A stretch of 34,931 nt of DNA from assembly GCA_013140885.1 (NCBI GenBank), contig JABFSC010000778.1:1-34931 (forward strand). The letters are read 5' to 3'. The DNA is from Deltaproteobacteria bacterium (GTDB taxonomy: Bacteria > Desulfobacterota > Binatia > Bin18). A model generated the notes under the pieces. The model searched no databases and was not told where the DNA came from. It saw only the letters and a list, made by a program, of their open reading frames with translations. This document shows, one piece after another, positions 1 to 34,931 of this stretch (positions within the stretch are counted from its first letter, which is position 1; each line of letters starts with the position of its first letter). The translations under genes were made by a program, and so were the position numbers.

Positions 1-1
1 T

Positions 2-1027
2 CCACGGACAACCCTGAGTTATCAACATGTCACGGAACGCGAGGCCATGTACGGTGCGAGTCAGGAAGTGCCATTCCCAGGGAAACTGCGGCTGCGCGGC
101 GCGGTGGCGACCCGCGACGCCGAGCGCCTCGAACAAGAATATCTCGCGGCACGGCTGCGCATCATCGCGCGTCTGAAGGAAGCCTACTATGACCTCCATT
201 TTGTTCATCACTCAATGGCGGTGGTGGACAAGAACAAACGTATTCTTACGGACTTCGCGCATGCGGCTCAGGCCCGCTACGCGGTCGGGCGTGCCGTGCA
301 GCCGGATGTCTTTCGAGCGCAAACCGAATTATCACGGGCGCTCGCGCGCTTGGCGACGTTAGAACAGCGGCGGGATTCCCTGCGGGCGGAGGTCAATCGC
401 CTCGTGAACCGCCCGCCAGTGGACCCGCTGGGAACACCGCCGGAGATCACCCTGACTGGGCTCCAACATAGTCTGGCCGATCTTCAGACTATGATCGAAC
501 AGGCCGCACCGATGCTGCGCGCACAACGCAAAGGGGTCGAACGCGGAGACCAGGCGATCGCCTTGGCACGGCGGGAATATTTCCCGGATTTTGACATCGG
601 GGTGTTCGGCTTTCGCAACGAGACGATGCGACAGAATGGGTATCAATTCATGATCGGTATCACGGTGCCCTTGTACTACGTGACGAAACAGCAACAGGGA
701 GTACAGGAGGCGCTCGCGACACGTGAGAGCGCCGCGCAGGACCTCCAGGCCGTGCGGCAAGACCTGCTGTTCCGCCTCAAGGATAACTTCGCCCAAGTGC
801 AGCGCGCGGAACGGCTCATCTCGATCCTACGGGACGCTATCATTCCGCAGGCCACGTTCACACTTGAGTCGGCCCAGGCCGGATATGCGGTTGGCACGGT
901 TGATTTCTTGACCTTGTTAAACAGCCTACTCACGCTGCAAGAGAATCAACTCGAACTGCACGGCGAGATAGTCGAACACGAAAAGGCCATCGCTCGGCTT
1001 GAAGAAACCGTGGGGACCGCGCCATGA
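2..1027 (+). CDS. cusC: Outer-membrane efflux factor (TolC/CusC family), 5'-truncated by the window edge
   Basis: The reading frame is open from nt 2, with no stop before the listed ATG at 47. The sequence is helical and Ala/Leu/Gln/Arg-rich, typical of OMF proteins. Its stop overlaps the next start (ATGA at 1024-1027). It lies directly upstream of the adaptor and RND pump genes. Confidence 0.75.
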   Translation, partial: PRTTLSYQHVTEREAMYGASQEVPFPGKLRLRGAVATRDAERLEQEYLAARLRIIARLKEAYYDLHFVHHSMAVVDKNKRILTDFAHAAQARYAVGRAVQPDVFRAQTELSRALARLATLEQRRDSLRAEVNRLVNRPPVDPLGTPPEITLTGLQHSLADLQTMIEQAAPMLRAQRKGVERGDQAIALARREYFPDFDIGVFGFRNETMRQNGYQFMIGITVPLYYVTKQQQGVQEALATRESAAQDLQAVRQDLLFRLKDNFAQVQRAERLISILRDAIIPQATFTLESAQAGYAVGTVDFLTLLNSLLTLQENQLELHGEIVEHEKAIARLEETVGTAP

Positions 1028-2271
1028 GATTTTCCTTGGGATCGTTGCTGATCGGTATCACGATAGGTGGTGGTGTCGCGGTCGCGGTCTTCTGGGCTGC
1101 GCCGTTTACAACCGTCCGGGTAGCCCAGAACTCACACACCGGAGCGGCGTCGCCCTCATCCGCTCCGGTCACACTCGCTCACGCCAGTCATACCGCCTCG
1201 CCTTCGGCGCCGATGGGAGGGGACGACCCAGCGAAAATCCAGGCGACGCTGTCCGAGAATCAGATGGTGGTGAGTCCCGAACGTCTGCAATCCATCGGCG
1301 TGAAATTCGCCTCTGCCGAACGCCGTCTTCTCGAACGGACCATCCGGACGGTGGGGAGAGTCGAGATCGACGAGCGCCAGCTTGCGCGGGTGAATATCAA
1401 GATCGAGGGCTGGATCGACCAATTACACGTGAACTACACCGGCGAGCGGGTGAAGAAGGACCAACTGCTCTTTACCGTCTATAGTCCAGATCTGGTGGCC
1501 ACCCAACAGGAGTATCTCCTGGCCTTAAAGAGCGGACGGCAGCTCGGCGGCAGCGAATTCCCCGAGGTCGCGGAAGGAGCGAAGTCGTTACTTGAAGTGA
1601 GCCGACAGCGGCTCCAACTCTGGGATGTTCCTGAGCACCAAATCCAGGATCTGGAACGGACCGGCACGGTGCTCAAAGCGCTGCATATCCACTCCCCGAT
1701 TACTGGCACGGTCATCAACAAAGTGGCGATTGCCGGTTTGCACGTGAATCCGGGCGACGAGTTGTACACCATCGCGGACCTCTCGCGGATCTGGATTCTC
1801 GCCGACCTCTACGAGTACGAACTGCCACTGATCAAGATGGGACAGCAAGCGACGGTCACCCTCTCCTACGATCCGGGAACCGTCCTCACCGGGCGCGTTG
1901 GGTTCGTCTACCCCACGATTGATCCCCAAACCCGTACGGGAAAGGTCCGCTTCGAGGTCGAGAATCGCGGCGAACAGTTGAAGCCTGGGATGTATGCCAA
2001 CGTTGCACTTCAAGTCTCGTTCGGGACCCGGTTGGTCGTTCCGCGAGAAGCGATCCTGGAATCAGGGGAGCGCCAAGTCCTCTTCATCCACCACGGCGGC
2101 GGGATGCTCGCATGGCGGACGGCACGGCTCGGCCTCCAAGCTGGAGACTGGGTAGAGGTAGTCGAGGGAGTGAAAGAAGGCGAACACGTGGTCACGTCAG
2201 CCAACTTTTTGATCGACTCGGAAAGCCGCTTGAAGGCTGCGATCAGCGGTATGCGCGGCATGCAACATTAG
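1024..2271 (+). CDS. cusB: RND efflux periplasmic adaptor (membrane fusion protein, CusB-like)
   Basis: 415 aa with an N-terminal membrane anchor (LLIGITIGGGVAVAVFWAAP). The content resembles HlyD/MFP barrel-sandwich proteins (e.g. VNPGDELYTIADLSRIWILADLYEYE). It sits between the OMF and RND genes, with an ATGA overlap with the upstream gene. Confidence 0.85.
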   Translation: MRFSLGSLLIGITIGGGVAVAVFWAAPFTTVRVAQNSHTGAASPSSAPVTLAHASHTASPSAPMGGDDPAKIQATLSENQMVVSPERLQSIGVKFASAERRLLERTIRTVGRVEIDERQLARVNIKIEGWIDQLHVNYTGERVKKDQLLFTVYSPDLVATQQEYLLALKSGRQLGGSEFPEVAEGAKSLLEVSRQRLQLWDVPEHQIQDLERTGTVLKALHIHSPITGTVINKVAIAGLHVNPGDELYTIADLSRIWILADLYEYELPLIKMGQQATVTLSYDPGTVLTGRVGFVYPTIDPQTRTGKVRFEVENRGEQLKPGMYANVALQVSFGTRLVVPREAILESGERQVLFIHHGGGMLAWRTARLGLQAGDWVEVVEGVKEGEHVVTSANFLIDSESRLKAAISGMRGMQH

Positions 2272-2279
2272 GAGGGGCT

Positions 2280-5200
2280 ATGGTTGAACGCATCATCGAC
2301 TTTAGTGCCCGCAACCGCTTCATTGTGCTGCTCCTCGTCTTCGGTTCCGCCGCCGCCGGTCTGTGGGCGTTGAAGAACACGCCGATGGACGCCATTCCTG
2401 ACCTCTCGGATACCCAAGTCATCATCTATACCACGTGGATGGGACGTTCACCGGATCTCGTGGAAGATCAAGTGACCTATCCCATTGTGACCACCCTCCT
2501 GTCCGCCCCAAAAGTCACGGCCGTGCGCGGGTTCTCGGACTTCGGTTTCTCCTACGTCTATGTGTTGTTTGAGGACGGCACGGACCTCTATTGGGCACGA
2601 TCCCGCGTGCTGGAGTACATGAACCAGCTCCTGGGCCGTCTGCCAGAAGGAGTCACCCCTCAGCTCGGCCCAGATGCCACGGCTGTTGGCTGGGTCTTTC
2701 AATACGCGCTTGTCGATGAAAGCGGGCAGCAAGACCTGGCGTCCCTGCGGTCCTTCCAAGACTGGTACTTGCGCTACTGGCTGCGGAGTGTCGATGGCGT
2801 CGCCGAAGTGGCCAGCGTCGGTGGCTTCGTGCGCCAGTATCAGGTGAATTTGGATCCCACCAAGGTCCTCGCCTATAAACTGTCAATCTCAGAGATTATT
2901 GAAAAAATACGGATGAACAATAACGACGTGGGGGGCCGTGTCGTGGAGTTCTCCGGCATCGAATACATGATTCGCGGGCGCGGCTATATCAAATCGACCA
3001 CGGATATCGAGCGGATCGCCTTGAGTGTGAACCAGAACGGCACGCCGATTCTGCTGCGCGATGTCGCCACGGTGCGCTTAGGGCCGGATATGCGCCGCGG
3101 TGTGGTCGAACTCAACGGCCAGGGAGAAGTCGTTGGCGGCATTGTGGTCATGCGCTTCGGCGAAGATGTCCCCAAGGTGATTGCACGCGTGAAGGCCAAG
3201 CTGACCGCGCTCGCACCGTCGCTGCCACCAGGGGTTAAAGTGGTGAGCATGTATGATCGTAGCGACCTCATTCATGAATCCATCGCGACCGCGAATGAGA
3301 ATCTGCTCGAGGAACTCCTCGTCGTGAGTGTCTTGGTCGTGGGGTTTCTCTTGCACCTCCGGTCGGCGCTGATCCCGATCATCATGCTGCCGTTGGCGAT
3401 CCTGATTTCTTTCATCCCCGCGTACTTCCTAGGGGTTGGGCTCAACATCATGTCCATTGGCGGCATTATTGTCGCTATTGGCGATATGGTCGATGCCGCG
3501 ATTATCATCGTGGACAACGCGCATAAGCGGCTAGAAGAGTGGGAACAAGGAGGTCGAGTCGGCGACCGTGCCCAGATTCTCATTGACGCGGCCAAAGAAG
3601 TCGGCCCAGCGATTTTCACCTCCGTATTAGTCATTGCCATTTCGTTTACCCCGGTCTTCGCTTTGGAGGCGCAAGAAGGTCGCTTGTTCAAACCGTTGGC
3701 GTTTACCAACAACCTGGCGATTGCCATGAGTGCCGTGCTGGCGATTACCTTGATCCCCGCGTTACTGGTGCCTCTCATGCGCGGGCGCATCATCCCGGAA
3801 CACCGTCATCCGGTGAACCGGTTCTTACAGCAGCTCTATGCGCCGGTCCTCCGGCTCGCGCTGCGCCATCGTGGGGTCGTCGTCCTGCTTGCCGTTGGGC
3901 TGACCATCAGCATCGTTCCCATCTACCAACGGATGGGCTCCGAGTTCATGCCCCCCCTGTATGAGGGGACCATCTTGTACATGCCGACGACGTTGCCAGG
4001 GATTTCCGTGACCGAGGCGGGCATGCTGCTCCAGCAAATGGATCGGAAGCTGAAAGCCTTCCCAGAGGTTGCCCACGTCTTCGGGAAAGCGGGCCGCGCC
4101 GAAACGTCCACGGACTCCGCGCCCTTCAGTATGATGGAGGTCGTCGTTGGCCTCAAATCGAAAGACCAGTGGCGTCCGGGCATGACGTACGAAGCGCTCG
4201 TTGATGACATGGACAAGACGCTTCAATTTCCGGGTGTGACGAACGCCTGGACGATGCCGATCAAGGCGCGGACCGACATGCTCACCACGGGAGTACGAAC
4301 ACCCGTGGGCATCAAGATTTTTGGCCCTGATCTCAAGCAGATTGAAGAGATTGGTCAGCATATAGAAATGACGGTACGAAATGTCACCGGCACACGCAGC
4401 GTCTACGCGGAACGTGTATCGGGAGGATATTTCCTCGACTTCACCATCAACCGCGAGGAAATTGCCCGGTACGGGTTGGCGGTGATGGACGTCGGTCAGA
4501 TCATCGAATCCGCCATTGGAGGAGAAAACATTGCCACGACCATTGAAGGCCGCGAGCGCTATCCCATCAACGTGCGCTATTTGCGGGAACTGCGGGATGA
4601 TCCAGAAAAACTCAACCGGGTCCTGGTCCCGACACCCACGGGCGCGCAGGTGCCATTAGCGCAGTTAACGACGCTGCGATTCGTGTCGGGCCCACCGATG
4701 ATTCGTGACGAGGATGGCATGCTCTCCGGCTATGTGTACGTCGATATGACGGGGCGCGATGTCGGTGGCTATGTCGAGGACCTCAAACGCGCCGTACAGG
4801 ACAAGGTCACGTTACCGCCCGGCTACACCATCACGTGGTCAGGACAGTATGAGTTCATGCAACGGGTGCAGGCCCGTTTATTGATTGTCGTTCCACTGAC
4901 CATCGCCATTATTTTTGTGCTTTTCTATCTTGAGTTTCGCTCCATCTCCGAGACCCTCATGGTGATGCTCGGTCTGCCCCTCTGCCTGGTCGGCGCGATC
5001 TGGTACCTCGCTCTCTTGGAGTACAACATGAGCATTGCCGTGTGGGTGGGCATCCTGGCATTGGCCGGGACAGCCGCGGAGACGAGCGCGGCCATGCTGG
5101 TGTATTTGGACAGCGCCTGCGCACGCAGGAAAGGCGTAGGTCAGTTGCGGTCACTTCAGGATTTGCTGGAGACCGTACACGCTGGAGCGGTCGAACGCAT

Positions 5201-5432
5201 TCGTCCCATGGTGATGGTGAGTGTGGTCGATATTTTGGGACTCGTACCGACGATGTGGGCGACGGGGACGGGAGCGGACGTGATGAAACGCCTCGCGGCG
5301 CCAACGGTTGGTGGTGTGATGTCTGGGCTTGTCCTTACCCTATTCGTCATTCCGGCTTTGTACGCGATGTGGAAATGGCGCTGGGAAATACAGCCCGCAC
5401 TGGTACGGGCAAACGAAGGAATCCAAGCATAA
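2280..5432 (+). CDS. cusA: Heavy-metal-efflux RND inner-membrane pump (CusA-like, Cu(I)/Ag(I))
   Basis: The ORF track starts at 2112, but ATG 2280 is preceded by AGGAGG (2269-2274) and yields the typical RND N-terminus MVERIIDFSARNRFIVLLL. TM4 carries AIGDMVDAAIIIVDNA, which matches the HME-RND A-x5-D-x6-(E/D) proton-relay motif in its CusA-like form. Length is about 1050 aa. Confidence 0.9.
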   Translation: MVERIIDFSARNRFIVLLLVFGSAAAGLWALKNTPMDAIPDLSDTQVIIYTTWMGRSPDLVEDQVTYPIVTTLLSAPKVTAVRGFSDFGFSYVYVLFEDGTDLYWARSRVLEYMNQLLGRLPEGVTPQLGPDATAVGWVFQYALVDESGQQDLASLRSFQDWYLRYWLRSVDGVAEVASVGGFVRQYQVNLDPTKVLAYKLSISEIIEKIRMNNNDVGGRVVEFSGIEYMIRGRGYIKSTTDIERIALSVNQNGTPILLRDVATVRLGPDMRRGVVELNGQGEVVGGIVVMRFGEDVPKVIARVKAKLTALAPSLPPGVKVVSMYDRSDLIHESIATANENLLEELLVVSVLVVGFLLHLRSALIPIIMLPLAILISFIPAYFLGVGLNIMSIGGIIVAIGDMVDAAIIIVDNAHKRLEEWEQGGRVGDRAQILIDAAKEVGPAIFTSVLVIAISFTPVFALEAQEGRLFKPLAFTNNLAIAMSAVLAITLIPALLVPLMRGRIIPEHRHPVNRFLQQLYAPVLRLALRHRGVVVLLAVGLTISIVPIYQRMGSEFMPPLYEGTILYMPTTLPGISVTEAGMLLQQMDRKLKAFPEVAHVFGKAGRAETSTDSAPFSMMEVVVGLKSKDQWRPGMTYEALVDDMDKTLQFPGVTNAWTMPIKARTDMLTTGVRTPVGIKIFGPDLKQIEEIGQHIEMTVRNVTGTRSVYAERVSGGYFLDFTINREEIARYGLAVMDVGQIIESAIGGENIATTIEGRERYPINVRYLRELRDDPEKLNRVLVPTPTGAQVPLAQLTTLRFVSGPPMIRDEDGMLSGYVYVDMTGRDVGGYVEDLKRAVQDKVTLPPGYTITWSGQYEFMQRVQARLLIVVPLTIAIIFVLFYLEFRSISETLMVMLGLPLCLVGAIWYLALLEYNMSIAVWVGILALAGTAAETSAAMLVYLDSACARRKGVGQLRSLQDLLETVHAGAVERIRPMVMVSVVDILGLVPTMWATGTGADVMKRLAAPTVGGVMSGLVLTLFVIPALYAMWKWRWEIQPALVRANEGIQA

Positions 5433-5515
5433 AGGAGAATGCCCGGTGGAGACATGAGCAGTGTAGGTACAAACTTGTTGTGAAATACCCCGATTTTTCT
5501 CGGAAAGGAGCAGTT

Positions 5516-6403
5516 ATGAAAAGAACCTCTCTTCTCTCTCTCGTCATTCTTGCGACACCCGTGTTGGTGGCGGTGCTGTCCATCGAAGGCCGATTCGCGC
5601 ACGCCCAGAGCGGCCACACTCAGGACGCAAGCAAGGATGAACGTGACCAGATGCTGGCCGCGCGGATTCAAGAACTCCCGGTCAAGGTCGTTAGACTCAA
5701 GGCGGCTCTGGCTGAAAACCAGTGGGGGCCCGCGACCGGTGTGGCTGGCGTCACCACGATAGGGATGCCGATGGGGGCGGGCGGCCAGCCGTCTGGCATG
5801 GGGATGATGGAAGGTGGTCACATGGGGATGGGGATGCAAGGTCAGGGAGGTGGCATGTCCTCAATGACAGCCGGCAGCGGCGCCTCATCTGGTTCCGGGG
5901 TAATGGGCGGTATGGACATGATGGGAAAGGTCAGCGGCTCAGGGAGGATGCCCATGTCGTCAGCGCTACCCGGCTTTCCTGGGGCCTCGCATCTGTATCA
6001 TGTTGGCGCCACCGGTTTCTTCCTCGATCACCCTGAGCACATCACGCTCACGATGGAGCAGCAAACAGCGCTGAGTCGTATCAAGGAAAAGGCGCTCTTG
6101 GAGCAGGCAACGACGCAGCGAAAGATCGAGGGGACAGAACAGGAGTTATGGACGTTGACCGGCGCGGAGCAGCCACTTGTCGACAAAGTTGATGCGAAAG
6201 TGAGGGAAATCGAAAAGCTCCGCGCCGATCAGCGGCTCGCATTCATCCGTGCGGTTGGGGAGGCCGCCCAGGCGCTGACGGATGAGCAACGCAAGGCACT
6301 CTTAGGGCAAATCCCCCCCGCGACTCCCAGTACGCCGCAGGCTGCGACTCCCGGCATGCCGTCAGGGGCACCCAACGCCGGTACTGGGATGAGTGATATG
6401 TGA
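5516..6403 (+). CDS. Secreted Met/Gly-rich protein with a C-terminal LTxxQ (CpxP/ZraP/Metal_resist-like) helical domain
   Basis: ATG 5516 follows GGAAAGGAG and gives the signal peptide MKRTSLLSLVILATPVLVAVLSIEGRFAHAQ. A Met/Gly-rich stretch follows (MGMPMGAGGQPSGMGMMEGGHMGMGMQGQGGGMSSM). The C-terminal part has two LTxxQ motifs (LTMEQQTAL, LTDEQRKAL). It is a paralog of 10637-11314. The upstream part of the 5042 ORF overlaps cusA and was rejected. Confidence 0.8.
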   Translation: MKRTSLLSLVILATPVLVAVLSIEGRFAHAQSGHTQDASKDERDQMLAARIQELPVKVVRLKAALAENQWGPATGVAGVTTIGMPMGAGGQPSGMGMMEGGHMGMGMQGQGGGMSSMTAGSGASSGSGVMGGMDMMGKVSGSGRMPMSSALPGFPGASHLYHVGATGFFLDHPEHITLTMEQQTALSRIKEKALLEQATTQRKIEGTEQELWTLTGAEQPLVDKVDAKVREIEKLRADQRLAFIRAVGEAAQALTDEQRKALLGQIPPATPSTPQAATPGMPSGAPNAGTGMSDM

Positions 6404-6417
6404 GAAGTACGGGAGAT

Positions 6418-8328
6418 ATGCGCATGCGTAACAGGTATCATCGCCGTAGCGTGTTCTCACGCCTTCGCGTGGCCGTCGTGTGCCTGGGATTAGCGGTTGC
6501 GACCCCGGGCTATAGCCAAGTGTCGCCCAGTGAGCACGAAGCGCATCATCCCGGTCAAGGACAGACCGCGCCAGTTGCCTCACCGCCCGCGAGTCCGGGA
6601 GCGGCGGGCAATATGGGACAAGGGATGGGGGAGATGATGAAGGGGATGGGTGAGATGATGAAAGGGATGGGGATGTCCCCGCGCAAAGAGCTCTATCCCT
6701 CACTGATGGAGTTACCGGAGCTGCCGCCAGAACGGCGTGTCGAGATGGAGACGTTGGCCCATGAGCGCATGCTGACAGGGACCGCACTGCTCTCTTCGGG
6801 CCTCGACCAACTCGCGCAGGCGACGGCGCAAAAGGACTATTCGGCCATGCAGAAAGCAACCGCGCAGGTGCGGTTCGGTCTCGCTCAGTTCGAGAGTGGA
6901 TTGGCGGCTCACCGCGCGTTGGCCGACGGCAAGGGGGCCCGCGACGTGGCCCTCCAATGGTTCCAACGTACGATGAGCCTCGCGCCGGCGGCCGACGATG
7001 AGTCTCCGCGTGAGATCTTTGGCTTATCTTGGTTTCACTACATGACGATGGTTCTCCTCACGGCATTCGCGATCACGATGATTTGGATGTACTTCCACAA
7101 GATGCGGCGAGCCACGCAGCTCCTTCAAAGCTTGACGGGGGGCATCCCACTCGCGCCGACAACCGCGACTGTTGCCGCCGCGCTGGGACAAACCTCTCCG
7201 CCCGTCAGTGGGCTCGCTTCTCCCCTCGTTCCCGTGGCCGATGGGGCGTTCGTCCCTGCGCAGCCGGGTAAATGGTTAGGCAAACTGCGTGTGGGCCGGA
7301 TCTTCCAGGAGACGCCAGACGTGAAGACGTTTCGGCTCATGAACCCCCTTGGCGGCGTGCTGCCGTTCGCATACCTCCCTGGGCAGTTTCTTACCGTGAC
7401 CGTGACCCCGGACGGCAAGCTGGTGAAGCGCGGCTACACCATCGCCTCCTCGCCGACGCAGCATGACTACGTGGAGATTACCGTCAAGCACGAAGAGGGG
7501 GGAGTGGTGTCGGGCTTCCTCCACGCCCGTGTTCAGGAAGGGGATCTGTTGGAGTTTTCCGGTCCCTCAGGCTCCTTCATTTTCACCGGGCGGGAGTGTC
7601 GGTGTATCCTGCTCATCGGCGGCGGCGTGGGCATCACGCCGCTGATGAGCGTCCTTCGCTACCTGACCGACCGCGCCTGGCCGGGGGACATCTTCCTCAT
7701 GTACGGTTGTAAGAGCCCCCGCGACATCATCTTCCGCGAAGAACTGGATTACCTCCAGCGGCGCCATCCGAACCTGCGCGTGGTGATCGTCGTGTCGCAT
7801 GCCGAAGGGACGGATTGGAAGGGGCCGACAGGCTTCATTACCAAGGAACTGATCAGCCAGTCCGTGCCGGATATCGCGTCGCGCTATGTGCACATCTGTG
7901 GTCCCGTGCCCATGATGGAAGCGGCGAAGAAGATCCTGGCCGAACTCGGCGTACCAAAGGAGCGCGTCAAGACTGAGGCGTTCGGTTTGGCTATGGGGAA
8001 GCCGGAGCCGACGATGCCGCTCGCCGAACTTCCGCTTGGGAAGGAAGAGAAGGCCGCCCAGATAGCCCTCCCCGTAGTTACGTTCTCTCTGTCGAATAAG
8101 TCGGCCCCGTTTGCGCCTGACAAGGTCATCCTCGATGTGGCGGACGAGATCGGCGTCGAGATCGACAACTCCTGTCGCGTGGGTACCTGCGGGACTTGCC
8201 GGGTGAAGCTGCTGGCCGGCCAGGTGACCATGGCCGTCGAGAATGGCCTGGAGCCCGGCGACAAGGAGCAGGGCATCATCCTAGCCTGCCAGGCCAAGTC
8301 TACGGGCAACGTGACGGTGGAGGCGTGA
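6418..8328 (+). CDS. Membrane-anchored FNR-like oxidoreductase (FAD/NAD(P)H domains plus C-terminal plant-type 2Fe-2S) with an N-terminal periplasmic Met/His-rich domain
   Basis: The N-terminus looks like a signal peptide (RLRVAVVCLGLAVATPGYSQ). It is followed by HEAHHPGQGQ and GMGEMMKGMGEMMKGMGM, then a helical region and a single TM helix (WFHYMTMVLLTAFAITMIWMYF). FNR motifs are RGYTIAS (RxY[ST]), GGVVSGFL, LLIGGGVGITPLMS and ICGPVPMM. The ferredoxin motif is C-x4-C-x2-C-x29-C (CRVGTCGTCRV...LACQ). The start is uncertain: GTG 6400, ATG 6418 or ATG 6424. Confidence 0.85.
   Translation: MRMRNRYHRRSVFSRLRVAVVCLGLAVATPGYSQVSPSEHEAHHPGQGQTAPVASPPASPGAAGNMGQGMGEMMKGMGEMMKGMGMSPRKELYPSLMELPELPPERRVEMETLAHERMLTGTALLSSGLDQLAQATAQKDYSAMQKATAQVRFGLAQFESGLAAHRALADGKGARDVALQWFQRTMSLAPAADDESPREIFGLSWFHYMTMVLLTAFAITMIWMYFHKMRRATQLLQSLTGGIPLAPTTATVAAALGQTSPPVSGLASPLVPVADGAFVPAQPGKWLGKLRVGRIFQETPDVKTFRLMNPLGGVLPFAYLPGQFLTVTVTPDGKLVKRGYTIASSPTQHDYVEITVKHEEGGVVSGFLHARVQEGDLLEFSGPSGSFIFTGRECRCILLIGGGVGITPLMSVLRYLTDRAWPGDIFLMYGCKSPRDIIFREELDYLQRRHPNLRVVIVVSHAEGTDWKGPTGFITKELISQSVPDIASRYVHICGPVPMMEAAKKILAELGVPKERVKTEAFGLAMGKPEPTMPLAELPLGKEEKAAQIALPVVTFSLSNKSAPFAPDKVILDVADEIGVEIDNSCRVGTCGTCRVKLLAGQVTMAVENGLEPGDKEQGIILACQAKSTGNVTVEA
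6622..6672 (+). repeat. In-frame 21-bp tandem repeat (2.4 units) encoding GMGEMMK
   Basis: gggatgggggagatgatgaag (6622-6642), gggatgggtgagatgatgaaa (6643-6663) and gggatgggg (6664-6672), read directly from the sequence. Confidence 0.9.
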
Positions 8329-8329
8329 G

Positions 8330-9088
8330 ATGAAAGAGCACGAGCCTATGGTCGTCGGAGGGTTGGTGGCCCTGCTGGTGGTACTGTGGCTAGGCTTCCG
8401 GTTCCACGTCTCCCCCAGCTTTGCTGGCAGTTTCTGGGGTGGCGTGTTCGGGGTATCGGGCGCGCTGCTCATGCTCTTGTCCGCGGTGTACCTGGTGGTC
8501 AAGCGAGTTCCGCCCCTTAAATTATGGGTCACCGGCCGAGTCTCTATGCAGACCCTGCTGACCTGGCACATGTATACCGGCATCGTGGGCGCCCTCCTGG
8601 GCTTGCTGCACACGGGTCATAAGTTCAACAGCCCCCTCGGAATCGCCCTGACGGCGGTGTCGCTCCTCGTCGTCCTGAGCGGGTTCGTCGGGCGCCATTT
8701 GATGAAGCAGATTTCCTTGGAGATCCGCGAAAAGAAGGAAATGCTGACCAGTTTAGAGTTGGCCTACCGACAGACGGTGGGCGAGGTGGCCGCGCATCCC
8801 GATCTGACCACCATCCTGTGGCCCCTGGCGGGATTCTGGTCACGCCTGGTGGTGGGGCTCCTCGTGACGACTCCGACGGAATCGGGCTCGCTGCCCGCCC
8901 CCGTTCGTGCGCTCCGGCTGGCTGATGCCATCGCTGACCTGGAGTACGCCATTAGGACTCACGAGACCTTCAAACGATGGTTCGCCGCTTGGCTCAAGGT
9001 TCACATCCTCACCGGCTTCGTTCTGTATAGCTTGCTGGGCCTGCACATCTGGGCGGGCATTTACTTTGGGCTGAGGTGGTTCGCATGA
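8330..9088 (+). CDS. Polytopic membrane protein, putative di-heme b-type cytochrome (ferric-reductase/MsrQ-like logic)
   Basis: GGAGG (8319-8323) lies 6 nt before ATG 8330, which is 1 nt after the upstream stop. The protein has about 6 hydrophobic helices. Two helices carry His pairs exactly 14 residues apart within a shared pattern: WHMYTGIVGALLGLLH and VHILTGFVLYSLLGLH. Confidence 0.6.
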   Translation: MKEHEPMVVGGLVALLVVLWLGFRFHVSPSFAGSFWGGVFGVSGALLMLLSAVYLVVKRVPPLKLWVTGRVSMQTLLTWHMYTGIVGALLGLLHTGHKFNSPLGIALTAVSLLVVLSGFVGRHLMKQISLEIREKKEMLTSLELAYRQTVGEVAAHPDLTTILWPLAGFWSRLVVGLLVTTPTESGSLPAPVRALRLADAIADLEYAIRTHETFKRWFAAWLKVHILTGFVLYSLLGLHIWAGIYFGLRWFA

Positions 9089-9927
9089 AACTATGGCCAT
9101 TCGTAATCGCGGCGGTGGCTCTCGTCGTGGCGTTGTTTGGTGGGTTTTATTTCCTGCGAGTCCACCCTGGAGGCCTGCGTTCGGGGGTATTGGACAAGAC
9201 GGCCTGGCAACGCATGGCCGTTCCCGGCGCGTTGTCCAACGCACACGCATTTTTGGAACACAACTGCGCCGCCTGTCATACTCCGGTGACGGGTGCCGAC
9301 GACATCAAGTGCATCGGCTGCCACGCGAATGACGAAGCTCTGCTTCAGCGTCAGCCCACCGTGTTTCACGCGACGATCGGATCCTGTGCCTCCTGCCACG
9401 GCGAACACCAGGGCGTCGATACACATGTGGGGGAGATGGATCACGCAAAGTTAGCGAAAATCGCCCTTACTTCATTGACAACCACTAGCCCCCAGAGTGA
9501 GCAAAAGCGAGGGAGCACGGACCTTGTGACATGGCTCCGTCCGCACCAAGACATGGTAGCGGCCACGAGCCACCCACAGCTGACTCCGCTGGAGGCGACG
9601 TTGGACTGCCGAACTTGTCACGGTACTAAGGACCGTCACGTCGGACTTTTCGGGGGAGACTGTGCCGCGTGTCATGGGACCGCGGCGTGGACGATCGCTG
9701 CATTCCGCCACCCCTCGCCGCGCTCACTTGACTGCGCCCAGTGTCATCAGGCTCCGCCCAGCCATTACATGGAGCACTTCAACATGGTTTCGAAAAGAGT
9801 CGCTGGGCAAGACAACGATGCGAGTAGTCAGTGTTGCGGCCCAGTGCAAGTCAACCAGTGCTACCGCTGTCATCAGACGACGTCGTGGAACGACATCAAG
9901 GGGGTCGGATGGTACAAGCACCACTGA
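9085..9927 (+). CDS. Membrane-anchored heptaheme c-type cytochrome
   Basis: ATG 9085 overlaps the upstream stop (ATGA) and follows GAGGTGG. The N-terminal anchor is MKLWPFVIAAVALVVALFGGFYFL. There are seven CxxCH motifs: CAACH, CIGCH, CASCH, CRTCH, CAACH, CAQCH, CYRCH. Confidence 0.9.
   Translation: MKLWPFVIAAVALVVALFGGFYFLRVHPGGLRSGVLDKTAWQRMAVPGALSNAHAFLEHNCAACHTPVTGADDIKCIGCHANDEALLQRQPTVFHATIGSCASCHGEHQGVDTHVGEMDHAKLAKIALTSLTTTSPQSEQKRGSTDLVTWLRPHQDMVAATSHPQLTPLEATLDCRTCHGTKDRHVGLFGGDCAACHGTAAWTIAAFRHPSPRSLDCAQCHQAPPSHYMEHFNMVSKRVAGQDNDASSQCCGPVQVNQCYRCHQTTSWNDIKGVGWYKHH
9700..9927 (+). repeat. Copy 1 of a 228-bp dispersed direct repeat (3' end of the cytochrome c gene)
   Basis: Aligned by eye to 18931-19158 with 9 mismatches in 228 bp. 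Similarity ends at both borders. Confidence 0.9.
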
Positions 9928-10062
9928 CAAGGAGAAGGAAGGAACGAACGGCGGCAAGGCTTTCTCAGGACGGTGTTGGCCAGGCACGATCGCCAGCGCG
10001 GCGCCGCGCTCTACCGCCGGACCATGGCAACCCGAGCGACGAGGTCGATCCTACGTCCCTCC

Positions 10063-10083
10063 GAGGCGGGCCGCGCCCGCCTC
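10063..10083 (+). other. Perfect 9-bp GC-rich hairpin (gaggcgggc-cgc-gcccgcctc) downstream of the cytochrome gene; possible transcript end or stabiliser
   Basis: The inverted repeat is read directly from the sequence. No U-tract follows, so an intrinsic-terminator call is weak. Confidence 0.3.
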
Positions 10084-10156
10084 GCTGCTCCAGTTCCCAC
10101 GTTGTTCGGGATAATGCATTCGCATTACCCGTAGATAGAGAATGGAGGAGAACGCC

Positions 10157-10471
10157 ATGATGAAATACAGAATCGTTACACTCGCAATTGTTGCGCTCTT
10201 GTCCGTGTCTTTCCCTGCCTCATCCGTTCTGGCCGCCGAGATGGTTGGTGTCATGATGAAGGATGGCAAGATGATGATGATGGACGGCAAGGCGACGGGA
10301 CCGATGGACCACGAGATGACGATGCCCGACGGCCACAAGATCATGCCTGACGGCACGATGAAAATGAACGACGGCAAAGAGATGCGCATGCAGGAAGGCC
10401 AGATGATGACGATGGACGGGAAGATGCTGGAGGGTGGCAAGGACATGAAAATGGAAGGGATGGACAAGTAG
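10157..10471 (+). CDS. Small secreted, extremely Met-rich repeat protein (M-x-DGK type repeats), probable periplasmic Cu(I)/Ag(I) binder
   Basis: GGAGG (10144-10148) lies 8 nt before ATG 10157. The signal peptide is MMKYRIVTLAIVALLSVSFPASSVLAAE. The mature part reads MMKDGKMMMMDGK...MPDGHKIMPDGTMKMNDGKEMRMQEGQMMTMDGKMLEGGKDMKMEGMDK. Confidence 0.8.
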   Translation: MMKYRIVTLAIVALLSVSFPASSVLAAEMVGVMMKDGKMMMMDGKATGPMDHEMTMPDGHKIMPDGTMKMNDGKEMRMQEGQMMTMDGKMLEGGKDMKMEGMDK

Positions 10472-10636
10472 CTTCTCAGAGTCGTCGGATGTTGTGATGA
10501 CGCCCGGCGTCTTGGCGGCTAGCGGAGCTTGGTAAGGCTTCGCTCCGCCAGTTCGCTGGGCACCCTTGGCGGCTCTTTTGGGGGATAGCACCCGTCAACC
10601 CAATCAAACCAGCCGACGCAAAGAAGGAGAAGAGCA

Positions 10637-11314
10637 ATGAAACGTTACTTAGTGTTGTCAATCGTCGCCCTATTCGCGGCATCTCTCAATGGCGTCACAT
10701 GGGCCGATATGGATGAAATGGGCGCCATGCAAAGCAGCGGCGGCGCCATGCCCGCCGGAGCACCGGCAGCGGGAATGAGCGGGGGTGGTAGCATGGGCAT
10801 GGACAAGATGGAAATGGTCGGGATGATGGGCATGGGCGCGATGAGCAGGGGCGCGATGAGCAGCGGCGCAGCGGGCACTATACCGCAGTCCGCACTGCCC
10901 GGCTTCCCCGGCGCGTCGCACCTTTACCACATTGGCAGTACGGGCTTCTTCCTCGATCACCCGCAGCACATCGGGCTCACGATCGAGCAGCAGGTGGCGC
11001 TCAACAAAGCCAAAAAACAAGCGTTACTCGCGAAGAGCAGGGCCGACCGCGCGATCGGGCAAGCCGAGCAGGAGCTGTGGATACTGACCGCCGCCGATCA
11101 GCCGGACGCCGCGAAAATCCAGGACAAGATTGGCGAAATCGGAAAGCTGAAGAGCGATCAACGGATCGCGTTCATCCGCGCCGTAGGCGACGCGAGCAAC
11201 CTCCTCACCGACGACCAGCGCAAAAGCCTCACTGGTTTCGCGCCACCAGCGTCCGCGAATTCCATGGTAGCTCCCGATGCCGCGATGCCCGCTGGCGGCA
11301 TGAAAGACATGTGA
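10637..11314 (+). CDS. Secreted Met/Gly-rich LTxxQ (CpxP/ZraP-like) protein, paralog of 5516-6403
   Basis: AAGGAG (10623-10628) lies 8 nt before the ATG, and a signal peptide is present. It shares the block ALPGFPGASHLYH[VI]G[AS]TGFFLDHP[EQ]HI.LT[MI]EQQ.AL ... DQR[LI]AFIRAVG[ED]A...LTD[ED]QRK[AS]L and a C-terminal M[SK]DM with the 5516 gene. Confidence 0.8.
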   Translation: MKRYLVLSIVALFAASLNGVTWADMDEMGAMQSSGGAMPAGAPAAGMSGGGSMGMDKMEMVGMMGMGAMSRGAMSSGAAGTIPQSALPGFPGASHLYHIGSTGFFLDHPQHIGLTIEQQVALNKAKKQALLAKSRADRAIGQAEQELWILTAADQPDAAKIQDKIGEIGKLKSDQRIAFIRAVGDASNLLTDDQRKSLTGFAPPASANSMVAPDAAMPAGGMKDM

Positions 11315-11340
11315 GCGGACAACACACCCGGAGGCGAAAC

Positions 11341-11436
11341 ATGGACAAGGCCAATTCGAAACCAGTCGCATTCTCCTGCCACGCGCCCAAGACGAAGGCG
11401 GTATTCGTCGCAGGCGCCTTGAACGATTGGAAGTGA
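11341..11436 (+). pseudogene. 31-codon remnant resembling the N-terminus of a CBM48/AMPK-type glycogen-binding (E-set) domain protein
   Basis: MDKANSKPVAFSCHAPKTKAVFVAGALNDWK* matches the start of the V.F...A..A..V.[LV]AG.FN.W pattern. The ORF stops right after the conserved Trp and the rest of the domain is absent. Confidence 0.4.
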
Positions 11437-11489
11437 GTTGAGGAAGAACCTGCGCCACACACCAAGTAAAGTGAAGGAGTATCACCACT

Positions 11490-12029
11490 GTGAATCGTAT
11501 GAGAACATCAAGAGCACTATCATTAACCACAATTGTCCCTCTGCTCCTTGCCGGCGCCCTTTACGCGCAAGCACAGACCAATGCCTCCTCCGGCGGCATC
11601 ATCCGACGCGCGGGGGAACCAGACTGCGTCCAGATCACGGAGGACAACAAAGAAATGGATCGCGCCGTGCAGACGGCGCACAAGACGGTGAACGAGTTCG
11701 TCGCAGTCCTGCGTTCGCCCGAGGGTAATCAGCGCCGCTTCGCCGTCAAGAAACCGTTCGTCGAAGGGAACAAGGTCGAACACAGTTGGCTGAACGAGGT
11801 TTCCTTCGACGGCCGCCTTTTCCACGGAAAGGTTGACAATGAACCAGTGGACCTCAGGGGAGTGCACCTCGGACAAGAAGTCTCGGTACCGTCGGACGAG
11901 ATTTCCGACTGGATGTACGTTCAGGATGGGCGGCTGGTCGGTGGCTACACCATCAGGGCGATGTACCAAAACATGTCGCCCGCCGAGAAGCAGCGGTTCG
12001 AGAAGGACGCAGACTGTCAAATCCAGTGA
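11490..12029 (+). CDS. Secreted DUF2314-like (YegJ-like) protein
   Basis: GTG 11490 lies 10 nt after AAGGAG. A signal peptide ends at LYAQAQ. The core FAVKKPFVEGNKVEHSWLNEVSFDGRLFHGKVDNEP...ISDWMYVQDGRLVGGYT resembles my recollection of the DUF2314 pattern. Confidence 0.6.
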   Translation: MNRMRTSRALSLTTIVPLLLAGALYAQAQTNASSGGIIRRAGEPDCVQITEDNKEMDRAVQTAHKTVNEFVAVLRSPEGNQRRFAVKKPFVEGNKVEHSWLNEVSFDGRLFHGKVDNEPVDLRGVHLGQEVSVPSDEISDWMYVQDGRLVGGYTIRAMYQNMSPAEKQRFEKDADCQIQ

Positions 12030-12409
12030 ACCCGAAAGAAGCAAAACGTATGAACAATCATAAACTCATCACCGAACAATCCCTCGCGGCAGCGGGCCAA
12101 TCGTCCCTGACGCTCCGCCAATGGCGACGAGCGCTCCACGCAGTCCTCGTGCTGACTGCTATCGTCGTTTTGGCTGGCTGCGCTGGTTACGGTTCGCCCG
12201 GCGGCTTTTACGGCTATCCTGGTCCTTACCGTTCTGGCGGCTTCTACAGCGGCGGAGTCTATCGCGGATATTTTTATGGCAACCAGCATAGTATCGGTCG
12301 CAGTGGATTCAGGGGCGGCGGTGGAACGAGACCCGCGCACGTTGGGAAGAGGCGCTCGATGCATAGTATCGGTCGCAGTGGATTCGGGGGCGGCGGTCGG
12401 AGACATTAG
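12026..12409 (+). CDS. Gly/Tyr/Arg-rich putative lipoprotein with an internal repeat
   Basis: Lipobox-like VLAGC follows a hydrophobic stretch. The mature part is GYGSPGGFYGYPGPYRSGGFYSGGVYRGYFYG followed by two HSIGRSGF[RG]GGG units. The start is GTG 12026 (GTGA overlap with the upstream stop) or ATG 12050. Confidence 0.5.
   Translation: MNPKEAKRMNNHKLITEQSLAAAGQSSLTLRQWRRALHAVLVLTAIVVLAGCAGYGSPGGFYGYPGPYRSGGFYSGGVYRGYFYGNQHSIGRSGFRGGGGTRPAHVGKRRSMHSIGRSGFGGGGRRH
12286..12398 (+). repeat. Direct repeat with a 75-bp period (gcatagtatcggtcgcagtggattc[a/g]ggggcggcggt) inside the lipoprotein ORF
   Basis: The two copies start at 12286 and 12361 and are near-identical over about 36 bp. The repeat is in frame (25 codons apart). 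Confidence 0.85.
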
Positions 12410-12621
12410 GCATGGCGCCATCCAAACAAAACATCCTCGTCACTGGGGGCAGTGGGTTAACCAACCAATCAATGGACCGCTGCGAAACCAAACCTCCGTG
12501 TGGGCGCGTCAACGCTGCACAGGGGCCATCTTCCGCGGGCTGGTATAAACACCACTGAGCGAGTCGGAGAACAGCGACGCGATGACCGCCGCGGTCATTC
12601 AAACACCAATCGGAGTGACCT

Positions 12622-13974
12622 ATGAAAACAGCATCTGAAATCCCGACCAAATCCGCGAAGCGAGAACCGGGGATGCAACTCCTCTTGCTCCTCTTAATCC
12701 TTCTCCCGCTCATCATTCTTTTCCTCCTGCCAGGCGGGGGAATGCTGCACGGCGGCATGTTTTTCTGGATGGGGCTGCTGCTCTGCTTCTGGCTGCTCTC
12801 GATGCTCTTAGGAACGAGAGCGGACAGCGCGCCTGTGGCGACCACGCGTCTCTTGAGCGCAGAAGAGCACCCTGTGGCGGTGAAAGAGGTGATGGACGTT
12901 CGCTTCGCTGAGGAAGAAAATGGCGTTCGGATTTTCCGCGGTCGGCTGCGCGAGCCAGCAGCCGCTGTCTATGCCAAACTCAAGCGCGCTCTCGGTGCCG
13001 AATCCGCGCCGATGGTACAGGCCGACGAGCAGTTCGGCGCTTCCATCTTGCTCGTGCCGGAGCCAGCCGAGAAGGCTGTTGCGGAGCAGCACGCCAGGCT
13101 GTGGGTGAACGGGTTGTTGTTCGCACTCACCGTCGGTACGACTACCTGGGCGGGCGCGGCGCATCAAGGCGTCAATTTGCTCCGCGAGCCGGGACGATTC
13201 ACCGTCGGTCTGCCCTACGCGCTCGGACTACTAGCGATCCTCGGCGTTCACGAATTAGGTCACTACTTCATGGCCCGGCATCATCGCATCCGCGTCACGC
13301 TGCCTTACTTTATTCCGATGCCGTTCGCACTGGGTACGTTTGGCGCATTCATCGAAATGCGCTCGCCCGCCGAGAACCGGCGCGCGCTCTTTGATGTCGC
13401 CGTCGCCGGGCCGCTGGCGGGCTTGGTCATCGCAATCCCGGCGCTTGTGATTGGGCTGCGCTCGTCAGTCATCGTTGCGGCGGCGGCTGAGCCAGCGGCA
13501 GGTATGGCGCACGGCGGAGCCTCTGTCGGCTCGTCGGTGCTACTCGCCTTTCTCGCGAAACTCTCGCTCGGTCCCGCGCTGCTCGAAAGCCATGTGCTGC
13601 AACTCAGCCCGCTCGCCTTCGCCGGCTGGCTCGGCCTCATGATCACCGCCCTCAATCTGCTCCCCATTGGTCAGCTCGACGGTGGCCACATCGCCCGCGC
13701 CATGTTCGGACGCCGCGCGGGTGAAACGATCGGCAGTGTTGCTATGTGGACGCTGCTGCTGCTCGGGCTGTTCGTTTGGCCGGGGCTGCTGACGTGGGCG
13801 ATCATCGTATTTTTTATTGCTGGTCGCGGCGCGCCGCCGTTGGACGATTTGACGCCGCTCACTCCGTCGCGCCGATGGCTGGGCTATGCGGCTTTCGCCA
13901 TGCTCGCCCTCATTCTTGCCCCGCTGCCGCACACGCTATGGGGTGCGGCGGGTATCCACTGCCCTTACATGTAA
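12622..13974 (+). CDS. Site-2 protease family zinc metalloprotease (peptidase M50)
   Basis: HExxH lies in a TM segment (VHELGHYFMARHH) and the second M50 signature is NLLPIGQLDGGHI. The protein is polytopic and hydrophobic. Confidence 0.85.
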   Translation: MKTASEIPTKSAKREPGMQLLLLLLILLPLIILFLLPGGGMLHGGMFFWMGLLLCFWLLSMLLGTRADSAPVATTRLLSAEEHPVAVKEVMDVRFAEEENGVRIFRGRLREPAAAVYAKLKRALGAESAPMVQADEQFGASILLVPEPAEKAVAEQHARLWVNGLLFALTVGTTTWAGAAHQGVNLLREPGRFTVGLPYALGLLAILGVHELGHYFMARHHRIRVTLPYFIPMPFALGTFGAFIEMRSPAENRRALFDVAVAGPLAGLVIAIPALVIGLRSSVIVAAAAEPAAGMAHGGASVGSSVLLAFLAKLSLGPALLESHVLQLSPLAFAGWLGLMITALNLLPIGQLDGGHIARAMFGRRAGETIGSVAMWTLLLLGLFVWPGLLTWAIIVFFIAGRGAPPLDDLTPLTPSRRWLGYAAFAMLALILAPLPHTLWGAAGIHCPYM

Positions 13975-14021
13975 TCGCAACGCGAACTGAAACTCACCCA
14001 GGACCGAAAGGAAAAGTTTGT

Positions 14022-14195
14022 ATGGACTGGAATTCACTGCTCACGCTGGGCGTCATCGGTCTGCTGTTTTTCTTAATGATGCGCCACGGTGGCGGATGTT
14101 GTGGCGGAGGGCATTCGCGGCCCCAGGACATCCGCGAGGAGCCATCAAGCAAAGACGAAGCGCGGTCAGAGCGGGAACAAGCGGGTCGAAGGTGA
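14022..14195 (+). CDS. Small single-TM protein with a Gly/Cys/His tail (DUF2933-like theme)
   Basis: MDWNSLLTLGVIGLLFFLMMRHGGGCCGGGH followed by a charged tail. It lies just upstream of the Cu ATPase. The RBS is weak (AAAGGAAAAG). Confidence 0.4.
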   Translation: MDWNSLLTLGVIGLLFFLMMRHGGGCCGGGHSRPQDIREEPSSKDEARSEREQAGRR

Positions 14196-14468
14196 ACACG
14201 CCCGCTCGAAGCATCGCGGAGCGCGGTTGCTCGAAATTGATGGAAGAACCACGGCAAAATTGATGGGAGACAGCAACAACCAAGAAAGAAACCTGAATCC
14301 ACGGCCAAGCATTGAATTTGCCGGTTTCGGACTCAGTTTATGTGGCTTAGCGGCAATCTCCATTTTCACCCATTGGGTGCTGTCTCGGTATTGCGCTAGG
14401 GACCGCTGTCATTGGGAGAAACTGCATTTTTGATTCTTTACCCGTGGATTCAGGAAAGAAACATAACC

Positions 14469-16934
14469 ATGAAAGAATCGCAATCCGTGACCATAGATCC
14501 CATCTGCGGAATGACCGTGGACGAAGCAACCGCTCTCCACGCGGAACGCGAGGGAAAGACGTTCTACTTTTGCAGCGACCACTGTCGGCTCAAGTTTCGG
14601 TCAGCGCCGGCGAGCGTGACGCATGCGGAAGTGCCTCCCGGCGGCTCTCAGTCTCCTCTCGCGCACGAGCACGGTGACCGTTCGACGGCGTGGTCCTCGA
14701 CGCAATATTTTTGCCCGATGTGCCCTGGCGTGGAATCCGACCAGCCCGGTGACTGTTCGCAATGCGGGATGGCGTTGGAGCGCAATCCCGCACGGGTCGG
14801 GCTGGTGTCAGGAAAAACGATTTACACCTGTCCGATGCACCCCGAAGTGCGGCAGGACCATCCCGGCGATTGCCCCAAGTGCGGCATGACGCTGGTGCGG
14901 AAGACCCCGACGGCGAGCCCGGATCAAGTGGAGGACGCTGAGCTGCATGACATGACGACGCGCTTCTGGATCGGTGCGGCGCTGACGTTGCCGGTGTTTT
15001 TCCTGGCGATGGCGCACGTGATCCCGGCGCTGGCCAGGCAGTCCTGGGCGGATAGTCACACCTCGCGCTGGATACAACTTGCGCTCACCACGCCCGTGGT
15101 CTGGTGGGCGGGCGGGCCGTTCTTCCGCCGGGGCTGGCGCTCGGTCGTGACGCGTCACTTGAACATGTTTACGCTGATCGCCCTCGGCGTGGGCGCGGCG
15201 TTCGTCTTTAGCGCGGTGGCCATGCTCGCGCCCGACCTGTTCCCGCATACCATGCGACACGAGGGCAAGGTGGCCATCTACTTTGAAGCCGCCGCGGTGA
15301 TCGTTGTTCTCGTGTTGCTGGGGCAGGTGCTCGAGCTCCGTGCCCGCAGCCGTACCGGCAGCGCCATCAAAGCGTTGCTCAACCTCGCCCCGCCCATGGC
15401 GCGGCGGGTCACACCGGGGGGCGATCATGAAGTCTCGCTCGACCAAGTGAAAGTCGGCGACCAGTTACGGGTTGTTCCAGGTGACAAGGTGCCTGTCGAT
15501 GGCGTGGTCGTGGAAGGCCATTCCAATGTGGAGGAATCCATGATCACCGGCGAACCGCTTCCGGTGGAAAAGAGCGTCGGCGACAAAGTGACGGGCGGCA
15601 CCGTCAATGGAACCGGCAGTTTCGTCATGCGCGCCGAGCGGGTCGGGAGCGACACGTTGCTCGGGCAGATCGTCAACATGGTTGCCGAAGCCCAGCGCAG
15701 CCGTGCACCCATTCAAGGTCTCGTGGACAAGGTCGCGAGCATCTTCGTGCCGGTGGTGCTGGCGGTGGCAGTGCTTACTTTCGTTGTCTGGCTATGGCTG
15801 GGGCCAGAGCCAGAGCTCGCGCACGCCATCGTCAACGCCGTTGCGGTCCTCATCATTGCCTGCCCGTGCGCCCTCGGCCTGGCCACGCCCATGTCCATCA
15901 TGGTCGGCGTCGGACGCGGTGCGCAGGAAGGCGTGCTCGTGAAAAACGCCGAAGCGCTCGAACGGTTGGAGAAAGTCACCACGCTCGTCGTGGACAAGAC
16001 GGGCACCCTGACGGAGGGCAAACCTAAGCTCGTGGATGTCCTGCCCACCGGCGGTTTCGAGACGAAGGAATTTCTGCGGCTCGCCGCCTCACTGGAGCAG
16101 AACAGCGAACACCCACTCGCCGCCGCGATTGTGCAGGGCGCGAAGGAGCAAGGCATCGCCATCGAGACGGTAAAAGACTTTCGTTCGGTGACGGCGGGCG
16201 GTGTTCTCGGCACCGTCGCTGGTCGCGCGGTGATGATCGGCAAGCCGGCCTTCCTGCGAGACAAAGGCATTGCCAGTCTGGAGCCGCTCGAAGCCTCGGC
16301 CGTGCAACTCCAGGAGGAAGGCAAGACCGCGATGTATGTCGCCGTGGATGGCAAGCCAGCGGGAATCCTCGCCGTCGCTGACCCGATCAAATCGACCACC
16401 CCCGAAGCCATCCGCGAACTCCACGCGCTCGGTTTGAAACTCGTCATGCTCACCGGCGACAACCGCCGCACCGCCGCCGCAGTAGCGAAGACACTTGGCC
16501 TCGATGCGGTGGAAGCGGACATCGAACCCGCCGGCAAAGTCAGCCATGTGAAGAAGCTGCGGGCGGAAGGCAACCACGTCGCGATGGCTGGCGACGGCAT
16601 CAACGACGCCCCCGCCCTGAGCGAAGCCGAAGTCGGCATTGCGATGGGCACGGGCACCGACGTGGCCATGCAGAGTGCTGGAGTCACCCTCGTGAAAGGC
16701 GACCTCCGCGGTATTGCCAAAGCGATTCGCCTCAGTCGCGCCACCATGCGGAATATCCGGCAGAATCTGTTCTTCGCCTTTGTCTACAATGCGCTGGGAA
16801 TTCCGGTGGCGGCGGGCGTGTTGTACCCGTTCTTCGATTTGCTGCTCAGCCCGATCATTGCCGGTGCCGCGATGAGCCTGAGTTCAGTGTCCGTCATCAG
16901 CAACGCCTTGCGGCTGCGAAAGGTGAGGCTTTGA
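14469..16934 (+). CDS. copA: Cu(I)/Ag(I)-translocating P1B-1-type ATPase with an N-terminal TRASH/YHS-like domain plus two CPM[CH]P...C..CGM metal-binding modules
   Basis: Catalytic motifs are [15 protein letters not shown] and the TM CPC ([12 protein letters not shown]). The P1B-1 signatures are N-x6-YN-x4-P ([14 protein letters not shown]) and MxxSS (MSLSSVS). The N-terminus has CGMTV...YFCSDHC, then [24 protein letters not shown] and [24 protein letters not shown]. The ATG 14469 start was chosen over the 14412 ORF start. Confidence 0.92.
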
Positions 16935-17494
16935 TGATAGGCCGTGATTCAGTTGCGAACCACGAGACTAAAGAGATGACAACTGCCGATACGATGCGAA
17001 GCGGAGATTGCCGGTCGGGCGGAAGTACTAAAGTGCCTTGGCGGCGGTTCGGACAGCTCTTTGCGACCACGGCGGTGGTCGGTTTCGTTTTGAACGAAAT
17101 CTGGGAAATGGCGCAGATGTCTGCCTACGTCGAAACGGCGGGAGATTCTTGGACCAGTACGCTCGGTCTTTGCACGTGGGCGGCGGTGGGTGATGTGGGA
17201 ATCATTCTTGGCATTTATACAGCGGGGGCGCTGGCCGCAGGCGATCTAGGCTGGGGTTGGCGCGGCCGCTGGAACATCTACGTCACGGCGGCTCTTTTGG
17301 GGCTAGCCTACGCGACTCTCGTGGAACATGCGGCGCTAGCCACGCGGCGCTGGTCATACACCGAGCGTATGCCCGTGGTACCTGTGCTTGCTGCGGGTCT
17401 GTGGCCGCTTCTTCAAATGACACTGCTGCCTCCGCTCACCTTCTGGATCGCCCGGTGGTGGACTGGTCGCAGCGTACCCAAAGGCTCTTTATGA
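16934..17494 (+). CDS. Hypothetical polytopic membrane protein, translationally coupled to the ATPase
   Basis: ATG 16934 overlaps the ATPase stop (TGATG) and follows AGGTGAGG. The protein has about 4 hydrophobic helices. I recognise no family. Confidence 0.55.
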   Translation: MIGRDSVANHETKEMTTADTMRSGDCRSGGSTKVPWRRFGQLFATTAVVGFVLNEIWEMAQMSAYVETAGDSWTSTLGLCTWAAVGDVGIILGIYTAGALAAGDLGWGWRGRWNIYVTAALLGLAYATLVEHAALATRRWSYTERMPVVPVLAAGLWPLLQMTLLPPLTFWIARWWTGRSVPKGSL

Positions 17495-17546
17495 TGAAGC
17501 ACATCAGTGGATGGTTGGGCCGCGTACACGTGTCGGGGAGACAGGC

Positions 17547-18863
17547 ATGACGAGTCACCTGGCGAACTACCCGAATCAACCAGTCAGCAGCGAAGAGATG
17601 CTGGACGCGCTCCAGCGGGACGCCTTCGGATACTTCCTGCACGAGACTAACCCTGCAAACGGCTTGGTGGTAGACAAGACGCAACCGGACGCCCCCGCGA
17701 GTATCGCCGCCGTTGGGTTTGCACTGGCAGTATATCCGGTTGGCGTCGAGCGCTCATGGATGACGCGCGCCGAAGCAGCAGAGCGAACGTTGGCGGTGTC
17801 ACGGTTCTTCTGGACTAGCCCGCAGGGGACGGCCCCGGACGCGACGGGTTACAAAGGATTCTACTACCACTTTCTCGACATGAAGACTGGACGGCGTGCC
17901 GGGAGGTGTGAGCTGTCCACGATCGATACCGCTTTCCTGCTCGCTGGAATGCTCACCGCCGCAACCTATTTCAATCAGGATTGCGCGGACGAGCGGGAGA
18001 TCCGTACGTTGGCCGATGCGCTCTACCGCCGTACCAATTGGCAGTGGGCGCGAAACGGTGGAGCGACGATCACCCATGGGTGGAATCCTGAAAGCGGCTT
18101 TTTGAAGTATCGCTGGGAAGGCTACGACGAGGCCCTGCTCGTGTACGTGCTGGGCCTTGGTTCGCCGACGTACCCGCTGCCAAAGGAAAGCTATGCGGCG
18201 TGGACCTCCACCTACGAGTGGAAGAAGATCTATGGGCACGAGTTCCTGTATGGCAGCTCGCTCTTCATTCATCAATACTCGCATCTATGGATCGACTTCC
18301 GTGGGATCCAGGATGTCTTCATGCGCGGCAAGGGCATCGACTACTTCGAGAACAGCCGGCGCGCGACCCATGTCCAGCAGCAGTACGCGGTTCATAATCC
18401 TCACGCATTCGTGGGCTACGGCCAATATTTCTGGGGGCTGACCGCGAGCGATGGGCCCGGCCAGACGGTGCGAAGGGTCCAAGGAGTCGAGCGCCACTTC
18501 TTCGATTATGTGGCGCGCGGTGTGCCGTACGGCCCGGACGACGGGACCGTCGCGCCGTGGGCAGTGGTCGCTTCGCTACCCTTTGCCCCGGAGATCGTGC
18601 TGCCGACGGTTCGGCATTTCAAAGAGGTCTATCCGGAGATCACGGGCAAGTATTGCTTCAAGTGCAGCTTCAATTTGACCTTTCCGCATGAGTCGCAGGG
18701 CAAGCCTGGCTGGACCTCGCAGTACCACTACGGGATCAACTTGGGGCCGGTCGTATTGATGTGCGAGAACCACCGCTCGGGCTTGCTCTGGCGACTCACA
18801 CGGCGTTGCCCCTACCTCGTCACGGGGTTACGGCGAGCGGGATTTGCGAACGGCTGGTTATGA
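17547..18863 (+). CDS. Glucoamylase-like / GH144-type (beta-1,2-glucanase-like, PF10091-type) protein
   Basis: GGGGAG lies 6 nt before ATG 17547. Motifs recalled for this family are GFYYHFLDMKTG, STIDTAFLLAGML, WEGYDEALLVYVLGLGSP and GLTASDGPG. No signal peptide is evident. Confidence 0.6.
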   Translation: MTSHLANYPNQPVSSEEMLDALQRDAFGYFLHETNPANGLVVDKTQPDAPASIAAVGFALAVYPVGVERSWMTRAEAAERTLAVSRFFWTSPQGTAPDATGYKGFYYHFLDMKTGRRAGRCELSTIDTAFLLAGMLTAATYFNQDCADEREIRTLADALYRRTNWQWARNGGATITHGWNPESGFLKYRWEGYDEALLVYVLGLGSPTYPLPKESYAAWTSTYEWKKIYGHEFLYGSSLFIHQYSHLWIDFRGIQDVFMRGKGIDYFENSRRATHVQQQYAVHNPHAFVGYGQYFWGLTASDGPGQTVRRVQGVERHFFDYVARGVPYGPDDGTVAPWAVVASLPFAPEIVLPTVRHFKEVYPEITGKYCFKCSFNLTFPHESQGKPGWTSQYHYGINLGPVVLMCENHRSGLLWRLTRRCPYLVTGLRRAGFANGWL

Positions 18864-18876
18864 GGAGAGCCCACAC

Positions 18877-19158
18877 ATGTCTGATCTGCTGATGCGCGGT
18901 AGTGGTCTTCAACTCTTGGCGGTGGCGGCAGCATTCCGCCACCCCTCGCCGCGCTCGCTCGACTGCGCCCAGTGTCATCAGGCTCCGCCCAGCCATTACA
19001 TGGAGCACTTCAACATGGTTTCGAAAAGAGTCGCTGGGCAAGACAACGATGCGAATAGTCAGTGTTGTGGCCCAGTGCAAGTCAACCAGTGCTACCGCTG
19101 TCATCAGACGACATCGTGGAACGATATCAAGGGGGTCGGATGGTACAAGCACCATTAG
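18877..19158 (+). CDS. Di-heme c-type cytochrome fragment or paralog (duplicate of the C-terminal 75 codons of 9085-9927 with a novel N-terminus)
   Basis: GAGGAG (18862-18867) precedes ATG 18877. It retains CAQCH and CYRCH. The new N-terminus MSDLLMRGSGLQLLAVAAA is only weakly signal-like. It may be a remnant rather than a functional gene. Confidence 0.5.
   Translation: MSDLLMRGSGLQLLAVAAAFRHPSPRSLDCAQCHQAPPSHYMEHFNMVSKRVAGQDNDANSQCCGPVQVNQCYRCHQTTSWNDIKGVGWYKHH
18931..19158 (+). repeat. Copy 2 of the 228-bp dispersed direct repeat
   Basis: About 96% identical to 9700-9927. The differences are mostly at synonymous codon positions. Confidence 0.9.
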
Positions 19159-19284
19159 GACAATGTGGTTCTGCCGCACGGGCGCCACCGTTTCTGCGAG
19201 GTTGCGCCCGGCGTGATCGGGCGTCACCGCATCACACGGAGAGAGAACGATAACACTCAAGACCAACGACAAGGAGAATACTCT

Positions 19285-19626
19285 ATGAAACGTTTTCCAC
19301 GGATCATGTTGCTTGTGACAACTCTCATCGCCTTCGGCTCGGTGTTCGCGTTCGCCGAGGATGACATGATGAAACAGGGGATGGGCGGCATGGCGCAGCA
19401 CGAAATGATGGGCAAGGACTCGATGGCAATGGACAAGAAGATGCAGGAGCTTCAGCAGCACGAGAAGATGATGGAGGGTATCGAAGACCCAAAACAGATG
19501 ATGACAGAGATGAAAAAGCACATGCAAATGATGGGCGATATGATGGGAGCCAATTGTTGTAAACTCGGCGGTATGAGTGGCAAGCCCGCGGCAACGAGTG
19601 GCTCTGGGAGCATGTCGGAACACTAA
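19285..19626 (+). CDS. Secreted Met-rich helical protein (putative periplasmic Cu-binding), paralog of 20801-21280
   Basis: AAGGAG lies 8 nt before ATG 19285. The signal peptide is MKRFPRIMLLVTTLIAFGSVFAFAED. The mature part reads DMMKQGMGGMAQHEMMGKDSMAMDKKMQELQQHEKMMEGIEDPKQMMTEMKKHMQMMGDMMGANCC. Confidence 0.75.
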   Translation: MKRFPRIMLLVTTLIAFGSVFAFAEDDMMKQGMGGMAQHEMMGKDSMAMDKKMQELQQHEKMMEGIEDPKQMMTEMKKHMQMMGDMMGANCCKLGGMSGKPAATSGSGSMSEH

Positions 19627-19860
19627 TAGCCCCGGTCCAAAATCAGATTGCTTTGTTATCTCGGGGCAACCCTGGCGCTCGCCAGCGCCGTGAGGGGACA
19701 ACCGAAGTGACAGGGCGGGTGGTTCGGATGCGAGGCCCGCCCAATATCTCTCACGGAGCGTGCAGTATGGTCTCCGTCGTTTGGGGTGCAAAGGAGAGGC
19801 AAGCCGCTCCAATGTCAAGAACGCGACCACAGGACAACTGTCGTGAGAAGGGAGAGAATA

Positions 19861-20103
19861 ATGGAACACACCACACACACACAACCTACTCGGGCGGAAG
19901 GCAGGTTCCAGCACGGTAGTCGTTTCATCCTCTTTGCTTTTCTTGCCATCGCCGGCTTCTATCTCCTTACCGAGCATACGGCCCATGTTTTCGGCATCCT
20001 GCCGTACCTCCTGGTGTTCTTATGCCCGATCCTGCATTTCCTTCATGGTGGACACGGTGGGCACAACTCCCAACATCGTCAAGAGAAAGGGGACGAACGA
20101 TGA
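19861..20103 (+). CDS. DUF2933-like small membrane protein with a His-rich tail
   Basis: GGGAGAG lies upstream of ATG 19861. The sequence LLTEHTAHVFGILPYLLVFLCPILHFLHGGHGGH resembles the DUF2933 pattern. Its stop overlaps the next start (ATGA). Confidence 0.7.
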   Translation: MEHTTHTQPTRAEGRFQHGSRFILFAFLAIAGFYLLTEHTAHVFGILPYLLVFLCPILHFLHGGHGGHNSQHRQEKGDER

Positions 20104-20753
20104 CACACGATACTCCGGCGTATGGATTGTGGCTGCTCGTCATTATCAATACCGCCGTCTTCGTTATTTTCGCGTTCAGTTTTACTCATCCGCGTACGGC
20201 ACGCGACTGGCGGTCATTTGGCGCGTTCTCAGGCTTTCTGTTAGCGCTATTTACCGAGATGTATGGCTTTCCCCTCACGCTCTATCTGCTGTCTGGGTGG
20301 TTGGGCAGCCGTTATCCTGGGCTGGATCTGTTCTCGCACGAATCGGGACATTTGTGGCACACGCTTTTGGGTTGGACAGGCAATCCGCACTTCGATCCCC
20401 TGCACATTCTGAGTAATCTCTTCATTGTCGGCGGCTTCATCATGCTGGCGTCAGCCTGGCGGGTCTTGTATGAAGCCCAGCGCACAAACACATTAGCCAC
20501 CACCGGACTGTACGCTCATATGCGCCATCCCCAGTACGTGGGATTCATACTTATTATGCTCGGCTTTCTCCTGCAGTGGCCGACACTGCTCACTTTGATC
20601 ATGTTCCCCATCTTGGTGACGATGTATGTCCAGCTCGCGCGAAGAGAGGAACAAGAGGTGCTAGAGGAATTTGGCGACGTGTACGCGCGCTACGCCGCCA
20701 CAACTCCGGCGTTTGTCCCACGATGGCATCGAACGAGGTCGCAGGAGTTCTAA
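20100..20753 (+). CDS. Isoprenylcysteine carboxyl methyltransferase (ICMT)-family membrane methyltransferase
   Basis: Polytopic protein with the C-terminal signature LATTGLYAHMRHPQYVGFILIMLG ... EEQEVLEEFGDVYARY. It has an ATGA overlap with the DUF2933-like gene. Confidence 0.75.
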   Translation: MTHDTPAYGLWLLVIINTAVFVIFAFSFTHPRTARDWRSFGAFSGFLLALFTEMYGFPLTLYLLSGWLGSRYPGLDLFSHESGHLWHTLLGWTGNPHFDPLHILSNLFIVGGFIMLASAWRVLYEAQRTNTLATTGLYAHMRHPQYVGFILIMLGFLLQWPTLLTLIMFPILVTMYVQLARREEQEVLEEFGDVYARYAATTPAFVPRWHRTRSQEF

Positions 20754-20800
20754 GCAAAGAGACGCCCCACAATTACAGCAATTTATTACAGGAGGTTCAC

Positions 20801-21280
20801 ATGAAACGACTGGCATTGGCAAAGACCGTAGCGACGAGCTTCATGGTTGGTGGACTGCTGCTCACGCATCCTTTTTTTACGACTGCCCAGGAAACCCCTC
20901 CAGCCCCTCAAGGAAAACCCACTGAGAAAATGGGGATGCCGGGGATGATGGGACACGAACATGGCCCTGGCATGATGGGCGATAGGCAAAAGAGGCACGA
21001 ACAGCACGAGAAAATGCACCAGGAGATGAACCAAGAATTACAGAAACACTTGACCGCCTTGCGTGAACACACGAAAGCGATGGACGGAATGAGCGATGAG
21101 AAGCAATTGCTCACCGAGATGAAAAAGCATCAGCAAATGACCGATGATCTCCTCGGCACGATGGTGGAGCAGCGCGAAAAAATGCACGCGCGGATGAAAG
21201 CGCACCGGGAACAGATGCGTGGCAAGATGGGGAAGAGCCAGCAGCCAGCTGAAGAGCATGAGAGCCATCAAGGAAAGTAA
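20801..21280 (+). CDS. Secreted Met/His-rich helical protein, paralog of 19285-19626
   Basis: GGAGG lies 5 nt before ATG 20801, and a signal peptide is present. The mature part contains MGMPGMMGHEHGPGMMGDRQKRHEQHEKMHQEM. It shares the block [KE]KQ[LM][LM]TEMKKH.QM.DD[LM][LM]G with the 19285 gene. Confidence 0.75.
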   Translation: MKRLALAKTVATSFMVGGLLLTHPFFTTAQETPPAPQGKPTEKMGMPGMMGHEHGPGMMGDRQKRHEQHEKMHQEMNQELQKHLTALREHTKAMDGMSDEKQLLTEMKKHQQMTDDLLGTMVEQREKMHARMKAHREQMRGKMGKSQQPAEEHESHQGK

Positions 21281-21799
21281 ATGACTGTGCGAACACGAAG
21301 ATGTTTACTGGATGCGCGCTCCGGGCCACGAAGGGTGGCGGGGAGTCGAATTGTGGGCTACGGGCGATTCGTGTTGCTCTTGATGTTCGGAGCAATCGTG
21401 ATGGGGTCTGCACCTCTGGATGCTCAAGAGCAAGACCTCTCCCGGCCAGATGAGCCCCATTCGCTGGTCCCGCAGCCACCGGGACTCACCCACGGCATGG
21501 AGCAATACTACCTGGGTCGGCATCACAAAACCGCTGTCTTCTCCGGGCGGCTGGTCTGCTTGCGCTGTGATGTGATGCCGACAGCGGAGAATGTCGAGGT
21601 GTGCCGGAAAGAGGGACACCGTCACGCGCTCGCGATGGTGGGAGACGCGATGGTACATCCGCTGCTGTTTACGAATCCTGACCTCGCGACGCGGATCAAT
21701 GCCCATGAGTGGCACCGGAAGACCGTGCAGGTCTGGGGTCGCTATTACGCGGACACTGGCATTATTGTCGTCGGCGATCTGAAGACCGCGGAGGAATGA
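21281..21799 (+). CDS. Hypothetical Cys/His-containing protein, possibly exported
   Basis: It starts immediately after the upstream stop (TAAATG). A hydrophobic stretch FVLLLMFGAIVMGSAPLDAQ is followed by GRLVCLRCDV...CRKEGHRHAL. I recognise no family, and the start is uncertain. Confidence 0.5.
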   Translation: MTVRTRRCLLDARSGPRRVAGSRIVGYGRFVLLLMFGAIVMGSAPLDAQEQDLSRPDEPHSLVPQPPGLTHGMEQYYLGRHHKTAVFSGRLVCLRCDVMPTAENVEVCRKEGHRHALAMVGDAMVHPLLFTNPDLATRINAHEWHRKTVQVWGRYYADTGIIVVGDLKTAEE

Positions 21800-24102
21800 A
21801 CATGCAGGTCTGGCATCTCACCCCTGAGACTCCGCGTACGCCGTATCATCTCAATGCCGACGAGCGTGCGACACTGCGGATTGGCACGTATCCGATCGAG
21901 CCCGACCACACCGTCTGGGTCGCCCTACAAGTATTTTCTTCCAACGGGAAAGAACGGGCCGACCACGTCGAAGCGCACTGGCTTCAGAATGAAAACAACA
22001 ACAGTTACTGGGAAGCCAAGATCGGTCCGTTTGGGGATGCTGACCGCGTCCTCTACCGCGTCCATGCCCATCACCTCACAGACGAAGTCCAGACTCCACC
22101 GGCGGAATTGACGGTTGGTCCCGCTATTCACCTGGCCTTCCTGTGGCATATGCACCAACCCCTCTATCGTGACTTGAGCCGCACCGATCCGAAGGGAGCG
22201 TATCCAGTGCCGTGGGTGCGACTGCACGGCCTGCGGGATTATTACTCAATGGCTGCCCTGGTGGGCGAGTTTCCTGAAGTGCACCTCACGATCAATCTCG
22301 TGCCTTCTCTACTCTGGCAGATTGAGGATTATACGGAGCGAGGCGCAACCGACACCGCTTTGGAGTTGACCCTCATGCCAGCAGAAACGCTGTCCGCTGA
22401 CGAGCGGGAAATGCTGCTCTCGACCTTCTTCACGGCCGACTGGCATCAGCAAATTTATCCGCATGCCCGGTATCGAACCTTATTTGAGCAACGGGTTCAA
22501 GGCAACGAGTTCACGGTACAGGATCTGCGCGACTTGCAAATGTGGTTTAATCTCGCCTGGTTTGGCCTGGAGTTTCGCACCGCAGCGGTGCGACTGCCTG
22601 ACGGCACTACGGCGTCGGTGAAACGCTTTGTTGAGAAAGGAGCAGGATTCACCGAGGCGGACATCACCGCAATGGTGGCTGAGCAGGACAAGATTTTACG
22701 CAATATCGTGCCGCTCTACCGCCATCTTCAGGACTGTGGACAGATTGAGATCTCGACAACTCCCTTTTATCACCCGATTCTTCCATTGCTGGTCGATACG
22801 GATCATGCCACGCTGGACAAGGAAGGAACGATGCTGCCTGAGCGATTTGCCTGGCCGGAAGATGCTGAGGCGCAGGTGCGGCTGGCGGTCGACGACTACA
22901 CCGCGCGGTTTGGCCGACCACCCACAGGCATGTGGCCAGCCGAAGGTGCAGTCAGCCAAGAAGTCCTCTCTCTGTTTGCTCGTCACGGCATCCAGTGGAT
23001 TGCCAGTGATCAGGGTGTGCTCGCACGCTCAGGGCAATGGGGCTACCAAATCGATAATCCAGATGTGCTCTGTCAAGCGTATCGTGCCGAGGACGAAACC
23101 AGCGGAACGGCTCTCAGCGTGCTCTTTCGCGCCACCGGGCCCTCCGATGCCATCGGGTTTGAGTATGCCGGTTCTCCCAATGAGCAAGTGAGTGCCCAGG
23201 AATTTGTCTCCCGGATCAAGACGCGTTTCGCGTCGCATATCCAGGACCCCACCAACCGGGTGATCAGCGTGATCCTCGACGGGGAGAATGCCTGGGGGGC
23301 GTATCGGGACGACGGACGTCCTTTTTTACGAGCGCTGTACGCCACGCTTGCTGCTGACCCCAGTATTAGGACGGTGACCTTTCAGGAATATCTCGACGGG
23401 AACCCGGCCCGGCATGTCCGCCCACACCCAAGAGCGGAGCACTCGCGAGTGTACGAGTTGTTTTCCGGTTCGTGGATTGATGAGGCTGGGTCCGCCCCTG
23501 GGGTAGATTTTGGCACGTGGATCGGGGAGCCGGAAGAAAATCGTGGGTGGCAGTTGCTCCACCGGACACGAGAATTTCTGGCGAAGACGGGGGTGACGGC
23601 AACCAGTCTGCCGCAAGCGTTCGCGGCGTTATACGCGGCGGAGGGCAGTGACTGGTTTTGGTGGTTCGGGAATGATCAGGATTCTGGCGCTGATGCGGAC
23701 TTTGACGACGATTTCCGGATGCATCTGAAGAGTGTCTATCGGCTCTTGGCGCAGCCATATCCGCACGTATTGGATCAACACATAGTCCCCCGTACGGTTG
23801 TTTGGAGTTTTACTCGACAGGTCCCGATAATCTCCGGGCATGACACGCTTACGATTCGTACCAATTGCGCGGGGACGCTTCGGTGGTGGACGAATGGCGA
23901 CACAAGCCGGCACTCCTTACCGCTCAAACCTCGCGGCGGTGTCATGGCTGGACAACGCGCCTACAGCATCACCCTGGGACCATTTGGGTCTGGCGTGGCC
24001 GAGGTCATGTTTGTCTTTTCGTGTAGTGGAACTCGCTGTGACCGTACCGCCCTCTGCTGCCGGGGCGAGGCGCAGCAGGTCACTGTGCGACAAGTGGATT
24101 AA
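21796..24102 (+). CDS. Glycoside hydrolase family 57 protein (alpha-glucan-active) with N- and C-terminal extra domains
   Basis: GH57-type blocks are LWHMHQPLYRD, WVRLHGLRDYY, EISTTPFYHPILPLL, MWPAEGAVSQEVL, WIASDQGVL, ILDGENAWG and EGSDWFWWFG. ATG 21796 overlaps the upstream stop (ATGA). ATG 21802 is an alternative start with better GAGGA spacing. Confidence 0.85.
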   Translation: MNMQVWHLTPETPRTPYHLNADERATLRIGTYPIEPDHTVWVALQVFSSNGKERADHVEAHWLQNENNNSYWEAKIGPFGDADRVLYRVHAHHLTDEVQTPPAELTVGPAIHLAFLWHMHQPLYRDLSRTDPKGAYPVPWVRLHGLRDYYSMAALVGEFPEVHLTINLVPSLLWQIEDYTERGATDTALELTLMPAETLSADEREMLLSTFFTADWHQQIYPHARYRTLFEQRVQGNEFTVQDLRDLQMWFNLAWFGLEFRTAAVRLPDGTTASVKRFVEKGAGFTEADITAMVAEQDKILRNIVPLYRHLQDCGQIEISTTPFYHPILPLLVDTDHATLDKEGTMLPERFAWPEDAEAQVRLAVDDYTARFGRPPTGMWPAEGAVSQEVLSLFARHGIQWIASDQGVLARSGQWGYQIDNPDVLCQAYRAEDETSGTALSVLFRATGPSDAIGFEYAGSPNEQVSAQEFVSRIKTRFASHIQDPTNRVISVILDGENAWGAYRDDGRPFLRALYATLAADPSIRTVTFQEYLDGNPARHVRPHPRAEHSRVYELFSGSWIDEAGSAPGVDFGTWIGEPEENRGWQLLHRTREFLAKTGVTATSLPQAFAALYAAEGSDWFWWFGNDQDSGADADFDDDFRMHLKSVYRLLAQPYPHVLDQHIVPRTVVWSFTRQVPIISGHDTLTIRTNCAGTLRWWTNGDTSRHSLPLKPRGGVMAGQRAYSITLGPFGSGVAEVMFVFSCSGTRCDRTALCCRGEAQQVTVRQVD

Positions 24103-24114
24103 CGTTGTGAGATT

Positions 24115-25017
24115 ATGTTCTTGAAGCATGGTACGGACATGGCGATGATGTCGGAACATGCAGCGCGAGGAGTCCGTGAAGGCCAGCCCGCCCCTTGGCG
24201 TGGACGACTCTTTCTCTGGGAAGGGCGAGGCCTCTATCTCGGACCGACGTTTGCCACGGACATGCATGCACACCATGCTGCCCAGATCTGTGTCGCGTTA
24301 ACAGGGACGTTTCGACTGCGCAGTGGCCACAATGCGTCGTGGTTCCGTTCCAGATCAATCATCATCCCCGCTGACCACGCTCATCAGCTTGATGGAGAAG
24401 GAGGCGTGTTGAGTCTGCTATTCCTCGATCCGGAAGCAGTCGAAACACGGGCGCTGATGCAACAGCAGGGAGCTGAGGTCCGCACGATTCCAGAGCCCAC
24501 GCTTCGCCGTCTACTCCCTCCACTGCGCCGGTGCTGGAGAGAGCAGTGGGACAACCATGAGAGTGAGATACTCTGCCGCAGGTTCATTCAGATACTCATC
24601 TTCCCCGGAAATGTGCCGCGACCACTCGATCCGCGAATCACACAGGCCGTGCAACTGTTCCGGGCGAACACCGACCGACGCATGACCATTGCGGAGGCCG
24701 CGGCCGCTGTAGCTCTATCCCCGAGCCGCTTGGCGCACCTCTTTCGCGCGCACATGGGGTTGGCCGTTCGACGCTATCTCCTCTGGCTCCGGCTTGCCGA
24801 GGCGTTGCAGAAGATAACCTGCGGCGTATCGCTCACGGTGGCAGCCCATGCCGCCGGATTTGCTGACTCCGCGCATCTGAGTCGGACGTTCCGGCGCATG
24901 TTTGGGCTCGTGCCTTCCATGCTGTCAAGACATAGCACGTTTGTTCAAGCGTCGAGCGGCGAAGCTCCCTATAGTCGCTTAACGAGTTCTCCACTCGTGA
25001 AAGATTATAGGAGGTAG
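24115..25017 (+). CDS. AraC-family transcriptional regulator
   Basis: The C-terminal dual HTH reads MTIAEAAAAVALSPSRLAHLFRAHMGLAVRRYLLWLRLAEAL...VAAHAAGFADSAHLSRTFRRMFGLVPS. Confidence 0.85.
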   Translation: MFLKHGTDMAMMSEHAARGVREGQPAPWRGRLFLWEGRGLYLGPTFATDMHAHHAAQICVALTGTFRLRSGHNASWFRSRSIIIPADHAHQLDGEGGVLSLLFLDPEAVETRALMQQQGAEVRTIPEPTLRRLLPPLRRCWREQWDNHESEILCRRFIQILIFPGNVPRPLDPRITQAVQLFRANTDRRMTIAEAAAAVALSPSRLAHLFRAHMGLAVRRYLLWLRLAEALQKITCGVSLTVAAHAAGFADSAHLSRTFRRMFGLVPSMLSRHSTFVQASSGEAPYSRLTSSPLVKDYRR

Positions 25018-25019
25018 AC

Positions 25020-25679
25020 ATGCAAGAGCACAGACGATCATACGTTCCTGCCCTGGGGTTTCATTGGTTGACGCGCATGTATGATCCCGTGGTTGCCGTT
25101 CTGCTCAAGGAAGAGAAATTTAAGCGGGCGTTGGTCAACCAGGCCGGTCTCAAGCCAGGTCATCGGGTGCTGGATCTTGGTTGCGGAACAGGCTCGCTCA
25201 CGATCATGCTGAAACGCGCCTGTCCTACCGCAACCGTTGTGGGGCTCGACGGAGACCCGGCAGTTTTAGCTATTGCTCGCGCGAAAATAGCCGCTGCGGA
25301 TGTGCACGTCGAGTTGCAGGAAGGGTTGGCCTTCGCGCCACCGTTCGCACCCGCATCCTTTGACCGTGTCGTATCGAGCTTAGTTTTTCATCATCTCACC
25401 ACGGAAGACAAACGCCGCAGCCTCGCGCGGGTGCGTGAGTTACTTCGTCCCGGAGGGGAACTGCACATCACTGACTGGGGACAGGCGCAGAATCCGCTCA
25501 TGCGTCTTGCCTTCCTCAGCGTTCAGGCGCTGGATGGATTTCGGACGACAACGGACAATGTGCGTGGGCGCCTGATCTCATTTATGCAAGAAGCTGGTTT
25601 TACTGAAGTCGCCGAGACGCACCGTGCAATGACACCGCTGGGGACGCTCTCGCGCTACCGGGCGATTGCGCCAACGTGA
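25020..25679 (+). CDS. Class I SAM-dependent methyltransferase
   Basis: AGGAGG lies upstream of the ATG. Motif I is VLDLGCGTGSLT, with post-I LDGD and VVSSLVFHHL. Confidence 0.8.
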   Translation: MQEHRRSYVPALGFHWLTRMYDPVVAVLLKEEKFKRALVNQAGLKPGHRVLDLGCGTGSLTIMLKRACPTATVVGLDGDPAVLAIARAKIAAADVHVELQEGLAFAPPFAPASFDRVVSSLVFHHLTTEDKRRSLARVRELLRPGGELHITDWGQAQNPLMRLAFLSVQALDGFRTTTDNVRGRLISFMQEAGFTEVAETHRAMTPLGTLSRYRAIAPT

Positions 25680-25739
25680 AGAGAGAAAATCCCGAGCGTG
25701 AGGGAGCCATCCTCGGATGACGCGGGAGGAGAAATACGT

Positions 25740-26105
25740 ATGAGTGACCACGAAGTAAATAGGCACATCGAGATGTCCAACGTGCCTCATGGTCCTCCTG
25801 ACAGAGGCGGGCAGGCAGTGAACGATCCGGTCTGCGGCATGGAAGTGAATCCAGTGACCACGGTTCACACGCATGAGTACGGTGGGCAGAGATATTTTTT
25901 CTGTAGCAGTCAATGCTTGGCGAAATTTCGCGTGGAACCCAGCAAATATCTGGTCTCTGCTGTCGAGCCCTCTACGGTTGTTACCGCACCCGACAACACA
26001 GGGCAACCAGCAGTGGCAACCGACGCTAGGTACTCATGCATCCTGAAATTCGTCACAAAGAGCCAGGAGCCTGTCCGCGGTGTGGCATGGCGCTCGAACC
26101 TGTGA
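25740..26105 (+). CDS. TRASH/YHS-domain ORF, apparently the detached N-terminus of the downstream Cu ATPase
   Basis: GGGAGGAG lies 8 nt before ATG 25740. The ORF contains CGMEV...YFFCSSQC, as in copy 1. Homology ends at ...ARYSC, after which the frame runs out of register to a stop at 26105. Confidence 0.6.
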
Positions 26106-28246
26106 CACCGAGTACTTTTCCCGCCAAGACAGAATACGTATGCCCGATGCATCCAGACATCGTGCGCATGGAGCCAGAAAACTGTTCCATCTGTGGAATG
26201 GCGCTCGAACCCCGCACAGTGACCGGCGAAGAGGAAGTCAATCCAGAACTGTCAGATATGACCCGCCGCTTCTGGGTCAGCTTCGGACTGACACTGCCCG
26301 TGCTCCTTTTGGCGATGTCAGAGATGGTGCCGGGCCGTCCGGTGCAGCATGTGCTGTCCGCGCGCGTGCTAGTGTGGATTCAGCTTGCCTTTGCTACTCC
26401 GGTCGTACTCTGGGGCGGGTGGCCATTTTTCCAGCGAGGATGGCTGTCCCTCGTCAACCGCAGTCTCAATATGTTTACCCTGATCGCGATCGGCACGGGC
26501 ACTGCCTATGTCTACAGCGTGATCGTGACTCTCTTCCCAGCGCTCTTTCCCGATTCCTTTCGCGTGCATAGCGGAGAGGTCGCGGTGTATTTCGAGGCGG
26601 CAGCGGTGATCACGGCACTTGTCCTTTTGGGACAAGTGCTCGAACTGCGGGCACGCAGCCAAACCAGTAGTGCTATCAAAGCCCTCCTCAGCCTTGCTCC
26701 CAAAACCGCCCGTATGCTTCGGGATGACCGGACGGAGGAAGATGTTCCTCTTGATCGTGTTCAGCCAGGGAACCGACTGCGGGTCCGCCCCGGAGAGAAG
26801 GTGCCGGTGGATGGTGTGGTCCTTGAAGGCACGAGTGCCGTCGATGAATCGATGGTGACAGGAGAACCGATCCCCGTGGAGAAGACGCCCGGCGTTCGTG
26901 TGACTGGTGGCACGGTCAACGGTACGGGCAGTTTGGTCATGCGCGCGGAGCGGGTCGGCAGTGACACGCTGCTCGCGCAGATCGTACACATGGTGGGCGA
27001 AGCCCAGCGCAGCCGCGCGCCCATTCAACGATTAGCGGATGTCGTTGCCGCGTACTTTGTTCCGATAGTCGTCATTGTCGCAATCGTGACCTTCGGGGCA
27101 TGGGCGTTCTACGGTCCAGAGCCGCGCATGGCATACGCCTTGGTGAATGCGGTGGCTGTGCTTATCATCGCCTGTCCGTGCGCGGTAGGATTGGCGACGC
27201 CAATGTCGATCATGGTGGGAACGGGGCGCGGCGCCATGGCTGGGGTGTTGATCAAGAATGCGGAGGCGCTCGAAGCGTTGGAGAAAGTCGACACCCTCGT
27301 GGTGGACAAAACCGGCACACTCACCGAAGGCAAACCTCGCTTGACCTCGGTCGTTCCCTTGCCAGGACAAGGCGAGGGTGAACTCCTGCGATTAGCAGCG
27401 AGCCTTGAACGGGGAAGTGAACATCCCCTGGCCGCCGCCATTGTCGCCGAAGCACAAGCGAGAGGTGTGCAGCTCGCTGACGTTAGAGACTTTCAGTCTC
27501 GTACGGGCAAAGGCGTGGTCGGTACGGTAAGCGGTCGCGGTGTAGCCCTTGGGAATCGCAAGCTCTTTGAAGAACTCGCGGTTGACCTGCAGGGTCTTCC
27601 TGAGCAGGCTGAAGTCCTGCGCCGGGATGGACACACAGTGATGTTTGTCGCCCTGAACGGACACGCAGCCGGACTGCTTGGCGTGGCTGATCCGATTAAG
27701 GTATCCACCGCTGAGGCTCTCCAACAGTTACGCGAGGAAGGCGTTCATGTCGTGATGGTCACCGGTGACAGCCGCACGACCGCCGAGGCCGTGGCTCGTA
27801 CATTAGGGATTGACGCCGTCGAGGCCGAAATCCTGCCTCAACAGAAGGGCGAGATCGTGAAGCGACTGCAAGCGGAGGGGCACGTGGTGGCGATGGCCGG
27901 GGATGGCGTCAATGATGCTCCCGCCCTGGCACAGGCGCAGGTGGGAATCGCCATGGGCACGGGCACGGACGTCGCGATGGAAAGTGCCGGCGTGACGCTC
28001 GTGAAGGGGGACTTACGCGGAATCGTGCGTGCTCGCAGGCTCAGCCGAGGCACCATGCGCAATATCCGACAGAATCTGTTCTTTGCCTTTATCTATAATG
28101 CGCTCGGTGTCCCGATTGCAGCGGGCGTGCTCTATCCGATGTTCGGGCTCCTGCTAAGTCCGATGATCGCGAGCGCGGCTATGACGTTTAGCTCTGTGTC
28201 GGTGATCGCCAACGCACTGCGATTGCGTACACTGACACTCTCATAG
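26036..28246 (+). CDS. copA: Cu(I)/Ag(I) P1B-1-type ATPase, copy 2 (N-terminally severed; possibly a pseudogene or a split gene)
   Basis: Motifs are [41 protein letters not shown] and MTFSSVS. The listed ATG is the Met of a CPMHP motif whose Cys-Pro are missing. A second, intact module is present ([24 protein letters not shown]). Confidence 0.85.
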
Positions 28247-28327
28247 CGGTTGACAATCCACCTGCACTGGATCACGTGCGACTTTCCTTTTGCCAGGGTG
28301 TTTGAGAACACGAAAGGAACATGTTTT

Positions 28328-28660
28328 ATGAAGACACGATTTCTGACTGGTATTCTGGGCACGATTTTTTCTACAACGCTAATCCTTGCGGCTCCAGTTT
28401 TTGCGCACGACTCCCGCCGTGGCGATGGAGACGTCGATCGCCACGATTCTTATGGAACCCCGGGTGACTACGGCTATGATCAGGGCGGACGCAGGGGGCA
28501 TGACTATCCTTATGATGGATATGGAGACCGCACCTATGCGAGTCCGTATTCTTACCGCGACTCCCCTAACGGTTACGACCATTCCGCGGGCACTCGCGGG
28601 GACAGAGGCAAAGACGCCCGACATCATCGCCGCGGACACCAGCATCATCACGGGCGCTAA
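28328..28660 (+). CDS. Secreted Asp/Gly/Tyr/Arg/His-rich low-complexity protein with a His-rich C-terminus
   Basis: AAGGA lies upstream of ATG 28328. The signal peptide is MKTRFLTGILGTIFSTTLILAAPVFA. The mature part reads HDSRRGDGDVDRHDSYGTPGDYGYDQGGRRGHDYPYDGYGDRTY...HHRRGHQHHHGR. Confidence 0.65.
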   Translation: MKTRFLTGILGTIFSTTLILAAPVFAHDSRRGDGDVDRHDSYGTPGDYGYDQGGRRGHDYPYDGYGDRTYASPYSYRDSPNGYDHSAGTRGDRGKDARHHRRGHQHHHGR

Positions 28661-29149
28661 GATGGACGGAGGAGACCGTTCCACACTGTTTCGATAGGGC
28701 ATCGGACATCGTCGGGTCCTCAGCGCGGTGTTGCGACCGCGCGACACACTCCTCCAATTTCCAATTTTTTGATCTGTTGCAAGCTGACCCTGATCCATGC
28801 GCTTTCCTTCGTGATTACCACTTGTCCGGTGGCATGGAGAACGCCCTACCATTCAGTGTCCTGCGGGTCGAGTTGTTTGCGCCAACGCCAACGGAATCGG
28901 TGACATGCGTGAGCTGCTGATTCCGGTAGCCGATCATAACCTTGGTTCGTTCGGCCATCCCCGCATGCACGGCATGTTATCCCAGCATCAGACAGAACTC
29001 TGAGTTAAAAGCATTGGCTGGCACGCTGCCCCGTGGTCTGTAACGGTGACGGGAAATGGCAGGCTCCTACCGTGATCACGACGGTGTCAGGTGCTGTCGG
29101 CAATGACAGATACGTTCAGCGATCCCCCCCCTTCGCCCAGTACCGCTGC

Positions 29150-31573
29150 TTATGCTGCCGCTTCTGGCTGCTGCATGCGCTGGCGTTCCAGCGCGACAAT
29201 GTCTTGGGTCGTTTTCAGCACGGTATCCGGGTTCAGCGACATGCTATCGATACCACAGGTCACCAAGAAGCGGGCGAATTCTGGGTAGTCACTGGGCGCC
29301 TGTCCGCAGATTCCCACTTTGCGACCACACGCTTGCGCGCGACGGATCACGTCTTGCACCAAGCGCATCACGGCCGCATTGCGTTCGTCAAACAGATGCG
29401 CCACGATCGCGGAATCTCTATCCAAACCAAGTGTGAGTTGCGTGAGGTCATTCGAGCCAATCGAGAACCCATCAAAAATCCGGGCGAATTCTTCCGTGAG
29501 AATAACGTTGGCGGGGATCTCGCACATGACGTACACCTCAAGGCCATGCTCGCCACGGCGCAAACCTGCTTCCGCCATGACCGACAGGACCTTTTCGCCC
29601 TCCGCAACCGTGCGACAGAACGGGACCATCAATTTGACGTTGCTCAGTCCCATCTCCTCCCGCACTTTTTTCATCGCCCGACACTCCAGCAGAAACCCCT
29701 CGCGATAGCGGGGATCGTAATAGCGTGACGCGCCACGAAAACCGATCATGGGGTTCTCTTCCCGCGGCTCGAATCCCTCGCCCCCGAGAAGGCCGGCATA
29801 TTCATTGGTCTTGAAATCGGAGAGTCGGACGATCACCTCTTTCGGGTAGAACGCCGCGGCGATCTGTCCCACCCCTTCCGCAAGACGATCGACGAAATAG
29901 GTAGGTTTCTGTGGATAGGCGCGGGTCAACTGTGCGATTTTGTCCTTGGCTGGACTCGCTGGCAGCGTGTCGAAATGTATTAACGCCAGCGGATGCACCT
30001 GAATCGCACTGGAGATAATAAACTCTACGCGCGCTAGACCCACACCATCATTGGGCAGGAACGACAGGGAGAACGCCTGGTCCGGATTCCCGACGTTCAG
30101 CATGATTTTGGTACGAGGACGTGGAAGATTTTCAACATTGAGTGTCTGACGGGTAAACTTCAGTGCTCCATCGTATACTGTTCCCACCTCACCCTCGGCG
30201 CAGGAGACCGTCACTACCTGACCAAGTCGCAAGGTAGCAGTTCCGGTCTCGGTGCCAACGATGCACGGCACCCCCAACTCGCGGCTGACAATGGCGGCAT
30301 GGCAAGTGCGGCCACCGCGGTTTGTCACAATCGCCGCCGCCATTTTCATGGTCGGTTCCCAGTCCGGGTCCGTCATATCGGCCACGAGGACCTCACCTGG
30401 GCGAAAAGCCTGGAGTTCGGTGACGGACTGGATGATCCGTACGGGTCCCGCGCCGATCTTCTCGCCGACACTCTTGCCAGTGAGCAAGACCGTGCCACGT
30501 TTCTCTAGATGGTAGGTGTCCAACGTGGCCTTGCGCGTCAACGCATGCACGGTCTCTGGCCGCGCTTGCAGAATGAACAGGTGTCCGGTCCGCCCATCCT
30601 TGGCCCACTCGATGTCCATCGGCATGGGATGGCCTGCCTTACGAGAGTAGTGCTGTTCGATCAGACATCCCCAGCGCGCCAGGGTAAGCACCTCATCATC
30701 GGTGAGGCTCAAGCGCTCGCGCTCTTCTGTTGGCACCGGGACGATGCGAGTCGAGCGCCCGCCGCGCGTGGCGTACACTAATTTTTCCTGCTTCGCGCCG
30801 ACAGCGCGTCTGAGAATCGGTCGCAGTCCGTGTTGCAAAGTCGGTTTGAACACCAGAAACTCATCCGGATCGACGCGCCCTTTGACGACACTTTCCCCCA
30901 AGCCGTAGGAGCTGTTGATCAGCACCACATCGGGAAAGCCGCTTTCTGTTTCGAGCGTAAAGAGAACACCGGCCGCACCGATGTCAGAGCGCACCATCTG
31001 TTGGACCCCGATGGAGAGGGCGACGGCGAAATGATCGAAGCCCTTGTCCACGCGATAAGAAATCGCGCGGTCGGTAAACAACGACGCCAGACACTGCTGG
31101 CACGCGTCGAATAACGCTCGCTCGCCCCGGATGTTGAGAAAGGATTCCTGTTGCCCGGCAAAGCTCGCATCCGGCAAATCTTCCGCGGTCGCGCTCGAAC
31201 GCACGGCGACATCGGTCTCGGCGCCATATTCGGCGCAGAGCGTGGTATACGCCTCGCCAATCTCTTGCTGTAAATCGCTGGGGAGTGGTGTGGCCAGGAT
31301 CGCCTCACGCACCCGCCGCCCGCGCTCGGCGAGATTGCCCAGATCATTGGTATCAAGATCGGCGAGAATCGTCCGTATGCGGTGAGCAAGGCCACCCACG
31401 GTCAGCACATGGCGATACCCATCGGCGGTCACCGCGAACCCATTCGGAATCCTGATGCCCTGCGCAATGAGTTCACGTGACATTTCGCCGAGCGAAGCAT
31501 TCTTCCCGCCGACGATACCAACATCTGAAATCGTGAGGTCGCGAAACCACCGAATAAAACGTGTTGTTGCCAT
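29150..31573 (-). CDS. ppsA: Phosphoenolpyruvate synthase (pyruvate, water dikinase)
   Basis: The N-terminus is [31 protein letters not shown], the phospho-His loop is [21 protein letters not shown], and the C-terminal PEP-utilising domain has GSNDLTQ. The start was set at the internal ATG (31571-31573), preceded by GGAGGAG on the - strand, rather than the 31651 ORF start. Confidence 0.92.
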
Positions 31574-31975
31574 ACGACTCCTCCAACCGTGCCCATGCTG
31601 TGGGCTGTGAGGTGATGATGAACGGTCGCAGTCAAACTTCAGCAATAACAATGCCGACCAGCAGTGTATAAGCGTACACAGAGGGGAGAGGAAAAAGAGA
31701 ACGGGAGAAGCTCCTTACCGTCGGAATCTTCGGATGAAGATGACAAAAAAGAGTCGTTGCCGTGTTCTCACACTAGAGAAAGGGCACGATACATCTTCTC
31801 ATTTCCGGGAAATAGAGAAAGATAATCCCGACGCGCTCGCGGCAAGACGGATATCCGCTAACAGGGGCAGCGGGAGGGACGGTGCGATATCCCGCAATAA
31901 GGACGGGCATTTTACCGCTAATTTCACGTTGAACAGGGTGTTTCAGTCGGTGCGCGGTCGGTAGAATTTCCGTAA

Positions 31976-32437
31976 ATGGCCAGAACCGGTAATTTTCATG
32001 CGATTGAACCTAGGTGGAGTCAGCGAAAGGGGCAGTGTAAGCGAGCAATTCCCAGGGCCGAAGCTAAAAACGGAAACTTCCGGCCCTATTTTCATGATTC
32101 TATTGCGGTCCGTCGCAGCTACCCTCTTGCTGCCCCTTATACCGCCGATCAGGATAGTGATGCCTTTGCGAGGATATTCCAATATTACCCTTCTTCTCCA
32201 GAGGAAAAGGCACGGATGATGACTGTCCTGCGGCAGCAGATGCATTATTCGCCCATGATGCAGTTCATCCTCTCCGATGAGGAACGGCGGCTCTTTTGGC
32301 CCCAGCGGTATTGCTTCTGCGGATCGATTGACGGCTGGATCAGCATTGGGGTGCCCGATACGCTGGCACACGTAGTCAAGACGTATGTCAAACATCTGGG
32401 CAAAGCGTCATATTTTGAACTGTTCTCATACAGCTAA
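31976..32437 (+). CDS. Hypothetical ORF in an AT-richer region; real start may be ATG 32216
   Basis: Only ORF length and a possible AGGAAAAGG before ATG 32216 support it. I recognise no family. The N-terminal half is Arg-rich and overlaps a hairpin. Confidence 0.25.
   Translation: MARTGNFHAIEPRWSQRKGQCKRAIPRAEAKNGNFRPYFHDSIAVRRSYPLAAPYTADQDSDAFARIFQYYPSSPEEKARMMTVLRQQMHYSPMMQFILSDEERRLFWPQRYCFCGSIDGWISIGVPDTLAHVVKTYVKHLGKASYFELFSYS
32055..32092 (+). terminator. Hairpin plus T-tract (gggccgaag-13 nt loop-cttccggccc-tatttt), terminator-like
   Basis: A 9-bp stem with one bulge is followed by TATTTT, read directly from the sequence. There is no obvious upstream + strand gene, so it may end a small transcript or be fortuitous. 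Confidence 0.3.
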
Positions 32438-32627
32438 CTCCTAGCGAGTTCGCAGAAACGTCTTCCCATCCGACCCTGTCAGGAGCGAATCCTCCTCCCA
32501 GTCACGCCGCGCCAGAGGCGACGCAACAGCCCCGGAAAGAGGGCATTAACATACTTGACGCACCGGAGAGATGCGCCGTGCTCACTTTCACCAAGAATTG
32601 CCGTTGCTGATAGGAAATTTTGCATTT

Positions 32628-33899
32628 TCAGACGCAGTGGGTGCTCAGATACGAGACTTCTTTGCTCTCACGAAAACACAGGTGCGTCAAGTATATTATT
32701 ACCGGAAAGAGCGTCTTGTGTAATCGCCTCGTCATCGGAAACTCAGGGGCGATTTGCTGGAGAAACGTGTCATAGTGCTCCGCCAGCTCGCGGTTCCCGG
32801 TCGCCAGGAAATAGAGTCCTGCGAGGCCCATGAAATTGGCGACTTCCGAGAGATGAAACCGCTTGCGCTGGGGATAGAGCAGAGACAAGTCGAACGTGTG
32901 GGCGAAAATCTCGGCCACCTGTGCATAGTCCCCGCGCGCCAAACAGACCTCGGCGTAGTTCACCCGTGCGAACACATACTCGGGATTCCGGCGATAGTTT
33001 TCTTCCACCACGGCTTCCGCTTCCCGCCGTTGGCCAGCCCGCGCATGCGCCACACTCAGATAGTTATACAGTTGCGGCACTCGGGGATACCGTGTGATCA
33101 AGTCCTGCAATGCGGGAATCGCTTCGCGGGGGCGGCGTTGCACGATGTCGTGGAGTCGCTCGATCTCCTCTTTGACGCGCTGGGGCAGCCGCTGATAGTG
33201 AGGCTCAGGCATGGGCTCAGTCGTAATCTCATAGTGAGAGAACGCGGCTCCAGGTGGTGTCTCCGCTGCGAAGGGAAGGGAGGGCTTTGGGGGTATTCCC
33301 GTTCGCGCGCGCGGGCAGTCGTCTCGCCTCGCCGGTCTGACGTGCGGTTTCGTCTTGGGGAGTCGTCGTGCCGGTCGGTATGCCACATCGACAGGTGCGG
33401 TCCGTGCGGAAGGAAGGTCGAGTTTTTTCGCGGGTCTTTCCGTACGCGGGGGGCCAGTGACTGGGCGTCCACCTTCAATTCGTTGACGGAACATTTGGTA
33501 GTGCCGTTTGATGCGCTCGACGTAGTGTGGGTCCCGCAACAGGACGGTGCGCGTGAGTTCCAGCAGCGCCGGAGCCAGGGCGGTCGCGGGACTGCCCACA
33601 TTGAGAACGGGTCCTTTCAGCTCCGCCACGACTCGTGGATTGCGAGTGTTCATCCACGTCGCGTAGAATTCGGGTTTCTCCCACCCCCAAGCCACGACTG
33701 CTTCGATCTGGTGCCGGGTGGACGAGAGCACCGAGAAGAACACACGCCGGCAGTCACAGCCGGGCTCGTCACAGAACATTTCCACAAACCCGTACTCCCC
33801 CACGGGCAGCCTACTCCGTTCCCCAGGCGCGATGGTGATGGCTCGCGTCTCCTGCTCCGCTACCGTGGGGAACTCCTCATAAAAGGGTCGGTATGCCAT
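32628..33899 (-). CDS. TPR-repeat protein with an N-terminal Cys-containing domain (FCDEPGCDCRRVFF) and a Pro/Arg-rich linker
   Basis: The C-terminal half has TPR-like repeats (YNYLSVAHARAGQRREAEAVVEENYRRNP, EYVFARVNYAEVCLARGDYAQVAEIF). The 3' end runs into AT-rich sequence, so the exact stop context is uncertain. Confidence 0.6.
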   Translation of the reverse strand: MAYRPFYEEFPTVAEQETRAITIAPGERSRLPVGEYGFVEMFCDEPGCDCRRVFFSVLSSTRHQIEAVVAWGWEKPEFYATWMNTRNPRVVAELKGPVLNVGSPATALAPALLELTRTVLLRDPHYVERIKRHYQMFRQRIEGGRPVTGPPRTERPAKKLDLPSARTAPVDVAYRPARRLPKTKPHVRPARRDDCPRARTGIPPKPSLPFAAETPPGAAFSHYEITTEPMPEPHYQRLPQRVKEEIERLHDIVQRRPREAIPALQDLITRYPRVPQLYNYLSVAHARAGQRREAEAVVEENYRRNPEYVFARVNYAEVCLARGDYAQVAEIFAHTFDLSLLYPQRKRFHLSEVANFMGLAGLYFLATGNRELAEHYDTFLQQIAPEFPMTRRLHKTLFPVIIYLTHLCFRESKEVSYLSTHCV

Positions 33900-34017
33900 A
33901 GGCTCCTTCCGATGATCGCGAGTTCGCTATTTTGTCACACGTCCAGATCGGCGTCTTCAACGTCACGGATGTGATGACCGTCCCACCTTGTCTCGCGCTT
34001 CGCCCATACCATATCCC

Positions 34018-34746
34018 ATGCCCCACACGAAAGATGTCAGCATCGCCACCGCGCTCGACTTCGCTCGCAAAGATGAACTGTGGGTCAAGAAGTGGCTGAC
34101 CAAGCCCTTCTACGAGATTTGGCAGGAACTCAATGGCCGCAGTGTCTTGCCGCTGGTCACGGCGGAGAAATCGACGTACCAGTCGATCCAGAAAGTGAAG
34201 ACGTTCACGCCGCCCTCGCGTGATCGGGCCTTTGTCTTCTCGCAATTATCCAAGAATATTGAGAATGCCTGTATCAAGGCGCGCACGTACCGACTCGCGG
34301 CCACAAGAGCCGTCATCATGTTGAAGACCCAGACCTTTCGCATGGCATGGGTCGAGGTGCGCTTCTCCCGGGCGACAGCCTTTCCCCAGGACATCGTGCA
34401 CGCGATTGCGCCCGTGTTTACCCAGCTCTTTGATCCCGCGGAAGACTATCGCGCCACGGCCATTGTCCTCACGAAACTGGCAGAGGACCGGATGGTGCAG
34501 CTGGACCTCTTTGGCGAAGTGGTGCGGGCCGAGCGGCTCTCCAAGGTGTATCAGGCGGTGGATCGGATGCGGGAGCAGTATGGGAAACACACAGTGTTCC
34601 TGGGCAGTAGTCTGCTGGCGCGGCAGTTCGCGCAACACGTAGGGGAACAAGGCGATGCCCCGCAACGCCGGCAGCACTTGTTCAAAGGGGAGACGCAGCG
34701 CCAACGGCTGGGCATTCCGATGTTGATGGGCACGTTGCTGGAGTGA
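34018..34746 (+). pseudogene. 5'-truncated Y-family DNA polymerase (UmuC/DinB-like thumb plus little-finger region only)
   Basis: ALDFARKDELWVKKWLTKPFYEIWQELNGRSVLPL ... QLDLFGE ... VDRMREQYGKHTVFLGSS parallels the C-terminal ~240 residues of UmuC-type polymerases. The catalytic palm/fingers N-terminus is absent, and the upstream DNA belongs to a - strand gene. Confidence 0.55.
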
Positions 34747-34931
34747 GGGCGCTTTCCAGGGTGCTTGCCAATACCACACTCACAGATGGAATAGAGGAAA
34801 GGACGTACTCACCCTATGCCGACCGCACTTGATGCCGCCCTCCAATCGTTAGCGGAACAGACGGCGGCGACCATCCATGCGACCGTGCGCCGCTGGTGAC
34901 GCGACCCAGAGGATGGAACGCTGCTGCAGAT

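Follow-up and report, generated by a model that had tools for sequence, protein, structure and literature searches.

A conserved three-gene set with a predicted outward electron path in bacterial copper-resistance islands

The window analyzed here, a 34,931-nucleotide stretch of a Deltaproteobacteria bacterium genome (contig JABFSC010000778.1), raises the question of what three adjoining genes do beside a CusCBA-type efflux system. All features described lie on the forward strand. The genes, termed A (6424-8328), B (8330-9088), and C (9085-9927), were read directly from the sequence as translationally coupled, in agreement with the earlier note: A stops at TGA 8326-8328, a 1-nt gap precedes the ATG of B at 8330, and the ATGA at 9085-9088 overlaps the B stop with the C start. 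Intergenic gaps from -4 to +4 nt were also found in most related loci. Upstream, the preceding Met-rich gene stops at TGA 6401-6403 and the candidate starts of A are GTG 6400, ATG 6418, and ATG 6424, the last with a GGGAGA box 7-8 nt on its 5' side. The start at 6424 was adopted, as the gene callers and the NCBI protein agree on it, giving 634 amino acids identical to NCBI MAG protein P0271.

The placement of the trio directly after cusCBA, with Met-rich secreted proteins on both sides, was likewise borne out. The efflux genes (47-5432) encode a CusC/TolC-like outer-membrane efflux protein (47-1027; Pfam OEP E 2.7e-35), probably only its C-terminal part with the gene start before the window, a CusB-type periplasmic adaptor (1024-2271; Pfam HlyD_D23 E 8.4e-81 and a CusB alpha-hairpin domain), and a CusA-like RND inner-membrane pump of the AcrB/CusA type (2280-5432; Pfam ACR_tran E 5.8e-218). 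These are followed by a secreted protein rich in Met and Gly, whose Metal_resist domain is CpxP/Spy/ZraP-like (5516-6403, start per the gene caller; E 3.9e-06, below the Pfam cut-off); in 54/80 related loci a member of this family precedes A. On the other flank lie a secreted Met-rich DUF6799 protein (10142-10471; Pfam DUF6799 E 3.5e-19), containing a 24-nt tandem repeat at 10301-10414, and a second secreted Met-rich Metal_resist protein (10637-11314; E 1.6e-05, again below the cut-off) that is 56% identical to the first. Two P1B-type heavy-metal ATPases, one with YHS and HMBD N-terminal domains (14412-16934) and one with HMBD domains (26036-28246), are encoded further downstream.

The arrangement is conserved and not peculiar to the window. 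Across 80 genome loci from several phyla, A was present in 77 and C in 76, and B and C occurred on the identical 54 plasmid records at 59 places. A copper-related neighbor was detected in 65/80 loci and in 40 of the 44 with full 10-kb flanks. Annotated plasmids carried multicopper oxidase, CopB, P1B ATPases, RND efflux, DUF305, DUF411, and a copper-binding four-helix bundle beside the trio. A gene for a MerR-type heavy-metal regulator immediately precedes it, in the same orientation, in Sphingobium. The trio is a portable set that recurs within the copper-resistance islands of many bacterial phyla, almost always beside copper genes.

Protein A had been described as an NAD(P)H/FAD reductase with a 2Fe-2S cluster on the cytoplasmic side of a single transmembrane (TM) helix. 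The domains and the single helix stood, but A is not solely cytoplasmic: homolog alignment revealed that its first ~200 residues comprise a conserved signal peptide and a conserved periplasmic His-cluster and Met-rich domain that had been overlooked. These are followed by the TM helix (7018-7095; alignment and AF2), bounded by an invariant H205 on the periplasmic side and by MYFxKMRRA on the cytoplasmic side, then a cytoplasmic FNR-type FAD/NAD(P)H module (7312-7932; Pfam FAD_binding_6 E 2.9e-14 and NAD_binding_1 E 1.3e-22) with RxYT, GGGVGITP, and CGP motifs invariant in homologs, and a plant-type 2Fe-2S ferredoxin domain (8101-8298; Pfam Fer2 E 2.3e-13) in which each cysteine of C584-x4-C589-x2-C592 ... 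C622 is invariant; all three matches exceed the Pfam cut-offs. The best NCBIfam relatives were GbcB, Hcr, PaaE, and BenC, reductases that relay electrons from NAD(P)H to a second, partner protein. In the periplasmic part, the motif H38-x-x-H41-H42-P at the predicted mature N-terminus (6535-6549; without exception in sets of 24 and 32 homologs) is a candidate Cu(II) site, its metal-binding role being inferred, and the Met/Gly-rich stretch MGQGMGEMMKGMGEMMKGMGM identified by homolog alignment (6610-6675), partly encoded by a 21-nt tandem repeat at 6620-6672, is a candidate Cu(I)/Ag(I) site; His is the preferred ligand of Cu(II) and Met that of Cu(I). A conserved helical domain follows (KELYPxLMxLP ... 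FESGLAAHRAL ... ALQWFKREMNLLP; 6685-6993), supported by conservation and by AF2 helices at residues 102-135, 139-168, and 172-183 (pLDDT 88-95 over residues 100-160), for which no relative was found among solved structures.

Protein B (252 amino acids) has five TM helices and a long cytoplasmic helical hairpin. The earlier note had seen in it two His pairs placed like bis-His heme b ligands, and this proposal was strengthened: across 46 diverse homologs (27-81% identity) the only invariant histidines were H80 (8567-8569), H94 (8609-8611), H225 (9002-9004), and H239 (9044-9046). H80/H94 and H225/H239 are each spaced by 14 residues, with one pair to a helix. The AF2 model (pLDDT 91.5) contains the five TM helices, and the positive-inside rule places the N-terminus inside and the C-terminus outside, which makes the helices of the two pairs, TM3 and TM5, parallel and sets the pairs at matching depths. 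B did not reach the thresholds of the ferric-reductase-domain (FRD), cytochrome b561, or YedZ families. Weak matches recurred within the B family to DUF4405 (32/46), Ferric_reduct (24/46), and Ni_hydr_CYTB (12/46), which are families of di-heme membrane cytochromes b; however, nothing in Pfam or NCBIfam was above threshold, B fell below that of every heme b family (Ferric_reduct 11.7 bits versus a cut-off of 28), and Foldseek returned no like fold among solved structures (best E 0.54). The most fitting description of B is a new and divergent family within the superfamily of FRD, b561, and YedZ, with heme binding inferred.

Protein C (280 amino acids) consists of an N-terminal membrane anchor and a periplasmic heptaheme cytochrome c with a conserved C-terminal YKHH, as had been claimed for its anchor and hemes. 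The seven CxxCH motifs are at conserved positions in 73/75 homologs, the remaining two being one with six and one truncated fragment. Exactly seven further histidines are invariant, which implies seven bis-His, six-coordinate electron-transfer hemes; with no open heme site left, C would be an electron wire and not a catalyst, a prediction from conserved sequence.

Taken as an inner-membrane complex, the three proteins would pass electrons outward for copper or silver defense, most likely reducing periplasmic Cu(II) to Cu(I) that feeds Met-rich carriers and CusCBA. This is the explanation preferred here, although it is held tentatively. Electrons from cytoplasmic NAD(P)H would enter the FAD of A, move to its 2Fe-2S cluster, cross via the inner heme b (putative ligands H80 and H225) and outer heme b (H94 and H239) of B, and reach the seven periplasmic hemes c of C, a direction favored by the membrane potential. 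In the one-electron reduction envisaged, Cu(II) may be held at the His sites of A (EHxxHHP) and the YKHH tail of C, and Cu(I) may be captured by Met-rich segments in A and in the Metal_resist and DUF6799 neighbors, then passed to CusCBA, a known Cu(I)/Ag(I) exporter. The earlier note had proposed such a wire from NAD(P)H to the periplasm, and those parts that could be tested in silico held (the domains of A, the invariant histidines of B, the heme motifs of C, synteny, and copper context). With domains, invariant ligands, a topology consistent with the electron order, operon coupling, synteny, and copper context all observed, the reading as an electron wire is well supported. That B binds heme, that the three proteins form a complex, which way the electrons flow, and what accepts them are all inferred, as are the metal-reductase function and its substrate. 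The trio may supply a reducing step so far missing from bacterial defense against copper or silver.

Several points count against this reading. B has neither an above-threshold match to a heme b family nor a like fold among solved structures. Multicopper oxidase, present at 22/80 trio loci and on several plasmids, runs the opposite reaction, so that a futile cycle is a risk unless Cu(I) is channeled. Free Cu(I) is also more toxic than Cu(II), and its production by the trio would therefore be risky. In Alteromonas, moreover, the trio adjoins a periplasmic NiFe hydrogenase cluster, a hint that donors or roles may differ there.

The same wire could instead reduce Cu(I)/Ag(I) to the metal, with Cu(0)/Ag(0) particles immobilized in the periplasm and not exported. 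This end reaction is unlikely, although it survives best among the alternatives. In its favor, C is inferred to have seven bis-His hemes, a heme type that is usually low-potential, and no catalytic site, and the standard potentials of Ag+/Ag0 (+0.8 V) and Cu+/Cu0 (+0.52 V) are far above that of NAD(P)H, although the potential of tightly bound Cu(I) is much lower. Cu(I)/Ag(I)-binding Met-rich proteins flank the trio, whereas its close linkage to CusCBA and P1B ATPases points to export. On Alteromonas pAM1A3, the trio adjoins hynD-hupH-hynS of a periplasmic NiFe hydrogenase cluster, and periplasmic hydrogenases of this class plate out metals via c3-type cytochromes. Direct evidence for deposition is absent, and a build-up of periplasmic particles would be harmful.

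Ranked next, and also doubtful, is that the wire provides electrons to repair or protect periplasmic components during copper stress, acting on partner redox proteins such as a DUF547 domain, or on copper-generated oxidants, and not on metal. DUF547, with its conserved Cys pair, is fused to the predicted periplasmic C-terminus of B in ~16/80 loci, but most loci are without it. MsrPQ and DsbD/ScsB are precedents for transmembrane electrons supplied to envelope repair, and the most frequent neighbor is a CpxP/Spy-like chaperone domain; no Msr, peroxidase, or thioredoxin-fold partner was found in the window or among recurrent neighbor families, and the six-coordinate hemes of C leave no peroxidase-type site.

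The electron donor is questioned by a third and improbable explanation, in which B and C form a quinol-fed periplasmic branch, likened to NapC/CymA or MsrQ, while A, as a membrane protein, has an accessory part in binding or sensing copper and its reductase domain is not the chief source of electrons. Quinol oxidation is common among members of the di-heme b families to which B bears a weak resemblance. One variant of A (L049) retains the periplasmic domain, TM helix, and 2Fe-2S domain without the FNR module, and another (L053) keeps the periplasmic domain and TM helix without either cytoplasmic domain, although the latter may be a truncation or assembly error. Both variants also weigh on the preferred reading, since donors besides NAD(P)H are then conceivable, whereas the cluster retained in L049 speaks for that reading by marking the 2Fe-2S domain of A as the putative contact to B. 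Nearly all loci nevertheless preserve the full FNR-2Fe2S architecture, translationally coupled to B, and the large conserved cytoplasmic hairpin of B could serve as a docking site for a soluble domain.

The claim that no characterized copper-resistance determinant of this composition is known stood insofar as no paper giving a function for the trio was found, and expression, heme content, and activity are without experimental data, a counterpoint to the Cu(II)-reductase reading; its components had, however, been noticed before. Alteromonas "orf1" and "cyt", which by gene order appear to be the B and C homologs, were cloned beside the HynSL hydrogenase with no function assigned (PMC3102683). 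Some B homologs are named "iron reductase" in NCBI and UniRef, a label for which no experiment was found in the literature. Together with the weak Ferric_reduct matches, this name could indicate a general reductase of ferric iron or other metals in an incidental copper neighborhood, which is very unlikely given that copper genes recur across phyla and plasmids and that no iron-uptake genes were among the recurrent neighbors. Least credible is reversed flow, raised in the earlier note for Cu(I) oxidation: electrons of periplasmic Cu(I), or of H2 oxidized by the adjoining Alteromonas hydrogenase, would run through C and B to NAD(P)+ on A. By standard potentials, however, Cu2+/Cu+ (about +0.15 V) is unable to reduce NAD(P)+ (-0.32 V), inward electrons would oppose the membrane potential, the hydrogenase adjoins the trio in only 1/87 related loci, and Orf1 and Cyt were dispensable for maximal HynSL activity in E. 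coli (PMC3102683).

Further genes of the window also recur with the trio. An M50 site-2-protease-like membrane peptidase (12622-13974; Pfam Peptidase_M50 E 4e-24) accompanies it in 9/80 loci. An ICMT-like membrane methyltransferase (20022-20753; Pfam ICMT/PEMT), a recurrent companion of copper ATPase clusters, was found at 10/80 loci, and the same gene type occurs in copA clusters of Alteromonas (PMC8478169).

The trio of genes encoding proteins A (6424-8328, + strand; 634 aa), B (8330-9088, +; 252 aa), and C (9085-9927, +; 280 aa) is interpreted with high confidence as an electron conduit, and a role in copper or silver handling is considered likely. The stop codon of A at 8326-8328 is separated by one base from the start of B at 8330, and an ATGA at 9085-9088 overlaps the TGA stop of B with the ATG start of C, in agreement with the gene positions claimed in an earlier note on this DNA. 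The upstream Met-rich gene terminates with TGA at 6401-6403, and three start candidates for A were read from the sequence (GTG 6400, ATG 6418, and ATG 6424), of which ATG 6424 is used by the gene callers and by the NCBI protein P0271 (634 aa) and is preceded by a GGGAGA box at 7-8 nt. A Pfam scan identified an OEP/CusB/CusA operon upstream of the trio (47-5432), and the genes downstream encode two further Met-rich proteins, a peptidase of the M50 family, and a pair of P1B ATPases bearing HMBD and YHS domains. Promoter and terminator scans around the trio gave counts no better than those from shuffled sequence.

Protein A contains FAD_binding_6, NAD_binding_1, and Fer2 domains in that order, each scoring over its Pfam cut-off, and the cofactor motifs RxYT, GGGVGITP, and CGP together with the C-x4-C-x2-C...C cluster ligands were invariant in 32 homologs. 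By domain order and motifs, the cytoplasmic half of A meets the criteria for an FNR-like reductase with a C-terminal plant-type ferredoxin. The nearest curated NCBIfam families were GbcB, Hcr, PaaE, and BenC, with the best match to GbcB (E 5.2e-74, 249 bits against an equivalog cut-off of 500), and A fell under every NCBIfam equivalog cut-off including those of the four families named. The cytoplasmic half shares the FAD/NAD(P)H/2Fe-2S order and motifs with these class I FNR-ferredoxin reductases, which act as NAD(P)H-dependent electron carriers in oxygenase systems, whereas A adds an N-terminal extension of ~280 residues (signal peptide, periplasmic domain, TM helix, and linker) and is partnered by cytochromes rather than an oxygenase. 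The NAD(P)H/FAD reductase with a 2Fe-2S cluster proposed from the sequence alone was therefore upheld by the domains over their Pfam cut-offs, but that description had missed the N-terminal ~200 residues of A.

The N-terminus of A is a signal peptide, ending in many homologs in AxA ahead of an invariant Gln, followed in the alignment by an invariant EH-x-x-HHP motif and by a Met/Gly-rich stretch of variable length that is partly encoded in the window by a 21-nt tandem repeat. A conserved helical domain was modelled by AF2 as a helical bundle with a pLDDT of about 90, and the one TM helix has an invariant His at its outer end; the full-length model reached a pLDDT of only 65 with the 2Fe-2S domain poorly modelled. 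The signal peptide, outer domain, and single TM helix imply a membrane-spanning A whose reductase faces the cytoplasm and whose outer part looks like a metal-binding domain. A profile search against PDB sequences found no relative of the periplasmic domain among solved structures. A diverged Metal_resist domain (LTXXQ; CpxP/Spy/ZraP-like) was rejected as its identity, with hhalign aligning only 26 columns that comprised the signal peptide and first His residues. In the related loci L046 and L050, the cytoplasmic linker that joins the TM helix of the A homologs to their FNR module contained a short Cys-rich insertion (e.g., CCGDSEDACP), which is a possible extra metal site.

Protein B matched no family at normal thresholds in Pfam or NCBIfam, and its homologs numbered more than 1500 in a set of 5.8 billion proteins, with 533 representatives among the matches at 50% clustering. 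Alignment of 46 homologs, down to 27% identity, left only M1, H80, H94, G118, H225, H239, G247, and W250 invariant, with H26 kept in 34 and H97 in 38 of the sequences. The AF2 model (pLDDT 91.5) contained five TM helices, and two further long helices formed a hairpin spanning residues 124-217. The mean Lys+Arg content in the 46-homolog alignment was 2.0 for the N-terminus, 5.5 for the TM2-TM3 loop, 12.8 for the hairpin, and 0.8-1.2 for the other two loops and the C-terminus, a distribution indicating an N-in, C-out topology with a cytoplasmic hairpin and periplasmic loops of only 6-9 residues. With this topology TM3 and TM5 run in the same direction, placing H80/H225 near the cytoplasmic and H94/H239 near the periplasmic face, just as the two bis-His hemes are arranged in cytochrome b and ferric-reductase-domain (FRD) proteins. 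The Ferric_reduct (PF01794) criterion of two His pairs, 13-14 residues apart on two TM helices of like orientation (here TM3 and TM5), was fulfilled in 46/46 homologs, so the suggestion that B has two His pairs positioned like bis-His heme b ligands gained support from the invariance of all four residues.

Strict membership of the FRD, b561, or YedZ families was not supported for B, with scores below threshold and no meaningful match in the Foldseek comparison with the PDB. Against Ferric_reduct, B scored 11.7 bits (E 0.29) compared to a gathering cut-off of 28, the best of the 46 members reached E 0.0017, and the modelled five TM helices with a long hairpin are not the six-TM FRD fold. Foldseek of the B model against the PDB returned no FRD, STEAP, or NOX chain (best E 0.54), and the top matches were ABC-transporter helices and coiled coils with query-normalized TM-scores of 0.41 or less, a comparison probably dominated by the long hairpin. 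A B profile search against PDB sequences likewise gave nothing significant, the cyanobacterial NOX5 TM domain appearing only at E 2.5. At a lax Pfam threshold, weak matches that each lay below the cut-off were found to DUF4405 (32/46 members, best E 5.2e-05), Ferric_reduct (24/46, best E 1.7e-03), and Ni_hydr_CYTB (prokaryotic cytochrome b561; 12/46, best E 2.4e-05). These matches were recurrent and mutually consistent, and the three families belong to one Pfam clan. No match to PepSY or PepSY_TM was obtained even at E up to 10. It is concluded that B belongs with the two-heme cytochromes b as a new and divergent family, its heme binding being inferred.

Protein C consists of an N-terminal hydrophobic anchor and seven CxxCH motifs, confirming the membrane-anchored heptaheme cytochrome that had been claimed, and all seven motifs occupied conserved positions in 73/75 homologs, the others being one sequence with six and one truncated fragment. 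Exactly seven further His were invariant in 34 aligned sequences (H54, H95, H108, H120, H185, H209, and H227). The seven CxxCH and seven distal His imply seven six-coordinate bis-His hemes, and C would thus conduct electrons with no catalytic heme left open. The C-terminus is YKHH in most homologs; it differs and lacks this motif in four loci (L038, L049, L062, and L074) whose B has a C-terminal extension. Faint similarity to Cytochrom_c3_2, Cytochrome_C7, and NrfH was far under the family cut-offs (20.3 bits for NrfH TIGR03153 against 134.2 in NCBIfam), and a profile search of C against PDB sequences gave nothing significant. Like the NapC/NrfH/CymA and c3/c7 cytochromes, C is anchored in the membrane at its N-terminus and has its bis-His c hemes arranged in short c3/c7-like modules, but with seven hemes it fails the four-heme criterion of NapC/NrfH/CymA, and its electrons would come from a distinct di-heme b protein instead of from quinol that the cytochrome binds.

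The reading of the trio as a conduit given in the earlier note is supported on structural grounds, with three corrections. Electrons would pass from NAD(P)H to FAD and the 2Fe-2S cluster, all carried on A in the cytoplasm, then to the inner and outer heme b of B, and finally to the seven hemes c of C in the periplasm. NOX, FRE, STEAP, and MsrQ-Fre follow the same logic, in which cytoplasmic NAD(P)H and flavin feed two stacked bis-His hemes b and an acceptor outside the membrane, and the His pairs of NOX, FRE, STEAP, and MsrQ are about 14 residues apart on two parallel TM helices as in B. FRE and STEAP use Cu(II) in addition to Fe(III) as a substrate. In the trio, unlike in these enzymes, the reductase is a polypeptide of its own, which is bitopic, carries an added 2Fe-2S cluster, and has a periplasmic domain; B is predicted to have five TM helices, with ~90 residues forming a cytoplasmic hairpin, and a heptaheme cytochrome c, not the outer heme b, terminates the chain. 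CcoG, cited in PMC13038864, is a dedicated bacterial Cu(II)-to-Cu(I) reductase that readies copper for a Cu(I)-specific transporter. It shows no homology to any of the three proteins, contains 4Fe-4S clusters, works at the cytoplasmic side, and has its role in cbb3 oxidase assembly. The ferrisiderophore reductase FoxB and Bordetella CrpH (PepSY_TM), the latter a copper-linked proposed copper reductase (PMC13038864), also resemble the trio as inner-membrane proteins with two bis-His hemes that pass electrons to a periplasmic metal. However, B is without PepSY domains and has no sequence or fold match to FoxB or CrpH, which serve metal acquisition and oxidase assembly with an unknown donor, while the trio occurs in a resistance context and encodes a dedicated donor (A) and acceptor wire (C) alongside. 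The trio works like NOX/FRE/STEAP/MsrQ-Fre and FoxB/CrpH and, by the tests run, is a member of none of them. The transmembrane metalloreductase-type electron conduit is already known as a kind; what is undescribed, as far as could be found, is the composition of the trio, the family of B, and the location in copper-resistance islands.

A pattern scan with one genome per species identified 207 stretches encoding a B relative, of which 80 related loci were compared, with labels (MAG or isolate) covering Planctomycetota, Nitrospirota, Nitrospinaceae, Verrucomicrobiota, Omnitrophota, Binatota, Bacteroidota, and Alpha-, Beta-, and Gammaproteobacteria; mis-binning could affect part of the MAG labels. 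Synteny was borne out, as tblastn with the window proteins placed A beside B in 77/80 and C in 76/80 loci, most cases of a missing A or C lay at contig ends, and most A-B and B-C junctions were overlaps or gaps of a few bases. In PLSDB, B occurred in 59 places on 54 plasmid records and C in 59 places on the same 54 records, including plasmids of Legionella pneumophila, Sphingobium, and Alteromonas, and 27/54 were predicted to be conjugative. The trio is widespread and mobile, in cultured and even pathogenic hosts. The source MAG of the window is labelled 'Deltaproteobacteria bacterium' by NCBI, and the closest A and B homologs (72-91% identity) were from Gemmataceae and other Planctomycetota, which reflects either a doubtful bin label or transfer of the island.

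The commonest neighbor of the trio was a Met-rich Metal_resist protein (54/80 loci). Unbiased clustering of all neighboring ORFs in the 80 loci further identified glutamate dehydrogenase (29), Met-rich multicopper oxidase (22), TolC-like protein (21), a small CBM48-like protein (20), P1B ATPase, CusA, and a His/Cys-rich small protein (13 each), DUF1622 (11), YHS protein and ICMT-like methyltransferase (10 each), and M50 peptidase (9). At least one copper-related family was present within 10 kb in 65/80 loci and in 40/44 with full flanks, proportions given without a computed random-gene background. From general genome statistics, a handful of copper genes per genome would lead to a random expectation of a few percent at most. 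The same association was displayed by individual replicons: Legionella pneumophila pH3-D-14 (trio with ICMT, DUF2933, glutamate dehydrogenase, and multicopper oxidase); Bradyrhizobium sp. BTAi1 pBBta01 (Spy/CpxP protein, A, 'iron reductase', 'cytochrome c3 family protein', multicopper oxidase, and CopB); Sphingobium chlorophenolicum pSPHCH01 (trio preceded by a MerR-type heavy-metal regulator in the same orientation and followed by DUF1622 and a copper-binding four-helix bundle, with a divergent RND efflux operon); a Methylophaga pinxianii plasmid (P1B ATPase, DUF2933, ICMT, DUF411, and trio, then a ccm operon); and Spirosoma linguale of the Bacteroidota (three DUF305 genes, trio, multicopper oxidase, and copper ATPase).

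Several neighbors were observed outside the core copper families. In 29 of the loci L005-L084 (e.g., at 6477 in L017, 6646 in L050, and 6634 in L068), a glutamate dehydrogenase gene of the Glu/Leu/Phe/Val dehydrogenase family precedes A, in many cases immediately and in the same direction. Such a gene is also present in the Legionella plasmid island (L085 12792-14063), and is absent from the window. It could be an NADPH source or equally a copper-insensitive bypass for glutamate synthesis, and due to this ambiguity was counted as evidence neither way. A DUF1622 membrane protein, not encoded in the window, directly follows C in 11/80 genome loci (e.g., L079 11536) and most Sphingomonad plasmids, with plasmid examples at L087 10360-10803 and L088 11536-11943, and may be a fourth component in those lineages. 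Directly upstream of the trio, the conjugative Legionella plasmid carries a second F0F1-type ATP synthase operon, which includes an AtpZ/AtpI gene (L085 1-6138). On the Methylophaga plasmid, a complete ccmABCDEFGHI cytochrome c maturation operon (L088 14751-20753) lies about 3 kb downstream of the trio, as if the island brings its own heme-attachment machinery.

Gram-negative copper defense has three arms, namely P1B ATPases, CusCBA-type Cu(I) efflux, and multicopper-oxidase Cu(I) oxidation with periplasmic chaperones. To our knowledge, this picture of efflux, oxidation, and sequestration includes no dedicated periplasmic reductase. CusCBA and Met-rich carriers handle only Cu(I)/Ag(I), and the acceptor favored for the trio would be Cu(II) since only the reduced ion is accepted by the surrounding carriers and the CusCBA pump, the setting of the trio is specific to copper in all these phyla, and the outer domain of A pairs a His cluster, suited to Cu(II), with a Met-rich stretch, suited to Cu(I)/Ag(I). 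Reduction with immediate capture would turn periplasmic Cu(II) into an efflux substrate. This specific feeding model remains tentative as the substrate is inferred and has no experimental support at all, and two difficulties are that multicopper oxidases catalyzing the reverse reaction are often also present and that free Cu(I) is toxic. No firmer than a working hypothesis is the broader proposal of a dedicated, horizontally mobile NAD(P)H:periplasmic-metal reductase that forms the reducing arm of copper/silver resistance, is built on an unrecognized di-heme b family, and presents the metal through the His/Met-rich outer domain of A. If the trio supplies the reducing step, copper and silver resistance islands would have to be read differently; a new family would be added to the transmembrane electron-transfer cytochromes, and the compact NAD(P)H-to-periplasm wire would be of bioelectrochemistry interest.

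As C lacks a catalytic heme, its substrate is most probably a simple one-electron acceptor or a partner protein, a further point in favor of Cu(II). Among the rival readings, reduction all the way to Cu or Ag metal is unlikely. Electron supply for envelope repair, or to DUF547, appears somewhat less likely again. B carried a C-terminal DUF547 domain of ~290 residues with a conserved Cys pair, which would be periplasmic by the inferred topology of B, in about 16/80 loci (L021, L022, L038, L040, L045-L047, L052, L062, L064-L067, L069, L078, and L084; protein P0122), at about 10001-11640 in the full-flank loci. No MsrP-type molybdopterin partner was found in the window genes scanned or the recurrent neighbor families inspected.

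A quinol rather than A as the main donor is improbable, although A variants lacking the FNR module were identified: the L049 variant (8943-9983) retains the periplasmic domain, TM helix, and 2Fe-2S domain, and the L053 variant (9183-10004) only the periplasmic domain and TM helix. Unless these two short forms are assembly artefacts, they point to a constant core of the periplasmic/TM module of A with B and C, the 2Fe-2S domain being what is kept beside B. A protein that seems to join the FNR-2Fe2S part of A to B in a single chain (protein P0182, 465 aa) was rejected because its Arg/Gly/Pro-rich junction reads as out-of-frame; judged from its sequence it is probably a frameshift artefact and not Rosetta-stone evidence. 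A generic iron reductase is very unlikely beside the copper-specific context favoring Cu(II); the homologs bear the generic database names 'hypothetical protein', 'iron reductase', 'cytochrome c3 family protein', and 'ferredoxin-NADP reductase'. Reverse flow is the least credible alternative, as an outward direction is supported by FNR-ferredoxin relatives that are all NAD(P)H oxidizers, by potentials running downhill that way, and by a membrane potential favoring outward electron movement.

Full-text literature searches found no published functional description of the trio, consistent with the earlier statement that no characterized copper-resistance determinant of such composition was known. 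On Alteromonas macleodii plasmid pAM1A3 (locus L091, 7225-13944), the gene order was a Metal_resist-like gene, A, B, C, a 1224-bp ORF, hynD, hupH, and hynS, the hydrogenase small subunit having a Tat signal. From gene order on a related replicon, it is inferred that orf1 and cyt of the A. macleodii Deep-ecotype HynSL cluster are B and C, respectively. HynSL reached its maximal activity in Escherichia coli without Orf1 and Cyt but required Orf2, and orf1/cyt were treated only as possible hydrogenase accessory genes without a link to A or copper islands (PMC3102683). A hydrogenase link was rejected as a general explanation of the trio because the adjacency occurred only in Alteromonas among the loci compared. 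The position directly upstream of the hynD-hupH-hynS NiFe hydrogenase cluster, with B and C as the apparent orf1 and cyt, suggests that C might be the physiological partner of that hydrogenase, and the trio, if it is the reducing step, could account for the retention in Alteromonas of a periplasmic hydrogenase with no known role beside these genes. A study of copper-resistant Alteromonas described a merR-copA-cupredoxin-DUF2933-ICMT cluster and did not mention the trio (PMC8478169).

Two minor features of the window were also recorded. A short ORF fragment (11311-11466, +) between the second Metal_resist gene and a DUF2314 gene matched only the first ~50 residues of a ~120-aa CBM48-like family and looks like a truncated remnant or pseudogene of such a protein. 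Only four tandem repeats were present (6320-6366, 6620-6672, 10301-10414, and 10825-10869), and all were located within Met-rich or low-complexity coding sequence, in the upstream Metal_resist protein, A, a DUF6799 protein, and the second Metal_resist protein, respectively, suggesting that these segments grow and shrink by repeat slippage.

Follow-up and report, generated by a model that had tools for sequence, protein, structure and literature searches.

A bacterial His/Met-rich membrane domain fused to a [2Fe-2S] flavoprotein reductase: a candidate route for electrons to periplasmic copper

Known routes for electrons across the membrane

The MsrPQ-Fre and ScsB/DsbD systems export reducing power for repair of the bacterial envelope; MsrQ, which holds two b-haems, receives its electrons from a flavin reductase of the FNR family, and ScsB/DsbD have been linked to copper tolerance. 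In MsrQ-Fre-MsrP and ScsB/DsbD, electrons pass from a cytoplasmic reductase through a membrane redox protein to a periplasmic acceptor, a principle that the module proposed here would share. Eukaryotic Fre1/NOX, STEAP and Dcytb enzymes, as treated in parts of a 2020 review, reduce extracytoplasmic Cu(II) and Fe(III), a step that precedes uptake by the Met-rich Ctr1 (PMC7558416). In the same parts, cell-surface reduction is presented as a eukaryotic feature, and the bacterial cupric reductases named do not go beyond CcoG, NDH-2 and some activities that await characterisation (PMC7558416). CcoG has two [4Fe-4S] clusters, an unknown electron donor and a role in assembly of the cbb3 oxidase, and cupric reduction by NDH-2 is described there as unspecific and mediated by quinol (PMC7558416).

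The locus that we analysed lies in a 34,931-nucleotide contig of a deltaproteobacterium (JABFSC010000778.1; the window, taken whole). An uninterrupted plus-strand open reading frame, from ATG 6418 to the stop ending at 8328, encodes a 636-aa protein, the target, in which an N-terminal membrane protein (the N-domain) is fused to an FNR/[2Fe-2S] reductase; an alternative start, ATG 6424, is better spaced relative to GGGAG at 6411-6415. Genes for a membrane protein (memB) and a heptahaem cytochrome c follow. The proposed four-part module would obey the logic of Fre1/NOX, STEAP and Dcytb, leading from cytoplasmic NAD(P)H through a flavin and two bis-His b-haems to a metal outside, and both kinds of system place paired His residues, 13 apart, on two TM helices and have a Met/His-rich outer segment. 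The module differs in being built of separate polypeptides with no detectable homology to the eukaryotic metalloreductases (Ferric_reduct below threshold, nothing from Foldseek), in its additional [2Fe-2S] domain and heptahaem cytochrome c, and in a context of resistance rather than uptake. NOX, Fre and MsrQ carry their FAD/NAD(P)H domains on the haem-bearing TM chain, whereas the target reductase stands on another polypeptide, behind a single TM helix not of the haem-binding type; the predicted haem ligands of memB match the bis-His spacing of this family, yet memB is not recognisable as an MsrQ/FRD member, and the target itself gives no Ferric_reduct (PF01794) match. In contrast to MsrQ-Fre-MsrP and ScsB/DsbD, the target reductase has a TM helix and a periplasmic domain of its own as a tether, and the window encodes neither a molybdoenzyme nor thiol-disulfide proteins. 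CcoG and NDH-2 have in common with the module a membrane location and the proposed conversion of Cu(II) to Cu(I), but lack haem conduits, an FNR/[2Fe-2S] module and a periplasmic His/Met arm; conversely, neither the target nor its neighbours combine two [4Fe-4S] clusters with a polytopic fold in the manner of CcoG, and Pfam finds no Fer4-type domain in any of them.

Architecture of the fused protein

Hydropathy reveals two hydrophobic segments in the target, one at aa 11-29, preceded by seven Arg residues, and one at aa 206-228, followed by HKMRR. The first forms the core of a putative signal peptide (aa 1-33; 6418..6516, plus strand) with an Arg-rich n-region and a GYS|Q cleavage-type site; the residue preceding the conserved Gln34 is A, G or S in 66 of 68 homologues, as expected at a site cut by signal peptidase. 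Homologues lack a conserved counterpart of the RR in the window's signal peptide, which makes a Tat signal unlikely, and we also rejected a lipoprotein, as the target and its homologues have no lipobox and no conserved Cys. The second segment lies within a single TM helix (aa 205-229; 7030..7104, plus strand), which AlphaFold2 (AF2) models as a helix spanning aa 205-241. H207 is invariant, M221, M224 and Y225 are conserved, KMRR follows on the cytoplasmic side, and the conservation of the helix (0.77) equals that of the metal motifs described below. Net charge across the 68 homologues is -0.25 before the helix and +1.9 after it. Together, the signal-peptidase-type site and this charge bias predict an N-out/C-in, type-I membrane protein with a cytoplasmic reductase, an assignment made by rules of hydropathy, charge and cleavage site rather than by a dedicated predictor. 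Beyond the helix runs a cytoplasmic linker (aa 236-290; 7123..7287, plus strand; pLDDT ~50) with 8 Pro, 9 Ala and 7 Gly among its 55 residues. The signal-like N-terminus, the periplasmic location of the N-terminal part and the succession of TM helix and Pro/Ala-rich linker, all proposed in a preliminary description of this DNA, are thus supported by hydropathy, cleavage site, charge and composition.

Periplasmic copper sites typically use His and Met without Cys, as in CopC/PcoC, CusF and SilE, and the periplasmic part of the target likewise contains His and Met and no Cys. Its His and Met motifs are among the best-conserved parts of the N-domain. The first, EHEAHHP (aa 39-45; 6532..6552, plus strand), corresponds to a His-rich stretch already pointed out and is conserved as EHxxHHP, with a frequency of at least 90% among 73 sequences for each of H40, H43, H44 and P45. 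The second, the Met-rich NMGQGMGEMMKGMGEMMKGMGM (aa 65-86; 6610..6675, plus strand), holds GMGEMMK twice (aa 69-75 and 76-82), and M77, M80 and M81 are each kept in at least 90% of sequences. That the tandem copies are encoded by a 21-bp DNA repeat, as previously noticed, was confirmed by Tandem Repeats Finder (6620-6672; 2.5 copies, 87% matches). The suggestion that copy number varies holds only in a restricted sense: an exact second MGEMMK is peculiar to the window in a comparison of 62 distinct segments from homologues, while a two-unit Met motif is already present in 38 of the 62 relatives, so that, on this comparison between species, the additional 21-bp unit represents a minor duplication specific to one lineage that restores a two-unit motif. 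An exact search of metagenomes for the repeat flanks returned no match, and the nearest relative from a metagenome shares just 62% identity.

A KELYPSLM..LPELxPExR segment and a periplasmic three-helix domain follow (aa 90-186; 6685..6975, plus strand), within which P94, M97, R107, G161, A164, R166, G171, A178, W181 and F182 are invariant. AF2 places helices at aa 104-137, 141-170 and 174-186 (pLDDT 85-98); aa 104-186 are confidently helical (pLDDT >90) and aa 30-100 are predicted to be disordered. Confident helix therefore covers about 85 periplasmic residues, not the roughly 150 originally estimated. In composition the N-domain, which lacks Cys, has the His typical of Cu(II) sites and the Met clusters typical of Cu(I)/Ag(I) sites, and combines disordered with helical stretches, is reminiscent of CopC/PcoC, CusF, SilE/PcoE and Spy/CpxP/ZraP-like proteins, but it has no sequence or profile similarity to them. 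Neither it nor its 73 homologues belong to Spy/CpxP/ZraP by PF13801 or PF07813, and hhalign against a neighbouring Metal_resist protein (window 10637-11311) gave a probability of 5%. Pfam found nothing in target aa 1-290 and only spurious low-complexity matches in the 73 homologues; NCBIfam had no match to the N-domain of the target; the N-domain profile drew 0 matches from PDB sequences at E<=10; and Foldseek of the AF2 model against the PDB reached a best E of 0.22, to generic helical hairpins. By these searches the N-domain is a distinct family with no Pfam, PDB or Foldseek relative, comprising about 524 clusters at 50% identity (E<=1e-3). The window protein displays all its hallmarks: a signal peptide, HxxHHP, GxMMxGMG, KELYPxLM, W-F-K, a TM segment of the form FH...MxxMYFxKMRR, and a gene directly upstream of, or fused to, an FNR/Fer2 gene.

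The reductase half is familiar by comparison. Pfam recognises FAD_binding_6 (PF00970, aa 299-387, E 2.9e-14) and NAD_binding_1 (PF00175, aa 399-505, E 1.3e-22), together at 7312..7932 on the plus strand, with RGYT at aa 338-341 and GGVGITP at aa 402-408, and a plant-type [2Fe-2S] ferredoxin domain (Fer2, PF00111, aa 562-627, E 2.3e-13; 8101..8298, plus strand). The C-x4-C-x2-C-x29-C spacing claimed for the latter is exact (aa 586-624). FAD_binding_6 with RxY(S/T), NAD_binding_1 with GGxGxxP and Fer2 with its Cys spacing place this half in the PDR/BenC class of FNR/[2Fe-2S] reductases. Its final 346 aa have the FAD-NAD-Fer2 order of class-I FNR reductases such as phthalate dioxygenase reductase (2pia), GbcB, Hcr and PaaE, with RxYT, GGxGxxP and the Cys spacing in common; those enzymes, however, are soluble and lack the 290-aa secreted and membrane-spanning N-terminal part. 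The closest PDB relative, benzoate dioxygenase reductase BenC (1krh, E 3.3e-31), has the same domains in another order. NqrF combines a TM helix with Fer2 and then FAD/NAD domains, whereas Fer2 is C-terminal in the target, which scores 80 bits against the 295 required by TIGR01941. Equivalog models in NCBIfam (GbcB, PaaE, BenC, Hcr) all fall below cut-off, the best being GbcB at 249 versus 500 bits. Judged by domains and motifs, this half is a standard FAD/NAD(P)H/[2Fe-2S] reductase resembling those of oxygenases, and a Pfam survey of the window found no oxygenase partner gene.

Fused and split forms, membrane partners and copper islands

Across 58 related species loci, the N-domain and the reductase are fused in 33 and encoded by adjacent separate genes in 25; no locus has the N-domain without the reductase. 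Split genes join at ATGA overlaps and are thus translationally coupled, fused and split states are interleaved on the reductase tree, and the linker of fused forms, which is poorly conserved, predicted disordered and ~55 residues long, corresponds in split relatives to a C-terminal tail of the N-domain protein with a PPPGSAPxLAG-type ending. The fusion is found in 33 independent species from at least five phyla, among them cultured Pedobacter and Hymenobacter, and on finished plasmids of Alteromonas and Legionella. We therefore rejected a mis-assembly or frameshift as its origin, against which a syntenic 629-aa homologue in another contig (L063) also speaks. The preliminary description had called the topology an unusual chimera and asked for homologues with both halves: the chimera is real and conserved, and it is not a one-off, fusion being the commoner state of the gene pair. 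Comparison across these loci demonstrates that the target is a natural fusion of two genes that neighbour each other separately in many bacteria. The split loci indicate that covalent coupling is not required for function; fusion nevertheless argues for the N-domain family and the reductase acting together at the membrane.

In 54-55 of the 58 loci the genes for N-domain, FNR/Fer2, memB and cytochrome c follow one another colinearly, the four-gene module spans at least six phyla, and in the window its genes abut or overlap. The memB gene (8330..9088, plus strand; 252 aa; present in 55 loci) starts 2 bp past the target stop. Across 77 sequences, with identities as low as 25%, six memB histidines (H26, H80, H94, H97, H225, H239) are conserved, and two parallel TM helices each carry H-x13-H (H80/H94 and H225/H239) in 99-100% of the sequences; from His spacing only, memB is probably a di-haem cytochrome b. 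Pfam gives sub-threshold matches to DUF4405 and Ferric_reduct, the latter with E 0.29 for the window protein and in 8 of 41 homologues (best 0.012; cut-off 28 bits). A memB profile search of the PDB found no match, and Foldseek of its AF2 model against the PDB found none with E<0.3. The next gene (9076..9927, plus strand), which overlaps the end of memB and is present in 54 loci, encodes a membrane-anchored cytochrome c with an N-terminal TM segment and seven CxxCH motifs, a number kept in 65 of 69 homologues. Together, memB and this cytochrome probably form a trans-membrane haem conduit beside the target.

The surroundings are rich in copper-handling genes. Directly upstream lie cusC/cusB/cusA-like heavy-metal RND efflux genes (47..5432, plus strand; Pfam OEP, HlyD_D23/CusB and ACR_tran), in an order repeated in L063, and then a gene for a Spy/CpxP-like (Metal_resist) secreted Met/Gly-rich protein (5516..6403, plus strand), whose stop is 15 bp ahead of the target and whose product has a signal-like N-terminus, 7% Met and a PF13801 match (E 3.6e-06) below the gathering score. 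Downstream of the module are DUF6799 (23% Met), a second Spy-like protein and two YHS/HMBD P1B-ATPases. Within 10 kb of the module, P1B-ATPases are the commonest type of neighbour (40 of 58 loci); a Met-rich Metal_resist (Spy-like) homologue is near it in 41. CusA is within 10 kb in only five, so feeding Cus cannot be the general role. L063 and the Legionella plasmid have a multicopper oxidase and CopB nearby, and Alteromonas has CopC/CopD and CusA. The expectation of a redox conduit near the target was therefore apt: by Pfam and the 58-locus survey, a probable haem conduit adjoins it inside a copper island.

In Alteromonas the module abuts a [NiFe]-hydrogenase cluster. On the Alteromonas plasmid, the homologues of memB and the heptahaem cytochrome, orf1 and cyt, lie downstream of the fused gene; in the part of the published account that concerns them, they were studied solely as possible hydrogenase accessories, proved dispensable for HynSL activity in E. 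coli and were cloned in constructs that did not include the fused reductase gene upstream. Our full-text literature search turned up no account of either the fused protein or the module, these tests being the only related report. Electron import linked to hydrogenase, which this setting brings to mind, is a remote prospect: among the neighbourhoods listed in full the adjacency was seen only in Alteromonas, the six others containing no hydrogenase genes, and the account just mentioned has orf1 and cyt dispensable for the activity.

A candidate electron path and its rivals

The reading that we favour, to which we would grant a little less than an even chance, is that the target belongs to an NAD(P)H-driven, periplasm-facing cupric reductase, with the substrate-binding arm and the electron-input module on one polypeptide. 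The target would be the electron-entry subunit of a four-part membrane complex, in which electrons would pass from NAD(P)H to FAD and the [2Fe-2S] cluster, from there to the two b-haems of the adjacent memB, and on to the periplasmic heptahaem cytochrome c. The TM helix of the N-domain may pack on the membrane partners and so tether the reductase, contacts that are conjectural. The EHxxHHP site would take up periplasmic Cu(II), to be reduced by electrons from the haems, and the Cu(I) so formed could then be bound by the Met-rich motif and released to Met-rich carriers, to CusCBA or to further proteins of copper handling. Adjacency or fusion in all 58 loci, the ATGA overlaps and the interleaved tree point to the two halves acting as one unit; colinear gene order and a TM helix as conserved as the metal motifs point to a complex with the membrane partners. 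The electrons might end on another metal, or on an oxidant, instead. Some features sit awkwardly with cupric reduction: Cu(I) is more toxic than Cu(II), which is odd for a resistance island; multicopper oxidases, which catalyse the opposite reaction, are sometimes encoded nearby; and the Alteromonas hydrogenase hints at other redox partners. Possible rather than likely, in our estimate, is a more specific proposal: that the target and three partners form a widespread, plasmid-mobile complex reducing periplasmic copper (or silver) with NAD(P)H, a non-homologous counterpart of Fre/STEAP/Dcytb with electron input and a His-to-Met hand-off arm on one chain, reduction perhaps taking place where N-domain H207 and memB H26/H97 would lie near the outer haem.

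Conserved metal-type motifs joined to a reductase by a single conserved TM helix, in a fusion kept in 33 of 58 loci, might suggest a switch, in which the periplasmic His/Met domain would detect Cu(I)/Ag(I) and turn the reductase on or off through helix and linker, so that electrons would be exported only under metal stress. The 25 split loci, in which the halves are separate polypeptides and the covalent link is dispensable, weaken any allosteric sensing or gating that relies on that link; a disordered, poorly conserved linker would be a poor path for conformational signals; and Pfam and NCBIfam find no HAMP, PAS, kinase or other known signalling domain in the target. We consider such a switch unlikely. 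The direct coupling of metal binding to redox activity envisaged earlier is accordingly better served by a metal-binding arm tethered beside the conduit than by sensing or gating. At the other extreme, the N-domain could be a mere anchored copper binder and the reductase, which alone resembles ordinary oxygenase reductases, could serve another cytoplasmic partner, their fusion reflecting operon neighbourhood or, at its most extreme, an artefact of assembly or frameshift. Separate genes in 25 loci would suit this, but no oxygenase partner gene is nearby, the N-domain never occurs without the reductase, memB and the cytochrome follow in constant order, and the spread of the fusion over phyla and finished plasmids makes it barely credible.

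The conduit might instead serve other chemistry, taking Cu(I), Ag(I) or Au to elemental metal, or reducing Fe(III) or the like, with the His/Met arm as a nucleation or binding site. Its anatomy would be identical to that of the proposed cupric reductase; the arm resembles the SilE/PcoE metal sponges, in composition only; Cus/Sil-type pumps also handle Ag(I); and the most frequent neighbours, P1B-ATPases, deliver Cu(I) to the periplasm. One memB homologue bears the UniRef name 'Iron reductase', an automatically assigned label, and the window shows no genes for iron uptake or siderophores; we regard this chemistry as quite unlikely. Electrons might also protect rather than reduce metal, detoxifying periplasmic oxidants of copper stress through a peroxidase-like multihaem cytochrome or keeping Met-rich carriers working, with the N-domain as an anchored scavenger or chaperone. 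The very Met-rich periplasmic proteins around the module (7-23% Met) and the precedents of MsrPQ-Fre and ScsB/DsbD lend this some appeal, which is countered by a window with no Met-sulfoxide reductase, Mo-enzyme or thiol-redox gene and by the invariant HxxHH, which points to metal binding, not scavenging; we judge it very unlikely.

What the comparison describes is a widespread, uncharacterised set of four genes, located in copper-resistance islands, by which electrons probably pass from inside the cell to periplasmic copper. None of the bacterial cupric reductases in the relevant parts of the 2020 review is both periplasm-facing and run by NAD(P)H (PMC7558416). The module travels among copper-resistance genes on Alteromonas and Legionella plasmids, and its cultured hosts, some of them likely to be genetically tractable, allow testing. 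If electrons do reach periplasmic copper by this route, the module would supply a redox step that models of copper handling in the envelope lack and would show a source, from Cu(II), of the Cu(I) that Cus, CopA-type proteins and Met-rich carriers recognise.

Domain organization and topology of the fused reductase

The open reading frame at 6418-8328 (+) is intact and encodes a protein of 636 aa in which Pfam places FAD_binding_6 (aa 299-387), NAD_binding_1 (aa 399-505) and Fer2 (aa 562-627) and matches nothing in aa 1-290. The RGYT, GGVGITP and C-x4-C-x2-C-x29-C motifs are all found, and the C-terminal half (hereafter the reductase) has the three domain features of the FNR/[2Fe-2S] reductase class, to which it belongs without being an equivalog of GbcB, PaaE, BenC, Hcr or NqrF. 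The remainder, which we call the N-domain, begins with a signal-like segment (aa 1-33) that is hydrophobic and rich in Arg, and continues with EHEAHHP (aa 39-45), a Pro/Ala spacer, the Met motif NMGQGMGEMMKGMGEMMKGMGM (aa 65-86), partly encoded by 2.5 copies of a 21-bp tandem repeat at 6620-6672, the KELYPSLM segment, a helical region and a hydrophobic helix (aa 206-228) that is followed by HKMRR and a Pro/Ala/Gly linker. ORF, Pfam and motif checks thus show the preliminary description of these parts to be accurate; its periplasmic helical part is indeed helical, but at about 150 residues it was drawn too long, since the confident AF2 helices (104-137, 141-170 and 174-186; pLDDT >90) span ~85 residues. 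Residues 30-100 are predicted by AF2 to be disordered.

Topology was derived from rules applied to 73 aligned homologues. The residue preceding the near-invariant Gln34 is A, G or S in 66 of 68 homologues with a small or aliphatic residue at -3, a pattern that fits cleavage by signal peptidase I; a Tat signal was rejected as unlikely because the RR of the window's signal peptide varies among homologues. Over 15 residues, net charge is +1.9 after the TM helix vs -0.25 before it, and the reductase must be cytoplasmic because it depends on NAD(P)H and on Fe-S assembly. Together, signal site, charge bias and reductase needs predict an N-out, C-in protein with a single TM helix, bearing out the periplasmic N-terminus and cytoplasmic reductase proposed earlier. 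The periplasmic part contains His and Met and lacks Cys.

A family of fused and split genes

A query with aa 1-290 yielded 193 proteins, most of them stand-alone (200-320 aa, without a Pfam domain) and some joined to FAD/NAD domains; an exhaustive profile search (E<=1e-3) expanded the N-domain to 524 clusters at 50% identity, with forms of about 250 aa and about 620 aa. In the neighbourhoods inspected, stand-alone genes have an FNR/Fer2 gene immediately 3', and in one contig (L001) the N-domain stop and the reductase start overlap as ATGA. When one genome per species was counted, 58 loci in contigs could be classified, with N-domain and reductase fused in 33 and split in 25; the two usually stand in a module with a 252-aa membrane protein (memB) and a membrane-anchored heptahaem cytochrome c (cytochrome). 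The homologues with both halves that the preliminary description proposed to look for therefore exist, and the architecture that it called unusual is not rare within its family. Fused loci come from Planctomycetota, Bacteroidota (including cultured Pedobacter immunditicola and two Hymenobacter species), Acidobacteriota, Chloroflexota, Hydrogenedentales, Bdellovibrionales and Opitutaceae; split loci are mostly from other Verrucomicrobiota. Finished plasmids of Alteromonas macleodii, Legionella pneumophila (conjugative), Methylocystis, Methylophaga, Pontibacter, Spirosoma, Roseomonas and Variovorax carry the fused gene as well, where its annotation is no more than "2Fe-2S iron-sulfur cluster-binding protein" or "FAD-binding oxidoreductase". 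Because the same fusion recurs in 33 loci and on finished plasmids, mis-assembly, named earlier as a possible origin, is excluded. In a neighbour-joining tree of reductase halves all deep branches are fused and the split state is interleaved inside one PVC clade, which implies that fission or fusion occurred several times. In one homologue (P0009; 352 aa, 14.7 kb contig) the N-domain with its TM helix runs straight into the [2Fe-2S] domain and the protein lacks the FAD/NAD domains; it may be a genuine deletion variant or else an artefact of assembly.

Conservation of at least 90% is seen around the signal site and in the His and Met motifs (Q34, H40, H43, H44, P45, M77, M80 and M81), in KELYPSLM and the helical domain (K90, L92, Y93, P94, M97, R107, M118, M144, G161, R166, W181, F182 and M186) and in the TM helix (H207, L214, F217, M221, M224, Y225, F226, K228, M229, R230 and R231). 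Regional conservation of the TM helix (0.77) matches that of the His and Met motifs (both 0.78), and the spacer (0.48) and signal peptide (0.33) are not conserved; a single-pass anchor so conserved would imply specific intramembrane contacts. The N-domain matched no known family in Pfam, NCBIfam, a PDB profile search or a Foldseek run with its AF2 model, and its hhalign comparison with the neighbouring Spy-like protein was negative.

The usual form of the Met motif, GGMMEGMGEMMKGMG with two GxMMx units, accounts for 38 of 62 distinct segments. The contigs nearest to the window, L063 (the closest syntenic one) and L064, have a single unit (MGQGMGEMMR...), and the window alone has two exact MGEMMK copies, so the 21-bp duplication in this low-complexity metal-motif segment is recent and lineage-specific, and it brings the motif back to the usual dosage. 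No near-identical contigs were present in the collections searched. Short in-frame tandem repeats also occur in the two Spy/CpxP-like genes of the window: the first has 1.9 copies of a 24-bp unit at its 3' end (6320-6366), and the second has three copies of a 15-bp unit in its Met/Gly-rich part (10825-10869). The low-complexity metal-motif segments of this island seem prone to small duplications.

Copper genes and membrane partners

Upstream of the fused gene lie cusC-, cusB- and cusA-like genes (47-5432, +) and a gene for a secreted Met/Gly-rich Spy/CpxP-like protein (5516-6403, +), from which it is separated by 15 bp. memB (8330-9088) begins 2 bp past its stop and is overlapped by the cytochrome gene (9076-9927; seven CxxCH); a simple scan detected no convincing terminator from cusA through to the cytochrome. 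Downstream follow a DUF6799 gene (10142-10471) for a secreted protein with 23% Met, then, in order, a second Spy-like protein, DUF2314 and an M50 protease, and 3' of the latter a first YHS/HMBD P1B-ATPase (14412-16934). Farther on are an AraC regulator, an ICMT-family methyltransferase (20022-20753), a separate 135-aa YHS-domain protein (25698-26105) and a second P1B-ATPase with HMBD (26036-28246), whose ORF start is overlapped by the YHS gene and may be mis-set in the ORF list. N-domain, reductase, memB and cytochrome are colinear in 54-55 of the 58 loci; near the module are a Met-rich Spy-like gene (41/58), a P1B-ATPase (40/58) and CusA (5/58). L063 additionally has a multicopper oxidase and CopB, and the plasmids carry a multicopper oxidase (Legionella) or CopC/CopD and CusA (Alteromonas). 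The copper link proposed for the fused protein holds in this context.

Other neighbours recur as well. The DUF6799 gene contains about five imperfect 24-bp repeats (10301-10414) encoding MPDGHK/MxMxDGK-like units; DUF6799 genes lie near the module in six other loci, and the literature searched contained no mention of the family. A putative glucoamylase (17511-18863) and a GH57 enzyme (21709-24102) are embedded in the copper island; a glucoamylase homologue occurs within 10 kb of the module in 8/58 loci from other phyla, a small CBM48 gene lies close to it in L001 (5891-6184), and one N-domain protein (P0063) is fused to a CBM48/AMPK glycogen-binding domain in place of the reductase. ICMT/PEMT-family membrane methyltransferases lie near the module in L063 (15104-16008), L062 (3244-4136) and L111 (13863-14830), relatives that include a Planctomycete-like contig and a Legionella plasmid, and are there preceded by a small DUF2933 gene; a study of Alteromonas places such a pair next to copA (PMC8478169).

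memB has >1,500 relatives and no Pfam family. H26, H80, H94, H97, H225 and H239 are conserved across 77 sequences, down to 25% identity, and H80/H94 and H225/H239 constitute two H-x13-H pairs; by the positive-inside rule their helices are parallel, in-to-out, and from this geometry we infer two bis-His b-haems stacked across the membrane. Among 41 memB homologues, 14 match DUF4405 (best 1e-5) and 8 Ferric_reduct (best 0.012), all below threshold; both families presumably belong to the two-haem cytochrome b clan. For memB itself, neither Foldseek nor a profile search of the PDB produced a match. The invariant H26 and H97, beyond the four that fit two b-haems, are predicted at the periplasmic face, like H207 (7036-7038) of the fused protein's TM helix, and the three could form an interfacial metal site or a third haem. 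Seven CxxCH motifs are present in 65 of 69 cytochrome homologues. At the expected cytochrome position in L062 (a JGI contig with the closest memB relative, 91% identical to that of the window), three short genes (163, 41 and 119 aa; 1680-3007) may be a frameshifted or degraded cytochrome or reflect a low-quality assembly. On the A. macleodii plasmid pAM1A3 (11638-18357), fused gene, memB and cytochrome immediately precede a [NiFe]-hydrogenase cluster. In Alteromonas, memB and cytochrome homologues are known from cloning work on the HynSL hydrogenase cluster (AltDE operon) as "orf1" and "cyt", and were reported to be unnecessary for hydrogenase activity in constructs from which the upstream fused gene was absent (PMC3102683). 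The literature searched contained no other experimental work touching the module.

A putative electron-export module

With domain content, rule-based topology, the fusion/split pattern, the kept gene order and the copper-gene context in hand, we posit that electrons would pass from NAD(P)H through FAD to the [2Fe-2S] cluster in the cytoplasm, then to the two predicted b-haems of memB and on to the heptahaem cytochrome c in the periplasm. In this scheme the fused protein's TM helix would hold the reductase at its membrane partners, and the His/Met arm would bind the metal substrate. By analogy with the two-site logic of CopC/PcoC, that substrate could be Cu(II), reduced to Cu(I), handed from His to Met and passed to Met-rich carriers and, in the window, also to CusCBA; we favour this reading tentatively, at a little under even chances. 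Its weak points are that Cu(I) production runs against intuition for a resistance island, that multicopper oxidases are sometimes co-encoded and, as regards feeding Cus, that Cus is adjacent only occasionally. Rival roles are reduction to metal(0) or of another metal, and an antioxidant conduit. The two halves could also share mere neighbourhood; their Rosetta-stone fusion is an indication that they work together. The preliminary description also considered the N-domain a sensor or gate of the reductase, and gating through the covalent link is unlikely because 25 loci are split and the linker is predicted to be disordered.

The proposed Cu(II)-reducing module would work like the eukaryotic Fre/NOX/STEAP/Dcytb metalloreductases or MsrQ-Fre, but it is not a member of either group: PF01794 is not matched above threshold, the chains are separate, and the module adds an Fe-S domain and a multihaem c. 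The bacterial cupric reductases listed in one review are CcoG and NDH-2 (PMC7558416), neither of which resembles the module, and a genomic study of Alteromonas copper resistance does not mention it (PMC8478169). The fused protein thus couples an unclassified yet conserved periplasmic and TM domain to a reductase of a known class, and sits in an uncharacterised, widespread and mobile module that is putatively devoted to electron export.

Follow-up and report, generated by a model that had tools for sequence, protein, structure and literature searches.

Bacteria need routes by which electrons can pass from the cytoplasm to the chemistry of the periplasm. The known small di-heme conduits, namely MsrQ and its ferric reductase domain (FRD) relatives, the PepSY-like proteins and the DUF4405 proteins, have been linked to the repair of methionine sulfoxide, to iron reduction and to acceptors that are flavinylated. 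A stretch of DNA of 34,931 nucleotides, referred to here as the window, contains a gene for a 252-aa membrane protein that lies between a reductase gene and a multiheme cytochrome c gene, in the company of copper-resistance genes, and raises the question of whether this protein is a further conduit of this kind. An earlier note, made from the DNA letters alone, had suggested that the protein carries two transmembrane b-hemes.

Our computational analysis supports that suggestion through invariant histidines, weak but consistent matches to heme-b families, histidine spacing and synteny. We consider the protein to be probably a five-helix inner-membrane cytochrome b with two bis-His hemes b, forming the middle part of a three-gene electron conduit. 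The family to which it belongs comprises at least 1539 sequences from more than 200 species genomes (533 representatives) and is without a Pfam or NCBIfam model. It adds to the known conduits a proposed one that is built differently, having five helices and, on the cytoplasmic side, a long hairpin, and that would join an FNR/[2Fe-2S] reductase to a heptaheme cytochrome c while accompanying copper-resistance genes across phyla. The features on which the analysis draws are collected in Table 1.

Table 1. Positions in the window of the target gene, selected features within it and its neighbors
Feature	Coordinates	Strand	Basis or remark
CusC-like OEP	2-1027	+	Pfam OEP
CusB-like membrane-fusion protein	1024-2271	+	Pfam HlyD_D23/HlyD_D4
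CusA-like RND pump	2112-5432	+	Pfam ACR_tran
Secreted Met/Gly-rich protein, Metal_resist/LTXXQ domain	5516-6403	+	Pfam
Upstream partner, FNR/[2Fe-2S] reductase	6400-8328	+	Pfam FAD_binding_6, NAD_binding_1, Fer2
Target gene, putative di-heme cytochrome b, 252 aa, 5 TM	8330-9088	+	ORF call
H26, periplasmic loop 1	8405-8407	+	Retained in 61/84 homologues
TM3, residues 73-95, with H80 and H94	8546-8614	+	Sequence, AF2 helix, Ferric_reduct sub-threshold matches over TM2-TM3
H80 codon	8567-8569	+	Proposed ligand, cytoplasm-side heme
H94 codon	8609-8611	+	Proposed ligand, periplasm-side heme
H97, motif H94-T-G-H97-K-F, periplasm side	8618-8620	+	Retained in 71/84 homologues
Cytoplasmic helical hairpin, residues 125-216, extending TM4 and leading into TM5	8702-8977	+	AF2 secondary structure
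TM5, residues 217-251, with H225 and H239	8978-9082	+	Sequence, conservation, DUF4405 sub-threshold matches
H225 codon	9002-9004	+	Part of W221-x3-H225 motif
H239 codon	9044-9046	+	TM5
Downstream partner, cytochrome c, N-terminal TM anchor, seven CxxCH	9085-9927	+	Motif count
Met-rich DUF6799 protein	10142-10471		Pfam
Paralogue of the Metal_resist/LTXXQ protein	10637-11314		Pfam
M50 protease	12622-13974		Pfam
Heavy-metal P1B-type ATPase, HMBD and YHS domains	14412-16934	+	Pfam

The three-gene unit

Read from N- to C-terminus, the reductase encoded upstream opens with a signal or anchor segment, which is followed by a Met/His-rich domain in the periplasm and a single TM helix; its cytoplasmic part consists of an FAD-binding, an NAD-binding and a plant-type [2Fe-2S] domain. 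Translation of the reductase probably starts at the ATG at 6418. The junction sequence places 1 nt between the stop codon of the reductase gene and the ATG of the target gene, with a GGAGG upstream of the latter. At the other end, the ATG of the cytochrome c gene overlaps the target stop codon (ATGA), and an alternative GTG start is present at 9076. By this 1-nt spacer and ATGA overlap the three genes are translationally coupled in the window. The cytochrome c is matched weakly by Cytochrom_c3_2, Cytochrome_C7 and NrfH (E 5e-4).

The reductase gene was found immediately upstream and on the same strand in 77 of 80 genomes, mostly at a distance of 25 bp or less, and a multiheme cytochrome c gene was found downstream on the same strand in 78 of the 80. 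Related loci span the Planctomycetota, Nitrospirales, Nitrospinaceae, Verrucomicrobiota and Acidobacteriota as well as some Proteobacteria. Remote relatives that keep the four-histidine layout described below are flanked by cNMP-binding or cytoplasmic 4Fe-4S proteins and by multiheme cytochromes c. Synteny, translational coupling and a consistent topology all speak for the view, already put forward in the earlier note, that the protein is the membrane link between the reductase and the cytochrome c. A search of the literature for the three-gene set, with Planctomycetes or copper as the context, brought up no account of it; the set is an uncharacterized unit in the copper-resistance islands of many bacteria.

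One protein that appeared to be a fusion of reductase and cytochrome b (P0182) was excluded from the evidence because its linker resembles a frameshifted read-through.

Predicted membrane architecture

The AF2 model of the 252-aa protein (mean pLDDT 94.2) has helices at residues 2-24, 35-59, 73-94, 102-155 and 190-251, and the model of a natural homologue with a short insert (pLDDT 93.8) has the same five TM helices and hairpin. Hydropathy and the two models agree on five TM helices for the protein rather than six. Its charged residues cluster at the N-terminus, in the 58-72 loop and at the bases of the hairpin, and because of this concentration of charge the N-terminus is predicted to be cytoplasmic and the C-terminus, 12 residues beyond H239, periplasmic. 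The periplasmic end of TM5 past H239 contains the conserved residues G247, R249 and W250.

The long insert between the two histidine-bearing helices, for which no family had been recognized from the sequence, is a real insert and has no Pfam match. It is present as a hairpin in every family member, with a length of 61-115 residues. Conserved positions are found on its first arm (K135, L139, T140, L142, E143, Y146 and R147) and on its second (A202, D203, E205, Y206 and A207), and the tip is variable. The hairpin is proposed as the likely docking surface for the [2Fe-2S] domain of the reductase.

Four conserved histidines

The two strings that had first drawn attention to the protein, TWHMYTGIVGALLGLLH (residues 78-94, TM3) and KVHILTGFVLYSLLGLH (residues 223-239, TM5), are both found in its reading frame, and the histidines within each are 14 positions apart, giving H80-x13-H94 and H225-x13-H239. 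Both pairs lie in predicted TM helices, as had been supposed, within the AF2 helices 73-94 and 190-251; H80 and H94 belong to the third predicted TM helix and H225 and H239 to the fifth.

When the 252-aa sequence was shuffled, two or more H-x13-H pairs arose in 4% of the shuffles, and judged from one sequence the chance occurrence of two such pairs is not negligible. Conservation, the check that the earlier note had proposed, settles the question left by this rate. Across 88 homologues of 28-81% identity, no column other than H80, H94, G118, H225 and H239 is invariant, and among 83 representatives drawn from 50%-identity clusters each of the four histidines is retained at 95-99%. On TM3, the small residues G84, G87 and A/G91 lie between the histidines and share a helical face with them. 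On TM5, the conservation moment calculated with the histidines excluded points to within 1 degree of one histidine and 39 degrees of the other (p < 0.001), which places them on the conserved face of the helix. Mean-field DCA for TM3-TM5 contacts (293 sequences, Neff about 177) gave a signal dominated by gap and near-neighbor artefacts.

Two further histidines, H26 and H97, make up a periplasm-side pair that is less conserved than the four core residues, and most of the remote relatives that we examined have F or S in the place of H97.

The similarity between the two helices turned out to be looser than had been claimed. The shared pattern H-x2-TG-x-V-x3-LLGL-x-H is not an exact match to either helix: the sequence is V-x2-LLGL-x-H in TM3 and V-x3-LLGL-H in TM5, and the LLGL blocks are therefore one position out of register. 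The TG and LLGL elements also vary across the family, the position of T83 being mostly A and that of G229 mostly S. An internal duplication had been suggested on the strength of this pattern, and a comparison of the TM3 and TM5 profiles reached only P = 3e-4 over 24 columns, the match being driven by the two histidines and general hydrophobicity. We have not adopted the duplication, as convergence on heme binding fits equally well.

Similarity to heme-b membrane families

Pfam and NCBIfam scans returned no model at threshold, and in the NCBIfam search the target was without any match. At E <= 1, the Pfam family found most often below threshold was DUF4405 (43 of 88 members, best E 1e-5), followed by Ferric_reduct (31 of 88, best E 1.8e-5) and Ni_hydr_CYTB (24 of 88, best E 2.4e-5). 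All three are membrane b-cytochromes, and the next most frequent family was matched by 11 members only. The 25 Pfam families with the most matching members (E <= 1, 88 members) do not include Cytochrom_B_N (bc1/b6f). The weak matches of the family consistently fall on membrane heme-b families. For PF01794 the threshold of 28 bits was not reached by the target (11.7 bits in the window scan) or by the best family member (25.2 bits). The same is true of PF14358 (threshold 26.7 bits), for which the examined members scored 13.7-23.2 bits and one remote relative 24.9 bits, the DUF4405 matches being confined to TM5, and of Ni_hydr_CYTB (PF01292, threshold 30.1 bits), with best scores seen of 21.5-22.1 bits. 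A Ferric_reduct scan of the genome of the source organism produced one match only, and this fell on the target gene (E 0.015, 17.4 bits).

When the insert-trimmed family was compared with an FRD alignment by hhalign, all four histidines and the W-x3-H aligned, with a probability of just 9-24% and P values of 5e-4 to 1.6e-3 across runs. The local score was 30 (P 8e-4) versus 15.6 in a reversed control, and the global score of this weak match was 19.6 versus at most 9.8 in 30 column shuffles. Direct searches of the PDB by sequence and by profile produced no significant match; the best of the relevant ones was the NOX5 TM domain (5o0t_A, E 0.34, TM3 only). Foldseek searches of the PDB with the full model and with the short-insert homologue gave no match at E <= 0.001 (best E 0.48 and 0.21), and the NOX5 chain 8u86_A ranked 33rd (E 1.5, 129 columns, rmsd 9 A), the long hairpin dominating the matches. 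The top Foldseek matches, none of them significant, were generic long-helix proteins such as ABC exporters, ClyA/AhlC-type toxins and BAR domains, and for this reason the fold is not assignable by Foldseek.

The FRD is defined by four canonical heme-ligating histidines, two on TM3 and two on TM5, with 13 intervening residues on TM3 and 12-13 on TM5 (PMC3591440). The likeness in spacing to helix 3 of NOX-type ferric reductases, first remarked on in the earlier note, is sound: H-x13-H is shared with His101/His115 on TM3 of NOX2 (PMC3591440) and with the bacterial FRD proteins that we retrieved. A DUF4405 protein and FezC purify with heme b (PMC11334425). Computational evidence supports placing the 252-aa protein, as a new architectural variant, within the MsrQ/FRD/DUF4405 class of transmembrane cytochromes b.

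The recurrence of Ni_hydr_CYTB (prokaryotic cytochrome b561) among the weak matches, in places over the full length, would also suit a heme-b protein coupled to the quinone pool in the manner of NarI, FdnI, CybB and, in part, MsrQ, with no direct wire from [2Fe-2S] to heme c. Such a protein might oxidize quinol and reduce the cytochrome c, or it might pass electrons from the reductase to quinone. The partner cytochrome is weakly similar to the quinol dehydrogenase NrfH, and one report describes a ubiquinone cofactor in MsrQ (PMC12525009). We nevertheless regard coupling to quinone as unlikely. A unit that oxidizes quinol could do without an NAD(P)H reductase of its own, but a reductase gene adjoins in 77 of 80 genomes, and remote relatives also pair with cytoplasmic Fe-S proteins.

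It is very improbable that the TM and periplasmic histidines bind copper in place of heme, in which case the protein would act as a channel, carrier or sensor for copper in the resistance island that contains its gene. The conservation of H26 and H97 in the subfamily would fit such a role, but histidine pairs 14 apart on two parallel helices are the classical bis-heme layout (PMC3591440), and none of the conserved TM residues is a Met, Cys or Asp, as would be typical of sites for Cu(I)/Cu(II) transport. Moreover, the recurrent weak Pfam matches are all to cytochromes b and include no metal transporters, and relatives outside copper islands retain the four histidines and have Fe-S proteins and cytochromes c as their partners.

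Comparison with known systems

The cytochrome b proposed here shares with the FRD (PF01794; MsrQ/YedZ, bacterial short and long FRE/NOX-like proteins, and eukaryotic NOX, FRE and STEAP) a pair of histidines on each of TM3 and TM5, the spacing H-x13-H, the in-to-out direction of TM3 and TM5 and the presence of two helices before TM3 (PMC3591440). Both also have W-x3-H on TM5 and basic residues in the cytoplasmic loop between TM2 and TM3, and both receive electrons from an FNR-type NAD(P)H module and pass them to an extracytoplasmic acceptor, which for the 252-aa protein is a proposed role. The FRD, however, has six TM helices whereas the present family has five, and only the latter has a helical hairpin of 61-115 residues inserted in the TM4-TM5 loop. 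In the present family the dehydrogenase is a polypeptide by itself, which has a TM helix, a Met-rich domain in the periplasm and an additional [2Fe-2S] domain. The proposed acceptor is a heptaheme cytochrome c, where FRD systems use O2, a metal chelate, MsrP or a flavinylated protein. To our knowledge, neither a [2Fe-2S] domain nor a direct hand-over from heme b to heme c is a feature of characterized FRD systems.

The DUF4405 proteins and FezC (PF14358; Huang et al., mSystems 2024, PMC11334425) are likewise small helical membrane proteins in which four central histidines are the most conserved residues, and they are proposed to move electrons across the membrane (PMC11334425). In contrast to the five-helix family, they are described with six TM helices (PMC11334425), and they are associated with ApbE flavinylation or ferrosomes rather than with an FNR/[2Fe-2S] reductase, a multiheme cytochrome c and copper islands. 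No apbE was seen in the window. The flavinylation-associated 'MsrQ-like' and 'PepSY-like' systems, which are often tied to metal (iron) reduction (Meheust et al., bioRxiv 10.1101/2021.01.07.425746), resemble the present unit in leading from a cytosolic NAD(P)H module through a di-heme membrane protein to an extracytosolic redox protein. Their acceptors are FMN-binding proteins made by ApbE, whereas here the proposed acceptor is a c-type heptaheme protein and the setting is one of copper resistance.

Proposed electron route

In the route that we infer, from heme binding and histidine pairing to partner contact, direction of electron flow and acceptor, TM3 and TM5 would run parallel from the inside to the outside of the membrane. 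A cytoplasm-side heme b would be held by H80 of TM3 and H225 of TM5, and a periplasm-side heme b by H94 of TM3 and H239 of TM5. Because the histidines of each helix are 14 residues (~21 A) apart, the two hemes would stack across the bilayer, as they do in ferric-reductase-domain, MsrQ and DUF4405 cytochromes. Electrons from cytoplasmic NAD(P)H would pass to FAD and then to [2Fe-2S], all within the membrane-tethered reductase encoded upstream, from there to the inner and then the outer heme b, and finally through the seven c-hemes of the membrane-anchored cytochrome to a periplasmic acceptor.

That the protein is instead a non-redox scaffold or assembly factor, tethering the reductase to the cytochrome c and using its histidines structurally, is hardly credible: the long conserved hairpin does resemble a protein-protein interaction element and the heme cofactor is putative, but a structural role would hardly account for the invariance of exactly four histidines at equivalent depths in the membrane when the other TM residues are variable, and the cytoplasmic [2Fe-2S] and the periplasmic c-hemes would be too distant from one another without a membrane-spanning redox cofactor. 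The limits on electron tunnelling distance are established knowledge, which we apply here to the scaffold by extension.

Copper as a candidate acceptor

The proposed di-heme conduit is encoded next to CusCBA, to Met-rich binders of Cu(I) and to CopA-type ATPases, and for this reason periplasmic Cu(II) is the most likely candidate for the final electron acceptor, as judged by gene neighborhood only. A tentative extension, which we hold to be conceivable but rather doubtful, is that the reductase, the cytochrome b and the heptaheme cytochrome c together make up a dedicated NAD(P)H-driven periplasmic cupric reductase. Incoming Cu(II) would then be converted to Cu(I), the form handled by Cus and Met-rich proteins, and would be captured and expelled by CusCBA and the Met-rich periplasmic binders; the periplasmic Met/His-rich domain of the reductase, together with H26 and H97, might provide copper-presenting or gating sites.

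Should the acceptor be Cu(II), the unit would be comparable with Fre1, STEAP and Dcytb in performing NAD(P)H-driven, heme-mediated copper reduction outside the membrane, with the difference that in the Fre/STEAP enzymes the metal is reduced directly at the outer heme. The bacterial cupric reductases covered by a 2020 review of bacterial copper homeostasis are only CcoG and unspecific NDH-2/quinol activities, and a heme-based, periplasm-directed bacterial cupric reductase is not among them (PMC7558416). CcoG differs from the present unit in its use of Fe-S clusters, and NDH-2 in being unspecific and acting via quinols (PMC7558416). If the unit does reduce periplasmic copper, it would fill this gap among bacterial cupric reductases (PMC7558416) and explain how Cu(I)-specific efflux copes with Cu(II) in oxic habitats. 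As a cupric reductase it would be the first heme-based transmembrane copper reductase described in bacteria, and a functional analogue of the eukaryotic Fre/STEAP enzymes.

The copper genes that surround the unit differ in how often they recur. Of the 80 related loci, 46 have a Metal_resist gene at a distance of 6 kb or less, just 3 have CusA and 17 have a P-type ATPase gene within the same distance. The low counts for CusA and the P-type ATPase weigh against copper as the acceptor. The P1B-type ATPase and M50 protease neighbors seen in the window recur in Tautonia sociabilis.

Gene organization

Computational analysis supports the assignment of the target protein as a transmembrane di-haem cytochrome b of the MsrQ, ferric reductase domain (FRD) and DUF4405 class, set in a new architecture. 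An earlier note had proposed a heme-binding, membrane-spanning link between the reductase and the periplasmic cytochrome c, and this proposal gains support from four-His conservation, topology, synteny and coupling. The three-gene conduit is conserved and uncharacterised. In 80 species genomes that have a close homologue, a co-directional reductase gene directly precedes it in 77 and a co-directional cytochrome c gene is found downstream in 78; most of the remaining loci end at a contig edge. These genomes are mostly Planctomycetota, with Nitrospirales, Nitrospinaceae, Verrucomicrobiota, Acidobacteriota, Hydrogenedentota, Omnitrophota and a few Proteobacteria.

Features of the three-gene locus and of the target protein
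Feature	Position	Strand	Description
Upstream reductase	6400/6418-8328	+	N-to-C: signal/anchor sequence, Met/His-rich periplasmic domain, one TM helix, cytoplasmic FAD_binding_6, NAD_binding_1, Fer2
Target	8330-9088	+	252-aa ORF; ATG start 1 nt past upstream gene's stop; GGAGG just 5'
Downstream cytochrome c	9085-9927	+	ATG overlaps target's stop (ATGA 9085-9088); N-terminal anchor; seven CxxCH motifs
Predicted helices of target	residues 2-24, 35-59, 61-68, 73-94, 102-155, 157-166, 169-178, 190-251		hydropathy and AlphaFold2
H26 of target	8405-8407	+	motif H-x-S-P-R-F-A-G-S
H97 of target	8618-8620	+	motif H94-T-G-H97-K-F
Partial copy of cytochrome c gene	18931-19158		228 bp, 9 mismatches to 9700-9927 (3' end), 9 kb downstream

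The trio is set among CusCBA, two Met-rich Metal_resist proteins, a Met-rich DUF6799 protein and a CopA-type ATPase. A Metal_resist/LTXXQ gene lies no more than 6 kb away in 46 of the 80 loci, and individual loci have further neighbours: a multicopper oxidase together with CopB, P1B-type ATPases and an M50 protease. In about a quarter of related loci the cytochrome b gene is separated from the cytochrome c gene by an additional gene for a secreted, coiled-coil protein (150-250 aa; loci L084, 6788-7537; L045, 6783-7250; L073, 6775-7269, for example); one Stieleria copy has a transposase-like ORF there instead (L068, 6810-8366). The cytochrome c and its orthologues in related loci L025-L084 share a highly conserved C-terminus, ...QCHQTTSWNDI-x-G-x-GWYKHH, whose terminal His-His could be a metal-binding tail. 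The partial copy of its gene is still in frame and retains the final two CxxCH motifs and GWYKHH at the C-terminus; a single residue differs (S to N), and the copy may have gained a short N-terminus of its own (MSDLLMRGSG...).

Histidine pairs and conservation

Both motif strings described in the earlier note occur in the protein (residues 78-94 and 223-239), and the histidines of each (H80/H94 and H225/H239) are 14 positions apart as claimed. Beyond this spacing the proposed consensus was slightly off: the LLGL blocks are offset by one residue from one helix to the other, and neither "TG" nor "LLGL" is conserved in the family. Internal duplication is not established by the similarity of TM3 and TM5, which reaches P = 3e-4 over 24 columns. 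At least two H-x13-H pairs arise by chance in 4% of shuffles of the single sequence, so the pattern is significant because it is conserved: in an alignment of 88 sequences, down to 28% identity, the sole invariant columns are H80, H94, G118, H225 and H239, and each of the four histidines is kept at 95-99% among 83 full-length cluster representatives.

On TM3, G84, G87 and A/G91 (i+4, i+7 and i+11) form a small-residue stripe between the histidines on their face of the helix; in cytochromes b such a stripe lets the porphyrin pack against the helix. The conservation moment of TM5, computed with the histidines left out, is directed to the His face (p < 0.001), and TM3 is conserved on all sides, as expected of a buried helix; helix conservation gives no sign of a lipid-facing His face.

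Two further histidines on the periplasmic side, H26 and H97, are kept in 73% and 85% of the same representatives. Their motifs are conserved in the copper-island subfamily, and most of the remote relatives examined have F or S in place of H97. H26 and H97 might provide a metal site near the outer haem or a point of contact there with the cytochrome c; NOX enzymes have an analogous extra histidine (His119) beside that haem.

Topology

The AlphaFold2 model, built from the 88-sequence alignment, has a mean pLDDT of 94.2 and a pTM of 0.84, and five transmembrane helices are predicted. The "amphipathic insert" of the earlier note is present, and residues 125-216 are modelled as a helical hairpin that extends TM4 beyond the membrane and returns as TM5. 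Lys and Arg are concentrated at the N-terminus, in the 58-72 loop (K58, R59, K64, R70) and at both hairpin bases, and are few in the 26-34 and 96-101 loops and at the C-terminus. The positive-inside rule would therefore place the N-terminus and hairpin in the cytoplasm and the C-terminus in the periplasm, with TM3 and TM5 both crossing outwards. H80 and H225 are accordingly predicted close to the cytoplasmic surface of the membrane, H94 and H239 close to the periplasmic one. NOX2 has the same arrangement, its inner haem being held by His101/His209 and its outer haem by His115/His222 (PMC3591440).

Relation to known cytochrome b families

The target belongs to a large unnamed family, with at least 1539 proteins among 8000 candidates scored in a 90%-clustered collection (533 representatives at 50% clustering). 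Nearly all are named "hypothetical protein"; the Tautonia sociabilis member bears the automatic UniProt name "Iron reductase". No Pfam or NCBIfam model reaches threshold on the target. Ferric_reduct matches it on TM2-TM3 at a sub-threshold E of 0.29, and a scan of the organism's genome gave the target as the sole Ferric_reduct candidate (E 0.015). The families most often matched below threshold among the 88 members are DUF4405 (43, on TM5), Ferric_reduct (31, on TM2-TM3) and Ni_hydr_CYTB (24, over the whole length in places), each with a best E of about 1e-5; DUF1294 comes next with 11. The first three are all membrane haem-b families, placed by Pfam in one "2-haem cytochrome" clan, and these weak sequence signals, though below threshold, are consistent with one another.

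With the hairpin removed, hhalign placed TM1-TM5 of the family onto TM1-TM5 of an FRD alignment (genuine PF01794 proteins from related genomes and their homologues), with the four histidines and W-x3-H in register. The local score was 30 (P 8e-4, probability 24%) vs 15.6 for the reversed control, and the global score 19.6 vs at most 9.8 for 30 column shuffles. Foldseek searches with the target and with a naturally occurring homologue that has a short insert (model pLDDT 93.8) gave no match to a solved structure at E <= 0.001; NOX5 came up at E 1.5 only. Since neither a family at threshold nor a Foldseek match was obtained, the family is best placed at class level, among small di-haem membrane cytochromes and outside every curated family. 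Haem b binding by DUF4405 and FezC has been shown experimentally, and their four central histidines are described as arranged like those in MsrQ-like and PepSY-like proteins (PMC11334425).

Proposed electron path

Electrons would pass from NAD(P)H through FAD to the [2Fe-2S] centre of the upstream reductase, then to the inner haem b (H80/H225), the outer haem b (H94/H239), the heptahaem c and a periplasmic acceptor. What the analysis establishes of this scheme is the histidine layout and its conservation, the predicted topology, the synteny and the gene coupling; haem binding, contact between the partners, the direction in which electrons move and the acceptor are inferred. The conserved arms of the hairpin (K135, L139, T140, L142, E143, Y146 and R147 in arm A; A202, D203, E205, Y206 and A207 in arm B) would be the most evident candidate for the surface on which the [2Fe-2S] domain docks; in NOX enzymes the equivalent cytoplasmic loop, between TM4 and TM5, touches the dehydrogenase domain. 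A quinone-coupled cytochrome b is unlikely given the dedicated reductase. Binding of copper by the conserved histidines is very improbable, as the bis-haem geometry argues against it, the TM helices have no conserved Met, Cys or Asp, and relatives occur outside copper islands. A non-redox scaffold is also very improbable. For the di-haem conduit, copper would be the favoured acceptor because of gene context only. A 2020 review gives CcoG and unspecific NDH-2/quinol activity as bacterial cupric reductases, and no haem-based periplasmic one (PMC7558416).

Distribution and remote relatives

Of 60 relatives of the window's genome a single one has a true orthologue, and the three genomes of the same genus have none. 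The closest homologues, at 77-91% identity, carry the label Gemmataceae or are metagenomic. This near absence from related genomes points to horizontal spread of the trio with metal islands, and the island in the window looks horizontally acquired.

The same 60-genome search returned remote relatives of 183-370 aa that match the family profile at E 1e-15 to 1e-28 when rescored, keep H-x13-H on both equivalent helices and have a long helical insert. Their neighbours come from other families but follow the same logic: one relative is flanked by a cNMP-binding/FHA/4Fe-4S protein and a multihaem cytochrome c, downstream of a second comes a cytochrome c with over 12 haems, and a third is preceded by a cNMP-binding 4Fe-4S protein with overlapping ORFs. 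A membrane protein placed repeatedly with a cytoplasmic redox protein on one side and a periplasmic cytochrome c on the other is most simply a transmembrane electron carrier. These loci (L091, G116:C17; L090, G109:C3; and L095/L096 in G067 and G068, of the window genome's taxonomic family) may encode a second, uncharacterised transmembrane electron conduit, possibly cyclic-nucleotide-regulated. A 465-aa homologue, P0182, looks like a fusion of an FNR-Fer2 module to the target-type domain but was set aside as evidence, its Arg-rich linker suggesting frameshifted read-through. In another homologue, P0122 (545 aa), a target-type domain is fused to a C-terminal soluble domain that we take to be DUF547-like.

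Follow-up and report, generated by a model that had tools for sequence, protein, structure and literature searches.

The near-identity of two cytochrome c tracts lying 9 kb apart in a metagenomic contig raises the question of whether the second tract, which sits in a 93-codon open reading frame (ORF), is a newly duplicated and selected mini-cytochrome gene or the remains of an older one. The window analysed here, 34,931 nucleotides in length, is the whole of contig C324 of a metagenome-assembled genome (MAG) of 5.78 Mb (795 contigs, 84% complete, 5% contamination), so that both tracts sit on a single 34.9-kb contig of a metagenome assembly. The initial annotation, made from the sequence alone, took the shorter copy for a recent segmental duplication of the 3' end of the cytochrome gene, under selection and equipped with a newly acquired 5' end, and offered as an alternative that it might be the stump of a second full operon.

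As a whole, the window forms a composite copper or metal island (Table 1). The intact cytochrome gene, referred to as A, closes an operon spanning 6400-9927 in the order FNR-2Fe2S reductase, membrane protein and cytochrome c, and this order is also found in loci L020 and L022 and on a Methylocystis rosea plasmid (L103). In the database version of cytochrome A, the start is the ATG at 9085 and the protein has 280 aa. Its 2396 homologs are about 272 aa in length, and the family, labelled 'cytochrome c3 family protein', is uncharacterised. A search with the sequence against the PDB returned NrfB alone (E = 0.14), Pfam matches to the module remained below threshold, and a literature search found no paper on this particular cytochrome in copper islands.

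Table 1. Features of the copper or metal island that bear on the origin of copy B (window coordinates; tracts A and B are the two near-identical segments)
Feature	Coordinates	Strand	Remarks
CusCBA-like genes	47-5432		Island component
LTxxQ/Metal_resist proteins	In window		Island component
FNR-2Fe2S reductase	6400-8328		First gene of the copy-A operon
Membrane protein	8330-9088		Between reductase and cytochrome c in the copy-A operon
Copy A host gene, membrane-anchored heptaheme cytochrome c, intact	9076..9927	+	Seven CXXCH motifs; 283 aa from GTG
Tract A	9697..9927	+	Last 76 codons and stop, hemes 6 and 7; probable conversion donor
Leader and DUF6799 Met-rich gene after copy A	10025..10471	+	Gene 10142-10471; Pfam DUF6799; separately shuffled cassette
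Glucoamylase-family gene (PF10091)	17511..18863	+	Pfam E = 1.8e-86; its segment would have truncated the second cytochrome gene from the 5' side
Tail of the glucoamylase segment	18864..18927	+	Contains the start (ATG at 18877) and 17 opening codons MSDLLMRGSGLQLLAVA of the chimeric ORF
Chimeric 93-codon ORF (copy B)	18877..19158	+	17 tail codons and 76 cytochrome codons
Junction-specific peptide of the 93-aa product			GSGLQLLAVAAAFR
Tract B	18928..19158	+	Probable relic, last 76 codons and stop of a second cytochrome gene; apparently overwritten from A (AU test p = 1e-4 against stump monophyly)
Native spacer of the beheaded L020-type operon	19159..19284	+	Aligns with the post-cytochrome spacer of L020
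QHEKMMEGI-type secreted Met-rich gene	19285..19626	+	Normal downstream partner of the beheaded operon

Tracts A and B are 96-97% identical, and similarity ends abruptly at either border, as had been claimed. The pairing was confirmed by a repeat search, which matched 9697-9923 with 18928-19154 at 97%, and by BLAST against the whole MAG, in which the sequence occurs at these two sites only (E = 1.8e-105). A codon comparison found seven synonymous codons (9697, 9724, 9727, 9835, 9880, 9892 and 9922), a sole nonsynonymous one (AGT to AAT, Ser to Asn, at 9823/19054), and different stop codons, TGA in A and TAG in B. The earlier count of nine mismatches in 9700-9927 (six synonymous, one Ser to Asn, and the change of TGA to TAG) is exact; the synonymous GCT/GCA difference at 9697-9699 lies outside that interval and is additional to it. 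Mismatches are scattered across the 228 bp, leaving no uninterrupted identity longer than 94 bp. Copy B retains 76 of the roughly 272 residues of the family and two of its seven hemes, and its translation keeps both heme motifs that had been reported, CAQCH and CYRCH.

Other repeats occur in the window. Two P-type ATPase paralogs (14412-16934 and 26036-28246) share long blocks at 73-79% nucleotide identity (repeat families D2-D5), along with repeated HMBD metal-binding motifs (D6). This identity is much lower than the 97% of the cytochrome tract, and the ATPases have therefore not undergone recent conversion. A direct repeat of 37 nt (12286-12322 and 12361-12397, 97% identical and 75 nt apart) lies inside an unannotated ORF at 12026-12409.

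The junction that gives copy B its form is shared with relatives of the island. It was found in seven other assemblies (G004, L015-L019 and L108), L108 having been added by a pattern scan, in which L110 is the G004 contig itself. The shared order is the glucoamylase stop, 12-13 nt, an ATG opening MSDLLMRG, the cytochrome tail, a spacer of about 127 nt and a Met-rich gene of the QHEKMMEGI type. In G004, a relative from another genus, a 2.5-kb contig carries the glucoamylase end, an MSDLLMRG ORF with a di-heme tail, and a Met-rich MKRF gene. That contig (C296, CAZCWX010000296.1) comes from a TPA MAG whose title is 'uncultured Enterobacteriaceae bacterium', and the genome is listed in the same family as the planctomycete-like source MAG; either the title or the binning of the short contig is doubtful. 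An antisense ORF of 388 aa at 18820-19986 has no Pfam match and is not conserved in G004. Three distinct 93-aa counterparts (P0003-P0005) are present in the protein database and are 81-86% identical, N-terminus included; among 5.8 billion proteins, only four distinct sequences of this kind occur, and a single narrow island lineage accounts for all of them.

Because the alignment across the junction contains zero indels in every stump locus compared, a single ancestral truncation is its parsimonious origin, and because the junction of B recurs in seven independent assemblies, the junctions themselves are no assembly artefact. At its 3' end, the glucoamylase gene of the window shares 94% identity with those of the other stump loci (dS 0.15-0.22). 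In named genomes, the best 80 loci include none with a stump 3' of the glucoamylase gene. In three loci with glucoamylase homologs of 82-88% identity (L026, L029 and L078), the glucoamylase gene is preceded at a distance of 1-3 kb by a full-length cytochrome of the family, making glucoamylase and cytochrome recurrent island neighbours. Glucoamylase-family proteins 80-88% identical to that of the window (L023-L102) come from MAGs labelled Polyangiaceae, Pirellula, Tepidisphaerales, Opitutus and Kiritimatiellia, a distribution which suggests that this glycoside-hydrolase-like gene has been widely transferred horizontally within metal islands. The PEP synthase of the window has its nearest relatives in Gemmataceae and Gemmatales planctomycetes (80-74% amino acid identity).

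The start of the 93-codon ORF is older than the junction. The GAGGAG described by the initial annotation lies 9 nt 5' of the ATG at 18877 and overlaps the TGA stop of the glucoamylase gene (18861-18863). The exact string ATGTCTGATCTGCTGATRCGCGG, with TGAGGAG before it, also follows the glucoamylase stop in five contigs that lack a stump (L104, L105, L106, L107 and L109), where 8-16 codons are shared before unrelated DNA without a cytochrome begins. An omega of 0.88 between L104 and L105, calculated for the ORF from the shared start, indicates that this ORF is non-coding there. In the stump ORFs, the 17 N-terminal codons have an omega of 1 or more, and the first 51 nt a dS of 0-0.07. Because the same Shine-Dalgarno (SD) sequence, ATG and first codons are present in stump-free contigs, the start belongs to the tail of the incoming segment and is incidental, the 93-codon frame being a product of the junction. 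What had been read as a new 5' end acquired by the copy is, thus, the normal tail of the glucoamylase segment.

Two other sources for the N-terminus were considered and rejected. An internal deletion of the cytochrome gene, prompted by a MAFFT alignment that sets MSDLL opposite STDLV in the full-length cytochrome, found no backing when the 64-nt tail was compared with five cytochrome genes, which it matched no better than shuffled controls; a conserved gene following glucoamylase does not account for the start, as the downstream regions differ in all 18 close loci. The stretch separating the glucoamylase gene from the ORF lacks a terminator and a promoter consensus, and the tail contains no stable RNA structure, its fold being weaker than that of shuffled sequence (z = +2.0). 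Since a terminator is absent upstream of the ORF, co-transcription and translation are possible. Since the Ccm and Ccs maturation systems attach heme in the periplasm, c-type cytochromes have to be delivered there. The N-terminus of the window ORF had been called weakly hydrophobic, and rightly so: its best 10-mer, LQLLAVAAAF, has a KD value of 2.21, against 2.7-3.3 for the gene A anchor and for the signal peptides of both Met-rich proteins. The orthologs reach 1.2-1.7, and in these relatives charged residues fall within the putative h-region (RGRVLRLLAVAAE).

The DNA downstream of copy B is native to a cytochrome operon other than that of A. The spacer behind B is 72% identical overall to that of L020, with long identical blocks, and aligns with the spacers of other stump loci too, while no alignment was obtained with the DNA behind copy A. 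The Met-rich protein encoded next to it is identical at 71 of 107 residues (66%) to the product of the L020 gene behind a full-length cytochrome, and at 50 of 84 residues to that of the gene behind the full-length cytochrome on the M. rosea plasmid. Because both the spacer and the Met-rich gene of B match those that follow full-length cytochromes, B together with them forms the end of a second operon that has been beheaded; the flanks thereby agree with the alternative that had been raised initially, a full operon lost to rearrangement.

That each copy is followed by a gene for a Met-rich protein had also been pointed out. The adjacency is real and recurrent, at a distance of 229 nt (or 214 nt) behind A and 126 nt behind B, but the genes belong to two different and unrelated protein families, DUF6799 behind A and the QHEKMMEGI type behind B. 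The accompanying hint of a recombining cytochrome plus Met-rich cassette holds in that the arrangement recurs, the unit seen to be mobile being a leader plus Met-rich gene. The leader of about 130 nt and the DUF6799 gene behind A (10025-10480) are approximately 80% identical to DNA behind the glucoamylase tail in L104 and L105, where the match begins 177 nt past the MSDLLMRG ATG. From this match, it was concluded that the leader plus Met-rich gene moves between copper-island contexts.

The history of the tract itself departs from that of the junction in which it lies. Tract B is 96% identical to A and 80-85% identical to six other stumps, and its dS is 0.7-2.4 against the other stump loci and 0.18 against the resident gene A; tract A, for comparison, is 75-88% identical to full-length orthologs. 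In a maximum-likelihood tree of the tract, B is placed with A and with the full-length gene of L021, L015, L016 and L108 form one group of the remaining stumps, and G004 and L019 another. A single stump clade was rejected by the AU test (p = 1.1e-4, delta lnL 40). Because B is closest to A and not to the other stumps, the tract has been converted. The downstream flank is also diverged among the stump loci (spacer 72-74% identical, Met-rich gene dS 0.5-1.4), so that the left flank and the identity of A and B carry most of the contrast between flank and tract; it is this identity together with the tree, not the contrast of flanks alone, that argues for conversion. The tract is limited by the truncation point at 18928 on the left and by the stop on the right, past which A-type and L020-type operons differ, and its ends are abrupt because it fills all the homology common to both loci. 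The near-identity does, as first supposed, reflect sequence recently copied between the tracts, but the copying was a conversion between pre-existing paralogs and not a new duplication.

The proposal that selection acts on copy B arose from the pattern of substitutions. The 7:1 synonymous bias departs from what is expected of a B that was converted once by the current A allele and has evolved neutrally from then on (p = 0.002 with kappa 1 to 0.02 with kappa 20). Polarised with L021, the B lineage has four synonymous and no nonsynonymous changes as well as a stop-preserving TAA to TAG. Polarisation of the A/B differences with outgroups carries little information overall, because all outgroups except L021 are near synonymous saturation. 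Copy B itself has an intact ORF, intact motifs and an intact stop, and shows no disabling or neutral pattern. Furthermore, a dS of 0.18 between A and B points to a divergence that is not especially recent; a neutral relic should have accumulated many nonsynonymous changes over such a period, which counts against reading B as one.

The sister stumps, in contrast, are near-neutral. Synonymous and nonsynonymous changes number 0:4 between L016 and L108, 6:9 between L015 and L016, and 1:2 between L019 and G004; pooled, the close pairs have 7 synonymous and 15 nonsynonymous changes and an omega of 0.6-1.0, not different from neutral. L108 has lost a heme cysteine (CAQCH to RAQCH, C30R) and is changed at family-invariant positions (I84S and H93N), sister stumps are also altered at the family-invariant F45 and G86, and G004 has lost its stop codon (TAA to TAC). 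Selection on the copy is therefore not a secure conclusion: the bias is nominally significant, but close relatives drift and lose a heme cysteine or the stop, and a different functional donor allele predicts the 7:1 bias equally well. The two patterns are most simply reconciled if the synonymous differences that separate A from B represent allelic variation of the functional donor, which could stem from another A allele, from several short conversion tracts or from the mixing of strains in the MAG. The A/B pattern does not call for selection on B, and real selection in the window genome is possible.

The direction of conversion was most likely from A to B, judging from the distances of the two parts of gene A. 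The synonymous distances (pS) of the A tract and of the N-terminal part of A to three orthologs are 0.37/0.50, 0.79/0.68 and 0.74/0.71, respectively, and L021 is the closest outside relative of both parts; it is because the tract matches the rest of A in this way, and has the same nearest relative, that A is taken as the donor. In addition, the flanks of B are closest to loci whose tracts are not closest to B. A reversed or two-way exchange, with the relic lineage donating to the 3' end of A as a silent reservoir, runs counter to all of these observations and is quite unlikely, although tracts A and B are equally distant from the other stumps, so that identity alone gives no direction, and at several sites (9729 and the TGA stop) the A state is unique and the B state is found in other sequences. 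Assembly or strain mixing, in which the B tract or the A/B differences would be co-assembled strain variants, might be entertained for a MAG so fragmented and 5% contaminated, in particular because allelic variants of a functional gene look synonymous-only. This is very unlikely given that both junction types have been assembled independently many times elsewhere, that the spread of the differences, with no longer identity than the 94-bp run, leaves resolvable paths on the one contig, and that a stump at 80-85% shares too few k-mers with A for confusion. As for the recent segmental duplication, a de novo copy of 228 bp of A placed behind the glucoamylase gene and then given a new start would produce both the high identity and the abrupt ends. 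It is scarcely credible in view of the identical junction, start and downstream partner in seven assemblies whose upstream flank is 94% identical and whose tracts are diverged, of the L020-type native spacer, rather than that of A, to the right of B, and of a start that predates the junction.

Alternatively, the 93-codon ORF may be a real gene, co-transcribed with glucoamylase and specifying an exported, small di-heme c-type cytochrome under purifying selection together with a Met-rich copper-binding partner. Its intact frame, CXXCH pair and stop, the GAGGAG 9 nt from the ATG with no terminator in between, the bias relative to A, the lack of nonsynonymous change in the B lineage, an N-terminus that is the most hydrophobic of the set and a length of 93 aa kept in four distinct sequences all speak for such a gene. 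Nevertheless, it is unlikely: the start region is a generic segment tail that is non-coding elsewhere, the N-terminal codons have an omega of 1 or more and in the relatives encode charged residues within the putative h-region, the sister stumps decay, the four sequences are confined to their one narrow lineage, and a functional donor can supply the low dN/dS of the tract. It is distinctly unlikely, too, that the accidental fusion has been co-opted, its exported di-heme product, translated from the glucoamylase transcript, serving as a free electron shuttle between the heptaheme cytochrome and the Met-rich copper-binding protein, with the module kept matched by conversion. If this were true, a gene would have been born from a beheaded relic and intergenic DNA, and its product would be among the smallest multiheme cytochromes.

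The explanation regarded as probable is that copy B is a relic ORF, the tail of a beheaded operon that has been kept cytochrome-like by conversion from the intact gene A. The operon in question would have been a second electron-transfer operon of the copper-island type, comprising an FNR-2Fe2S reductase, a membrane protein, a heptaheme cytochrome c and a Met-rich protein of the QHEKMMEGI type. A rearrangement would then have put the glucoamylase segment into that cytochrome gene near codon 206, removing everything upstream; what remained would be the final 76 codons with their stop, followed by the native spacer and the Met-rich gene. By chance, the incoming tail would have brought an SD, an ATG and about 17 codons in frame, creating the chimeric ORF. 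This truncation would be older than the split of the window island from at least seven relatives. Later, in the lineage of the window, non-reciprocal homologous recombination would have copied the 3' end of A over the relic. The intact look and low dN/dS of the ORF would then come from its functional donor, and the ORF is most likely no functional cytochrome in the window genome. On this best reading, the stump is an ordinary by-product of mosaic resistance islands and not a new mini-cytochrome gene.

Compared with the heptaheme cytochrome of copper islands, the 76 cytochrome residues of B represent the most conserved C-terminal block, with hemes 6 and 7 and the WNDIKGVGWYKHH end. B differs in having no membrane anchor and no operon partners, in retaining only two of the seven hemes, and in its unrelated N-terminus. 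The nearest full-length homolog of A, at 6131-6937 of L021 (P0100), has RYRCH as its last heme motif and an odd N-terminus, and no reductase or membrane-protein genes lie upstream of it; from these features, the L021 cytochrome may be a decaying copy.

Concerted evolution by conversion between bacterial paralogs is exemplified by tuf and the rRNA operons. The process is well known in prokaryotes (PMC6053082, Commun Biol 2018), and the present case resembles it in that paralogs of the same genome are closer than orthologs, the tract is bounded by homology, and the tree of the tract conflicts with the flanks. It differs in that one partner is a beheaded relic of 76 codons with foreign 5' sequence instead of a second functional copy, and in that a single event is documented, in a mobile copper-resistance island of a MAG. 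Sequence exchange between a functional gene and a truncated pseudogene occurs at the human CYP21A2/CYP21A1P locus and between Neisseria pilE and the 5'-truncated silent pilS cassettes. There, as here, a truncated or promoterless copy has a block of homology in common with an expressed gene, with which it recombines non-reciprocally. However, the silent copy is the donor in those systems, whereas the relic is most likely the recipient in this one, and the many copies and programmed variation of pilS have no counterpart in a single relic in which diversification is not evident. A silent-cassette variation system was accordingly rejected for the window, which has two copies only, an inferred direction from A to B, and an exchanged tract that is the most conserved part of the family. 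Conversion itself is, thus, known, and a beheaded relic as its recipient is the sole unusual aspect of the locus.

Stumps of the heptaheme cytochrome have also arisen independently of the one described here, at different junctions within such islands. P0043 (L191-L193, 4001-4372) is a 3' stump with another N-terminus and a broken heme motif (CAQCR), is present in 20 contigs from several samples, and overlaps the stop of a DUF2933-ICMT gene pair. P0063 is another independent 3' stump, again with a different N-terminus, and L194 contains a fragmented operon. Truncation near the F-R/Q-H-P-S block recurs among independent stumps.

The locus provides a dated, well-delimited case of conversion in which the partners, a functional gene for a multiheme cytochrome and a relic of 228 bp, lie 9 kb apart. 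It carries the caution that low dN/dS between copies in the same genome is no proof that both function when a selected donor can overwrite one of them. For annotation, 93-aa 'hypothetical proteins' of this kind in metagenome catalogues are probable relic ORFs. Metal-resistance islands are mosaics in which stumps and cassettes of a leader plus a Met-rich gene are reshuffled, and in this uncharacterised copper-island cytochrome it is the C-terminal di-heme block that is best conserved and survives most often.

Follow-up and report, generated by a model that had tools for sequence, protein, structure and literature searches.

A 7-bp deletion in the first CPMHP motif splits a TRASH-HMBD-HMBD-CopA gene into two overlapping reading frames

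The second copA gene of the 34,931-nucleotide stretch of DNA analyzed here (the window) is predicted to specify a copper(I) exporter of the TRASH-HMBD-HMBD-CopA type and lies within a copper-resistance island. Its N-terminal portion and its ATPase portion are found in two overlapping reading frames, that of the ATPase being shifted by -1 relative to the first one, ORF1. This arrangement raises the question whether we are looking at a genuine lesion in the DNA, and if so, whether a pump can still be made from the gene. The ATPase frame is closed upstream by a TAG codon and is therefore open only from position 26030. Its first start codon, ATG 26036-26038, has two bases (26037-26038) in common with the TGC codon (26037-26039) for Cys100 of ORF1, while ORF1 itself terminates at the TGA codon 26103-26105. 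The earlier note on this DNA had given the stop codon of the first frame, the opening of the -1 frame and the overlap of the Cys and Met codons, and all of these were found to be correct to the base. As also described there, the first copA copy (P0003) is fused; Pfam places its YHS domain, two HMBDs and the ATPase in one polypeptide. The features of the split locus are compiled in Table 1.

The explanation for the two frames is found in the first CPMHP motif. The closest relative of the N-terminal module, L011/P0008, reads TAC TCA TGT CCC ATG CAT CC at this point, and thus possesses exactly the YSCPMHP sequence that had been predicted on the assumption of a 7-nt deletion inside the motif. Here, the window carries TACTCATGCATCC, whereas L011 carries TA[CTCATGT]CCCATGCATCC; the window is 7 nt shorter, and the gap lies between CATG repeats. 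The alignment to orthologs suggested in the earlier note shows relatives that are intact at the motif, while the window lacks 7 nt: a single 7-column gap at CPMHP, with both flanks in register, separates the DNA of the window from that of four intact relatives, L011 among them. Without these 7 nt in HMBD1, the window has two open reading frames instead of one. Among 238 related ATPases, all 454 intact HMBD copies have Cys-Pro ahead of the M/T-H/C/D-P motif; in the ATPase frame of the window, Cys-Pro and the preceding strand are gone, so that the motif of HMBD1 (HMBD, PF19335, CPMHP...CxxCGM) is incomplete. This strict conservation, together with a complete downstream CopA homologue of 736 codons, means that the pattern is not due to chance. 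We are highly confident that the second copA is split by a genuine 7-bp deletion that is real in the organism. In L011, the CATG repeats are spaced 7 nt apart, in agreement with the short direct repeats proposed for the deletion site. Judged from these repeats, the deletion most likely originated when replication slipped from one CATG(C) repeat to another, spaced by 7 nt, in an ancestral TCATGYCCCATGCAT, an event that would have taken the Cys-Pro codons plus one base from the first CPMHP heavy-metal-binding motif.

Table 1. Features of the split copA locus, with positions counted along the window.
Feature	Position	Strand	Basis
Original Shine-Dalgarno GGGAGGAG of the gene, at present for ORF1 only	25724..25731	+	Anti-SD duplex -10.3 kcal/mol, among the window's strongest
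ORF1, 121 aa: 100 native residues (TRASH, linker, ...ARYSC) and 21 out-of-frame residues	25740..26105	+	Translation
YHS/TRASH metal-binding domain, C32-x22-C55-x3-C59	25818..25952	+	Pfam PF04945 and genome search match
TAG closing the ATPase frame upstream	26027..26029	+	Sequence
Deletion junction; sole remaining CATGC, where relatives have CATGY-CC-CATGC = S-C-P-M-H	26035..26039	+	DNA alignment
ATPase ORF, 736 aa, comprising what is left of HMBD1, an intact HMBD2 and the entire P1B-1 Cu(I)-ATPase core	26036..28246	+	Pfam, LpCopA 3RFU alignment
HMBD1 remnant: Y-S-C-P strand and turn missing; Met, CxxC and GM kept	26036..26101	+	Translation; comparison with LpCopA MBD structure (PMC11970713)
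In-frame ATG, Met18 of the ATPase ORF; candidate reinitiation start 14-16 nt upstream of the ORF1 stop	26087..26089	+	Sequence
GTGA: in-frame GTG (Val23 of the ATPase frame) over the ORF1 TGA; putative translational-coupling type	26102..26105	+	Sequence
Intact HMBD2, counterpart of the only MBD of LpCopA	26135..26212	+	Pfam HMBD best stretch residues 34-59; aligned to LpCopA 36-65
Mosaic breakpoint: upstream closest to L011 (70-87% DNA identity), downstream core 91-97% to L012	26220..26250	+	Sliding-window identity

The lesion is an ordinary, recent and lineage-specific one. Of the GTDB relatives, L002-L007 were examined at this stretch and all have an intact CPMHP; in L002-L004 and L006, TRASH and pump were confirmed as one ORF. 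Nearly all database relatives are fused, with TRASH and pump in one frame. An ancient two-ORF arrangement in orthologs had been named as the observation that would speak against a deletion; no relative with a conserved two-ORF layout was found, and every full-length relative examined is fused. Our search of 5.8 billion proteins revealed no relative sharing the split. When the read-through N-terminal module, with an X at the gap, served as query, no near-identical intact allele was recovered; the best match was P0008, whose module is 72% identical to that of the window, YSCPMHP included. Likewise, a gapped DNA pattern that fits the allele with or without the deletion had no match in JGI metagenome contigs or GTDB genomes. 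TRASH-less natural relatives of the pump exist at 79-80% identity, and five database proteins begin exactly at the motif Met. Several database "ATPases" with this beginning are start-calling artefacts. We rejected the idea that the split recurs at the motif Met. P0117/L009 and P0026/L010 keep CPMHP in frame and are broken elsewhere in the TRASH-HMBD1 linker; P0013/L102 is TRASH-less, probably starts at a TTG further upstream and carries no fewer than four HMBDs (the number counted in the 190 residues read); and P0108 is located on a 2.4-kb contig. In addition, the enrichment of N-terminal breaks is a selection effect, as the searches used the full-length pump as query.

What do the two reading frames encode? 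Pfam detects the YHS/TRASH domain (PF04945) in residues 27-71 of ORF1 with 59.8 bits (cut-off 30.3), and the C-x19-22-C-x3-C cysteine pattern of such domains is present (C32, C55 and C59). NCBI nr and the Logan assemblies of three runs also contain the exact ORF1 protein, and a small-protein search for other free TRASH proteins resembling it returned ORF1 alone. Served by the original, strong ribosome-binding site, ORF1 would give a free 121-aa TRASH protein with a 21-residue nonsense tail, and this putative product may be active. By its predicted motifs, the ATPase ORF (P0002) is a P1B-1 Cu(I)-exporting CopA. Pfam finds two HMBD stretches, E1-E2_ATPase (195.6 bits) and Hydrolase (125.9 bits) in it, and it has the DKTGT (phosphorylation), TGE (actuator), SEHPL (nucleotide domain) and GDGxNDxP (hinge) motifs. 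Its residues 30-735 align with LpCopA (PDB 3RFU) at E = 2.3e-277, and the predicted transmembrane Cu(I) site is complete, with CPC in TM4, YN in TM5 and MxxSS in TM6 matching 3RFU column for column.

Whether this pump can still be made depends on where translation might restart. The only Shine-Dalgarno-like element before ATG 26036 is AGGT 26028-26031, whose duplex of -3.7 kcal/mol is at background level (43% of the ATGs in the window do equally well or better), and the AGGU element pairs with positions 26110-26117 in the predicted fold. No promoter-like site was found within ORF1 by a sigma-70-type scan, the consensus of which may not be that of the host. Nor does the pump gene possess an independent, conserved start and ribosome-binding site of the kind that would mark a copM-copA or copZ-copA operon. 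Since the ORF1 stop codon overlaps an in-frame GTG, reinitiation is nevertheless plausible. Ribosomes ending ORF1 at TGA 26103 would reinitiate on the overlapping GTG 26102 or on ATG 26087; alternatively, weak independent initiation would take place at ATG 26036. ATG 26087 and GTGA 26102-26105 are at least as plausible restarts as the motif Met at 26036. The pump alone would match the functional Legionella CopA, with a single intact HMBD and a full pump behind a short N-terminal tail. The reading that we favor, with a probability of about 0.5, is that of a young split gene that is not dead, from which the pump would still be made at a reduced level and without the TRASH domain. That a working pump is still produced is an evenly balanced proposition.

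The gene might also be an early pseudogene, and this we regard as a real, if somewhat tentative, possibility: the deletion would be genuine, the pump no longer usefully translated, and its decay tolerated through paralogous CopA pumps and CusCBA. The genome contains at least two other TRASH-HMBD-CopA paralogues, and losing the split copy could therefore be neutral; in addition, a CusCBA system is encoded in the same window. The locus is missing from three congeneric genomes and is thus accessory, and the split is confined to the lineage of the window, as judged by the search of 5.8 billion proteins; yet it is the split allele that was assembled from three runs. The ATPase ORF lacks a dedicated Shine-Dalgarno sequence or promoter, and its start at 26036 sits inside a translated ORF, but ribosomes could readily reinitiate by way of the GTGA overlap or of the in-frame ATG close to it. 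No internal stop and no further frameshift were found in the 736 ATPase codons, and the catalytic motifs are all intact, which speaks against decay. The core is under purifying selection (pairwise dN/dS = 0.12), and on the window's own branch since the split from L012 it has acquired 40 synonymous versus 6 non-synonymous changes, arguing against relaxed constraint, although a gene killed by a very recent deletion would show a 40:6 ratio as well. Hence, the marks of a decayed pseudogene, i.e., further lesions and a dN/dS nearing 1, are not seen here; a very young pseudogene need not display them either.

If the gene is young, split and not dead, its two parts could even have taken up separate roles. 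A one-step gene fission would have yielded a free TRASH protein on the old ribosome-binding site and a coupled, LpCopA-like pump restarting at GTGA, both of them functional and selected. We consider this far-reaching proposal rather unlikely.

Could the deletion be an artefact of sequencing or assembly, or a minority variant in an organism whose predominant allele is intact? The genome is a fragmented MAG (795 contigs, 84% completeness, 5% contamination), and contig-level assemblies lose rare variants, which would hide any co-existing intact allele. However, the junction is present at 100% identity, over 1.4-4.7 kb, in the separate Logan assemblies of SRR28962026, SRR28962013 and SRR28962014, which have adjacent accessions, probably stem from the same study and may represent just one population. 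Because three separate run assemblies carry the junction, it is not a MAG assembly artefact. Furthermore, a 7-nt loss outside a homopolymer is atypical of short-read error, and the similarity to L011 is unbroken over the site (85% across 26029-26171); an artefact or minority variant is thereby rendered very improbable. We also considered, and rejected, the possibility that a chimera had been assembled at the conserved motif. The blastn match to L012 begins at 26221; the mosaic breakpoint is situated about 190 nt downstream of the motif, and the similarity to L011 continues over the site, which consequently is not a chimeric join.

Programmed -1 frameshifting within 26030-26105, which would rejoin the frames into a TRASH-pump fusion besides a short TRASH protein, the inverse of CopA(Z), can be dismissed almost entirely: the ATPase frame is indeed -1 relative to ORF1 and an A_AAG tetramer is present in the right phase (26057-26060), but A_AAG is a weak single-tRNA slip site, this AAAG belongs to conserved K-E codons that the intact relatives have as well, the two-frame layout occurs in no relative, and HMBD1 stays destroyed in any fusion product. 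The slippery site of E. coli copA is reportedly CCCAAAG, and no X XXY YYZ heptamer exists in the zero frame of the overlap 26030-26105. As the two-frame arrangement is not conserved either (relatives are single ORFs, and L009 and L010 have frame breaks at other positions), we are dealing with a DNA lesion and not with programmed recoding of the CopA(Z) or dnaX type. In E. coli, programmed -1 frameshifting in copA leads to a free metal-binding domain in addition to the pump (Meydan et al., 2017; Drees et al., 2017, cited in PMC7558416). The parallel to this system drawn in the earlier note holds for the outcome but fails for the mechanism. As with CopA(Z), the pump and a small cytoplasmic metal-binding protein derived from its N-terminus can both come from one locus. 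In contrast, the pump of E. coli is encoded intact and its short product comes from recoding, whereas the DNA of the window is itself shifted; moreover, its domain is TRASH rather than the ferredoxin-fold HMA of CopA(Z), and its layout is not conserved.

Three further types of known systems can be set beside the split gene. With the fused TRASH-HMBD-HMBD-CopA proteins of soil and sediment metagenomes (for instance P0008 from Logan SRR13871839, P0005, and GTDB L002-L006) it shares the domain order and 87-92% protein identity in the core; these relatives occupy one reading frame, however, while the window has two ORFs. The CopA protein of Legionella pneumophila (PDB 3RFU/4BBJ) is, like the ATPase ORF, 736 aa long, and HMBD2 of the window matches its single CPMHP...CxxCGM domain. 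The N-terminal MBD of LpCopA is regulatory, and N-terminal truncations retain approximately wild-type activity (Hu et al., 2024, PMC11970713). LpCopA, however, is naturally encoded by one gene that has its own start, whereas the equal architecture in the window arose by a lesion, and the 29-residue leader there is a broken HMBD1 instead of the autoinhibitory tail of LpCopA. In Sulfolobales and Ferroplasma, a gene for a free TRASH metallochaperone of 56-71 aa, copM (copT), is positioned directly 5' of copA and co-transcribed with it, in one case with an overlap of 11 bp (PMC3595675). A TRASH-only small protein is likewise encoded just ahead of the Cu-ATPase gene in the window. The archaeal arrangement, however, is ancient and conserved with separate starts, whereas that of the window goes back to one recent event in a gene of a bacterium, and ORF1, unlike the archaeal metallochaperone, ends in a 21-residue nonsense tail.

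Taken alone, this is another frameshifted MAG gene in an accessory and redundant copper-resistance locus. Its annotation calls for caution, as gene callers and the NCBI record present the two halves as ordinary separate proteins. At the same time, the locus represents a natural experiment in which a pump has been stripped of TRASH and its first HMBD, leaving an LpCopA-like architecture, and a free TRASH ORF has been left behind a strong ribosome-binding site. If both products are made, the locus would illustrate how readily a sensor domain tethered to a pump can turn into a stand-alone, metallochaperone-like protein. Should the fission hold true, a bacterial gene would have reached the archaeal copM-copA layout in one step, and E. 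coli CopA(Z) would have a counterpart at the level of the DNA.

The second copper-pump gene of the window, copA2, is a fused TRASH-HMBD-CopA family member with a disabling lesion in HMBD1, the first of its heavy-metal-binding domains (HMBDs). Its TRASH half (ORF1) and its ATPase half (the pump ORF, P0002) have, in every detail, the layout that the earlier note had described: the TRASH frame ends at 26105, the ATPase lies in the -1 frame, which a stop codon closes further upstream, and the Cys and Met codons share two bases. Pfam places a YHS/TRASH domain in ORF1 (59.8 bits, residues 27-71), and two HMBD stretches, an E1-E2_ATPase and a HAD hydrolase domain in the pump ORF. In copA1 (P0003), as likewise claimed, TRASH, two HMBDs and the ATPase form a single polypeptide; its longest ORF begins at TTG 14412, TRASH comes after ATG 14469 (MKESQ...), and the latter is the likelier start. 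NCBI and NCBI nr list the halves of copA2 as two unremarkable proteins, and the frameshift is apparently not flagged in the public record.

Features of the window around and within the split copA2 gene
Feature	Position	Strand	Remark
CusC/B/A-like genes	47-5432
Metal_resist proteins, FNR/2Fe-2S reductase, cytochrome c set			after the CusC/B/A-like genes
copA1	14469-16934
AraC-type regulator	24115-25017		directly upstream of copA2, with the methyltransferase
Methyltransferase	25020-25679		directly upstream of copA2
ORF1	25740-26105	+	121 aa
TAG	26027-26029	+	closes pump frame upstream
Pump ORF	26036-28246	+	736 aa, -1 frame, overlaps ORF1
First ATG of pump ORF	26036-26038	+	overlaps Cys100 codon of ORF1
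TGC, Cys100 codon of ORF1	26037-26039	+	two bases common with the ATG
In-frame ATG of pump frame	26087	+
TGA stop of ORF1	26103-26105	+
Switch of closest relative	near 26220-26250		L011-like to L012-like

Homologous loci were drawn from whole-genome searches of 40 relatives. In four of them (L002, L003, L004, L006), TRASH, linker, Y-T-C-P-M/T-H-P...CxxCGM, second HMBD and pump form one ORF each, and fused proteins of this type number thousands in the protein database. The closest relative of the N-terminal module, P0008 (Logan SRR13871839, locus L011; 72% identity), reads ...DATYSCPMHPEIRQKEPGACP... at the motif. In the DNA alignment of the junction, L011 has TAC TCA TGT CCC ATG CAT CCT against TAC TCA TGC AT CCT in the window, with one 7-column gap only and the flanking sequence in register; this is the YSCPMHP motif, and the number of missing nucleotides, that the earlier note had predicted. 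The gap position is ambiguous across CATG, the microhomology expected if two repeats spaced 7 nt apart, CATG(Y) and CATGC, had undergone slippage, so that the proposed deletion between short ATGC-type repeats gains support. Since Cys-Pro stands before the motif in all 454 intact HMBD copies of 238 related ATPases, the residues missing from the window are invariant in the family. The TRASH-HMBD1 linker (25975-26010) differs from that of L011 by an in-frame 15 nt and is hence variable in length.

The lesion is genuine, of recent origin and confined to this lineage. Protein and DNA pattern searches found no relative with the split layout, whose conservation in orthologs would have meant an ancient split; a small-protein search matched ORF1 only to itself, the junction DNA pattern had no match in JGI metagenomes or GTDB genomes, and the whole locus is missing from three congeneric genomes. 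Two metagenomic ATPases, P0117 (L009:2581-3090) and P0026 (L010:1418-1930), are called from the motif Met; in both loci CPMHP shares its frame with the sequence upstream of it, and TRASH lies in a different frame. A run of six C in the L010 linker, where the two frames part, may mark its frame break, and the breaks in both loci may be true lesions or homopolymer errors. P0013 (L102:1460-1500), also called from the motif Met, has a frame that stays open for another 11 codons upstream and offers a TTG there; it probably represents a TRASH-less CopA that has four or more HMBDs and a miscalled start.

We assign a probability of about 0.5 to copA2 being a young split gene that still gives a TRASH-less pump, resembling Legionella pneumophila CopA (LpCopA), and a free TRASH protein. 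Judged from its native Shine-Dalgarno sequence (GGGAGGAG, -10.3 kcal/mol) and intact TRASH cysteine pattern, ORF1 is very likely translated. ATG 26036 is preceded only by AGGU five bases upstream (duplex -3.7 kcal/mol, equalled or beaten by 43% of all window ATGs), which is paired with 26110-26117 in the predicted fold. There, GGTACTC (26029-26035) and GAGTACT (26110-26116) form a long-range stem that encloses the entire ORF overlap and sequesters the sole Shine-Dalgarno-like element of this ATG. A scan for sigma-70-type promoter sites, a model that says little for planctomycetes, found none inside ORF1. The ORF1 stop overlaps a pump-frame GTG (26102-26104) as GTGA, and we infer that termination-reinitiation at this GTG or at ATG 26087 would yield a pump in which 13-18 leader residues precede the intact second domain, HMBD2.

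Residues 30-735 of the pump ORF align with LpCopA (3RFU, likewise 736 aa; E = 2.3e-277), and HMBD2 aligns onto its sole N-terminal metal-binding domain. In that regulatory domain M44, C59 and M61 are Ag(I) ligands, the non-ligand C42 sits in the turn that follows the central beta-strand, and the N-terminal truncations T1 and T2 retain approximately wild-type ATPase activity (Hu et al., 2024, PMC11970713). The pump ORF thus keeps all that a known working CopA possesses. What is left of HMBD1 lacks the central strand and probably serves as a leader only. TRASH is not obligatory, as natural relatives at 79-80% identity (L020, L021) are devoid of it; among the 238 relatives, TRASH is combined with two HMBDs in 196 and with one in 14, and 12 and 10 TRASH-less proteins carry two and one, respectively.

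An early pseudogene is a serious contender, held at somewhat below even odds. At least a third TRASH-HMBD-CopA exists in the genome, on contig C281, which renders copA2 redundant. TRASH-bearing P-type ATPase genes lie at G000:C281:8313-9941 (63% identical to copA2, extending past the contig end) and G000:C442:7680-7811, so that such pumps number at least three or four in this genome. No further lesions were found in the pump ORF, and all its catalytic motifs and MxxSS are retained. With core substitutions polarised by L011 and L003 as outgroups, the window branch has accumulated 40 synonymous and 6 non-synonymous changes since the split from L012, and the L012 branch 27 and 17 (pairwise dN/dS 0.12). 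The intact ORF and the 40:6 ratio suggest either a very recent deletion or continuing selection on the pump; both fit the data.

That the lesion is an artefact or a minority variant is improbable. A lookup with the exact 121-aa ORF1, including 21 out-of-frame residues unique to the deleted allele, recovered the protein on Logan contigs from three separately assembled runs (SRR28962026, SRR28962013, SRR28962014), probably of one study; each matches the window at 100% identity along 1.4-4.7 kb that include the junction, with the caveat that contigs conceal minority alleles. A chimeric join was considered and rejected, as the identity to L011 is unbroken across the junction (85% at 26029-26171) and the closest relative switches only further downstream. 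Because the junction recurs in three run assemblies and is not a chimeric join, we hold with high confidence that the deletion is real in the sampled population.

Since the pump lies in the -1 frame, E. coli CopA(Z) (Meydan 2017 and Drees 2017, as cited in PMC7558416) is an obvious parallel to consider, but programmed frameshifting joining ORF1 and pump is very unlikely, since the overlap contains no X XXY YYZ heptamer, its only slip-prone element (A_AAG) merely codes for a conserved Lys-Glu, no relative keeps two frames, and a fusion product would still have a destroyed HMBD1. Of the parallel drawn in the earlier note, the likeness in outcome stands and the recoding falls; without such a site copA2 is not a member of that system. 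In archaeal copM-copA operons, a free TRASH chaperone gene (56-71 aa) lies immediately upstream of copA and is co-transcribed with it, with an 11 bp overlap in one case (PMC3595675); here too copA2 is similar in outcome, but with no conserved independent start it does not belong.

The window is a copper island, and copA2 is a mosaic, as a comparison of 25729-28271 with L011 and L012 shows. Its TRASH-HMBD module and upstream leader are nearest to L011 (70-87% DNA identity, versus 46-61% to L012), and from about 26250 on the pump core shares 91-97% identity with L012; this switch indicates a recombination breakpoint at the membrane-domain start. The window's PEP synthase has its nearest matches (74-80%) in Gemmataceae, Gemmatales and Planctomycetota MAGs, and the nearest pump relatives are labelled with many phyla; together with the mosaic structure, these affinities fit a mobile accessory locus. 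A 252-aa ORF (33988-34746) matches only the Y-family polymerase C-terminal domain (IMS_C), is too short for the catalytic N-terminal domain, and perhaps represents a truncated or an ImuB-like gene.

The split of copA2 is a commonplace type of event in a neat position; its main uses are as a natural experiment in truncation and as a warning to annotators.
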